The translations under genes were made by a program, and so were the position numbers. Below, piece by piece: positions 1 to 64,000 of a stretch of 64,000 nucleotides of DNA. The number at the start of each line of letters is the position of its first letter. Position 1 is the first letter of the stretch. The notes beneath the pieces are model-generated. The model did not search any database and was not told the DNA's origin. It saw nothing but the letters and a program-made list of their open reading frames with translations. Source of the stretch: Cenococcum geophilum (Eukaryota); NCBI GenBank assembly GCA_050273025.1, contig CP158635.1, positions 11,408,001-11,472,000 on the forward strand, written 5' to 3'.

Positions 1-2388
1 CGTTTTGGGGAAGGTAGGGGTTGTACGTGGGTTGGTCCATATACAGTAGGGGGAGGGTAGAGGCGGTTGCCGCAGGCAGTGATTGCTGGGTAGGTTGCGG
101 AGGTTCGTACGAGCTTGGCTGCCGTGGCTCCTTGGCTTTGGTTAACGAAGAGGGTAAAGCTAGCGGAGCTTGTGCAGACGGAGCTTTTGCGGACGGAGCT
201 TTTGCGGACGGAGCTTGCGCGGACGGAGCTTGCGCAGACGGAGCTTGTATAGACGGAGCTTGCGCGGACGGAGGTTGCGCAGGCGGGGCTTATACGGGCG
301 GAGGTTGTACGGACGAAGGTTGTACGGGCGGAGGTTGTACAGACAGAGCTTAAGCGGACGGGGCTTGTGCGGACGAAGCTTGTGCGGACGGAGGTCGTGT
401 AAACGGAGCTTGCGGTGACGGAGCTTGCGCGGGCGGAGCTTATATAGGCGGAGCTTATATAGGCGGAGCTTATACGAACGGAGCTTGCGCGGACGGAGCT
501 TATATAGGCGGAGCTTGCGCAGATAGAGCTTACGGGGGCGGAGCTTATGTAGGTAGAGCTTGAGTAGACGGGGCAGTTATAATATTTGATTAAGGCTCTG
601 GTAACTGAGCTAGGGTAGGAAGGCTAGGTAGAGGATTATCCTTTAAGGCTTACGGGCCTATTGCATCATCGTCTTAAGGGTTAAGCTCCTTTTAATTGGT
701 TGCTTGATCTTAATTTCCACTAGAGTCTACTTGTCGATTTCCACTAGAGTCCACTTGTTAATTTCCACTGGAGTCTACCTGTTAACTTCCACCGATATCT
801 GTACGAGTCTTATTAGGCTCTTCCTTTGACGTCTTGTCTAGTTCTTCCCTTGGCATAACTACCCCACTAGAACGTTCCGTAAAACCGTTCTGCTATAGGG
901 TATACTGCTAATGGCCAAGTTGCTGAGGGTTGTACTGCTGCTAGGTAGGCTGCTAGGTAGGACTTAGTTGGTGCGGGTATTGTAGTTTCTGGGGAACTTC
1001 TAAAGTAGGCAGGGGTAATTCCAGCTCATCTAGTTTAACGGGTGCTTCTAGTTCGTTTGGTATGACGTTATAGGTGTTCTTAGTAGGGTGGGAATGTGAC
1101 GTTATATATGGTAAAAGTCCTATTTTTTTAGGCGGTGGTGGATTTGTATATATTGAAGGTCCTAGAAGACCAGAGATCTAATTAGGTTTTTGAGAAGTAA
1201 AGAATCTATAGGTATTAATGTGGTCTAAGACTTCCTCTTTAGTCCATTCCGTTTAGTCCTCCTTGCATAGTGTATCATATAAAGACTGTGCAATGGTAAC
1301 TTGCTTATTAACCCATATACCTTAGTAACGTAGGAGGGCTCGTAGGTTGTAGGTGGCTATATAGTCACAAGTCTTAAAAATAGCTTCCGTGAAGTCTGCG
1401 AAGTCTTCCTAGTATTGCTCCTATAGGTTATTATTTTTAAGCTTAAAGTATCCGTATTTAAGGATTTTAAACTTAATATATTCGTTAATATTAAGTATGG
1501 ACTTAATATCAACTCCTTATCTCCACTTCTTTTAACCTTCGCTAACTTGCTTGCTGATATCTGCCATACTGTGTAGTGTAGTATAGTGCGTAGCGGGTGG
1601 AAGGGGTCTTGTGGTGGTCCGTAAGGGCGGTTGATATCCATAACGGTTCGTAAAAGGGTAGGGGGTTTCTATAAGGTCTTATAACGGTCCGTAGAGGCAA
1701 TTAATAGGTCCGTAGTAGTTTATAGAGGGGTAAAAGGTCTCCGTAAGGGGTCTGATAAGATATCAGAGGTATTAAAGGAGGGTGTAGTAGAAGTAGGGGG
1801 TTAAGGTTTAAGGATAGGGGTTTAAGGTTCAAAGGAGGTTAAGTATAGGGGTTCCGTATAGGTCTGTATTCGCGTCTATAACTTCCAGTAACCATACTAA
1901 GACTTAAATAAGTATATAGAGTTGGTGATAGGTCCATAATCCCCAACTTCCAACCTTCTAGCAGGTTGTACTAGGAGTTTAAACGGGTAGTCGCTGTCGA
2001 GTATTGCTTAGGGGGAGGTGTCGAGTAATTACTAATTTAGATTCGAGGTATTTCTAGATAAGGTAGAGTGTTAGACGTCTTCCAAATCTAAAGTACTTTA
2101 ATTCTGTTTAACTGAGATAGGGCCTTTGTAAGGTGGAGCGTAAACGTCTTCTAAGTAAGTGCGTATCTCCTGATCTGTGCGCGCTTACTGATCAGTGTCG
2201 GTACCAATTTAATGGTATAAGTGAGTTGTGTCTAGGGGCACGAAATACGTATAGTATCGTATGCTTATTTAGACGGTGGTGACTCGTTCTTCTAATTGTA
2301 CATAAAGTGGTAGAATTTAAGGGGTTTCCTGAGCTCGCTTAGCTCACGTGATTGCGACCATAAATTCCTGTACGAACTCGTTCAGACA
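1..2388 (-). mobile_element. RIP-degraded repeat, probably the 5' part (LTR plus gag-like region) of an LTR retrotransposon running off the window
   Basis: TpA-rich and stop-riddled. Minus strand begins TGTCTGAAC at 2388 with an LTR-like ~400 bp segment. Low-complexity Pro/Ala/Gln coding remnants follow. No partner LTR is visible. Confidence 0.4.
166..570. repeat. 15-bp tandem repeat (GAGCTTGCGCGGACG variants)
   Basis: Directly visible array whose copies differ mainly by transitions. It explains ORFs 21..353 and 170..418. Confidence 0.9.
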
Positions 2389-2399
2389 ATACCTAATTT

Positions 2400-4440
2400 A
2401 TTACTTAATTAGTTATATATATTAAGCAATTAAGGAAAAATAAAAGTATTAGAGAGTATAAAAATAAAGTTATCTAGATAGTACTTTAAGGCGGTATTTA
2501 GGATATATTAGATAAGTATCTAGTAAAATCCCTCCGTAAAAAGATTAAATAAAAAGGGTATAGTTTAAAGGCTAAATAAGAGGCAATATTTAAAATATAC
2601 TATACCCTTTTAGGAGAACCCTATAAGGTGTTAAGCTTTAATAGAAAGTAGAATATTCTAAAAGGTGTCCTTAATATCCCTCTTAATAATTATATAACTA
2701 CGGCCTATATATATAACGTATTAGAGAACCTAATTAACTGTTAAATATTATAGTATAGCGAATACTATAGGGATTAAGTTATTAATAGATCGGCTAGATA
2801 GTAAGGATAAGTTATAAATATAGCGCTATCCCCTATTTACTTTAGATACTAAACCTAGCAGTAAGGATATAATAGAAGACGTTACTATTATAATCCTACC
2901 TATATCTAGATTAGCGCTAATCTTCTCTAAAATTAGGACCGTATTTATAGCTATTAAGGCTTAGTTTTTTTAGGAAAGAAGCTTAATTTTTAGGTTTGCC
3001 TTAATCTAGCATTTAAACTTTAAGATACTAATAATATTGTATTAGAGGTTGCTAGGGTATAGAGATAGATAACGCCCCTATACTTAAATAATTAAAGGGG
3101 AGGGAAAGTCCTATAAAGGAAAGGAGGGTAGGAAGACTAGAAATAATAGTATAGTATTTAGCCTACCTATACTATAAGGGTAGAGCATAGTTTTAGTAGA
3201 GTGTAGGTATAGCTTAATAAAATCCTTTTCCTCCTCTTCCTTTTCCTTATTAATACTTTCCTCTAGTAATTACTACTTATAATTTCTTATAGTATATAGG
3301 CTACTATACTTACTATAGGTATATAAGAACTTATAATTCTTACCTAGGTTATACTTCCCTCTATTAAAGCTATAATAGGTCCTTAAGATATTAGTACTTA
3401 CTTATATGCGTTTTAAGATAGATACGGATTTATAAGTACTAGGATTATAATAGATATCTAGGAAGTTACTAAAGATCTTCTAGTTAGCTAGCTCTAACTA
3501 GTTTTTTTTTTAAATAACTATAGAGTAGTGCTTTAAGGCTATAGTTATTAAGGGAGTAATTTAGTAGGTAGTAGATAGCTAGATAACTTAATTATAAAAG
3601 GTAAGTATTTAGGGAATAAGATCTACTAAAAGATTCTTATATATAATAATTAAAATTATTATATGGTTAAGGAAGCCCTCTACCCATACTTTAACGGATA
3701 GGTAGTCTTTTATTATCCCTTTTTTTAGTCTTATAAAAAGGACGCTGTTAATAATAAGGATATTATTCTAAGGCTTAGACTAGAGCTAGTGTATCTAAAG
3801 GTAAAAGAGGTTATTAGGTAAGAAAGTACCCTAAAATACCTTAAGTATCTCTTTATTTGGGACGCTAGGGAAAAAAAAATTAGAATATTAGCTATAAATA
3901 GGAATAACTTACCTAGTTTATTAATTAGGGTTAAGGATAATACTACTATAGTTAATCTTACTGTTACTATAGCGAGGCTTAATATATAGAGTTTAGTTAT
4001 CTAATCTTCCTATTTTTTTTAAACGTATAGTATTTTAGTACGGTCCTTCTATTCCTAAAGGAGTTTTATTTTTTAGTTAGTTGCCTAATCTTTAATTTTC
4101 TTTACCTAAGCTCTTCTAATCCTTAGGTCCTCCTTATATAGTTACTAAAGCTATTTTTTAGCTTTTTTAGCGGCTAAAGTCTTACGTTAAGCCGTAGAGA
4201 GAGGCGCTATTATAAAGGATAGAAACTATAACGCTAGCGTATCACCTAAAGGTATAGGGGAAGGTAAGGGAGACTAGTAGGTAACCTTTAAGGAGTTTAG
4301 CTTATTAAGTATATCGTTATTAGTTAAGTTTTTAAGGTTTTTATAAATAATTTATAAAGGTTTAGACGAGCGTATAGGTTATTAAGTTATTAACAGCAAT
4401 AATTAATTATTAGAAATTAAGTAAATAAGGCATTGGCTCT
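2400..4440 (-). mobile_element. RIP-degraded DIRS/Ngaro-like (tyrosine-recombinase class) retrotransposon, gag/RT part
   Basis: Minus-strand translation: LGLVSKVNRG*RYIYNLS (2861-2805), KRDIKDTF*NI (~2685-2655), FLFNLFTEGFY*IL (~2555-2515), YLDNFIF (2480-2460). These revert by transitions to LGLVPK.DGGWRRIHDLS / KRDIKDAFRNI / FNLFAEG.HWIL / YLDDF. Boundaries approximate. Confidence 0.7.
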
Positions 4441-4552
4441 TAAATAAGACTAATATGGAAAGCAAGCAAGCAAGGCTCAATTTTGTGAATGTTGATGATG
4501 TTGGTGTTGCTGAGATGCAGGGGTGCTGCTGCAGTGCTCGCTTAGCCACATA

Positions 4553-4698
4553 CAAGGGGGTAACATGAATGGCTCAGACGCCCCCCCTGCTATTATGGAG
4601 AGGAAAATAAGCGAGCCCTAAGTAACATAGCAGGGCTAGGTTATTTTGTGTACCGTACTAGCAGGGGGGGCGTCTGAGGCATTGATGTTACCCCCTTG
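4553..4698. mobile_element. MITE (Tc1/mariner-type), ~40-bp TIRs, TA target duplication
   Basis: TA|CAAGGGGGTAACATGAATGGCTCAGACGCCCCCCCTGCTA ... TAGCAGGGGGGGCGTCTGAGGCATTGATGTTACCCCCTTG|TA; 2 mismatches between arms. Confidence 0.85.
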
Positions 4699-4837
4699 TA
4701 GACATGTCCATCTATTACACGTCCCTAACCGATCCCCAAACAGAGGGGATACTGATGCGAAAATCCAGAAACATTCTATATAAAACGCCTTTCGCCCATG
4801 CTTTTGAACCAAAGCACCTCTCCACCAGATCTCCGGC

Positions 4838-7800
4838 TTACATGGTCGGGCTAAATCTACTCATCTTCCGAATTTTTGCTCCATAGAAATAGAACAGTAT
4901 AGGAACGGGACATAGAGCAGCAGTCAGAAACCCCAACAAACTCGTCGCCCAGTTAACTCCAAGATTATGGTACCTGAGATGCATTAGCCCGATGTTTTGG
5001 ATCAAATAGAACTTTCGGATCAACTCACATTCCCGTGGCAAAAAGGGGGAAACCAGCTCCAAAAAGCGATCGAACAAACGTATTACCCGCAATAGCACTG
5101 TTGGCATTCATCAAGTAAACATCGATGATATAGTTTAGTCCTTGCAAGAAAATCATCAGAACTCCTGCACCGATTGGAATGCCTGCCAGGACCTGCGGCA
5201 CCCAGGTGATATGTGGGTTTGATGTCTAAGCGAACTAGAACATTCCTGCAGGGAATATAAATCCGCCCACGATCATCGGGATAAGTCGTTCCTCTGGAAT
5301 AACACGGCCGTGTTTTGCCATCTTGCGAGCGAAACGAGTTTTGGATGTCCAAACGATGATGCCGGCGCCAATCAACACGCCAATAGTGATGCTGATGAAT
5401 GGGAGCGCGCCCACACCTCCATTCCAGCCGCGTTGCTCTTGGAATGCGATGGGGTAGGCCTCAAAGAAGAGATAGAGGATGCCGTATATGAGAGCCATGT
5501 AAATAGTGACTAGGGTGAGGATAGGCTCGAGGAATAGCATGACGAATGGCCGGATGATATATTTGTTGCTGATACTCTTGAGGTCGATTTGCATTTCGTC
5601 CGCCTTAGCGTGAATCGCCCAGTTGCGTGTCTCGAAGCGAATCTTCTTTGCACGCTGCTGTAGGAGAGTTGGAGGGTAGGACTCTGGTACAAGTATAAAG
5701 CCTACAGTGCCGAAGAAGAATCCCATTATTGCTGTTAGATACTCAGTCCACCGCCAGCCAAGGTAGCTCTGAGTGACGAAGCCTCCTACAATGGGTCCGG
5801 CAACGGGACCGATGAAAGTTGCTCCCGCGAATATACACACGGCAATGCCACGGTCTATGGGTTCCCAGAAGTCGGTGAGGGTACCACCAACGATAGCGAG
5901 AGGTGCTGAGCCGAAGAACCCCCCAAAGAATCTACAAAGCATGATTGTTTGGAGGTTCTGTGCTACGGCAACAGGAATCTGGAAAATTGCGAATATGAAG
6001 AAGCCAAAGAACAATGGCATCTTGCGACCATATACCTCGGAAAGTGGTCCCCATAGGGGTGGACCAGCCGCAAAGCCCTAGGTAGGCCAAAATTAGAATA
6101 GTAAAAACGTCCTGACAATGCAAGCACCTACTAAAACAAATAAGCTGGTACCCAGGATCATGACCTCAGTAGATACGCCAAATTCAATAGCAGTAGGGAT
6201 AGTTGCTGTGCTGAAAACACTACTAGCAAACGTTATGCAGAAGGTCATGAGGCCAAGTACAATGGTAACCATCCACTTCTTCCACCGTGGCCAGTTCATT
6301 GGATTGCCCTATAATAAAAACGTAAGCATTAAGTCCATAGAGTATCCAAGGATTACCCACAGGGTCATCAGGACCATCCCACTCAACGAGATTGGGATCC
6401 TTCTCTTCTTTCCTTGTCCTTGCACCAGTGATCTACTTGGAGCGGGGTCTATTTGGAGCTCCAATGTGGATTCGGCTTCGATATGGATTTGGATTGGGCC
6501 TTCTGGTTGGTGGATTGGAGTGGATCTATGGTTGATTTGACTCTTGGAGCTCCAGATCTATACCCAATTCAAAGTGCGGCTGAGGAGGAATAGAGCGCTA
6601 AGGGGTCAGTGTAAAAGAAGAAGCCAATCAGCAAGTCTCTTAACTCTACCACTGACTCACCGTCCAATAAGTAGTGTATTAGCCATAGAATCTAGGACAC
6701 CTGGCCATCCTACCACTGCTGCTGTCGCTTCTGCTGTTACGGTTCTGCATCTACACTTACTGTCGTGGTGTTGTATTTGACTTTCCTACCTTCGCAATAG
6801 AACGATTTCTCTTAGTACGCCCGCCTCCACGTTACCCTTACCCCAAAATCAATTAATTCGAAAGCCGACGACACAAAGGAGGTGGTTAAGTTTAAGCTAT
6901 AGGGCAAGAACTATATTCGATGTAACGCCTTAACGAAGAAACCGAAGCATACGAAGCAACGCACGTCACCCGTCGCTCTCGCTTGTAAATAGATATGATT
7001 GAGGCCAACGGGTGCCTCCGCCATTGGTACGGGCCTCCGCGCAAGGGCACGTTTAATAATACAGAGGGAGGAGCCTACACAAATGGTACCACCAAAGGAG
7101 GCCTCAAAGGCTCGAGTTGCCGCGTATAAGGAAGCTATGGAGGAAGTCGCAAAGGCAGCAGCAGAGGCAGCAGCAGAGGCAGCAGAGGCAGCAGCAAATG
7201 CAGTAGCAGAGGCACCTCCGGGGGAGCCAGGTGGGCCGGGTGAGCCAGTGGCTATAGAGCCAGATGATGACGAGAGTGAAAGCCATGATAAGGGCGCATA
7301 TGCTGCCCTCGAGGAGGCGATTGAGGTAGAAGATCACGAAGCTTCTTATATAGAGGCTTTGTAATTTAGGGTTGATTTGGTACGTTCTTTCTTTCCTTAA
7401 CTTTTTCCTTACCTTCTGCCAAGACTTACTATTTATAGTATATATTTGATCTGGAGTCATATTGGAGTCCTGGAGCTCCACCGCCTCCTCGGCGTATGGA
7501 GTGGATTTGACCCCCAAATCCACTCCAGTCCAGTCCAATAAGATCACTGCCTTGCACCTTGAAGCTCTTGCTTCTCGATATCTCGTTCTGAGTTTGATGC
7601 TTCGGATCCACCTGGCTGATGTTGTTCTGGATGGGCTCCTACATGCCGAGAAATCGTACTGCGACTTGACGAAGTCAAACTCCCCTTGCTGTCATCGTCT
7701 TCTTCTTCTCCAAGGGTGCTCTTATCATCCGACACATTCCTGGTTTCTTGCTCAAAATCTCCTATATTTGGAACATCAGTTGATTCCCGATATCGTGGGT

Positions 7801-7891
7801 TCTGAGAGGATGGAGTCCCGAGTCCGTCGGGACTATATGTTCTTCTTCCATTAGCACTTCTAGTGATGCCATCACCCAGTTTATCGTCCAT
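4838..7891 (-). pseudogene. MFS drug:H+ antiporter (DHA1 family), inactivated
   Basis: Spliced translation gives LVEWDGPDDP/GNPMNW, GPLSEVYGRK, CRFFGGFFGSAPL, GWRWTEY, PEERLIPM, YGAKIRKMSRF. Exon 1 is split by a 1124-bp insertion. In-frame TAG stops at 5237-5235 and 5228-5226 (F*FA*TS for FWFAWTS). Confidence 0.9.
6426..7549. mobile_element. Non-autonomous hAT-type element inserted in MFS exon 1
   Basis: 8-bp TSD CCTTGCAC at 6418-6425 and 7550-7557. TIRs CAGTGATCT(AC/TA)TTGGA. Subterminal TGGAG/TGGAT repeats. Confidence 0.88.
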
Positions 7892-10485
7892 GGTAGGCGT
7901 AATGGAAGCGGTCCAATGAGAGATTCCAATGCAAGTATGCTCAATAATAAATTTTTGATTTTTTTTTCAAGATCGTATTAAAGTAGACGGAAGTTGATAT
8001 TTGATTTTAGGGTTATGATGGTGAATGAGGTAACTACAACCTATATACATTTGGGCAATTTTTGAGACCTTCCACTGAAATCGACGCTAGGCCATGACTA
8101 TATGGTGGATAATGAACTCGGCCGAGGCAAGGTTATATCCGCGTGCCGACAAGCGGGTACTGCCAATGACGAAACGGGCCACGAAGCTTGAATTGTGGAT
8201 CTCATCGGCCTTTACTGATCGCGAAATTCGACGGCTTCAGAACTCGGAGGCGGGCGGAAAACATTAAACTCCGATTGGCACACTAATAAGTAATCGAAAA
8301 GAGCATTAGATCTCTATGGGATGATTACACGAGGCAGTAGAAGTAGGTAGTTCCACCTGTAGTATTTTTGATATTTGTGATCTGGTCCAGGCCTCTTTTG
8401 AGGCGGTTAAGGTTGCCGCGTCGGAATATTTCCAATGGCCGATGCGACATCGCGAATATGGAACCCAAAATTATGGAACCACTATCGTTCAATGATGTTC
8501 ATACGACCTTTACCAGATATACAACCCTGAAGTCTGGGTTTCAACCAGCTGAGACTCAAGGCCATGGAGTACTGAGAGAGCCGATGACACGTTCATAACA
8601 GAAAATACCCGATGGCTCCTTCATGGAAATGCTCTTAGGTCGATTTTCCGAGATATTCTACTTACAGACATGAAGACACAAAATATAGAATTCAGGAACT
8701 GTCGGCCGGAATTTGAGGCTATATATTGTCCTAAATGGCGCAGCCATGAGGACCGGTCTTTTTGGTGCCATTTGGCGGTCAACAGGAACCATGCCAGCCA
8801 GGTTTCGTTTACAGCGCCCTAGTAATAACCATAGTCAAATGTGGCATATTGCTATCTCGGTGAAAGCACGACATAACGACAGCATTTCAAATGAGAAAGT
8901 TAGGCTTTCTGAAGCATGAGACATTCGTGCCTAGTATCGTGCCGTAGCTCATGTACTGCAGGACTGCATACACTGCTACTACATTGATAACGATTAGTCT
9001 TCATGCTGCACTTCGTTCTCATCTATTTCGGGAGTTAGAGATATGGTAGAGATGGATAAATCAATGGATTCTGCCATCGGCAAAATAAATGCAGGACGAT
9101 GAATCGCCAACACTCCCTCCTCAAACACGACGTCCACACCCAGCTTCTCCAACGATACTTCTCCCGCGCTGTCAAAAATCTCGGAGAATATTGGTGGGCC
9201 AAATGAAACTCAACCATAATCTTTCGAGTCGACGGTCTACCGAGTCGAGTCAAGCGAATGCCCATAACCACAAGCCTGCTGTTTCGTGGCCCTTCTCAAG
9301 GAGCTACACGATAAGATATACAACCAATTCAATTTGAAATTTCTAAGGCATCATCCTATCATCTTGGGTACACCAAATACAAGTCCAAGTGGCTCATTTG
9401 TGGGGTAGGCGACTGGTTCTATACTTTGACAGACCACTTAACTTCTCCGATCAAGCTGTGTAGCATGCCACCTATGGCAACCATCGAGTTCCTTCTCCTT
9501 AATAAGCAAACCCACTGTAGTGCTTGGACCGGAGTTATCGCTGTCTGCGGATCATTCTAAGCTCAATAAACAGCCGCACCGTATTTTCAATGACAGAATA
9601 TATGGATGTGCATATAATGCAATGTTGTTATACGAAATTAATGTTGAAACATGTGCGGAAATGCATTGTAAAAACCGCGATCAGCCATTATAGCATGATA
9701 ATTGGGCGTCTTCGCTACACTAGGGCTATATGCACTAGAAATTTCTTGAGGGCGCATTTGCCTGTATGCCGGAATCGAGGAGCTGAACTTGGTTGGACAA
9801 CTGGGCGACTATGAATCGGAACAAATCGTTGAGTATGGGGAATCTCCTTCGGTTCAGAAATGCGGCAAATTTCCGAACATACACCAGTTCCTTCATCCTC
9901 AGTTCATCTTTGACGGGAAGGAGCGCAGTTTCAAGGCCTTTCGCAGTTCGATCAGAACTAGCAAGGGATTACAGCTTTATCAGAGGGCCCAAATAACCAA
10001 GACGGCGGACGGAATTGAGATTTTGACAGTGTACAACTACAAGTCAAATCCACCAGCGCTCAAGTATGATAGGGTCAGTGATCTTCTATGGCGTAGTTGC
10101 AGAGGACATTCACTAGAAGATCACGCGCTTGTCGAGGATATGTTCGGACCTTCGTAGAAATCTGTAGGGTGACGAGTTAGGACAAGGGCTTTAAGAGCGG
10201 CGATCAGACCGCGGAACAGTACGTTGAGATGAGCGAGAGTTCTCATACCAAATAGGAATATATTGTGGACTTCCACCGCTTGATGCAATGGAGCCAGATT
10301 TGCTTTTCGACCATGTGGTAACGGCGACGAGGATTGATAATCATGGTAGAGCAAGCTGATACAGAGCACTATGCCGACCGTACTGGGACGCGGCTGCTGA
10401 TATGTTGTTGGCCATTTTAGCAGTCTCGGTACTGTTGCGCATATTGTATGCGCGCTCTTCTGACATATGGTAGTTGTTGATTTAA

Positions 10486-11280
10486 TCAATCATCCTCGCT
10501 CTCATTTCTTGACCTGTCTACGGATGATCCACTCCGGACTTCCTCCACATCGTCCTCACTATCACGGCCATTGTTTCCATTCTCCATATCAATATCGTCT
10601 GCGTCCAGTTCTTCAATCTCATCTCCCAATGGACTAACTCGAGGTTCCAGCATCTCCAAATCTTCAAGGTTTGCTCTTGATGGTAGCTTCCATAAACTTG
10701 TAGCACACATACGATCTTTTGTCAATAGATCATCCACAAATTGATCCATATATGTCAGCGTGAAACCCTCCCTTGTCCTCCGCTTCAGTCTACGGTAATC
10801 CGAAAGTAACGGTTCTAACGTCTGGTAAATCTCAACCGGTTCCCATGCAAGCCGGATATAGAACGCTGCAAGCGCACGAAGGTATTTGAATTCGCCTTTT
10901 CTCCCCCTTAATTGATCTTGTCCTTCGCCATTCTCGTTGTCCCGGTCTTCATCACCACTTTCGTCCTCTCCAAAATTCAAATATTCAAGTATGACCTCCT
11001 TCTCTGGTACTAGTTGTAGTAGCTTAAAGGCTAGACATAAAAAAGGTGTAGGCTTTCCCATGCCTCCGTATGTACCGCCGACAAATGTAAGTTCAACTGC
11101 GCGGTCGCATAACGTAGCGGCGTTCAGTCCAAAGCATTGCTCTTTCCAATAGTATGACTCGATGATGCGGTCTCGGACAGCTTTCTCGAAGAGTAGAGCG
11201 GGATTTTGGCCGCGGATTAGGGTACCACTGTATCCACGCTCGTCCAGCAGAGCTTTCGCGTCGGCGGCGTGGGTGGACAT
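10486..11280 (-). CDS. PRP38: Pre-mRNA splicing factor 38
   Basis: Intronless 264-aa ORF with IRGQNPALLFEKAVRDRIIESYYWKEQCFGLN, PTPFLCLAFKLLQL, FKYLRALAAFYIRL. Confidence 0.95.
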   Translation of the reverse strand: MSTHAADAKALLDERGYSGTLIRGQNPALLFEKAVRDRIIESYYWKEQCFGLNAATLCDRAVELTFVGGTYGGMGKPTPFLCLAFKLLQLVPEKEVILEYLNFGEDESGDEDRDNENGEGQDQLRGRKGEFKYLRALAAFYIRLAWEPVEIYQTLEPLLSDYRRLKRRTREGFTLTYMDQFVDDLLTKDRMCATSLWKLPSRANLEDLEMLEPRVSPLGDEIEELDADDIDMENGNNGRDSEDDVEEVRSGSSVDRSRNESEDD

Positions 11281-11620
11281 CCCGAGAAGGTTGGTTGAGC
11301 GCGAAAAACTAGCTAATTTGTTGAAATATCTTCAGTGTAAAGCGTAAAGACGCGTGCAAGTATAAGCTGTCGTATTAGATCGAGGTCCTACGGTTGGGAG
11401 TTGAGTTCTGTAATTTTTCACAAATGCCAAGGCATGATATCGATTGTCGCCCTCCCAACGACCCATGCATGTCAACATTCAGCCCTATCCGTGCAAGATG
11501 TTACCGTGTTTTACCAGACAGGAGCCTTATTTGCACGAGCTGGCGATTGCATTTCTCATGTATAACACCTGCTAGAAAAGTCACACCATCCTTCTTGTTC
11601 ACGTTTATTCGCTGTAAAAA

Positions 11621-12971
11621 ATGCTTCTCACAGGAGGGCAGGTCTCTATGGCCATATCCTCCACAATTGGTACAGACTTCTTCAAGTCTATTGACATTTA
11701 CTGCTCTTGAGGAAGATAGACGGAAGCTGATTATTCTCTATAGTATTTACATTCACCTCACTCCTCTTTCTCTCAGGATATGTCCTGCAACAAAAAACCT
11801 TACATAGCCTACAAGCCGCAATCAAACCCCGCTTGCCCAAACCACTAACTGCACCTACGCCATCAATTGCCCCGCTCAATCTCAATGTTAAGTGGGCAAG
11901 ACCAGTCGGCGGAAGGCCTAGCTCTGATGCCGATTTCGACCAATATATCTCAGAGCAAACCATCGACTGGAGTAGGCTGGGCTATGTGCAGCTAGTGAAG
12001 GAGCATGTTGAAGTGTGCAGCGCAATGATGCTGTTTGGAGATTTGTACAGGCTGAGAAGCCCCGCAAAGAGGGTGTTGTTGTTTCCGCGTGCGTGGCTGG
12101 AAGGTGCGACCGGCGAAGTGGTGGACCCATACTTGAGAACGAGTCGGAGGCTTTTGAGGATGGCAGCTAGGCGATATGGTGTTGTTTTGATGCCAATGGA
12201 GCCGATCATAGAAGGTGCTGATAGTGAGTAGCAAGCTTTCTGCCTGCAGGATGCAGTTACTAACTTACCGTTTCCATGCGAATAGATTCATTACCCTCTT
12301 CATACTCACTTGCGAGTTTGTTCTCGCTAGTTGACTATGAAAGAATCATCCATCTCTCCTCTCCAGGTCTTCTGCTCGATGCATCGCCGCTGGATTCCCT
12401 TCTCGCATTTTCCGAGTCAGAGCCGGTTGCTGCACTTCCTGCCAATGCAGAAAGGAAAGAGCTGTTGACATCACTCCTTCTCATCCATCCTTCTGCGGAG
12501 AATTATTCACGATTAAGGGAACTCCGTTCGACGCAGCCTATGACCGATCTGGATCTTTTTCGGAAATCCTTCCCTGTGCCTGATTCACTGCTTTCGAGTT
12601 GGTCTATGTCACTAGGCAATCTCTTTTACGAATCGACATCGCTGCGCAACTCGATCGAAGGCTTTAATTCCACCATCTTCACCGAGGCGACGGCGTACGT
12701 GCGCCTTTCGGATCCTGAATTACCAGGTCCGGAATACGATGTCCCTTACTATGACAGAGTCCGGATCAGGCCGAAAAACGAAGAGGCCAGATTTGTCTGG
12801 GAAAAACTATATGAGACGTTTAGACAACGCAGGATGGAGATCTGTGGCCTGGATCTGGAGACGTGGAGCAGCCCTGTGTTGCAGGCTGAGACGATGGCAG
12901 ATGAAAGCGGTACAGTTGCTGAGGAAAGTCAAGTTGCAGACGAGATTGTAAAGCAAGCGCAGGATCTGTAG
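11621..12971 (+). CDS. Glycosyltransferase family 8-like (Gnt1-related) type II membrane protein
   Basis: ATG 11621 MLLTGGQVSMAISSTI, intron, VFTFTSLLFLSGYVLQQ (TM anchor); DWSRLGYVQLV, CSAMMLFGDL; second intron ~12224-12285; C-terminal WEKLYETFRQRRMEICG. Confidence 0.8.
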
Positions 12972-13574
12972 AAATGTTGCGAACTGGGTACTAGGTAGGG
13001 GTTTTGGCGGCGGTCTGGATTTTCATGGGCTCCATGGCGTTGGGGATGGCAAGGTCTTAAGCCTGGGATACAGGATTATTGTGGGCATGACGCAAGCCCA
13101 TTCGTGCTGAGACGATGAAATGAATCTGTTTACAGTAGCAACAAATCTAGTGCAGGCATTGCGGCTTTCGCGAGGCTTTTACACCAAACTATCACCTGCT
13201 CAGATAAAGCCGCATTGCTTTTCCCAAAGAGATGATTGAAGTTGGCGTTTCTTTGACTTTTGCGCTCTGGCGTGCATTCCTCAATGCCCGTCGACCCTTA
13301 TGATTAAGCTCTCTTCCCTGCCCCACCCTGCCCGCAGTGCTATCCATCTCGCAGCCTCAACCTAAAGCCAACTCCCCTTCTCCACTTCTTTGATCGCCTC
13401 CCGCATCCTTATGCTCTCTAATACATCGTTCCGCACTCCAATTCCTATCCACCAACATAGTTATTGCTAGTACTTTGCGCCCGCGCATTCCACAATCGAG
13501 ATTGACCAAGCTCGAAGCTTGCTGCGGCACCTAGGTCAAGCTAGGGCTGGGTACATTCCTTCAAGGTCGCTTCT

Positions 13575-15186
13575 ATGCCGACCCTCGGATTCTTGAAGAA
13601 GAAGAGGACGAAGGACTCGTCGGGTTCCAGAGACTTAGACTCTCAAACGTCTCCTATCAAGGAAACAACATCGCCCGTGACACCCACAGTCTCTAAATCC
13701 ACCTCTGAGTCGCTGTTCGCGAGCAAGTCGCAGGACTCGACTACCGCATCGCAATCCACTCAAGCGTCGACGGCTCCACCAAAGTCCGCCGATCCCATGA
13801 ACCCCTCAGCATACTCCCAGCCGTATGCGACCCCGCAAGCTACTCCAGAACCTTATCAACAGTCTCAATACAACGTCCCTAGCATACAGAACCTCATCCA
13901 CCCGTCCAATACCACCTCTGGCCCTCAATCATACAACCAGCAGGCAAGGCAACAAAAGACCGACTCCGCAAATGGAGGTACCGTAACGCCTAGTGCCTCT
14001 TCCCAAGGGGGCGCACAGTCAGCTGTGAGGTCCACCAAAGGCAAATACACACTCAATGACTTCACAATCCAGAGAACATTGGGAACGGGCAGCTTTGGTA
14101 GAGTACACTTGGTTCAGTCCAAGCATAATCAGCGATATTACGCCGTCAAGGTGCTGAAAAAGGCCCAAGTCGTCAAGATGAAGCAGGTTGAGCACACCAA
14201 TGACGAGCGGCGCATGCTGCAGCAAGTCAAACACCCGTTTCTCATTACCTTGTGGGGAACGTTTCAAGACTCTAAAAACCTATACATGGTTATGGATTTT
14301 GTTGAAGGTGGTGAGCTGTTCAGCCTGTTGCGCAAATCTCAGGTTCGTAATTCAATGCTGGGCGCTCTGGTAACGTCTTGTAAGCTGATTCGCAGTAGCG
14401 TTTTCCTAACCCCGTAGCAAAGTTCTATGCTGCGGAAGTAACTCTGGCGCTCGATTACCTTCACTCAATGAACATAATATATCGCGACTTGAAGCCCGAA
14501 AATTTACTGCTGGATCGCCATGGCCATCTCAAGATCACAGACTTTGGTTTCGCCAAGGAGGTGCCCGATATTACCTGGACATTGTGCGGAACACCAGACT
14601 ATCTTGCTCCCGAAGTGGTTGCATCAAAAGGCTACAATAAGTCTGTCGACTGGTAAGTTCTTGGTCGAGACCCTCGAACGTCACATAAATGACAGCAACT
14701 TACTGTAACACCAGGTGGTCCCTCGGAATCCTCATCTTTGAAATGCTATGTGGGTTTACTCCGTTCTGGGATGGCGGATCACCAATGAAGATTTACGAAA
14801 ACATCTTGAAGGGTCGCGTGAAATATCCCCCTTACATTCACCCTGACGCTCAAGACCTCCTGCAGAAACTCATCACCCCGGATTTGACCAAACGGCTTGG
14901 TAACTTGCATGGTGGGAGCAAGGATGTTATGACACATCCCTGGTTTGCCGAAGTTACCTGGGAGCGGTTGCAAAAGAAAGATATCGATGCACCGTACGTA
15001 CCACCTGTCAGGGCAGGTGTTGGTGATACCAGTCAATTCGATAAGTACCCTGAGGAAACTGAAGCATATGGGCAAATGGGCGATGATCCGTAAGTAACCT
15101 TGTGGTTATACTTTCATACCACCAGCGCTTTCATCCACTAACATTTGGACTGTGATAGACACAAACACCTCTTCATGGAATTCTAG
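13575..15186 (+). CDS. pkaC1: cAMP-dependent protein kinase catalytic subunit
   Basis: [40 protein letters not shown]. Three GT-AG introns. Last exon HKHLFMEF*. Confidence 0.96.
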
Positions 15187-16551
15187 GCTATCCTTCATAG
15201 AGCTAATGCTTGCATGCAAAGGCCCTGTGTGGCGTGTTTTGGCGAAGTTGGAATTGTGTTTGTGATTACTCCGTCTGGAATAAACTCTCTTTTAAAATCA
15301 TACTGCTGGACCAAGCAGATTGAAAGGGGCTGCAGGAGAGTTGTGAAGGTTTCTGTGATATGGTTCAAGCTCTACACAATAGAGCAGCAAAATGGTGGGT
15401 CAGGGTGGGCTTTACTATCATGACTTTCTTACTTCTAGGGGCTGGTGGACAGTGGATAGGCTTGCTGGGGACCTGGTTCCTGGATTCATCGGTAGGTGGA
15501 ATGCTGTTATCGCTTGATGGACTTCTAACACAGCTATGTTGACTCTCGACCATTACCATTACAGTAATGGAGCGGACAATATGGACTTTACCTACTTAGC
15601 CTCTTCGTCTCTGTACGTGTAGCAATGATTTTAACGTCTCGTTACGTAGGCTATTAAACATTGCGGCGGCCGCGGAGACAAAAGAAAACTAAATCTCCCC
15701 CAATTATATCCCTTGTAACGCCAGAATTCGTCCACACGTTATTGATAAGGACCAGCCAATAAAATCAATACTGTTACGTGGCTTATAGGATATACTACGG
15801 TGGCTCAGTAAATGGGCTGGGTATATATGTAGACAAGTCTTAACAAGATTAACTAGTGGAGTATTTGCCCAACAGATTAACTCTGATTATATTCTAAGAA
15901 TCACTACAAAGAGAACTATCTACGGTAGGGACCTCGGGTCCTTAAATGCACAACCGTACGCCTAAGAAATCCCTTTGTACGTAATATACGCGTTACATAT
16001 ATTATGCGTACGTATAATCCATATCTCGCATATACTGCGTATATCATTATATAACGCTCTATAACTCGCCTACCACTCATTACATAGTTCTACTAGTATA
16101 GGATTACCATATTTAAAAGTATATATACTAAACCTTATTTATTGGTTATATCTTAGTAGTTAAAGACGGTAAGCGAAAGCCCTATATACTAAATCCTATA
16201 CTAAAGGTTCTATAGAACTATATTAGGAATATTAAATTACCTATAATACTTATAATTAATTATAGACTATAAAAACCCTTAGGTTAACTTAGATAGTCAC
16301 CGCTATATATCTAGTAGGCCTCTAATAGGTCTTCTAGTAATTCTTATATCTTTTCCTCTAGCTATATTTTTCCTTATTAAGGTTTTTTTAGGGGTTTAGA
16401 GTAGGGGTTAGATAGCTAGATTATATATATACGGCGGTAGACTAATAAATATCTCTCTAAACCCCTTCTAAGACGAGCCTTTAATAATAATTTCCCTCTC
16501 TATTATAAGATAATAGCGATTGGGGGCCGATCGCAAGAAGGGAGGGGGTAC

Positions 16552-16884
16552 TGTAAAGGATATTATCAGGGTTACCTTGGGCTGCCCTTATGGCAACCTG
16601 TCGATCAGGTAGCAATGACGTAACAGTTTCAAATCGTCGTCAGTATCGACGTCAGTCTTTCGCTACCTCATGTATATTAGGGCTCCTAGAGTCACCTTGA
16701 ATAGACAGACTTCTCATTCTTGATTTTGCGATCGACACAACCCTCGGATACCCCTTAGATGGTCGTCAGTTACGTGCCAAAGGCAAGTGCCTATAGTATA
16801 TAGTCTCCTCGATCCTAGAGGCCTTACCCCCTTAAGGATTCGCCTCCCCTATAACCTACCTTATTCCTACGATCACGCTTCACA
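16552..16884 (+). mobile_element. Probable 3' LTR with upstream polypurine tract, within a RIP-degraded block (~15700-17700)
   Basis: AAGAAGGGAGGGGGTAC immediately precedes TGTAAAG...TTCACA. TpA-rich degraded sequence on both sides. Confidence 0.6.
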
Positions 16885-17402
16885 GCTCCCTGCCTGCAAA
16901 GTCCCCTTATATTAACTCTAAACGGCCGTCGTACTAAAAAGCGGTATAAATTATCTGTGTAAGATCCTTTCTATTAGATCCCTCTATAATAAAATTATAA
17001 TCCTACTTTTATAGAGGCGTTTAAAAGGCTTAGATAAGCCTCTTCCTAAGCCTTATTTATAGGAATATTTATTAGAAAACTGAATACGTCTCTAAAGGAA
17101 TCCCTTACACTTTTAAGCTTAAAGATACCTTAATTAAGCTACCGCTACCGCTGGCGATAGCTTTAGTTTCTTCTTAGCGAACTACTTTATCCCTTGCATT
17201 GGTAATATAGTATTTTTAAATAGACGTTATAAAGTTTTATGCTAAACGGTAACCCTTATAACCTTATACTTAAGAGCTGCGTAGTCGGTTTAATGATTCT
17301 TACGTGTAATTTAAAGAAGTAGACGCTTCCAGCGTTGAGTAAGCTTTTTAGGCTGTCTAGGTCTTAGTAGAGATTTAAGCATCGATCGATTGTATTATAA
17401 AC

Positions 17403-17543
17403 CAGTGATATATTTGGAGTGGAGCGCCAGTTTACGTTTATCAGTTGTAGGTTTAGCGCTTTCCTGTGGTTGATAAACGTAAACTGGCGCTCCAACGGCG
17501 CTCCACGCCGGATCCACGCCGCTCCAGTCCAAATAGACCACTG
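17403..17543. mobile_element. Small hAT-like MITE with internal hairpin
   Basis: Ends CAGTGATATATTTGGA / TCCAAATAGACCACTG resemble the TIRs of the 6426-7549 element. Perfect 24-bp inverted repeat 17420-17443 / 17471-17494. No clean TSD. Confidence 0.65.
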
Positions 17544-19076
17544 TAATATAGGTAACGCGACGACTAACGCGGTATCTAGCCGCGATTTTAGTCTTCTCCT
17601 CCTCTACTTCTACTGCACTAAGGATTCCAGCTCTTTATATATCTGAAAGCTCTACTCTCGGCCTTCGATTTCCACTAATTTCCGTGCCAAACGAGCGTTG
17701 TATTGTAATGTAGTAAATAATTGAATTTGATGACGGTATTGCGATCGTGTGGTGTTTGCTCGCGTGTGCACAGACCAATATATTGGCACTGTATCTAGAA
17801 ATATATACAATTAGAATAGATTAAATTTCACCCTTTTGTAACCGATAAATCTCCGCGTCTATATCCAAATCTGATTCTTCTGATCCTTGATAGAAAGCAC
17901 TGGCAACGGCAGAAAGAAGAAAGAAGAAAGCAGAAAGCAGAAAGGTGGCCGAAAAGATCATTCACTTGGAGGAACAGGCCCAGAGGATGCTACACGTAAT
18001 TCAGCAAGAACGCGAGGAACAACAGATCGTCCTTAAAACCGCGCAGAAGGAGCTTCAACAGGTCAAGACAAATAGACTGCGCTGGATTCGAGGGACTCCA
18101 TTAGGTGTCTGGATTAGTTGTTCACAATGGCTACAAAGGAGAAGTGATATACAATATACAACAGCTGGTTTCCCTTGACCGTACGTCGTCCAGCTACGTT
18201 TGCACCCCGAGCCCTAAGCCTAGCCCGTTGCAATTCTGGCTTCGCGAGTAGTGCTAGCGGCTACTGAAATGTAATTTTATCTGACAACTGAACCCGATCG
18301 ATCACACAGCAAGTTCCACATCCCAAGGATGTTCACTGCCGGGGATCTCGATGACTGTTTGTGCAGGCCTGGTTGGAGGCAGCTGAACTGTGACGGGGGC
18401 GATAGGAAAGGACTAGGAGTGCGGCGAGCCACTGTAACGTCATGAAAAGTATTAGTGGCTTTTCTCTACGTAGGGGGATTATCGACTTAAGCGTCTTACC
18501 TTGTAGCTTAAAACCGTCTCGTCCGGCTCCGTGGTTCTAGTTTGCGTTCTCGGACCTGTACCATTGCCTGAGAAGTGCAAGAATGACAACACCGACGTCT
18601 GCTCCAATCAAGAGATACAGGATTTCCTGTGAGATAAGAGCGTCACTACAACAGAGTTGCGCTGTGAGACAGGCACATGAAAAGGGCTATCTGGACCCTC
18701 CCTGGCGAAAATTGACGAGCGGTTGGATTCAACGTAGTAAAGGCTGTCAGCCTGTCCCACACGAAATAAGTTCTGGTAAACTTACAAGGCCCAGTGCCAG
18801 TGCCTTGGTACTATCGGCACTATCGCTTAACCCGTTGAAATTGATCCTCATGTTATCGATAAGAGTCCGCCAATTAGGTTAGCTGAATTTAATGACTATA
18901 CTGGGAAATACAAAGCTATTGATTTCATAGTAAATTAATATATACGCTCAACCTTTGGAGTTGAGTCGCTCAATATCAGGTCTCCATAAATCGTCGTTCC
19001 TGCGGAATGGTATTTTACAAATACTGATGGTGGTGTAACTAATGGTTGAATTCTATATAGAGCACGCGTAGTCTTA

Positions 19077-19413
19077 CAGTCAAATCTCTTTAGTACGATA
19101 TTGGGTATATAACGATATCATTTGTATTACGATTTACACCCCTTGATCAAACCTTTTTTGGTGTAATATTACGATAATCTGACTTTTGACGATATCATTA
19201 GCACTTACCACCAATATCGGTATAACCAGTAGAGAATTTGTATGGAAGAGGGCCCTATTTGGCCCGCGAGGTAGACATCCTAAGCCTTTTTAGGTATTAA
19301 ACCCCACATTTTTCTGCTTATTCACCCCACACGTGACTCTTTATATAACAATACCATTGGTATTACGATACGCTCGGCCGAACAAACCGTATCGTACTAA
19401 AGAGATTTGACTG
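19077..19413. mobile_element. MITE, TA TSD, ~24-bp TIR (family also at 53123)
   Basis: TA|CAGTCAAATCTCTTTAGTACGATA ... TATCGTACTAAAGAGATTTGACTG|TA. Confidence 0.9.
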
Positions 19414-19533
19414 TAGTTCCGGTGTTGCGCACAGACCACTTCCTCTGAGGATCTCGACGGGTTAAGAGCAGTAATAGCCTCTTTGGGCATGCAGAGGAGC
19501 ACCGTCACTCGGACCTGCCTAGTATTTCAATAT

Positions 19534-22187
19534 TCAACATTCCTCGACGGCCGGGCTTTTTACGCCAGGCTCGTTGATTTGGTCCTGTTGGAACAATGGG
19601 GCGGCTAAAGAAAAGAAAACCGTTAGCAGTTGCGAAAGCAGAAGCAGGGGGACCGCATACTCTGACCCAGTGTAGAGAGCGTGAAGCTTACTTCCGCAGG
19701 CTGTTTCACGATACTCGTGCTTTCGCTGTCTATCTGAATAAACCAAGCTAGAGAGTCCGCAGCGGCGAGAGAGCCTGAGGCAATATCTACCACCATCCGC
19801 ATGTCAGACGCTAATGAACGACTTCAGGATCTGCGAAAGAGTTTGCGTACTTTCAAAACAGACTGAGACCGAATGCAATTTATTAAGAAGGATCAAGCGA
19901 TACATGCCAGTAGTCGGATTTCGAATGACGCTCATTCCGGCATCGGTGAGATAGAAGTCACGAACCATAAGATCGCCGATAGGTCTGACACATTTGACTG
20001 AGCACTTTGTTCCTTGTTTACTTGATGCGGGTGGAGTGACGAACCTCTGATATACGACTTGTTCTCCCAACCGTGGATATTGGAGGTATAGGATGAAGAG
20101 CTCTCGCTGCATTGCTTTAATTCTGTCTACAAACTCTTCCACTGCTACAATCCACGTAAGTATGCCAAAGGCCACCGCTAGTGTGGGGCGACAAACCTAA
20201 CATCGATAGGAACTCCAGCTCAAGTGCAGAGCACTTGATTTGTTGGACTGATTCCGCTCCGTCGTGGTCACCCTCAGCAACGCATAGGACGTCACCGAGA
20301 TTGGCGACTTGAGGATTGTCTCCACGCTTGATTGGCGTATCGTATTCGACTGTGTCAATAGTTAGTGTGCTGTAGCAATCAAGGATCTGCAAGGGAATAT
20401 CTGAAGATCAACCAGGATCCAACGAGCATTTGAATAAGTCAGATACTGTCGAACGATTGGCGCTAGATGCAGGCTGGCCAGAATAAACGAGTATAGTGCT
20501 GTTCAAAGTTCAAACTGGGTTGGATTTAAACGCTCGGTGGATTCTGGGCGATACCCAGAAAATTTCCTGGCAGACACCTGAGGGTAACAATGATAATGAG
20601 GTTTTACTCTGTACGAAGTATCGCGTCGCACTGGAAGACGACGGGTTGCAGTGAAGGACAAGCTCAGCATATTGTTGATAGATGATGCCAGTGCACGCCT
20701 CATGCAAAGTACTGCGAAGGTATCTCGTTGGGAGTGACTTGAAGTGGAGCAGTTGAAACGACTCAACTCGGCCTTGAGTGAAATGGTGTCCGTTCGCGAC
20801 GAAGCGAAGGCTCAAGAGGCTGTCGATGAGATCGCTTACGTCTCTGTACAAAGATTCTCAGCTTTAAGAGTAGATTGGAATTGTCTACGATTATTTACGT
20901 CTTCATGGCGAGGATCGACATAGACTCCTCACCAAAATTGGTACGTGAGGGATGAAGTAGCATGGAGCTGAGGCCCTGTTTCGCGTGATGTGCCGCCTGA
21001 AGAGCGGCGAGCTCATTGGCATAGTTCTCAAGACGGGCCAAGTCTAAAGGACGTAAGCTGAATGGTTTGGGTTTCTTCGGACTTAGGTGTACCTGTGGGA
21101 GCTAATTTCGTGATGTAGACTAACATAGGAACATTCGAGGTTGGTGAAGCTGCGTATATCTGGTATTCTCTATGACCATGCGGCTCAGCAGAGCAAATGA
21201 GAAAGCTGACTGGCAACACTAGCTGAAGGTCAGCGCTGACTAAAGAATGGCGGGGCGGAGGTTAATTACAAGAAAACCGAAGCTGCCATGAGTGCGGTCG
21301 TACATTGCCACGCATAGCTGAGTTTGACAGAGACGTGGATGGGGCACAGCAACAGCCAAGTATGGTTCGACCGCCGGCATCTTTGTCATCTAGCGTCTGC
21401 AGATCATTAAGTGACCCTTTAGGGCAGAGGAGTACGCGCTGAGTTGAGCCCGGTAACTGAGCATAGACTACAAAGTTCAAAGACCGTGCAGACATCCCAT
21501 CTGATGATTCAGTCTCTCGAGTTTCTGAGGCGTAGGCGGCTCGGCAGCCTTTAAGATTTGCTGCGAACCACTGGTAAATTTCGTCCAGCTGCGTGTGCAT
21601 TGTGTCGACTCGCTCGTGCACAATCTTGCCATGATGGCTAATTCCGCGATGTTAGGACAGCATTGTTCCTGCTGATTCCATGAGGGCAAATCTCACCGGT
21701 TGAGAGCTGATAACGCAAGATCGAGCCCGTTTATCTGTGCGTTGAGCATTGTCTTCAACTTCTCCAGACCTCCGCCTTCAGTTGTCCAGCGGAGCTTTTT
21801 CCAGTTTTTACGAACCTCCTCTTTCCACCTCTCTCCTATTCGTGCGCTTGCCTCGACCGGATTACCGCTGTCTAGCTCCATGTACTTGCCCACAAACCCC
21901 TCTAAATAGGTCAATGTGCTTCGACAATTGGCAACGATGTGGACTAAGATGGTGTCTCCATCCTCGGCCATGTTTGGCTTGCCCTCACTCTGAAGGAGTC
22001 CATTCTCTGACCGCTCGGGCAAATCTCGGGCGAGCAACTTCAGAGACTCGCTTAGAGTGTAGAGAAGATTTTGGACCTCCACGAACTCTGCTGGAGCTGA
22101 GTTCCGTCCCGAAGTGAAGGCTCGTCCCAGAGTATAAGCAATCTTTGCTAACATGAGGGCATCGCCAATAGAAATTGAGAATACCAT
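19534..22187 (-). CDS. Multi-exon protein with a fungal HeLo-like/SesA-type N-terminal helical domain and an unrecognised C-terminal region
   Basis: Exon 1: MVFSISIGDALMLAKIAY...SAPAEFVEV...NCRSTL...WKKLRWT...LSALNR. Downstream ORF pieces (21621, 21219, 20851, 20392, 20175, 19746) join in frame via GT-AG introns with plausible branch sites, ending SPAVEEC*. Confidence 0.7.
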
Positions 22188-22607
22188 CGTGAATATCGAG
22201 AACCGAAAAGAATCTTAGTGTGCAATATGCGACTAGAACGCTTGAGAGCACTTGGACACCGCCGAGGGATAGGATGACTGATTGGAAGACTTTTGAAATC
22301 CAGACTAGCCTGTCAAACTAGGGTCCGTGCACCTTTGTCGATACCGTGACACCACTCGTTATCGAAAAATATCAAACAAAGTCGCTGGCTCTGGAAAGTG
22401 CTGGGAAGACCAAAGGAATAAGAAAATGGCGCAGAGTAGTAACGGGCTGAGCCCCTGAAAAGCAGGCACTCTTTCACGGGCCTGTGCAAGGCGCCTGCGA
22501 ACCACTTTGAGGAGGCAACGAGGCGCAGCAAAGTGGAATTCTCATAAGTATGTTTGCCCACCGCAGGCGGACGCATCCAGAAAACTGTACCGTTCCGTCT
22601 CCCGACC

Positions 22608-25600
22608 ATGGCGCTTGCGTCATATCGTGAAGGGCTGAACTTTGAGCGTCTTCCCTCTGGCATTTTCTTCAATGAACTTCGAGCTGCCTTTGTTGACCGA
22701 CCGGAGCCCACGGAAAATCTTGGCCCCAGCAATTCCGCTCCCTTTCCGACCTTCCGAGCTTCGCGTGCACCGGCACCGACAACAACAAAGGAGCCAGGGG
22801 TTCTGCGCTGCCTCCCGCTACTCGAGGTTTTTGTTGATGTCTCTGTAACTTCAACAGTAGCGAGAAGTAGCCTAACACAAACCTTCTCCAACCCTTCCGA
22901 CATTGCCATCAAGGAAGCTAGCTACACTTTTCCGCTATATGATGGGGTTGCTGTTACAGCCTTCCGTTGCTATATCGGCAAAGAAAAGGCCCTTGAGGGC
23001 CGAATCAAGCCCAAGGAGGAGGCGAAAGCGGAGTTCAACAAGGCAATCGTGGACCAACAGGTCGCTGCGTTGCTTGAAGAGCATACACCAGAAGTGTTCG
23101 AGACACGTTTGGGCAACATCCCTCCTTGGACAACCGTGAAGGTTGAAATTACCTACATTAATGAGCTCAAAGCAGACATTGGAGGCGAAGGAGTCTTACT
23201 GACAATTCCTACCTCCGTTGCGCCGAGGTATGGTGCACCACCATCTGGACTCTCGCCCGACACAACTCTGGGCGGAAAAGGACTCCGGATCACTGTTGAT
23301 GTGACTGCAACGATACCTATCCGCAAGCTGGAAAGTCGTACGCATCCCATCTCTGTTGAGATAGGGGCTGCACGCTCGTCATTACCCGCGCCTACGTTTG
23401 CCTCGCTTGCTTCTGCGCCCACGGATATAGAATATGATCCCAAAAAGGCTCGCGCAACTCTTTCGGATCGTACAGCGACGCTTGGACGAGACTTTGTCCT
23501 TCTGATCCTTGCAGAAAGCTCCACGCTCGTGGCATCTCGCGCCCTTCTTGAAAAGCAGCCAGGTCACTCGGCCATAATGGTCACGTTATGCCCCAAAGAT
23601 CTCTTCTCATCCCACATATCTACGGCAGAATTTTCAGGTGAAATCATTTTTGTGGCTGATCGCTCAGGATCCATGGGTGGTCGAAAAATCGAGATGTTGC
23701 GTGACGCGTTGGCTGTGTTCCTAAAGAGTTTACCTGAGCGGTCCCACTTCAACATTTACTCCTTTGGCTCCACTTTCTCCTCGCTCTGGGAGAAGTCGCA
23801 ACCGTACTCTCAGGATAGCCTTGACTCTGCCACACAGCACGTGGGCCAATTTTTTCTTGCTAACATGGGCGGGACCGAGCTTTTGCCGGCCTTGCAGCAG
23901 GCAGTACAAAGACGAGTGGATAACTTGACGACTCAAATAATCCTACTTACCGATGGCGAGGTCTGGAACACCGAACGGACGCTGCAATTCATTCAGCAAA
24001 CTCGAACAGTGTCCAAGGGAGCCGTTCGTTTCTTCGCGCTTGGTATTGGCGATGCCGTTTCTCACCGTCTCGTAGAGGGCATTGGGCGAGATGGTGGGGG
24101 ATTTTCCGAGATAGTTGCCATCGATGCACAGGGTCGCTGGGAATCGAGGGTAATTCAAATGCTGAAAGGAGCCCTTATGCCCGCGAGCTGGGAATGTGAG
24201 GTACATTACTCCGGAGAAGGATTAGCAACTCAGACTGTGCCTCAAGCGACCGCTAGTGTTTTTGCTGACCCATTTGCGGTTTGTCCTTCTCGACCGACAT
24301 ATATTCAGGCACCATTTCGCATTCCTCCCTTGCACCCATTCGCTCGCTCCTCCGTCTTCTCCCTTTTCGATAACGACAACAGCCCTGATATGGAATCAAT
24401 TACTATCAAAGGCGTCACACCCAATCATCCCGTTGTCTACGCCAAGTTGATCGTGGAAGTTTGCGAGCCTACATTTCCAACCATCCACTATCTCGCGGCA
24501 AGGGCGGCGATGATGGACTTGGAGAGCGGTAAAAGCTGGCTTCACTCATCCCAAGCCGTGGGTGGCGAGGTCCCAGGATCGAGCTCTTTGGATACGTCTG
24601 TGAAGGCCGAAGCTGAACGCATTGGGATACAATGGTCCGTGACGGGAAAATGGACCAGTTTCGTGGCAGTTGAGGAGACCGACCATGTCACTACCCTCAC
24701 AAGACGCTACAAGCCTAGGCGCTCCGAACTAGTGGACTTGACAAGACCTTGGGGCGTAAAGCGCGCGCGTGATGACGACCTTCACCTCCCTAATATGAGC
24801 CCTCCCCCATGCTCTAAAAGGCCTTCCTTGTTCACACACTCTATATGGTCTTTCCCCCCCCCACACTCTACAAGGTCTTCCCCCCCCCACACTCTAAAAT
24901 ATCTCTCTCTCTCAACTGCCCTACAAAGCCTCCCGCTCCTCCACTCCCTGAAGAGTCTTTCAGTCTTCCTAAAATGCATGGATATTCACTTTCACTTTTG
25001 ACTCCACCAGAGGTAACATTTGGCCTGACTTACCCGGATCGAATGCAGAACGCGTCTGCGGAAATTATCAGTCAAGCACAGCAGGATGGAGAAGTTAGCA
25101 CGAGTTCAGGTGGGCAGTTTAACGACCTTGAAAACTACCTTCAGGAAGAAGAGGACCCATGGACACTGCGTGCACCCCTCGATCTGCCGGCTCAACAACA
25201 ATCATTCGAGTATATACCGCGCTGTGAGGATTTTTCTAATTGTGCGGTAGGCAGTTTGAATTCGCCGACCTTTAAAAACTCGATAAGCGGCGATTTCGAT
25301 ACCTGTGGAACACTCTCCTCTGTCGTTTCCGAGCGGTCACTCCAGGGGCGTACAGACTGTGCCAGAGCAGTCATAGTCTCTGACCTTATCAAATATCAAG
25401 ACTATCGCGGCGCGTTTTCCCTTGGTGGAGATTTTGCTTCTACGAGGACTGTGGTAATGGCCAAGTTCTCTTCATTGTCTACAGCTCAACTCCGTGAAAT
25501 TGTGGAAGCAAAGCCATCTTTCTCAAAGTCTGTCATTGAAGGGAGATTGGACCATAGGCTCTTTGATACATTGATCGCCATCGCTTACATTCGCACACAA

Positions 25601-25909
25601 TTCCCTGAGTTAAGGGAGTTATGGGAGCTTGTGATTCAAAAGGCCGAGATATACGTGGACCAATTCTTCCACGACAAAAAAGACTGGGAGCAAGTTATCA
25701 CTTGGCTCCAGGAAATGCAGGAGGCCCCGCAGGCCGAAGGGCCCGCTATAAAGGGTGGTGTCGTTAAGAATGACATGCCCCGCAACAACTCACCCGCGGA
25801 GTATGTCTCCACCACTTCCACCGCGCTCGTTGTCAAGAGGTTTCCCCTTTTACTAACTCAACCCGTAGTCCAAACCGCTTTACTTGCCCCCACACTAAAT
25901 GCAATATAA
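22608..25909 (+). CDS. VIT-vWA domain protein (VWA5A-like), frameshifted near 24880
   Basis: VIT motifs LTQTFSNP, YTFPLYDG, ALLEEHTPEVF. vWA MIDAS DRSGSM, GGTE, LLTDG. C-terminal module LIKYQDYRGAF...WELVIQKA lies in a second frame. Confidence 0.88.
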
Positions 25910-27610
25910 CCTTTGCCTCCGAAAGCAATGCAACCCAGCACTCCCGCGATTTCCCGGATCACCGATTACGTTGTCCTGCATCGGGGGCAACAAGGGATTT
26001 CGGAGCAACTACCATCTAAGCCGGCATATACAAAGGCACCACCCCGACCAAGCGGGTGGGCTATCTGATTCTGCCAAAAAGGGACATGATCCTCTTGCAG
26101 AGAGAAAGAATAACAAAGAAGAGAGACGGATATAGCTATGGATAAAACCTCGCTATTGTTCTGCTTGCATAGAGGTTAGCAGAAAAAGCGAGGTTCAACA
26201 TAGAGGATTAAGGAAAGCTCTATCAGATCTCTCACCAAATACTGTTTGTAAACCACGCGACAGTGAGGATTGGAAAAGGCGTCCTCGTGCGCCAAGGACT
26301 TCATTTAGTTGCAGCGCGCGCTAAATACCGCCCCGTAGAAAGGATAAGCGTTTTGGGCCCCATCTAGAGCAACTCAACTCTAAGGATTGAGCGTATATAT
26401 CAATTTCTTATGGAATTCAAGCAATATTAAAATATTTGAATATTCGATCACGGCTATTGATTTCCGAAGCTCTGACTGGTTCATGCTTGTCGATACCAGA
26501 TGGACCCGAAACGGCGTGTTAAGGGATAGAAGGAACGAGTGAGCAGCTTCACCTATGATAATGCCTCTAGTCTTAACGTACAATAATTGAACTTTGGTTA
26601 AGCTACGACTAATTAAAAGGTTTTGTAAGCTCCGGATAATTAACTTCTATTAGCCTCTCTGGTTTTTCTATTTTTCCCACGAAATCCGCCAGTGTCTTAG
26701 GGTACCTCCCCCCTCCGTGCACGGTCCCACTTAATGCACACCAAAATCAACTATTGCCAAGCCTCGATTTGAGGCCGTAGAATCACATAGAGTTGATAAA
26801 ATCGTCTATATTTTTGATGTAGTAATCTACTAAGTTTCCTCATCCGAATGAGCTATTGTATAAGATTTTCCGACCGTAGGAAGTTGTTAAATTTAGTGTT
26901 GAGCGCGAGTAGCCCTGGATATAACCACTCCATCTATCTCCTTAATTGCGACCCTTAAAATAACAATAAGAAATTGCCTAGAAGCTTATTTATTCCGTCT
27001 ACCTCTTCTTATTAGCTTAAGGTCGTTTTAAAGCTATAGATTTACTACGCGAGCGTTTATAGCCTCCTCTCTCTAGCGGCGTTTTTTAGCTACCTCCTTC
27101 TCTCGTTAAACCTTGGCTTGTATTCTAGCCTGCTTCCTCTATACTATCGCAAGCTGTCGTTCTTCCTTTATAAGTTGCTTCTAAATCTTCTTATCCTGTC
27201 GGCGTACCTCCTCTTAGTGTTATAGTTGTTTGCGCTCCTCTTAAAGCTCTATTACTTGCTGGATCTTTAAGGGGCTAAAGAATATAGCCTTACAGTTAGT
27301 TTCTGCACGTAGTTTATTAAAAAGAGGCTTACTATAAGCTCTCTTCTTCTTCTTATTACTAAACGCCTTTTAGAGGCCCTTATTTTCTAAGCGGAGGAGA
27401 GTAATATTAGTGGTAAGCTTAAGAACTGTATTTTTAAGCTTTTTAGCCTGCGGCTCTATATAACCTTATTAACTACGTCTTGTAGAAGCCTGCACACCTT
27501 CCTCCAATTGCTTACTAAGAGGGCTAAGGTATTTAAGTCCCTTAATAAGGGCCAAGAGGCTATTTTGCCTTACTTTTATTGGGTCTTAATAGCGCTAAAA
27601 ATAACCTCTA

Positions 27611-29666
27611 CATCGGGAAAATATTCGCAGGCTGGGTTTCAAGTCGACTTTGTTAAGCGCGTTTCGCGTAATTGACATGCAGTTGACCAACTTGACACAT
27701 TCAAATGTTAAATGACACGCAGTTAACCAACTTGACACATTTAAAAGTCAAATAACACGCAGTTAACCAACTTGACATATTTAAAAGTTAAATAACACGC
27801 AATTAACCTATAATTGACTAACTTAACATATTTAAAAGTTAAATAATACGCAATTAACCAACTTATACATTCCTTAATATGCAATTAAGGTAATATAATA
27901 TATTATTTTTAAGTTATATGCTAATTGCAAGAGGCTCTGCACGAAGCTCTACACAAAGCTCTACACGAAGTTCTACACGAAGCTCTGCACGAAGCTCTGC
28001 ACGAAGCTCTGCACGAGGCTCTGCCAGAAGCTCTACACGAAGCTCTGCACGAAGCTCTGCACGAGGCTCCGCACGAAGCTCTGCACGAGGCTCTGCACGA
28101 AGCTCTGCACGAGGCTCTGCACGAAGCTCTACACGAAGCTCTGCACGAAGCTCTGCGTACAGAGGCTCTGCACGAGGCTCTGCACGAAGCTCTACACGAA
28201 GCTCTACACGAAGCTCTACGTACAGAGGCTCTGCACAAGGCTCTGCACGAGGCTCTGCGCGAAGCTCTGCGTACGGAGGCTCTACACGAAGCTCTGTACC
28301 GGGTCCCCGCTATATTCCGATAGCCTACACGTGCCTCTGCCACGTATACCTCTGTAGCCACCTTATTTTTTACCCATCTTTCCTTACATTCTCCCTACCT
28401 AGGGAGGCACCAGAACGGCAGCTAGTAGAGGACTGTCGCCAGAACTAGATAACCGTCGCCAGAACCAGACGACCGTCGCTAGAACCAGACGACCGTCGCC
28501 AGAACCAGACGACCGTTGCCAGAACCAGACGACGACCGTTCGAACGACCAGCCAGCAAACACCACAAACAATTTAATTAATTGATTGATCGAATTAAACC
28601 AGAGCTTTAATATCGGCCCGTCACCAAATCGAATTAAGACCTCCTAGGGAGGCACCCCAGACGACTACCGTTTGAATGTACAGCCAGCGAACGGCTATAG
28701 AGAACGATTCGAATCAATAAGAGCCTTCGATCAGGCCTACTCCTCCCCCGAATTGAACTAGACACTGACGCAGGCAGGCAGGCAGGCAGGCAGGTAGGTA
28801 GGTAGGTAGGTAGGTAGGTAGGTAGGTAGGTAGGTAGGTAGGCAGACAGGTAGGTAGGTAGGCAGGTAGGAGAGAACCGTCGCCAGAACCAGAGACCGTC
28901 GCCAGAACTAGACGACCGTCGCCAGAGCTAGATGACCGTCGCCGTCGCCAGACGACCGTCGCCAGAGCTAGACGACCGTTACCAGAACCAGACGATGACC
29001 GTTCGAACAACCAGCCAGCGAATACTACAAACGATTTAATTAATCGATTGATCGAATTGAACCAGAGCTTTAATATTAGCCCGTCACTAAATTAAATTAA
29101 GGCCTCCTAGGAAAGCACCTTAGACAACTACCGTTTAAATATATAGCCAGCAAACGATTTAAATAAAGCAGAGCCTTTAATTAGGCCGACCCCTCCCCTA
29201 AATCTAAATTTAACACTAATATAGGTAGGCAGGCAAGCAGGTAAATAAGTAGGTAGGTAAGTAGGTAGGTAGACAGACAGGTAGGCAGGTAGGTAGGTAG
29301 GTAGGTAGGTAGATAGGCAGGCAGGTAGGTAGGCAGGTAGGTAAGTTAGTAGGTAAATAGGTAGAAGAAAACCATCGCTATATTATATTAAATTATCTAA
29401 AATAATAATTTACCTTACTAGCCTTATAAACGGCTTTAAAGTAGCCTTTATTATCTAAAATTATAAGTTATATAGGTTGCGCAGGTTGTGTAGGTTGCGC
29501 AGGTTACACAGGTTACGCAGGCTATGCGCAGGCTGCGCGCAGGCTGCGTGTCAAATGAACTCGACATAGGCTGGTTTATCAAGTTGGTTAATGCCCTTAA
29601 TGGCCCGCCAACGACGCCAACTTCTAGCAGCTGAGGTCATTTACAAGGGACAATATTTTGCCGATG
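27611..29666. mobile_element. Non-autonomous TIR element packed with tandem repeats, nested in the Pogo transposase
   Basis: TA|CATCGGGAAAATATT ... AATATTTTGCCGATG|TA. Flanks rejoin as transposase TGLNPLN(L)EVI. Confidence 0.8.
27928..28298. repeat. 12-bp tandem repeat (GAAGCTCTGCAC variants)
   Basis: Directly visible; produces the HEAL/SARS/RASC low-complexity ORFs. Confidence 0.9.
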
Positions 29667-30515
29667 TAGATTAAGTGGATTTAGCCCAGTATCTGCCCAC
29701 CTACTAAGTATATTATTTCTAGTAAAGGCCCTATTATAGGCAGCCTAAAATAGACGGAAGAAATCGCGTTTTATAATAGAAGAGAGGCCCTAACTCTTAT
29801 AAATAAGATTATTAAGTTCTTAGCTATAATACGTGCTAAAAGAAGAGAAGAGGCTATAGTTAGTAGGTTAAATAAGGCGGAAATATAGTTACTAATATCC
29901 TATGCTATTAACTCTAGTTAAGGAACTTTATATTAATATAAGATCCGTGCCTATCTAATATTAAGAGCCTCTAGGATCTTCTGTTTCTAGCCTTTTTCTT
30001 TATTTCTATATTAAAGAGGTTAGTAAGCTATAAGAATCCTATCTCCTTATTCGCCTAACCCGTTATAGTAGATAAGAAAAAGACCCGGTATTATTTAGGG
30101 TTAAAATCTTAAAGCTAGGAGTCCTAAAGGTTGCTAGAAATAGCTTAATAAATTAGGCTTAGGGGGAGGCTTATTCCGTTAGCGCAGATACTTATAATTA
30201 CTGTAATCCACTTTCTATTACCGTCTTAACTAGCGCTAAGAAGCTTACCTTAAACTGCTTCTAACTTAGTATAGATTCTCTTGCCCTTATTAAGTACCCT
30301 AATAAGAAAGCCTTTTTTATCCATATTATATATATTATGCACTTTAATCTCATACTTTTTAAACTTCTCCCCTAATAACTCGTAAAAGAGCTTGTATTAA
30401 TATAAATTATTAGCCCTTTTGCGGGCTATATTAGCCGGGGCTAAATAGCTTAATTTTATCTTATCCTTATGGCGCTTAATAAACCGCGAAACCTAGTTCT
30501 TTCTAGGCGTCATTC

Positions 30516-33500
30516 TGTTAGCGACTTAGTCAATCGAGGCACGAGTACGGCAAGAGGGACGCGCAAGCCTGTACGATTGGTAGTCTATAAACGAAGATCT
30601 AAAGCTAGAGAAAGGAAAGGAGAAGAAGAGCAGCGCCGGTCGAAGTAGGGTTCTTTTATGCGGTCCTCTAGTCACGTAACCGCGAAGTTCTGCCAAGTTC
30701 TGCTAGTGCCGTAATATTACCCCCCCCTCCGCAAAAGCCTGCCCTTAGGCTTTATAGTCCGTATTATGCTTATAGGGCATTCTTATCTTTATATTCTTCC
30801 GGTAGCTTATTATCTTCGCTATACTAGCACTCTATTTACTTGTCTAGGTACTTTAGGGGTTCTGGTTTATTAGGGTAGCGGTTATAGAATTCTTAAAGCT
30901 TATAGGGACTGCTAATAAAGTTCCATATTGGGTACTAGGTAGGATCTGGGTTATAGCCTTTTTAACTAACGCGGTACTTTAGCGTTTTCCTTACTAGTTT
31001 ACAGGCTAGTACTTCTTTAATTTCCTATTTGTTGTCGCCATTAACTTAAATTGGTAGGGGAGGTTCGTTCTTTTGTTTAGGCAATAGGTTGTTTATAGCT
31101 TTCCATAGCTTATCTAGCGAGAAAATAGGGTAAACCTTAATCGAATCTGGGAGCTTTACTTTGTATAAGTTACCTATCTTCTTAAGGACTTTATACGGTC
31201 CCGCTATCTAATAGTTTAGCTTATAGCTAGGCTATTCCGTCTTCTAGTTCTTTATTATAACCTAGACTATATCGCCTATAGTAAAGTCAGGTTCGCGCCT
31301 ATGCTTATTTACTTGCTATTCTATTAATTTTTAGGCCTTTTTTAGATTTATATAGGCTACTGTCTAGGCTTCCTCTAAGCGCTTGGCGTACTACTAGGCT
31401 TCCTTATAAGATAGTTTCTCGCGTACGGTCTGTGGTCCTTCTGGTCTATCCTAGTTAAAGCTTATTTAGGGTAAATACCCTATTTCTAGTTAGATAGGTG
31501 CAAATTCTATAGAGTTATAGGGTAGGGTTGCCTGGGCGTAGTTTATTAGGGGTAGTAGTTTGCCCTAGTTATCCTAGAAGTAGTTAATAAAAGGCCGGAG
31601 TCTCTAATCTAAATATTAATTTATAATCTCCGTCTAGCCGTCTATCTGGGGGTAGTATGCTATAGAGAGCTTTAGCCTAATACCTAGGATCTGGGTAAAC
31701 TCGTTCTAGAAGGCCGATATAAATTACGGGCTATAATTGGATATAATAGTATCTAGTGGTCTGTAAATACGGTAGACGTAGTAGATATATAGTTAGGCCG
31801 CCTCCTTAGTATTAATATTCTTATAATAGGGAATTAAGAACGGGCGCTTACTAAAGCGGTTAACTAGAATTATAACTATATTATATCCGTCGCGGTCTAT
31901 TAGTAGCTTATAGAAGTCTATAGAGATATACTGCTAGGGGCGGTTGGGTATTAGGAGAGGTTTTAATAGTCCTAGGGTCTTATTTTATGGAATTATAGAT
32001 CTACGGCAGCTATTGTAGTTCTGTATATAATAATTAATATCTATAACTATTCCGGGCTAGTAGTAGCGGTTACTAATAATCTTATAGGTTTTATTTTTTT
32101 TAGGGTAGGCCGTAAAGACCTAGGTATGAGCTTTGGCAATAAGCTGGGTCTATAAGTTCTGTTTTTTAGCTACTACTAACTATTTCTAGTGCTTAAGTAG
32201 TCCGTTTTTAAGGGACTATAGGCTAATAACGTTCTTTACCTTTTTACGGTATTCCTATAGAGAGGGGGTTGTTTAGTTAGCCTGTAGTAGTTTATTAATA
32301 AGGTTAAGTTTAGAGGAGTTAATAGGATATATCTTGGCGCCTAAGGAGTCCGTGCTTAATTCTGCCCGTATCTAGGGGTTAAGGTATTTTGGTTATAGTA
32401 GCGTCTGGGTCTATAGTAAGATCTTCGCAGCCGTCTAGTTATCTAGATTTTACTTACGCCTTATAAGAGCGTCCGCACGGTTTATAGCGCCTAGTCTATA
32501 TATAATTAAGAAGTTAAACTAAGATAGGGTATCCGCCTAGCGTGCCTGCTAGGCTATAAGGGCCTTGGTTATTATAAAGTATTCTAGGGCCTTATAATCT
32601 AAAACTACCTTAATCGGCTTAGGGGTTCCCTCTAGCTATATATGCTAGTGCTAAAAGCTAGAGATAATAGCCAGCATTTCTTTATTATAGATGTAGTAAT
32701 TTAGCTTAGCATTTATTATAGTCTTTAAATAGTATATAATAGGGTGCCACTCTCCATCCGGTTACTTCTAGGAAAAAATACTAGCTATTATGCCGTCTAA
32801 GGCATTAGTTTCTAGTATTAAGGGCCGTTCTAGGTTAAAATAGGCAAGTAGGGGAGTTAATACTAGCCGTTTTTTAAGCTTATTAAAGGCCTGCCTATAT
32901 ATAGCGTTAAAGTGGAAGGGCTGGTCTTTTCTAGTAAGACGGTTAAGAGGCTAGGCAATTTTGTTATAGTTTTTAATAAAGCATTAATAGAAGTTATAAA
33001 ACCCTAAAAAGGATTATACCCCCTTTACGGTCCGTAGGGGTGCCTACTAGTTAATTGCGGCCGTTTTCTCTAAGTCGGTTTTAATTCCGTCTATACTAAT
33101 AATAAAACCTAGGTACTTTATACGCTTAATACTAAACTCTAACTTCTTAATATTAACCTGGAGGCTAGCCTTATGGAGCCGTTATAGGACTTTATAGATA
33201 TGCTCCTCGTATTTTAGCTCGTTTTTAGAGTAGATTATAATATTATCTAAATAGGCCGTATAGAAATCGTTAAGGTAGTTAAAGAGTACATTATTTATAT
33301 ACCGCTGGTACGTAGCTAGTCCGTTAGTTAGTCTAAAAAGGGAGCACTTTATATTTATATGTTCCGTAATGGGTCTAAAATATAGTAAGATCTTTAGACC
33401 TAGGGTCTATTCTAATTTAGTAAAAGGCCTAGTAGATATTAAGCTTTATAAAGACCTTAGCTTTACTTATTTAGGCTAGAGTTTTATTAAGTAGGGGTAG

Positions 33501-36367
33501 CGGATAGCGATCCTTATAGGTTATATTATTTAGCTTATAGTAGTTAATATAGAAGCGAAGTCCTCTATTTAGCTTTTTAATAAAGAGAATAGGTAAGGTA
33601 AAAGGGGCTTAGCTAGGCTCAATAAAGCCCTTATTTAGGTTATTAATAAGATACTGCTTTATAGCCTACAATTCGGTAATAGACTACTTATAGAGGGGGC
33701 TAAAGCTAAGGGTGTTTTCTTTACCCTGCTTAATCTTAATCTTATAGTTATATAGTCAGTAAGATAGAAGTATATTAGACGCTACTTTAGAGAATATATT
33801 CTTAAATTTCTAGTATTAATAGGGCAGCTTTTATTCTACTAGTTCCTTATCTATAAGCTTACTTTCTTATCCGCTAAGCTTATTTCCCTTTTCCTTAATT
33901 ATTTAATTAATTTTATATAAGCTTGTTGTAAAGGTAACAGTATTAGGCTAAATTAAGTTCTAGTAGAATTCTACGGCACTAATACAGCAGATATTAACTA
34001 GTGGGAGGTTTGCTGGTTTCCTTACAGCCGTTTTCTAGACCGTATTTTACGGTCTAGGGTTTATAATCTTTCTTAGCTCCTATTTTATCTTCTATAGGTT
34101 ATCCCTCTAATCTATTAGTTTAGTATAATATCTAATATCCCTTACTATTCTTTGTAGCTATATAGGGCCTAAGCTCTCTATAGGGGGCTTTTCTAGGTTA
34201 TTATTAACTTTCTAGGTCTTTAATATGGGTAGCGTAATATAGGTAGTTTAGGGGCGATATAGTATACGGATCTGTTGCGAATTAAGCTGTATATCTTTTT
34301 TAAAGGCCTAGTCCCTATATATAGCATTAGCCTAGTAAATAGTATTAATCTAGGGCCGTATAAGGTTTTCTATTATAATACTAATTTCTTTTATAAAGGA
34401 AGGGGTTAGGGGTAGAGTTTTGGGCTAGGTAAGCCGTTTACTCCGTACGTTAAGCTATAAGCCTAAATAGGCTAGCTATTTTCGCCTTAAGATTATATTA
34501 TAGCTACCTAGGTCCGTAATAAGGAAGGGGGCGTTATACTACCTTCGTCCGTTAATATAGAGGTAAATCTATAAGATAGTCGTAATAGGTGGTTCTATTT
34601 GCCTATTATACCTATAAATAGGAATTAGTTTAGGTAGTTCTTTAATAGGTGTATTTAGAAAGTTAGCTAGCTTTATGGTATACTAGGTATCTATTAAGGT
34701 AAAGGTATTTACTCTAAAGTTAGCTAAAGTAGAGGTTAAAACTTAGTATCTATTACGGAATAAAGTATAAGGGATAGTGCAGCTTTTTTTACTAATTAGC
34801 TAACCTAGATTAACATCTAACATATTAATCCCTTTTAACCCTAGAGAGGAGTCTTCCTCTAGGGTTCCTCTTTTTCTGACTCCGCGCTATCCTCTTAAAT
34901 TAATAGAACCTCGTCCGCTTTCGCGTTTATTAGGTAATCCTTTATATAGTGACCTTTTTATCCGTAAGAGAAGCAAGCTCCTTAATTACTAAGGGCCTAT
35001 ATATGGGGGTTACTATACGTAGGCCGAGTATTCGCTGGACCTATAGTAGGGCTAGCCGCACGGCTGGCTGCTAAATTGGTGGTAGGCTATATAGGTAGTG
35101 CTACGGGGGTTACTAATCGTGCTAGGGTATTACGGGCCGTTCTTATATTGCTTATAGTCTAATTTAAAGGGTTTCTAGCTTTATACCGTTTGGCACATAC
35201 CTTAATTCGGTAGAGGCCTTAGTTAATAGCTGAGCACTAGTCCGTAAGTTCCTTTAGCGTTTATATAATAATAAAAACTAGTAGTATGGCTTGCTGTAGG
35301 TCTAGGGTAAGCTTATTAAATAGGTCTAGTATTAGATCTTCCTAGGGAATTTGAGCCTGGCCGGCTAGGTGTAGAAAGCGGGTCTAAAAGGCTAAGAAGG
35401 TCTCTGTTGTTTTTATATTTAGGCTTTTATAATTAAGTCGAGCGTTTTATACTTTAAAGGGGTCCTTATAAATAGAAGACAGGTAGACGATTATCTCTTC
35501 TTTAGAGAGGAAGGGCTCTGCCGAGTCCTATACGTACCGCGGACATAGGTATGTCTATATGTCCCCGCCAGTACGGCTGAAGATATAGGCTATTTTAGCC
35601 TAAGTGGTAGGGAAGTGGTCCGTATTAACTTTGAGCTTATTCTGTAATTAAAGCTTCTAATTATTAAATATAGGGTCGGTTCCGTCTATAAGCAATAGGG
35701 GGTCCGTGACCTTTGTAGACTATAATAATGCTAATACTATACGTTGGGCTAGAGCCTTAAGGACTGTAGTAAGTCTCTAGGTGTTTAATAATTCCTTACT
35801 AGGCATAGGGGGTTCTCTAGCTTTAAGTAGCTCTTAAAGTTGTTTAATTTTAGCATTAGCTACTGCGAGCTCTACTTAGGAGTTTGAGTTAGTTGCTGTT
35901 TCACTATTAGAGGTATTTAAGGGTCCTACGGCTGCTTTACCGGCTGCTGTATTTCTTAGCATTATGGTACAGTTATTAGGGTAACCTCTGGTAGGATTCT
36001 ATAGGGGTTCTGGTTTATGCGTATTCTATAGGTCTTATTATTCTTTTTTATTCTTCTAGTTTTAGTAATATTCTTTAGGTCTAATTCTATGTTCTATTCT
36101 AGTTCGTGGTCCATAAATATATTTAAGTTCCTTTTTAGGAAGAAAGGGTAGTTAAGCTTTAGATAATATTAGCGACTTAGTTAATCAAGACACAAGTACG
36201 GCAAGAGGGACGCGTAAGCCTGTATAATTGGTAGTCTATAAACGAAGATCTAAAGCTAGAGAAAGGAAAGGAGAAGAAGAGCAGCGCCGGTCGAAGTAGG
36301 GTTCTTTTATGCGGTCCTCTAGTCACGTGACCGCGAAGTTCTGCCAAGTTCTGCCAGTGCCGTAACA
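30516..36367 (-). mobile_element. Full-length Ty3/Gypsy chromovirus-type LTR retrotransposon, RIP-inactivated
   Basis: 201-bp LTRs 30516-30716 and 36167-36367. 5-bp TSD CATTC. Polypurine tract next to the left LTR on the minus strand. RT YLDNI (from YLDDI) ~33240. Chromodomain remnant EIKEVLACKL...YRVS*KGYNPDPT*YP ~30930-31025. Confidence 0.93.
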
Positions 36368-37930
36368 CATTCTCAAGATCTTAAAGGTGAAATTTCGCAC
36401 CATTTAAGGTATAGGAGGTAGGCTACGTTTAGTAAGAAGATTAATATACCCAAGAAGAGTCCTTTCCTGCTATATTAATAGAAGAGATTTTATTTCCGTC
36501 GCATTCTCTCTGGCGCGAGTAATCTGCCGATAACGCCGCGAAAGCGTAGTACGATTGACATTGAATTCTTTGGCTGTCCGAGTGTAATTAGGAGGATCTT
36601 GTAGTTCCAATGCAGCAAGAGCGGCGTCAATTGGGTACATTTTGATTGTATACGATAGAGTTGAATTTTTGGTGATTTTGGATTTTGGTGTGCATTGAGT
36701 GGGACCGTGCACGGAGGGGGGAGGTACCCTAATGAACGGAAGTAGATGGAATTTCGCCTAAGTCCTGTTAACGAAGCAATAAAGAAGCAACAAAGCAACA
36801 TACTATCTCTCTAGGTCCTAGAGGCCACGAACATTCCCTGTAAGACCTGTAGATATAGCATCTACCCTTCCGGACAGGGTATGCGGCAGGGCTTTATGCA
36901 GAGTAACCAGGGTGGGGTCACTCCTCGCTCCACAACGCCATGGAACCAGCCAGTTCCTCCCACCGCCAAGTGGATGACGGTGACGGCTCAAATGAAATTT
37001 GTGGATAAAAAAGTCATGACTTACAATTCCAAACACTATACATATACCAAGATAGATTCAGGGTTATTAGATATTCTGCTCTACTTCGGTTTGGATTGCA
37101 GTATTACCACCTCCAACATGATTCACGTGGATAACCTCTCCCTGGTTCTAGTGACGGAATATAGCTGAGCGGTAGAAGGTTGTAAGTAGGCTTATCTGGA
37201 GTGAAACTGACAGCTAAGCCTCACATACGGCTGTCTTCAGCCTTTTCAACTCGTAGGCCACGGGTTGTAGGCTGATTGTTCACGCACGATAAGGAGGGAT
37301 ACTAGGAAGGTATCTGCATAAGGACTAAAATTAGTAAAGAGAAAAGTCCTACTCGCCATCAATTTAGCTCTGGAATAAGCCTCAAAAGATCTTTACATGC
37401 TAAATAGATTTGTGAAAACATGAGTTTGCGCGTCATAGATCTTCGATCAGCTAGTGGTCAAGGACCGCAGCAGAGATTAGACGAGTCAAATCGCGAATGA
37501 GCCAATAAATAGCTACATCTCTGTTGGATCAACACGTTTTGTAACGAAACAGGCTCTAATCTCCAACCGTTAGTAGGACCATTGTCTAATCAAAGCGCAA
37601 GTGCGCCCTGCGGGAAGCCGAGACTTAGGCAGAGTGGCTGAGCAGCAAGTCCACTTCCAATCGGAGCTTCACATAGCCTCAGCCTTGCACTTCAACAGTC
37701 TTTTAACGACAGCGACCCCTTTTAACCTCAAACAGCCCTCTCAGCTCTTCTCTCTTATGGAGAATCTGGAGAAAACCCTCTGCGTGATAAGAATACATAT
37801 ATCCGTTCTTCTCTGATGGAATGCGTCTTCTGACCAGTGCCGGCGGCAAGCACGGTTGGAATATGACACTGACGGCATTACAACGACTATCGAAGCAACA
37901 CCACATCCAGGAACCCCACAGCTCTCAAAA

Positions 37931-39856
37931 ATGACGATTCATATCTTCGGCAAGGATTTTAATGGCAGGCGAAAGCATCATGGTTCGCAGAAGCCTTCAA
38001 AACCACAGGTCGTCCCCATGCAAGGATACCGGCCCTCGCAGTCGAACCTGAACGTTCAGTCAACGAATTTCTCGCCACCTATTCCAACGTTCGTTCTAAC
38101 TCAATCTCCGCAACCGAAGCCTGTAAATCACGGGCGGTTAGGAAACACCCGGCCCTATCCCCAACAGCAGTTAGCAGGCGCCCAAGCATCTCAGTCCTAC
38201 CTTCCTTTGCGGCCCTCATCATCACAATCCAGTAACGGACTTTATGAGGCAAACTACCAATCTTCTACCAATCTCGCATCGTCATATCCACCACAGAATG
38301 ATACCAGGTGGAAATCCTCCTTAAATGTTTCCGTCTTGAAGCAGCCGGTTAATGCGGCATCGGTTTCCTTTACCAACTTGCAGGACACCTTGCATTCAAA
38401 GAGCACTTGCTATTTGAATCAAGGCGCTGCACTATGTGACCTCATTTCCTCCAAATTTGACGCTGTTATTACTTCCATTGATGGTGAATTATTCAGTGGC
38501 GATGAGACGGAACTAGGTAAGTCTAATGGCTAACTATCGATATTCTTCGATGGTTTTCTCATAGCTTTACAGTAGTCTATCAGCCGCAATACCCACAAGG
38601 ATCAACTCTACAGATTGAGCAGCCTCGAGGAGTGAACAACATTTATTCAAGTTCATCAACCAACTCCTCGTCTGGTTCAAACTACTTCTCAAAAGTGTGG
38701 CTCTACGCAAATTCACGATTACCTCCTCATCTTCCGCCTTTTAAAGTGTAAGTGGTATAGATATCACAAATCTTAGCCATGCTAATTCATTCCATAGATA
38801 CATGCCGACATATCCACTCTTATGCCTAGCAGCACAATTTTCAGAGCGAGTATACACTCGACCGACTGGCGCTGAACGCGAAACCCATGTTGATGCTAAC
38901 TGGAGACATGGTACTAAAGCAATGGTCCTGAAGAGCATTCCTATTGATGATATGAATACTGTGGTCTTTGCTATTCGTGGCAGCCAGACTTTCATGGACT
39001 GGGCGGTGAACTTTCGGCCTGCTCCGTCCTCTCCAGAAAGATTTCTGGTAAGAAATTCCCCCTTCTTCTTCAAATTATTTGCTGACAATCTCAGGACGAC
39101 CCTGGAAATCTCTGCCATACTGGCTTCCTACACGTTGCGCGACAGATGATTGCTCCGGTAGCATCCCGTCTTCGAACTCTGCTTCAGGAAAATCCATCCA
39201 GATCGAGCTGCTCTTTGCTAATCACCGGTCACTCCGCCGGAGGCGCCGTCGCCGCATTACTTTACGCCCACATGATGTCCACTACAGTGCGAAGTGAACT
39301 CAACCACCTTACCGGATTCTTCAAGCGCGTCCACTGCATTACATTCGGCGCACCACCAGTCAGCTTACTTCCACTCCAGAAGCCGGCAGACAAGCGACAC
39401 GAGAAGAGTCTGTTCCTTAGCTTCATCAACGAAGGCGATCCTGTCCCTAGAGCCGACAAAACTGTTGTCAGTAGCTTGGTAAAACTTTATGCTTCACCCG
39501 CGCCGAATTCGATCTGCAATCTATCAACCGTTTCAAACCTCGTTCTGCCTGTTCAGGGCAAGAAAAGCAAAAGACCGCAGAAGGGAAAGTCAAACAGCTG
39601 GCCTCCTCCAGGCCCGACAGGCCCAATGCCGGTTTGGAATATTCCTCCTAGCACTTTGAGTACTGCTGGTCGGCTGGTGCTACTGAGGATCAAACCGGGA
39701 ACTGTGGGCGAGCAGAATATCGAAGGGTGTGTCGTTACTGATGAGCAGTTACGAGGAGTGGTGTTTGGCGATCCAATGTGCCACATGATGAATCTTTACG
39801 CGAGGCGGATTGAGATCTTGGCGACGAGAGCTGTTACGGCGAAGTCATTTAGCTAA
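37931..39856 (+). CDS. Class 3 lipase family protein
   Basis: VVFAIRGSQTFMDWAVNF, LLITGHSAGG nucleophile elbow, CITFGAPP, INEGDPVPR; three introns. Confidence 0.9.
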
Positions 39857-40603
39857 GAAAGGAATGAAGAATTTCGGTAACGTTGCGTCTGGACAAGAGA
39901 TGGTAACGAATCGTGTGTCTCGCATGGCTGGATCCAACAAAAGCGGGAGGTTCATTTGTATGTTATATTTTTGCTCGGATTTTTAAGATACCCAATAGAA
40001 ACAATATGCTTTGAAAGACGGGCATCTTTGTGACTAGCCATATAATGGTCACGTGCATATGTATCCCCTATGAATCCCATTCCAGGTTGACTCGTTACCA
40101 AAAGAGTTTCATCTAGCTTTCTTCAGCCTTTTACTTTAAACAATGCTGCGAGAAAGAAGATTACCCAGCCACTATTAGACGAGCACAAGGCGTGAAAGAG
40201 CGAGAGCCAATAATTATAACTACGCTTTACCAGCAAGCTGACGATAATAAATCTTCAAGCAAATTTGTTTAGAACAGCTTTCTCCATTCAATTAAGTTCG
40301 ACCAAGAACTACAGGATTCAGCATAAAACGAGGACAGTTAGAAAAAGAGCTAATACAAGGAGGTCTTATGCAGCAAGCACGGTTCAGGAGTGGCTTCCGT
40401 CAACTGTTTTTACTTTTCGCGTAGACAGGCTCTCAAAGACTAAACTGAAGAGAAGAGATATGCTCGCGGAGAACCATTGGGCGAGAAGGGACGACATCCA
40501 TAGAGAGACGCGAGGCCGTCTGGAAAATCTTGCTCGACTCCAGCCGGAATTAGGATCGAAAGCAGTTCTTAGTAGAAAGGATGACTCATCAGAATAAGGG
40601 TTA

Positions 40604-41039
40604 ACGTATCTTACCACTCATCCGCCCACACCAGTCATCCGCCCACCCCAAAAACCCACCAAAAATCGGAAAAACTGCACCTTAATATCTCAACAATGGC
40701 TTTATAATAAATTCTAAAATTTTATAATTAGCCTTTTATACCTACATTAAGACTCTTAATAAAATTTTAGTATAATAAGCCCGGCCGTTATTAAAATATT
40801 TAGTTTTAGCGGGTTTTGGCCCCTAATTTTAAACTAAATTATAATATCTTTAGAGCTATTTAATAGATTACTTTTTAAATCTAATAAGAGGTTTAAAATA
40901 TATATAAAAGGCTAATTATAAAATTTTAGAATTTATTATAAAGCCATTGTTGAGATATTAAGGTGCAGTTTTTCCGATTTTTGGTGGGTTTTTGGGGTGG
41001 GCGGATGACTGGTGTGGGCGGATGAGTGGTAAGATACGT
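40604..41039. mobile_element. Fold-back MITE (Fot1/Pogo-type ACGT ends), 137-bp TIRs
   Basis: 40604-40740 is the reverse complement of 40903-41039. TA on both flanks. Confidence 0.92.
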
Positions 41040-41390
41040 TAGCAAAATGCTAGTAGTACGATCGAAATCTCTATCCCTTAACCTGCCAAAATTCGTCCAC
41101 ACGTTATCGATAAGGATTTACCAATCAAATCAATGCATTAAAATCGGCGTGCTTAGGAATATACAGCTGATATGGAGGTTCAAAATCGGGCAACAGCCAA
41201 GACTCTGGGGGAGGCCTTTTTAAGACACGATTTGGTTGAACGATACATTGGGTCGGCTGAACGAGGTCTATATCATTGGAAGTACAACTGGAAGGCATAG
41301 TTAATAGTTTGTATTGATCAAATCTATACGGTATACGCATTGTTCTGATCCTGGTGTTCCGCACGGACCACTTGATTTGTGGACGTTGGC

Positions 41391-42963
41391 GGGTTTTTTT
41401 TATTTTTTTATTTTTATTTTTTATCCGATTGTATTATACTACGTACAATACTGCGCATGCAGCCTCTAGGCTATGGCGCTATAGTTCTATATACATGAAT
41501 CCTTTCTAGGCAGCTTAACATGTACTAGTAGCTAAGTGGACACTCTGGCCCGTTTTAAATACTAGGGGGAGCTCCTAGCCTATTGGTGTTTTGTCCTGAT
41601 ATTTTGCTCACTATGGTCCAGTTTATACCAAGAAAATCGCACTAAGGAAATCCTGGCTCTTTTATCTATTTCTGCCGTATTCTGCCGTTCCTAGAGTAGA
41701 AAAAGCGCTCTAAAAGATAGATTTTTGACGTAGTTTTGCATATAAGAAATAAGAGAAACCATATAGCTTACTAGCTTGAAAGTAGCTACCAATTACCCCT
41801 ATACGACTGTTTTATTCTGTACCCTATTCCTCCTCCTTGCTAAAGAAATGGGTAGGGAATTAGTAATTAGTAGGTACTCTCCCCAAAAGTAACCTACTAA
41901 TGGTATTTTATAAGGGCGAACCTCGTTACATAAACCCACTCCCATAGGAAAAATTTCACGAGGTTGTCTGTATAGGGTATAAACACCAATTCGCCTATAC
42001 ACCTTATATTTAACGTGCTAATGGTAACACGGGCCAGTCCCCTTCCCCTATCCCCTACTATAGCTACCCTAGCAGTACATCGTCTGCGGTACGCCTACGG
42101 TGCGCCTACGGTACGCCTGCGGTCCTCTATAGTCTGATTGCCTATAGCGCGACAGCCGTAGACCGGTTGCAGTAGAGGTCGTCTACAGTATAACGGCTGT
42201 AGACTGATTGTAGGAGGTCGTCTGCTCTGCAGCAGACTGGTTATAGAGGTCGTCTGCCCTGCAGCAGACAGTTGTAGAGGAGGTCGTCTGCCCTGCGGCA
42301 GACTGGTTGTAGAAGAGGTCGTCTGCCCTGCGGCAGACTGGTTGTAGAAGAGGTCGTCTACCCTGCGGCAGACGGTTGTAGAAGAGGTCGTCTGCCCTGC
42401 GGCAGACTGGTTGTAGAAGAGGTCGTCTGCCCTGCGGCAGACTGGTTGTAGAAGAGGTCGTCTACCCTGCGGCAGACAGTTGTAGAGGAGGTCGTCTACC
42501 CTGCGGCAGACTGGTTGTAGAGGAGGTCGTCTGCTCTGTGGCAGACTGGTTGTGGTGGAATCGTTGGTTGTGGTAGCTAGCGTCGTGGTGACGTGTCTTC
42601 AGGGGGTATACAACCGGCGGCGCCCTTGCGACGACGGACGGAGGAGCAAAGGGGAGGCGACGGACACGTTGGCGGGTTAAGGGATAGCGGGCAATGAAAG
42701 AGCGAAAGTAGGTCTGCGTCAGGTCTTAGCTCTGAGAAGTCCTGGGCAAGTTACGAGAATTTCCCCCCGAAGAATCTTAATCAGTATATAACAACTTCGG
42801 CTTAAGGAACTATAAACTACTAGGACATAGCTACTAGTACATGTTAAGCTGCCTAGAAAGGATTCATGTATATAGAACTATAGCGCCATAGCCTAGAGGC
42901 TGCATGCGCAGTATTGTACGTAGTATAATACAACGGATATAAAATATAAAATAAAAAAACACC
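41391..42963. mobile_element. Unclassified inverted-repeat element, ~1.57 kb
   Basis: 106-bp inverted repeat 41429-41534 / 42828-42933, extended outward by T-rich/A-rich tails. No TSD found. Confidence 0.7.
42161..42553. repeat. 35-bp tandem repeat (GACTGGTTGTAGAAGAGGTCGTCTGCCCTGCGGCA)
   Basis: About 10-11 adjacent copies without spacers. Confidence 0.9.
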
Positions 42964-43204
42964 TTCGGGCTGAGGTTTCGGCAAGCCAGTGAAGCTAAGC
43001 GCAGGCCATCATTTCGCATATATATTTATATACTCTATACATCAAACCTTCACACAGGAACATTCATTAGGAATCTACCTCAACACGTAATTCTACTTTC
43101 AAATGAATAAATGGTCCGTGAATTTGCAATTGATACTGGCCTTAGTATATTGCCTATGATGACTTATGCGTAAGTGCACAGGTCGCGTAGGCAACTCCCC
43201 GTCT

Positions 43205-44230
43205 TTATCGTGGAAGTTTTAGTTTGGCTCTCCCCCCTGCTACCCCGCCTAACAGCTCCTGATCTTCTTTGCTCAGTACGGTCATGAAGTCTCTGATGCT
43301 CTTTTCATCATAGCTAGCTTTGCTTGTAACCATTTTCCGCGGCAAAATCACATCCCACTCTAATGCTCTGCCAATGCGGCCCTCTGCGTCTGCATCTATA
43401 TTCTTCTTCCTTATTTTGATTAGCCTTGCTAATAGATACTTGCCAAAACCTAAAATCCCGCTAATGGCTTTCAAACCGTCTTCGGGGGAGACGCCAATAA
43501 TTCTAAAGAGAGTGGCAAAGACAAAGATAGGTAAAACAAGCAGCCCGAATGTAATGAATCGTATGGTATCCTAGATCTCAAGGATGGCAGCAATGGTTGA
43601 GATCTGGATATATAGAAAGGCGATCCTATTGAGCCTTGCCTCGTGTAATTGTCTTTCTTGTCGAAGGTATTGGAGAATTCTACTTGTCCTGCGTTGAATT
43701 GTGGAATATATGGTGTCCAAAGACTGCAGTTCCGTCTCTAGTGCCTGATGTCGATCACCCAATTGGCTCAAAAAGACCGGTCCTTCTGGCGAAGCCAAAT
43801 AGGACGTATTTTATCAGTTGACGCCTGACGATCCTCATTCGAAGGAGGAAGCAAGTTGATGAAAATCTGTTTTGATGTCTGTGAGCGACATCCAGATGTA
43901 CTCCTGTAAAGCAATAGTTCCTCCGCTGTTATTCAGTACTTCGACCATAGACTGGTATAATGACGCCGGCCGTTGAATGCATAGAATCCATTCTATACAG
44001 GAGTGTATACAACTCGTCAAGAGAAGCGGCATGGGAATCCAGAGAGAAAGCATCCCTTTACGGGCCAACAGAGTGTGATGATGGTTACTCTTTTGGTAGG
44101 TGCTCCATAAGACTTTATATGCCATCATCAATGTTTCTTAGGCTGATATCAAGTAAAGCCGTTATCCTATCTGATCCATTGCTATATGAAGCAGAGCTTA
44201 AAGGCATGTATCTGCGGCAGAACAATTAGT
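43205..44230 (-). pseudogene. Degenerate gene with a CorA-like C-terminal two-TM segment
   Basis: RLNRIAFLYIQISTIAAILEI*DTIRFITFGLLVLPIFVFATLF. In-frame TAG at 43573-43571 and broken upstream frames. Confidence 0.5.
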
Positions 44231-44772
44231 TGTCAAGGAATTACCGAAGTTACTAAATTACCCCAACGCAAGCAAATCTCAACTCGGTCAGCGCTGACGG
44301 CCACATTGTACCGGCCTGGAAAGCAGATGCATGAAAACGTAAAGGGCACGCTAGTGAAGTCAATATTGAGCCTAGCTTTATTAGACGATTGTGACTTTTG
44401 AACCCTCAAACTTTAGACTGATGTCTTTTATGTGGGAGGCTTCCGACGGATGTGGCTGGGTACAGGTGCGGAAGGTGGTTATGAGTAATTCCCGCCTAAC
44501 TTCTATAGAGCAGTGCACGTGCCCCCCGCCCCATAACCAAGTTCACGGTTGTCCGGTGGGATGTTGGAGGGGTGCCTGGAGTGGAAGGTGCAATCAAAGG
44601 GGACCAAACAAGCCAAGAGTCGCGAACTCGAAACACCAACTTTCGCGAACAGTTTCAAAGTACCCCAAGTTGACCCTCCCTAGCATACAAACCGCTAGAG
44701 TTCTCCAAAATCCTATTCCTAACCCCCTGAATTACTCTGTCGCCATAGCACACTCTATTTGCATGCGCACAA

Positions 44773-47070
44773 ATGGCTGGTCGCTTCGTAAGAGCTTCCA
44801 AATATCGTGAGTGCCCAGCGCATGCCCTTCAGCTCAGCTTACTCCTAATGCGCTCACTCTAGGACACGTCTTCGGACGGTCGACAAAGAAGGTAGACCTT
44901 CCTCAGAGCTTCGTATATCAAAGGAAACCGCGACTGAGGCTTTCGAATCTAGGAACAATGCTACGATAATATCCGAATCTCAAAGAATGCTTGGGACACC
45001 AACTTGATCAAGGTCAGCCCAATGCACACCCGACCTGCATATACAGCTGTTGAGAATTAAGACAGGCCAACCCTGAATACATCTCCGTCAATTGGGAATC
45101 TAGTGGTGGAGGTGCATTTGCGGTCATACCCATCAATGAACGAGGAAGGTTGCCAGAGCAGATACCATTGTTCCGTGGCCATACCGCTGCAGTGCTGGAT
45201 ACAGACTGGTATGAAGCCTCTTTGTCCCACAAACGCATTACTCAAGACTAAATATATTACAGGAGCCCTTTCAATGATTCACTGATTTCTTCAGGATCCG
45301 ACGATGGCAAAGTTTGCGGTTCGCATCCATTTAGGAAGTGCCAAGCGCTGAATTTTCATTAGGTTTTCATATGGCGGGTGCCCGAGGGCTTCACATTATA
45401 CACAGATGCTGAAGAACCAACTGATGTTGAGCCAATTGCTAGATTGACGGGCCATTCAAGGTAAGCCCTAGATCTCTTGTTGCGCTTATGATGTAGCTGA
45501 CAAGAATTCTAGGAAAGTAGGGCACGTGCTCTTCAACCCCGCCGCCGAAAACGTCCTTGCGAGTTCATCGGGCGATTATACGATCAAACTATGGGATGTT
45601 GAGTCAAGCGCTTCCAAATTGAGCTTGAAACATAGGGACATTGTGCAGTCAATGTGTTGGAGTGCTGATGGATCGTTGTTGGTTACCACGAATCGGGACA
45701 AGAAACTCCGTATATGGGACGCTCGGCAAGAAAAGCCTGCTCACGAAGTTCCGGGTCATGCTGGAGCAAAGAATAGTCGTGCTGTCTGGATGGGTGAACA
45801 TGATCGAATTGCAACCACGGGTTTCTCAAGAATGAGCGATCGCCAATTGGGCCTCTGGGATGCTAGAGCACCCAAGGAACCTATTGGAGGTTTCACTATT
45901 CTGGATTCAATATCAGGCGTTTGCATGCCGTTCTGGGATGATGGTACACAGTGTTTGTACCTTGCCGGAAAAGGGTGAGCTTATACGTCTCCGGCTGTTC
46001 AATCGATACTAATAGCTCCACAGCGATGGAAATATTCGATACTACGAATACGAAAACGACAAGTTTGAGTACCTCTCCGAGTATAAATCGGCAGATCCAC
46101 AACGAGGCATTGCTTTCATGCCTAAGCGTGGAGTGAACGTAAGTCTTTTTGAATAATAGGCTAAACTATCGCTGACACATCTCAGGTACACGAAAACGAA
46201 GTTCTACGTTGCTTCAAGACGGTAAATGATACATTCGTCGAACCCATATCATTTATCGTGCCTCGTAGAGCCGAAGTCTTCCAGAGTGATATTTATCCAC
46301 CAACGACGGGCATCAAGCCAGCGGTATCTTCGGCTGAATGGTTCAACGGCAAGACAGGGTTACCGCCGAAAATTTCACTGGAAAGTATCTATGAAGGAAC
46401 AGAACCCGCCGAAATTCCCTCAGATTACAAACCATCATCTTCAGCTCCACCGGTCGGCCCCCTAGCCACAAAGACCGAGGCTGAGCCTCCTAAACCAGCT
46501 CCCGCTCCAGTGCCCGTAGCTGCCGAGCGAAGCCTACCGCCCTCGATGAAGGAAAATAAAGCCTCTATCGCGAGTATGGCTTCCAAATTCGCCGACAAAG
46601 AAGAGGTGGAATCTTCTGATGATGAGTCCAGCTTCGAAGAAATTTCCAAGCCAGCCGAGCGTCCCGCAGCCATAACTGCCCGGATGGAAGAGAAGACTCA
46701 AGGTCTTGAGATCACCAGGGCGCCTGATGCCAACCCCACAGCACCGCTAGAGGCACCCAAGCCCACTGTAAGCGCCCAAGCCGAGCCGGCAGTTCTCAAA
46801 GCAGCCCCTACATCGGTTCAGGACACCCCGGCTCCAGCTCCCGGCCCTACACCTAGCGGTACAGCGGAGGGTATCAAGGGCTACTTAACAGATATCAAGT
46901 CGATGCTAGAGCAGCAAAGCCTTACTATGACCAACCAGCTGGATAAGATCATACACTTGACGCAGGAAGTAAACACACTAAAGGCGAAGATGGGCGAACA
47001 CAGATCTACGAGGGAGAAGGATGAGCGGATTAGGCAGTTGGAACTGGAGCTTGAAGAGGCCAGGTCTTAA
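44773..47070 (+). CDS. CRN1: Coronin
   Basis: MAGRFVRASKY/RHVFG, WD40 repeats, GKG/DGNIRYYE, PRRAEVFQSDIYP, C-terminal coiled coil; many short introns. Confidence 0.95.
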
Positions 47071-47616
47071 CCAGTCCTGGTCCCCCCAATGCTGTAAACC
47101 AAACTTGTTAACTTTTTGACGGAGATGCAGAAGCGTGGGTGGATGAGGAGGTCTGATATGATCATGTTTGGCTTAGCATGAGCGTTTGAAGAGCGGACAC
47201 GGAGTCAGTTGGTTAACAATCAATCCTGGATTCGGATAGGTATATCCCTTGTTAGCTACTCGAATTTTTATTTGCTGAATTGAATGATGATGATATTTGA
47301 AAGAATGAGTTGTATCTTCTACCACCTTTACTGGTGAGCCTGTTCCTCATTTTCGCTTTTCACATTCTATCCGTCACCAGCAATTTTCTGGACATTCACC
47401 ATCTAAATATCCACCATTTAAAAATTCACCATTCAATATGGGTTCATGCGCCGATACCTAGCGAAATCTATGTTCCATTCCGGCATCGATGATTTCCCAG
47501 CTACTCCTACAGTTCTCAGCTCACATCTATTAGATGCTTGCGGTCCATCCATATCGGCGTTCTTCATAGGAAATTGCTAACTTTTGCGATTACCAAAACA
47601 AAAGCCCTCATAAGAC

Positions 47617-49345
47617 ATGTCTAGTAACCGCCCACCTCATCGCAGGGCCAGGATGTCATCAAGTCTTAGTCCTTCACCAAGAAACCCTGGCCCTTTTACC
47701 AGCTCAGGATCAGTTACACCGCCTCAAAACCGCCTCAATATTTCACCTTCCTGTTCACACCCTTTGAGCTCCGATGCATCTCTCGACTTCCAAGATGAAT
47801 TCGAATGATCCAGATTCAGCTTTCCCTGACAGAAACAGCCTCCCTCCAAGCCGTGCAAGTCGTCCTGGTATATCCGCGCGCGGTCCCTTTGTAGATGACC
47901 CCTCCACAGATGATGAAGACGGCAATCCAAACCTGCGACACAGCTTGGATCTTTCACAGGGCCTACAGGATACGAATTCCCTCCGTTCAAGGCCTTTAGT
48001 TAGAGGGGAGACTTATCGAACTAAGGATGCCCCCGGCACTCATTTCGCACCTCGCGGTGATGAAGACCCCTCACGCTTTAGGCAATTCACCGCCTCCAAC
48101 GGCCAGGCGGTCCATAATAATTCTTCTCTCGACAATAGCAGAAGCAATGCCAATCCTTCACAAAGACGCCGGAACGTTAGCACTTTGGCACCGAAGCCCA
48201 GCATCAATCCTCGTACTCTCGCTGCCTTAGACGAAAATTATGAGGACGAGAACAAGGACGAGAACGAGCAGGCCATTCAGGACAGCCGCAATCAGGGCAG
48301 CGCTCAATTCGCGGCATCTCAAAACGAAAGACTCTGCCACGTGTGGCCATCAAATTCCTTCGAGAAGCCTGTCTTAGCAGGATGGCCTACTGTTGGAAAC
48401 ACCAGTACAACTTCAACAGAAGCCGCGAACTGGCTACCTCTCAAAGCCTGCAGCTTCCCGGCTCAAACCTAATCAGACCGCGCGCCTATGCTAGCACCGC
48501 AAGTGAAACCCACGGCCCAGACAACGATGAATACTTCGACATAAGCACCGACTCTCAAGCCTTCGAGTCCTCCGTCGAAAGCGGCCCCAACGCACGCCAC
48601 GCCGAGTCACGCACCAGACCACCCAGCTACACGGGGCGCGCATTCCAAGACGCCTTCCCAATCTCCTGCATAGGCGAAAACGATCACTTCCGCCCTCCAG
48701 CTCGCGGACCAAACCCTTCACAAGGACCAGGCCACCCATCCTTCGCCTCCATCGACGACTCTCAGCAACAAACCCCGCACACCCTCCCGCGCCGGCCTCC
48801 CTACGAACCCGTACGACGCCAACGACGACGCCAATGACGACGACAACGGCAGCTCCAACGACGACTACACCCCCGCAAGCCAGCGCCCCCGCGCCGCCCC
48901 CCGCGCACCCAGCAACCGCGCCCACGACCGACCCACCGGATTCCCCGGCCCCGCCCAGGCAGGCAGCCCTCGCGCTTCGCCGAACGCGTCCATCGCCGTC
49001 ATCGTCCGCGCGCCCGACGGCTCGGAGCTCGAGTTCCGGCTGAAGCGCAGCACGCCGCTGGGGAAGATGATGGCGTTATTGCGGGCGCGGAAGCGGCTCG
49101 GCGGCGGAGTGCGGTTCGTGTTCGAGGGCGTGCGAGTCCTAAAGGGGAGTGCGTGCCAAAGTGTAAGCTTTGCGTTGCGGGTTCTTTGTTGGCTGGTTTG
49201 GAAGGAAATGATGGAGGAGTGGGGGCGAGAGTGTTGAGGGTATGGGAGCTGACTTGTGTGTGTACAGCTCGGCATTGTGGACGGGGATTTGGTCGAGACG
49301 TATGTGGAGCAGATTGGAGGTGGCGCGGAGGGAAGTGAGTGGTGA
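47617..49345 (+). CDS. Protein (or pseudogene) with a long disordered N-terminus and a C-terminal SUMO-like domain
   Basis: SIAVIVRAPDGSELEFRLKRSTPLGKMM...VRFVFEGVRV...[intron 49163-49267]LGIVDGDLVETYVEQIGGGAEGSEW*. Upstream coding-like sequence changes frame about three times; start uncertain. Confidence 0.65.
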
Positions 49346-49817
49346 GGGGAGCTGGATATCTAGGGTACTTTGCGGAAGTCTGAGGGTTGATATTTAGTGG
49401 GGTTGGAGCATGATATTCCTACGTGGTGAGTTTGAGAGGTTCAGGCAGGAGTGATGAACTTTTCCACCAATCTTTTCAAGGGAAGGACTGTTGTTGGATG
49501 ACTTAAACGAGATATTGGGTATACTAGTAGTTTGCAAATTCATGAGCCCGAAATTTCAACTATTGGGAATGCATAAAATCACCAGGGTAGTCGTATTCAT
49601 AACAAAATAAAATATGGAATGACATCGTCACCGAAAAACGAGACCAGTAAATGCGAATTTGGATATACACCCACTACGCCGAGTAGAATGCAATCCAGAG
49701 CTCATTTTGCTCTCCAAGAAACGCCGTTTGGATATGCAATTAATCATGCCTCTCGTGGTTGCGTACGTGGCTGCAGAGAATCACAACCAGACTTCAGGTG
49801 TTGGTGTTTCTACTGCT

Positions 49818-51307
49818 CTACGATACCTTAACGAAAGCTAGTAGTCCAGCATTAGCGCCGACTTTATGCAAGTTTGGAGCATTAGCAATGGTAAGTTTTA
49901 CTTACTAGCATCGATCTGTTTGACTTGCGGGAGCGCTAGCCGCACCTTGTTCCTATATAATGCTGGTTGTCTCAGCTGCAATGGATTTCCCTCGAAATAC
50001 ACAGTTTCGAGCTCCTCTTTATCCTTCAGTTCCCGTTCAATCTCAGCAAAGTCACCAATTTTACAGTAGCTTGCCCATAATTCTTCCAGATACGTGAGTT
50101 GTGACAGGCCTGTAAGATGATCGATAGGGTTGCTACTGATATCAATGACGCGCAGATTAGTGTTGGATTCCAGGCCGGAGAGAGAAGTTAGAGCGTTGTG
50201 GGAGATGTGCAGTTGTTCTAGATTTGGCAAGGATGATAGGCCAGTTATGGAGGTGAGGCGGTTGGACTGAATGGAGAGGATTTTGAGATTTGTGAGAGTG
50301 TCTAGGCCCTGTAGAACAACGCGGTATATTAGCTCTCGCCGCTGGAGTGGAAGATGAAATAGCTTACCTTGATCTCCGTGATCTTGTTCTTTCCTAGCCA
50401 GAGCTCCTCTAGCCCTGTCAGAGTCTCAAGGTTCTCTAGTGTCTGTCCTGTCCATCAGCCCTATTCCATATCGAATGAGACTTCCTCCACCATAAACCCC
50501 TGACCCACCCTTATCCTATTCGCTCCAAGTTCCAACATCCTCAGATTTGTCAAGCCTTCCAAGCCTTCTATTGCGCTTATTTTATTCTGCACAAAATATA
50601 GGTCCTTCAGCTTCGTGAGATGGTTGAGCCTCTTGATGTGCTTGATCTTATTGAATGAGAGGTCTAAGGAGGTCAATTCGGTGAAGGCATCGAAGCCTTT
50701 GATATGTGCTATTAGGTTGTCGTACAAATCAACATCGTAAAGGGTGGGTGCAAGGCTTTCCGGGAGTTCAACGGTCGATAGCTGATTTTGGCGAAGGCAG
50801 AGTCGCTGCAGTGAATATTACTAACGTCCGTTCCATTATAATGTAAGGCCGCTTGAGAAAGACGACGCATACCTTGAGTTTCGTGAATCGCTCTAATCGT
50901 AACGCTGGTATGCTTGTTATCCGGCAGTGTACGAGGTTGATTTCCTGCACCACCATGGTCAGTATTCGAAATTTCGCCCTCAAGGAGCTCGAGATACAGA
51001 CATCCTCATCATCCTCATACTCATCCAGCAAATCTATAACACCCAAACATCAGCCTACCGCCTCAGCAATTCTCCTTCTCTTTTTTGCCTCCAACCCACC
51101 TTCATCAGCCTCAATCTGCTCCACAGGCAGTGCATCCTCGTCGGAGTGTTCCGGATCGCTCAGAGCACCTGAATTAGTTATCACGGGTCTCTTTTCCAAC
51201 CTCAACTTCCCATCCCAGCCTTTACTATCTCGTGGTGACTGGTGGTCAGTTTGGTTGTGTGCAGCATCACCAGGCAGTTCGACATGCGGGGTAGATTCTG
51301 AAGTCAT
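49818..51307 (-). CDS. SDS22: Protein phosphatase 1 regulatory subunit (LRR)
   Basis: RDSKGWDGKLR, LPVEQIEADE/DLLD, SDS22-type LRRs, ETVYFEGNPLQ...YRNKVRLALPQVKQIDA/TFVKVS*. Confidence 0.93.
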
Positions 51308-53122
51308 GGTGGCGGTTTCGCGGGCTCCAGGATTTCCTGTGTGGTGGTTGAAGAAGGCTATCACAGGCGAGCATCGAACGCACAAATATGTTTCGCTTTC
51401 AGTCCGGGCGGTGGCCAAGGGACACTTGGGCGTTGGGCGATGCCGCGCGGGTAGTGGTGGTGATACGTGGTGAAGGACCTCTTGCCGTCTTTGGGACCGC
51501 TTGCCGCATGAAGCTGCTGCAAAATTGTGCAAAGTTTGAATTTTATGCAAATGGTATCTCGACAACTCGACAGCTCGACATCTACGCGCTGAAGTCCTTA
51601 AACTTCACCGCCCTTCGTCTCCATTCGCTTTTGCTTTAGTTAATGCAGGTTTAAGGCTATTTGCTCCACTTGTGAGACAAAGGGAATGCAATGTTATTTG
51701 TCAGTTGAATTTTATCGGTGAGTTAACAAACCCCCTCCACATGAATTCATATTTGAGAAGTGTAATTAGTCATGCAACGAGGGAGTGCTGATCGGGTGCT
51801 CTTGATCTGGTATTTCGGAGTTCCTCAAGCTTTGACATATTATTACCCTTCAAGATTCCTCATTGGCACCTGAGGCGCTTTTAAAGTACGTATAATGGCA
51901 CCTCAACGTCTTCTAGACCTTCCGTAGCGATATCCAACTACGTCTCTCCTCGTCCACAAAGCTCTCTAAGGTGTCATTTCTGGATGCTTGCCATGCCAAT
52001 TATGTCCATGCATGATTCACTCTTCGAAATTTCCCAGAAGCAAGCCTCTCAAAAGAAGCCGAAGGCTCCAATAACAGTCCTGCCGTAGAAGTATTGAGGC
52101 AAATAGCCAGCCTTCGCTCTTACTGGCTGCCACACATTCAATGTAAAACATTAATAATACCAGATATAAACTCTTATTGAAGCTTTCTAGTAAGATTTCT
52201 AAAATTATAAGGACTGCACCAACTATCTCAGGTGAGGGTTCATCCCTTCCAACGGTGAAGTCCTACGAGAGTTGCGAACACTTAGAATCAAAAGTACGCG
52301 TATGATCACGGAGCCCTGATCGATAACCGTAGGACACATTTCACAGTTGGAAGGGATAAATTGGCATTTACGCCCTAGTAGAAATATTATGTACTAAACA
52401 GTCATGGCTGTGTCACCTTTCGCCATCTATTCTGTCCCACAGAGCGGACAGCTGATTTAAACTGTAAAACCCTCAGTTTTAAGCAACTCAGATTCGAAGT
52501 CTGGAAATATTTTGGGGACCCACAGCGTGTGCGAGAAGATGAGTAGCGTTGATGTCATAGCCTCTCGTATGCAATCCGTCAGAAGGCCAGAATCACAAGG
52601 CTAACAAAATCAAGGAAGAGAGCAAGGAGGAGTGGGTCGCAAACGCATTTGAGGATCACAACATATTTTGTAAAAAATATCCCGAAACGATGTACATTAG
52701 TGTATCAAATACGCAGAGAATAGATGAGGGGTTGTTCTAAGTATAAATTGATTCTGGCGAATCTTTCATGGCGACTAATTTACGCGAGCAATTTTGCAGT
52801 TCCTCCGTCGCTTCTACCTTTATAAATAGTAACGATTGCTGCATCGGAAAGTTTTAGGGGTTGAAGTCTACAATAGGAGAAGCTGTCAGCTTGCCAATTC
52901 GTCCATAGCACAACACCGTGAAGTCCTCTGTACTCGTGATCTGCGAGGAGGGAGCGAGGCTCTGGATCGGCCAGGCAGCCAGATGACTTGGAGCGCAACA
53001 AATGCTATCATGAACCACACCTTAGGTGAGACACTGGAATATATCGGCATGTGATTGTACCGCAACCACAGGATATGTGATGATAGACAGACGATGCAGC
53101 CTTTCCCGCTCTTCTAGAAGTA

Positions 53123-53458
53123 CAGGCAAAACTCCTTAATACGATACCGGGTATATAATGATACATTTTGTATTACGATCTACACGCCCTGATCGAGCCT
53201 TTTTTGGTGTAACTAACGATAACCCGACTTTTGACGATCTTGTTAAGCTCTACCACCAATATCGGTATAACTAGTTGTATGGGAATGGGGTATATCTGGC
53301 CCACAAAGAGGGAGATCTATACCCTTTAGGCTTTAAGATCCACTTTTTATTAAAGTTTTACCTTATTCACCCTACACGTGACTATTGATATAACAATACC
53401 ATTGGTATTACGATACATTTGGCGCCAAAACCCATACCGTACTAAAGAGTTTTGCCTG
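53123..53458. mobile_element. MITE, TA TSD, same family as 19077-19413
   Basis: TA|CAGGCAAAACTC...GAGTTTTGCCTG|TA. Interior colinear with the 19077 copy. Confidence 0.88.
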
Positions 53459-54585
53459 TACTCCTTTTGAAGGTGACGGGCGTAATTGCAAGGCATCCCC
53501 TGCGTTTAAGCGGCAAAGTTGCCTCCGAAGTATGTGGCGCTCGTCCAGGTCTCACTTTTGCGGGCAACGAATAACGAAGCCTTGACGACCGTTAAGGCTG
53601 CTGATAGGCCAAAGCTATCAAATCTGCGCATGTATCGTGGAGCCCTAGTCAAGGGTTAGCCGCCCATCGCACTGGGAATTGCCTGGCGGCTACACAGAAA
53701 CTGCTTCGAGGGGAGTCGAGAAGTCATTACGCGGCTGTATCGTCGCGATGGTCAATTGCACACGGGTTCGAATTGCCGTTCGCCAGTAGAGCACTAGCTG
53801 CGATTCGCATTCTGGGACAAGCAGGTTTGCTGTGGGCCAGCTAGAAGGCTCCGCAGCGCAAGGTAATCAGCTCAGGAAAGCACATTGCCCATTGGACTGC
53901 TACATCCAATCCGCTCAGCTTGACTTGTCGTTGAAATTTAGCTACCTTATTACCAGGCTAGACGGCATATCGCAGCAAGACGGCTAACACGAACCTGTGT
54001 TAGACGCGAGCCAAGGCCTAGGAAAGCAATACCTCAGAGCCAGCCCCTGTCGTGTCGCCCGCTACATTGCGGCCATCTCCTCATCCAGCCTTTGCCCAGC
54101 TGTCACTCCGCCCACACCCCGTCGCGACTCCATCTGCCAGCTATACCGCGACACGCCCTACCTTCAAAGTGCTTCGCCAGACCTGATCGCTACCCGGTGC
54201 TGACACTGCGAGACGGCACTCTCTTGCTCATCTCATTTCCGCTCTAGCATTAGGCGAGTTACCAGCCTCATCGACTCCAGACCTCCCCGATCTTCGCTCC
54301 ACGCTCCGTCCATCCAAGTTCTCCCCGTCTCCTTCATACTTCTAGCCTCGCACTGCACTCTCATTGCGACCTTCCCGCCCGCCGTCGCCCTCCCGCGCGA
54401 CCTCGGCCTGATCGCTGCCGCGCCGTCAATTGCCACTTTGAGAAGGCTAATTGCTTCGTCCCGGCGTCTTCCACCACGCGGAAAGCCCACCACGCGACAA
54501 CGCAAGGAGCGTCCGGCATCAGAACTACCCCGCAGAACGGCATTAAGCTGCTTCAGACGCCTTTCTGAGGCCTCCGTTGCCCCAG

Positions 54586-56659
54586 ATGAGCCACGAGGCC
54601 TTGCAGGCACCTGCGGATCAGTCTGGTCGAATTCCCGCGGCGGAAAAGGGCCTAACCAACGACGCCAACTCCTTTTCAGGACACGCCAACGGTTCAGGTG
54701 CGTCTCCTCGTATCATTTCTGCGTTCTATCATTCGTATATATCGCGCTAACCGCCTCTCACAATTTAGGGTCGACATCGTCACGAGACAATTCCACCACG
54801 AACGCCAACTCACGACTCCCCATACGAACATCTTCTCGAGAACCGCCATCTACAGAAGATCCCAGGAGATCCAGATCGACATCTGCGCAGGCCGCTGAAG
54901 ATACACTTACAACTGAAGAGGAACCGCGGAAAAAACGGTCCCTACTTAGCATTCCTCATTCCTCGTCACAAACGCATGAAGATTCGACACCGACAGGCAC
55001 TGGATTGAGTGGAGCTACCGTGGCAGACTCATCAGAAAGCATAGGACGAGGCTCTAAACGCAGTCTCACCGGCAAGCGGAGGGCTGGAAGCACTGCCAGC
55101 AGCAAACACTCACAACAGAGACCAGCAACGTCAGAGAAACCTCCACAGCCCGCGCCTGTGGCCGAGCAACTAGAAGGGTCTACGCACAGTAAATCTAAGA
55201 AGAAGGGTGGCTTCTTTTCCTTTCTCAGTTGCTGCGGGTTGCCGACTGGCGGAACTCTTGTGGACCAGGAAGAAAACACGGAAGCCAACAAGAAGACCAG
55301 CAAGCTGCGTACCGGGCGTAGCCCCCAGCCTACCCCGTTGAAGAACCATGATGCAAGTGCGGCCGAGTCCAGCACGGCAGATTCGAAGGAACCTATGGAT
55401 GAGAAAACTGGTGACGCAGTATACGGCGGGGATAAACAGAACGAAAAGCCAATTCAGGGTGACGCAACAATGGACAAGCCAGCTTCAGATGTCCCGGCCA
55501 CGTCACCCAGAATCGTGACTAGAACCTCTTCATCTAGAAAGAAATCTACGGACCAGCCTCTTCCTCCTCTACCAAATCAACCTGGACGTCTCGACACGGG
55601 TTCAGCGGCAAACCCCCAAGTCACAGTACAAGCACCAACTCCAGTGGTCACACAAGAGGAAGAGCAAGTCATACATGATCGGACGCCGGAACAGGAGCAA
55701 AGAGATACAGATATCGAGATGACAGACGCTCCACCTTCTCTACCAATATCCGCCAATGAAACGCACACGGCAGGAGAAGAGACTGCCAGTCAGTCGGTTC
55801 AGAGAGATTCTGCTCCAGTCAAAATCGATTTGCCACCACCACCTCCACTCGTCGAGCGTCAAGAGCCGACTAGGACATCTACTGGCGCCACGCCTCAGAA
55901 CCAGAGTCAAGAGACTTCCCTTGCTGTGACGCCAGCAGAGACCCAAAAATGGCTTCTACCGCCGATTAAGCCAGAGTTCAAAGGAAAGAAATGCCTTGTG
56001 TTGGACTTGGACGAGACGCTCGTGCACAGCAGCTTCAAGGTAACGCACTTATCCTGGCTCAGCTACCATTTTACAAAGCTGACAATTCGCATAGATTCTT
56101 CATCAGGCAGATTTCACCATCCCGGTTGAGATTGAAGGACAGTATCACAATGTATATGTCATCAAGCGACCCGGTGTAGATGCTTTCATGAAGAGGGTTG
56201 GTGAATTATATGAAGTGGTAGTATTTACCGCCTCGGTGTCAAAAGTGAGTTTTGCTAATTGTGATGGTGGATTCCATGGCTAACATGGCAATGTAGTATG
56301 GTGATCCGCTTTTGGATCAGCTCGACATTCACGGTGTAGTACATCATCGGTTGTTCCGAGAAAGTTGTTACAACCATCAGGGAAATTATGTTAAGGTCTG
56401 TAGAAGCTTTGCCAAGCGTTTCAGACAAGCATTAACATATCTGCAGGATCTATCACAAGTCGGGCGCGATCTACGGGAGACAATTATTATCGACAATTCC
56501 CCAACATCGTACATCTTCCACCCGCAGCACGCCGTCCCAATCAGCAGCTGGTTTTCCGACGCTCACGACAACGAACTGCTCGACCTGATTCCGGTGCTCG
56601 AAGATCTCGCGGGCTCGCAGGTAAGCGACGTAAGCCTGGTTCTCGACGTAGCGCTATAG
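54586..56659 (+). CDS. PSR1: NIF/CTD small phosphatase (HAD family), Psr1-like
   Basis: ATG 54586, intron 54698-54768. [40 protein letters not shown], ending LVLDVAL*. Confidence 0.92.
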
Positions 56660-58107
56660 CATCCTCTCTCCATGATCGTGTGCAACGAACATTTCGATTC
56701 CAAGCATTACCTAGCTTTAGATTGTACTGTTTAATCCCTTGTAATTTGCATGGCGGCCAGGGCCCTTAAACGGAGTGTTGTTGAATCTCGCTCTGGAAGC
56801 CCCCTCTCCTCCCCCTTCCTCCCCCCAGGCGGCAGTGCGTGTCTTTCTTCCAACCAGCTTTTCTCACCGCACCGGCGCGCTCCAGAGTGTCTGTTGCGGA
56901 TGTGTTCATAACCCAAAAAGCAAAAAGTCCCCTTAGCGGAAGGGACACTCACATTTTCTGATGCATCAAAAGAGTCGGATTAGGGCGGGGGAGAGCCAAG
57001 AGAGGAGGACAAGGTTGCGCAAGGGAACGGAGACTTATACTTCCTTTTCTTGCGCCCCCGCCTCCCCTGCTGCTTTCCCCTTGCTCATGTTTTCCTGTTT
57101 TTATTTCTATTTTCCTCCGCGAGGTCACTGGATATGTATACCTGTCTATTTCGTCCCCCCCATTCTCTTACCTCACCACGCGCTGCCTTCGCGGTGCAAT
57201 CATTTTTTCTTTCCTTTTATCTGCCGAGCCAGCGGTATTCTTTTTGCTTGTCTTTGCGTGATGGGGGGCTGAGGCCTTTTTTGGACTAGCATTTGTGGGA
57301 ATCAAGAACATCAGGGGCTCTTTCCATCCGTCTAATCCATCCATCTATCCGCTTCTCTGCTTCTGACTGTGTCTGCATCCGTGTCTGCGAGAGGGGGAGG
57401 TGGGGTCCGGGTGCGCGGCTCTTTTTCCTTCTCTCCCCGCCCGCGACTGGAGCGTGCGTGAGTGTGTGCGTGCTGTGTGTGAGTGAGTGTGTGCTTGTGT
57501 GATTGGCATGCTTGTGCATCTGATTGTGTGCTGAGAGGCGCGCAGACTTAACTACTTGGGACTTTTTCTATACTCTCCTTTGTCTGGCTCGGAATTTTTT
57601 AATTTCTCTATTTTTCCCTTTTTTGGTGGCCGTTGGAACGTGTTGTGGGCTTTCTTTTGTTGAGATGGGATCGGCGAGTTTGTATGGAAGATAGTCAGAA
57701 GGGAAGGGAGTAGGTGATAGGGGCAGAATAAATATATATCAATCCGCTCATTTGACGCATTTGCTATGTGACAAGGCTGAGATGCGGGCAACGGGGGCAC
57801 GAGATGAGGTGAGATGAGGTGGAGGCACGTGCAGGGGGGTGATTGGAAGGAAGGGGGTTACTGGGTACAGCGGAAACAGTTCCTAGAGGGAGTACAAGAA
57901 GCTCGAGTTTAAGCCGCGCAGTGTGACAAGCCCGAAGCCTTAGGGCTGACCGGGCTGGGCGGCCTTGCGCATGCCTTTGTCCTATCCTACGTTGCGTGGC
58001 ATGCCCTGCTCGCCATGGACATCCCTCCATGCTAATTCCCACTCTATTTCCGTTTCCCTTACGTTTCGTTATTCTGTTGCGTTTTCACCCGATACCCCGA
58101 TCTCGCT

Positions 58108-59337
58108 CTACCGCCTCTTCTTCCAAATCTTCACAAACTCAATCTTCTCCTGCACCCCCAAACCAACCCTCTTTACCCGCCCCAGCCGTGCCAAGTCCTC
58201 CCCCACCCGCTCCAGCACGTGCCGCTCGTCGCCGCCCAGCCCGTCGTCGGCCGCCGCCTCGCTGTCTACCAGCGTATCGCTGCTGCTCACGTAGTCGCCA
58301 ATCGACGTGCTATCGAAGAAATTCGTATCATATGCGCCTTTGTGCACCCCGTTACGCCTCGCAGCAGAGTTGGTCGTCGCAGCGGAGGGCGTGGTCGGCG
58401 AGGCGTTGTTGTAGACGCACTCGGCGATGCGCACGCGGATGCAGTGCGTCGGCTTCGAGGCCAGGCGCCACAGCCACGAGAGGTACTCGCTGGGCACCGG
58501 CGTCGTGATATCGCCGGGGGTGTAGCGCAGGCTGACGGGGAAGATCTTGGTGCTGGGCGGTGCGGAGAGCAGGCTTAGCGAGAAGGGTAGGATGCCGCGG
58601 CCGTTCGTGGTGGTGCATTCGGGCAGCACGACGATGATGGCCGAGGGGTTATCGGCGAGTAGCGCGGAGAGCGTGGTCAGGCGTGCGGAGGGAGGCGGAT
58701 GGAGGGATGGTGGGAGGAGGGCGAGCTGCATAGCGCGGAAGAGTGAGATGCGCTGCACTTCCCGCGTTGTGGGATAGGAGGCTGTGAAGATGGGGTCGAA
58801 GATAGCGGCGAGGTAAAGACAATCGAGGGGCGAGGTAAATGAGGATGCGATGATGGTGCCGGGGGAGGGGAGGCGATGCGCATTTTGCTTGGCTAGAGAG
58901 CTGGGAGGTGTCAGCACAGCTGAGTAGAGAGGTTTCGGGAGGTTTGAGTTGCATCGGAGATGTTTGTGGACAACTTTACCCTCTCTTAACGCGGTCTATC
59001 TGCAGATCTATCCACCATATGCCTGGTATCCCAATCATGCACCACAATGCAGCCTTCTTGGCTAGCGACCCGACTGGCAGCCATCGCAAGATGACAAAGT
59101 AGAAGATCGACATGCAGAGCAGCGGGGGGACACGGATGGCGAAAAGGAAAATGTGGATTGGAAGGAAGAGGAATCCTGTAGGCGGAGACGGAATAGGGAA
59201 GAATGGTGCAATGCCAGATCCTGAGATTTTTTTAGCAGCCATCGGTGGGAAGACATGTGTGATTGATGCATGAAATGTGGAAAAAAGTGACAGTCTTATT
59301 TCTCACCTCTGTCGCGGAACTGCGAATATTTCTCCAT
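58108..59337 (-). CDS. VPS66: Lysophosphatidic acid acyltransferase, Loa1/Vps66-like
   Basis: MEKYSQFRDR/GSGIAPF, SFTSPLDCLYL, VLPECTTTNGRGIL, RVKRVGLGVQEKIEF. Confidence 0.88.
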
Positions 59338-59764
59338 TTTGCTTCGAAGCTGTAAGATTGCGCGTTACCTGTCCATCAGAGAGTAAGAAGTCGGCTTGCA
59401 GCAGAGGATGGAGGAGCGGATGTGATAACGAGGTGGTCGCAAAGTGACGGTGCAGGGTTGGTAATATGCCGACGAAATGTCGCTTGGCGCGCGAATGGTG
59501 ATGTCGCGCATGTGAAAGAGAGAGCGAGCGGTGGCTGATGGTTGTGGCTGATTACTACGGGGCGGTGCATGTTTCCGATCCTTTGGCTGCCCGTCGCTGC
59601 TTTGTTTACTCGCCCCGACTTCGAAAACACCCATACCCACCACTACCAGCGCTGCTTGACAACCACCAATTCCACCACTTTCTCGGCTATCCTTCTTTCC
59701 AGACCCTCAATGGAGTGCTGAGTCTCTTTCTTGTATTTGACGATCCTGCTCTGACTTTACCGCC

Positions 59765-62700
59765 ATGGAATCAAATGAGAATGCGGTATGCCGTCTCCCT
59801 CCGCTACCTCTAGATACTGATGCGCGCAATGCTTCTTCAGCTGTCGAATTGTCCAATACTAACAAAATACGCTGTGACAGTCTATTAGAGCCTCTGGGCT
59901 ACGGCCGCCTTCTAAAATACCCCCTCTATCTCCACCAACAAAGGGCCTCATGGAGATGTCTCAGTCTACCAACAATTCGAGAGCAATGTTGCCGCCTCCG
60001 AATCAAGGAGCGACTCAGAAGCATAAACCTTTCGGACGTATGCGCTATCCAATATCTAGTAGTAAACTCCATGGCTAATCCCCGAACCTGCGCAGTACCC
60101 GAACCTGCGCCTAAACAGCGAAAGACACTGATGGAACGCGGAGGCGAGCCAATTCGACAGAGCCAGCCAGCTCCGCCGAGCACGAAACCCGCAAATAGCA
60201 CCGTCAAGGGTACTGCGGCGAATGGCGTCAGAAATGGAACATTCTCATCTTCGACTTCCCGCGTCCCATCCGCTGCGTCGTCGCGACCTATGTCAACTTC
60301 GTCTTTCGGTAGCAGCGTGGGTCACGGAAGCAAGCCACCATCCGTGATGAACAACTATCGTCCGCAAACAGCATACGGTCAATATGGCCATAGTAGGAGC
60401 GCCTCTCATCAACCGACCTCACGTCCTAAATCATCGTTTGACGATCGTTCGATGGGAGGTGAGCAAGGTGTTGATACACGCAAAGGTTCCACCCCAATTT
60501 TCGTTACTGCATATCAGCAACGTTTGAATTTGAAGAAGCTGCGAGGACGCAACGACTCCCGGGATTATATATATAATATCGGGTCAAACGGCCTTGCTGC
60601 AACCCCCCCTCCCCAAACACCCTCTCGTCCCTCTTCACAATCATTTGCGGTCGTCCCTTATCGAGATTGCTCCCTGAGCTCGGTCTTTGAGAGCCTCTCT
60701 CTTAGCTCGAGCTTTAATGCAGAAGAGGACTGCAATGCAATCCTTGAAGAGGAACATCAACTGCTTATGACCCCTTCTCGTATACCCCGAGCTGCACCAA
60801 CACCTCAACGTGTTGTTTCTCCTACACCTATCATGGCCACTTCAAGGTCATGTTCACGTGCCAGTTCACCAAGCAAACCAAGATTTTTGTCCAAGTATTC
60901 TAACACGCGTGAGGCAGTTTGGGACACTGAAAGCCGAATCGAAAATATGGAGCAAGAGTTCAACAATTTCAAAAAGACCGTGGAAGGCACGGTGACTGAA
61001 AGGAACTCTTTGAAGGAAACCGTCGATATATTGAAATCTAGGCGTACGTCTCTTTTCGCTATTCGTTCTTCTGTTCAAGAGTTTTTGGCTACCATTCCTA
61101 TGCGTTCCCCGAGTAATTTGAAGTTGACGTATGGGTTGATTTCTGTAGTCAATGAATTGGAAGGTATCCGCACACAACTTACAGCGATCAATACTAAGCT
61201 GCAGACTGAACTGGAAGATACGAAGGTTAAACTCTCGACTTCCAATATGGCTTTAGAAGATACTCGGAGGAGTCATTCATTTGAAGTGGACGATCTCCGA
61301 CGGAAACATCGCAACGACATGGAAGACCTACGGGATCAGCATCGCAAAGAAACGGAGAGGTCACGCAAAGGCACCGAAGAAGAAACCACCAAATTACGAA
61401 AGGAGTTCGAAGCCGAACTCGACAAGCTAATTAAACTTCACAGAGATGAGTTGGCCGAATCGGAGCGACGGTTGAAGACTGAGATTGAAGATGAGCGGAG
61501 CAGGAGAACACGAGAAGTACAGGAGATTCAAACACAGTGTGCTCTAAGAATCCAAAATGCTGGACTAGATCTTGACGTCAAGGAAAGGGAGGCCCAGAGT
61601 ATTCGAGGAGAACTTGCTCAAATTACCTCAGAGCTAGAACGGGAGAAGTCTCTGAAGGCCAATCTCCAAGATAGGCTAACGGAGGCATCAGCAAACAATC
61701 TAACCCTAGAGACATCGAACCGCGCAATGAAGGCCAATATCGATTTCCTCGAATCTGGCAATCAGGCCCAGTCACAGGCCTTCGCAGATTTGCACAGACA
61801 AATGCAGGAAGCAATCGATGCAGCAGATCTTGCCAATGAAAAGCTCCGTGCTGAAGAAACACTCCGCCGCAAGCTGCATAATCAAGTCCAAGAACTTAAA
61901 GGCAATATTCGCGTCTTCTGCCGTGTTCGACCAGCGCTTACGTCGACCGAAACCGGACCAGCCAAAATCGAATTTCCGGACGCGGATACTGATAGTAAAG
62001 AGGTGGTTATCCAAGGTCCAGAGCAACGTAGCGCGCTTGGAAACGTTACCACAGCTATCAACCCCTTTTCCTTCGACCGCGTGTTCGGTCCTCAATCACA
62101 AAACGCCGAGGTGTTTGAGGAGATTAGCCAGCTAGTGCAGAGCGCGCTTGATGGCTATAATGTGTGCATTTTCTGCTATGGTCAGACTGGTTCCGGTAAG
62201 ACTTTTACCATGTCCGCCGCTGACGGTATGATTCCACGAGCCGTGCAACAAATCTACGCTGAGGCCACTCGACTTGAAGAAAAGGGCTGGAAGTATAAGA
62301 TGGAGGGCTCTTTTGTTGAAGTATACAACGAGAACCTCAACGACCTCCTTGGAAAATCGGAGGACCTGGACAAGAAGAAGCTCGAGATCAGACATGATAC
62401 GGCGAAAAAGCAGACTATTATCACAGATGTCACGGCTGTGCTGCTTGATGGACCTGAGCGCGTTCATGAGATGCTGAAGAGAGCGACCAATAATCGTAGC
62501 GTCGCGGCCACAAAGGCTAACGAGCGCTCCTCGCGAAGTCATTCGGTGTTCATCCTCAAGCTTCTGGGCAAAAACAGCATTACCGGAGAGAGGAGCGAGG
62601 GTACTCTCAATCTAGTTGATTTGGCAGGCAGCGAGAGACTCGCTCACAGTCAAGCTACGGGAGAGCGCCTCAAGGAGACACAGAGTATCAACAAAAGCTT

Positions 62701-63071
62701 GACATGTCTCGGGGATGTCATCAATGCACTAGGGAATGCGAAGGAGGGCTCCCATATCCCGTACCGGAACAGCAAGGTAAGTTCATGCTGGGCTCCGGCA
62801 GCTCTTAAAGTTATGAGGAACAGCTTGCTAATGCTCATTCCAGTTGACCTACCTCCTGCAGTATTCTCTCGGTGGCAACTCGAAGACGCTCATGTTCGTC
62901 ATGATCAGCCCACTCCAGGCGCATCTGAACGAAACTATTACGAGTTTGAAGTTTGCAACAAAGGTATACCTCGAATCTTTACTCTTGTCGAACGTCAAAA
63001 GCTAATTATAGCCATAGGTGCACAACACGCACATTGGCACAGCCAAGAAGCAGACCAAAACCAAGGACTAA
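59765..63071 (+). CDS. KAR3: Kinesin-14 (C-terminal motor), Kar3/KlpA
   Basis: Coiled coil, then [48 protein letters not shown]. Last exon [17 protein letters not shown]. Internal intron structure only partly resolved. Confidence 0.95.
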
Positions 63072-64000
63072 ACACTTTTGCATGCACGGCCATCTATTTT
63101 GCGTTTCTAAACGGTTGGATTGGGTAATAGCGTACGATATTACCAGCGTAGCAAGAAAACGCGCTGTTGGGTACCCCTTGAGCGCTTCATGTATCTCTTT
63201 TTTTTTTCCGGCAGCGAATCGAAGCGTCCAAGTCGGCTTGCTTCACTGACTGGCGTTTTGTCTAACGATTGGGCGTCCTGGGAGGAAGGGGAAGAGCCTC
63301 AAATCGGGCTCGGCTTTGCTGTGCTTATTTTATGTGGCGGCGGTTTTTCGGTGTTTTCAGGTACGGATTTTTGGGTTGGGGGATTATAGTAGGTGTGAGA
63401 TGGAGGTAGGATGAATTGTAAACATCTTGACTATTTAATTCGTCGTTTGCGGGTGGGAGTGAAGGGAGTAGGTGGAATATGCGGGAGATGTTGGAGGAGT
63501 TTGACGAACACCGGCTTAGATATAAGAGCCGCAGAGAGTACCAGAAGCTCGAGATTACTATGATACTAGGACGAGACTCGCCGTACTCTTACCAGCTTTA
63601 GTTCCCTCGTCTCCACATATTCTGCTCGGACGCCCGAAACGGCGGGAAGACGACACGCCCAACTCCACAAACCAGAGCATCCAAGATGAGCCGCCTCCTA
63701 CACCTCCCCTCCACGACCTACAAACCTCCTAGTTCTCCTATCACCCTTCCCATTCACACCATCCCCCTCTCCACCACTACAGCCCAAGCCCGAGCCCCAA
63801 TCGCAACGGCAAGCAACCCGCCCACCACGGCCACAGCACCCGCCGCCCACATCACCATACCGCCCGGAACCTCGGCGCGCCTCCCACAGCATCTCCCCCC
63901 AGTATCAGTGCTCCAAGGCTCTCCAGCCCCCGCCTCGCCGCTGGCGTTGGTGTCGGACCCGATTGCGCGGTCTGAGCCATCATAGCGGCGGTCGTGGCTG

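What the first reader, a model, noticed from the sequence alone, without database searches (positions are those of the whole stretch)
19534..25909. Head-to-head HeLo-like/SesA-domain gene and VIT-vWA gene in a TE island: candidate two-gene non-self or defence module
Seen: divergent ATGs ~420 bp apart (22187 and 22608); these are the only recognisable genes in the ~21-kb TE-rich interval between PKA and the lipase. Known: HeLo-like/SesA N-terminal domains occur on fungal NLR and cell-death proteins; several fungal allorecognition loci are tightly linked gene pairs; VIT-vWA proteins have MIDAS ligand-binding sites and occur in predicted conflict systems. Inference: a co-regulated sensor/effector or guard pair that I do not recognise as described.
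Basis: partly seen in the sequence, partly recalled or inferred. Interest (0 to 1): 0.7.

Follow-up and report, generated by a model that had tools for sequence, protein, structure and literature searches.

The report
Conserved fungal head-to-head gene pair
Two back-to-back fungal genes, one for a metal-dependent binding protein and one for an undescribed protein that resembles cell-death and membrane-binding proteins, stay joined around a short shared promoter in many distantly related moulds, so they probably act as one stress or defence unit whose job is still untested.

Summary
The pair is real and is a conserved module. The minus-strand gene models as 9 exons and 646 aa: a SesA-like helical bundle plus three beta-rich units, the middle one PH-fold (Z about 11.7). 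It has no NLR domain. It faces a VIT-vWA gene across 420 bp, and both are transcribed divergently. This genome holds three such pairs. The arrangement recurs in 25 of 26 metagenome loci with at least 800 bp upstream; the exception belongs to a solo subfamily. Accessions are consecutive in 5 of 5 annotated genomes checked. The shared promoter keeps a Crz1/CrzA-like motif (15 of 21 loci; held-out 7 of 11 against 8 of 36). Against a het-type allorecognition locus: purifying selection and no divergent haplogroups. 'TE island' is incidental. This strain's VIT-vWA is frameshifted in a hypervariable linker. Best guess (0.4): a calcium-stress-induced controller plus membrane-acting effector. Toxicity and binding are untested.

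The parts
19623..22187 (-). Partner gene, 9 exons (22187-21697, 21637-21270, 21218-21093, 21043-20899, 20843-20608, 20349-20197, 20144-20045, 19984-19851, 19810-19623), 646 aa, intact
   Evidence: Model: 42% identity over 642 columns to the spliced paralog P0288; all 8 GT-AG pairs kept in L017 and L018. Intron 21219-21269 and the exon-1 end at 21697 are seen in RNA; the other introns are inferred.
21697..22187 (-). N-terminal four-helix-bundle domain (SesA/HeLo-like superfamily by resemblance), followed by a helical stalk
   Evidence: Pfam SesA below cut-off. Helical in both AF2 models of homologues. MLKL match Z 10.9, rmsd 2.4, 100 aligned in one model; not among the 50 rows for the other. 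omega 0.04-0.16.
20981..21480 (-). Beta-rich unit 1 (approximate limits), PH-like strand/helix order, with a conserved Cys..FxCxC..His cluster (possible Zn site)
   Evidence: Secondary structure of model. Cys 99%, 98%, 98% and His 85% conserved. Fold not tested alone.
20090..20980 (-). Beta-rich unit 2 (approximate limits): PH-superfamily fold (RanBD/EVH1/PH)
   Evidence: VIA-align Z 11.8, rmsd 2.8, 119 aligned and Z 11.7, rmsd 2.7, 119 aligned to a RanBP2 Ran-binding domain; many PH/EVH1 rows at Z 8-11.
19700..20090 (-). Beta-rich unit 3 (approximate limits)
   Evidence: Secondary structure of models; fold not tested alone.
22188..22607 (.). 420-bp bidirectional promoter region
   Evidence: ATG to ATG 420, 420 and 425 bp in the three own-genome pairs; divergent stranded RNA.
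22445..22451 (+). GGCTGAG, a Crz1/CrzA (CDRE)-like motif; GAGGC-type sites also at 22512 and 22520
   Evidence: published consensus seen in passages of PMC2873923 and PMC2818617. Binding not tested.
22608..25001 (+). VIT-vWA reading frame, 797 aa (VIT about 22824-23156; vWA about 23640-24110)
   Evidence: Pfam; the family profile matches PARP4 at E 8e-63 and ITIH4/ITIH1.
23658..23672 (+). MIDAS motif DxSxS
   Evidence: Sequence; D, S, S, T and D invariant in 51 of 51 aligned family members.
24790..25350 (+). Hypervariable low-complexity linker; frameshift in this strain at the duplicated poly-C unit 24852-24903
   Evidence: matched without gaps by DNA contig X2 and RNA contig X6.
25379..25696 (+). 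C-terminal helical domain (CTD) of the VIT-vWA family, out of frame in this strain
   Evidence: CTD profile hit E 7e-19; in frame with the vWA in L017, L018, L021, L040 and the C3 paralog.
25801..26126 (+). Intron 25801-25868, then a C2H2-finger-like tail with a second frame change near 25985
   Evidence: RNA contig X6; tblastn with P0014 and P0136; zf-C2H2 just under cut-off in P0014.
19075..19415 (.). MITE-like repeat with 26-nt terminal inverted repeats (flank, not part of the module)
   Evidence: (40 scored copies at 88-100%).
26697..36732 (.). 10-kb repeat block bounded by 64-nt inverted repeats, holding a 197-nt direct-repeat pair (flank, strain-variable)
   Evidence: absent from L017 and L018.

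Best explanation
A two-protein, stress-inducible module. SHOWN: the genes are inherited and duplicated together, are transcribed divergently from one short promoter, and keep a Crz1-like DNA motif there. One gene encodes an intracellular VIT-vWA with an intact MIDAS; the other encodes a helical-bundle protein with at least one PH-fold unit. INFERRED: a cytosolic Ca2+ rise (wall or membrane damage, attack by an antagonist) induces both genes through calcineurin-Crz1. The PH-like units take the partner to a membrane or a small-GTPase site. The VIT-vWA binds it and acts as sensor or controller, its CTD and long linker setting the threshold. On activation the partner's N-terminal bundle acts on the membrane as HeLo and MLKL domains do, killing or sealing off the hyphal compartment. 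It would be a defence or regulated-cell-death pair without an NLR, amyloid or protease, and not a polymorphic het locus.
For: Linkage: three head-to-head pairs in this genome; 25 of 26 informative metagenome loci out of 48 found; consecutive accessions in Zopfia, Mytilinidion, Lophium, Clohesyomyces and Diaporthe. The two trees agree beyond chance (6 of 15 splits shared, random maximum 3; Mantel r 0.74). No third gene recurs. Divergent transcription at similar depth. Promoter motif. The bundle starts at the extreme N-terminus and matched MLKL and plant NLR coiled-coil domains in one model. Fungal cell-death pathways are often two-gene sensor/effector clusters (PMC10197012 passages). Copy number is 3 here, and the C2 copy is 66% identical to a Sordariomycete protein but 43-44% to its own paralogs, a turnover pattern typical of defence genes (own knowledge).
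Against: The SesA hit is below cut-off. The MLKL match is within the range that the tool says helical bundles reach by common arrangement, ranked below IncA and dynactin, and was missing from the second model's rows. Helix 1 is only moderately hydrophobic (mean best 19-residue hydropathy 1.05, n=67) and carries an invariant acidic residue. The nearest relative of the bundle is a solo gene in a gene-dense region. Both genes are under purifying selection. They are expressed at about PKA-like depth in X21, whose conditions I do not know. This strain lacks the CTD in two of its three VIT genes while the window partner is intact. The C3 promoter has no motif copy. Tree agreement partly reflects species kinship.
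Confidence: 0.4

Rival explanations
1. A Ca2+/Crz1-induced damage-response adaptor complex (membrane or wall repair, septal plugging, trafficking). The bundle and stalk oligomerise or tether, the PH units bind lipids or GTPases, the VIT-vWA is a scaffold, and no death is involved.
For: Promoter motif; PH fold; strong purifying selection on the bundle; the solo relative looks conserved and non-immune. A vWA-annotated gene is a strongly induced Crz1 target in a published list (MGG_03941, PMC2873923); I did not establish that it belongs to this family. A bacterial VIT-vWA is stress-induced and protective (bioRxiv 10.64898/2026.05.23.727404 passages).
Against: Three paralogous pairs in unrelated flanks, a cross-class sister for C2 and repeated linker frameshifts fit a core repair function less well. 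One laid run (X22) shows PKA but nothing of the pair.
Confidence: 0.25
2. Co-regulation only: the genes share a bidirectional Crz1-type promoter and act in the same response without binding or controlling one another.
For: The conserved feature is head-to-head geometry with a shared motif. Both families also have solo members (C5, C6).
Against: Strict one-to-one retention through duplication and relocation to unrelated flanks is more than a shared promoter normally keeps over such distances (inference).
Confidence: 0.12
3. A heterokaryon-incompatibility or allorecognition locus in which partner and VIT-vWA alleles must match, with the hypervariable linker as the specificity region.
For: Non-alignable linkers among alleles with 93-96% identical cores; truncating alleles; possible presence/absence (X22).
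Against: No divergent haplogroups among 7 distinct core alleles. dN/dS is 0.18 for the partner and 0.25-0.38 for the core; dS 0.05-0.09 is unremarkable. Low-complexity linkers vary neutrally too. The sample is small and partly from metagenomes.
Confidence: 0.1
4. A ubiquitin or proteostasis adaptor, like Dictyostelium Vwa1 with the F-box protein FbxwD; the partner is a substrate receptor or substrate.
For: Vwa1 has the same VIT-vWA-linker-CTD layout and associates with SCF components (PMC10539598 Discussion).
Against: Pfam finds no F-box, RING or WD40 in partner homologues; the partner is unrelated to FbxwD.
Confidence: 0.08

Closest known systems
Fungal two-gene cell-death clusters (het-S/nwd2, HELLP/PNT1, gasdermin/protease)
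   Same: Two tightly linked genes, one with an N-terminal HeLo/SesA-like bundle or other putative membrane effector, one a multidomain putative controller (PMC10197012 and PMC12881547 passages).
   Different: No Walker A motif in 0 of 46 full-length partners, and no NLR, protease or gasdermin Pfam hit. The C-terminus is three beta-rich units rather than a short amyloid motif. The controller is a VIT-vWA.
VWA5A/BCSC-1, PARP4 (VIT-vWA part) and Dictyostelium Vwa1
   Same: VIT, vWA with MIDAS, long linker and CTD; profile hit to PARP4 at E 8e-63; CTD proposed as autoinhibitory in Vwa1 (PMC10539598).
   Different: Here the gene has a dedicated neighbouring partner; no such partner is mentioned in what I read. 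There is no PARP domain, and the CTD is out of frame in this strain.
Solo fungal bundle + tandem-PH proteins (C5 copy; PH_FT-type clusters in the ESM Atlas)
   Same: Homologous N-terminal bundle (hhalign 100%, E 2e-39); Atlas lead to PH_FT_N/PH_FT_C clusters (0.81-0.86).
   Different: No detectable profile homology of the C-terminal units; the C5 gene faces an RRM-domain-like gene, not a VIT-vWA (read from the sequence).
MLKL / plant coiled-coil NLR N-terminal bundles
   Same: Four-helix bundle at the very N-terminus; Z 10.9 to MLKL and Sw-5b, 9.0 to MLA13, 8.7 to Rx in one model.
   Different: Not reproduced in the second model; no pseudokinase or NB-ARC; membrane activity untested.

Membership tests
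Intracellular VIT-vWA proteins (VWA5A/PARP4/Vwa1 type) | VIT domain followed by vWA domain | tested here: met
   Pfam PF08487 and PF13768 above cut-off.
Intracellular VIT-vWA proteins (VWA5A/PARP4/Vwa1 type) | Intact MIDAS (DxSxS..T..D) | tested here: met
   51 of 51 aligned members, window included.
Intracellular VIT-vWA proteins (VWA5A/PARP4/Vwa1 type) | C-terminal helical domain in the same chain | tested here: not met
   Out of frame in the window allele; in frame in L017, L018 and C3. This is an allele defect, not a family difference.
SesA / HeLo-like (HELL) four-helix-bundle domains | Pfam SesA, Helo_like_N (PigL_N) or HeLo above cut-off | tested here: inconclusive
   Window 15.5 bits against 26.3; one homologue (P0222) passes at 26.7 bits; 13 of 16 hit weakly.
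SesA / HeLo-like (HELL) four-helix-bundle domains | MLKL-like four-helix bundle with helix 1 at the N-terminus | tested here: inconclusive
   Z 10.9 to MLKL in model 1; not listed for model 2.
SesA / HeLo-like (HELL) four-helix-bundle domains | Membrane permeabilisation and cytotoxicity | not testable with these tools
   Needs expression assays.
Fungal NLR (STAND) proteins | NACHT or NB-ARC NTPase domain | tested here: not met
   No Walker A in 0 of 46 full-length partners or the window model; no such Pfam hit. UniRef's 'NACHT-NTPase N-terminal domain' label refers to the bundle only.
NLR-amyloid-HeLo clusters (het-S/nwd2 type) | Adjacent NLR with an amyloid signalling motif | tested here: not met
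   The adjacent gene is a VIT-vWA in every informative locus, and no third gene recurs. I did not scan for amyloid motifs.
Gasdermin/protease clusters | Gasdermin plus S8 or CHAT protease | tested here: not met
   No such Pfam domain in either gene.
het/vic allorecognition loci | Highly divergent balanced alleles or diversifying selection | tested here: not met
   omega 0.18-0.38; core alleles 93-96.5% identical, star-like. Small sample; the linker is the exception.
het/vic allorecognition loci | Incompatibility on fusion of unlike alleles | not testable with these tools
   Needs heterokaryon tests.
PH-fold superfamily (PH/EVH1/RanBD) | PH fold in the middle unit | tested here: met
   Z 11.8 and 11.7, rmsd 2.7-2.8, 119 aligned, in two models of homologues.
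PH-fold superfamily (PH/EVH1/RanBD) | PH fold in units 1 and 3 | tested here: inconclusive
   Strand/helix order fits unit 1; neither unit was folded or searched alone; no profile homology among the units.
Crz1/CrzA regulon | CDRE-like motif enriched in the promoter | tested here: met
   GAGGCTG 10 sites in 8 of 21 loci against 1.4 in shuffles (maximum 7); GGCTG[AT]G 15 of 21, held-out 7 of 11 against 8 of 36.
Crz1/CrzA regulon | Crz1-dependent induction or binding | not testable with these tools
   No expression or ChIP data for these genes were identified.
Mobile element cargo (TIR-bounded) | Terminal repeats flanking the pair | tested here: not met
   The 55-nt inverted arms are copies of an old dispersed repeat; no consistent flanking repeats in 8 other loci.

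The most novel reading that the evidence does not exclude
An NLR-free fungal cell-death or immune system, wired to calcium/calcineurin signalling, in which a VWA5A/PARP4-type VIT-vWA protein senses or gates through its MIDAS and CTD and releases an MLKL-like bundle carried on tandem PH domains. It moves between lineages as a cassette, and slippage in the linker yields CTD-less alleles that tune it. This would give the intracellular VIT-vWA family its first dedicated, genetically linked partner.
Probability: 0.25. Interest if true: 0.88.

Novelty: new variant of a known kind. Interest (0 to 1): 0.68.

Why it matters
Intracellular VIT-vWA proteins (human VWA5A, the PARP4 vault module, Dictyostelium Vwa1) are widespread and poorly understood according to the papers read. 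A partner that has stayed welded to one across several fungal classes gives a direct handle on what these proteins bind and what MIDAS and the CTD do. If the bundle kills, the pair adds a new architecture to the short list of fungal cell-death clusters and links it to calcium signalling. Either way, a two-gene cassette with a defined promoter motif is cheap to test in a laboratory fungus.

Tried and rejected
Complex prediction (C3 VIT-vWA residues 78-640 with partner residues 212-640 plus Mg) gave no verdict: score 0.00, alignments not used, partner fold uncertain. It is not counted either way, and the N-terminal bundle and the CTD were not in the job. Foldseek against the PDB gave no match at E<=0.001 for either model. 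A profile search of solved structures with the partner family found nothing significant. Profile comparison of the three beta units with each other and with the solo family's C-terminal parts found no homology (probability <=3%). The idea that the pair sits inside a TIR element was rejected. The idea that the frameshift is an assembly error is unlikely for C1 and untested for C2. No third recurring neighbour was found. MGG_03941, a Crz1-induced vWA gene, could not be tied to this family; its listed neighbours are a nitrogen regulator and an aminotransferase. Earlier scan notes held nothing on this pair. Literature searches that found no description of the pair: (open-licence PMC and bioRxiv only). 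The linker-length script crashed part-way; only its identity tables are used. My notebook count of 26 paired metagenome loci was wrong; the recount is 25.
Full report
Observation. The window lies on contig C1 of a 178-Mb, 7-contig fungal genome. Its closest named homologues are from Dothideomycetes; an earlier scan note calls the genome Cenococcum (not checked here). The two ATGs are at 22187 (-) and 22608 (+), 420 bp apart. The plus gene is a VIT-vWA with an intact MIDAS; its family profile hits PARP4 and the ITIH heavy chains. The minus gene models as nine exons and 646 aa ending at 19623 and aligns over its full length at 42% to a spliced paralog. Stranded raw RNA reads of another strain (X21) cover both genes on opposite strands at similar depth.

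The VIT-vWA allele. The frame ends at 25001. The family's C-terminal domain (CTD) lies in another frame behind a duplicated poly-C unit, and a second shift lies near 25985. A DNA contig that may be the source (X2) and an RNA contig (X6) match without gaps, so the shift is probably real in this strain. L017 and L018, 96.5-97.3% identical over the pair, have one open frame through the CTD. The C2 paralog has a 2-bp loss right after the core relative to L040 (not checked with reads). Linkers of near alleles cannot be aligned although the cores are 93-96.5% identical.

Linkage. The genome holds four bundle-domain genes and four VIT genes. Three of each form head-to-head pairs with 420, 420 and 425 bp between ATGs; the C5 and C6 genes are solo, in gene-dense regions. 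A metagenome scan gave 48 loci. Of the 26 with at least 800 bp upstream, 25 have a VIT-vWA on the opposite strand, within 276-962 bp of the tblastn edge. The exception, L053, scores best to the solo C5 type. The other 22 loci are too short to tell. Several of the 25 are near-duplicates; 18 metagenome loci were kept as non-redundant for the promoter test. In all five annotated genomes where I retrieved both proteins, the accessions are consecutive: Zopfia KAF2184897/8, Mytilinidion KAF2805582/3, Lophium KAF2489480/1, Clohesyomyces ORY07930/1, Diaporthe KAL1880746/7. Accessions show adjacency, not orientation. The partner family also occurs in Orbilia, Dactylellina, Xylaria, Fusarium and Penicillium, where adjacency was not tested. 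Trees of the two genes share 6 of 15 splits (random mean 0.24, maximum 3) with Mantel r 0.74; kinship explains part of this. Flanking genes do not recur. The C2 vWA groups with Lasiosphaeria at 100/99 support and 66% identity, against 43-44% to its own paralogs: transfer or hidden paralogy.

The 'TE island'. The interval is repeat-rich, but the pair itself is 7.3 kb of unique DNA. The 10-kb block 26697-36732 is absent from L017 and L018; L017 otherwise keeps both flanks. The C2 pair lies beside housekeeping genes (read from the sequence). Inverted arms around the pair are old dispersed repeats, so the pair is not element cargo.

Partner anatomy. AlphaFold2 models of two homologues (P0157, pLDDT 81.5; P0288, the C3 paralog, 81.1) show a helical bundle and stalk followed by three beta-rich units. 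The window's own protein was not folded. The middle unit matches RanBD/EVH1/PH domains in both models (Z 11.8 and 11.7). Units 1 and 3 were not tested alone; unit 1 has a conserved Cys-Cys-Cys-His cluster. The bundle hits SesA below cut-off, matched MLKL at Z 10.9 in one model among generic bundles, and did not list MLKL in the other. PMC9815663 (passages) places SesA, HeLo-like and MLKL bundles in one superfamily and warns that kinship does not prove a death function. No NTPase motif is present.

Promoter. A motif GGCTG[AT]G emerged from the intergenic DNA: 24 sites in 15 of 21 loci against 3.0 in dinucleotide shuffles (maximum 7). It was found post hoc, so I tested 11 held-out loci: 7 carry it, against 8 of 36 other upstream regions (p about 0.004; some held-out loci are close kin of discovery loci). 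It resembles published Crz1/CrzA elements: GAGGCTG (PMC2873923, passages and supplement search), G[T/G]GGC[T/A]G[T/G]G (PMC2818617, passages) and GGAGGC(G/A)C(T/A)G (PMC6942403, passages). The published GAGGCTG, chosen after seeing the motif, gives 10 sites against 1.4 (maximum 7); three other published variants are weaker, and G[AT]GGCTC is not enriched. The window has one site (22445), and C3 has none. Crz1 control is therefore a lead, not a result.

Selection. Against L017 and L018, omega is 0.18 for the partner (0.04-0.16 in the bundle) and 0.25-0.38 for the VIT-vWA core; dS is 0.05-0.09. Seven distinct core alleles form no haplogroups. This argues against a het-type locus. One laid run with the same species label as X21 (X22, contigs, RNA by guess) covers PKA at depth about 140-160 but not the pair; absence and silence cannot be told apart.

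Mechanism. Shown: a co-inherited, divergently transcribed pair with the domains above. Inferred (0.4): Ca2+/calcineurin induction, PH-mediated membrane targeting, control by the VIT-vWA, and membrane action by the bundle. This would be like the two-gene death clusters reviewed in PMC10197012 and PMC12881547 (passages) but without NLR, amyloid or protease. PMC10539598 (passages and Discussion part 1) proposes CTD autoinhibition in Dictyostelium Vwa1, which makes the CTD-less alleles worth testing. Rivals: a non-lethal damage-response adaptor (0.25; a bacterial VIT-vWA is stress-protective in bioRxiv 10.64898/2026.05.23.727404, passages), shared promoter only (0.12), allorecognition (0.10), ubiquitin adaptor (0.08). 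For PMC12540739 I saw only the abstract.

Novelty. Nine searches of open-licence PMC and bioRxiv and four look-ups in earlier scan notes found no description of this pair; subscription papers and bioRxiv supplements were not visible, and large cluster surveys could list it in a table. I file it as a new variant of the two-gene controller/effector kind, with linkage near certain and function open. Interest 0.68.

Noticed in passing
G000:C2 pair (L011:4638-9500): The C2 VIT-vWA is 66% identical to a Lasiosphaeria (Sordariomycete) protein and 43-44% to its own paralogs, with higher GC (0.564 against 0.47-0.52): a candidate horizontal transfer of the whole pair.
   Followed up: partly
window 24790-25350; L011:4300-4950: Two of three VIT-vWA genes in this genome are frameshifted at the start of the linker in simple repeats (poly-C unit; CT dinucleotide), which removes the CTD; possible slippage switch or decay.
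   Followed up: partly
window 17800-19000: Largely unique DNA with a weak minus-strand transcript (X21 reads, X6 contig) and no clear ORF.
   Followed up: partly
window 25869-26126: C2H2-finger-like tail after the last intron of the VIT-vWA gene, seen in P0014 and P0136 and not in the C3 paralog's reading frame.
   Followed up: partly
L013:7640-10000 (G000:C5): Solo gene with the same N-terminal bundle, a long disordered middle and a different conserved C-terminus; it looks like an uncharacterised conserved family (P0243, P0244, P0250).
   Followed up: partly
P0218, P0219, P0240: A subfamily of about 1,330 aa of the partner with long insertions and a long C-terminal extension; neighbours unknown.
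   Followed up: no
L032/L034/L035:5348-5753: A MITE-like inverted repeat sits inside the bidirectional promoter and lengthens it to about 950 bp.
   Followed up: no
window 27900-28310 and 28740-29400: 12-nt and 8-nt tandem arrays inside the 10-kb repeat block; the 12-nt array region is highly covered in RNA and DNA runs.
   Followed up: no
window 20350-20607: Intron 5 of the partner is 258 nt, much longer than the others (40-60 nt); L017 and L018 have 125 extra bases somewhere in the gene region.
   Followed up: no
run X22 on window 13001-28000: PKA is covered but neither gene of the pair: possible presence/absence or joint silencing in another isolate.
   Followed up: partly
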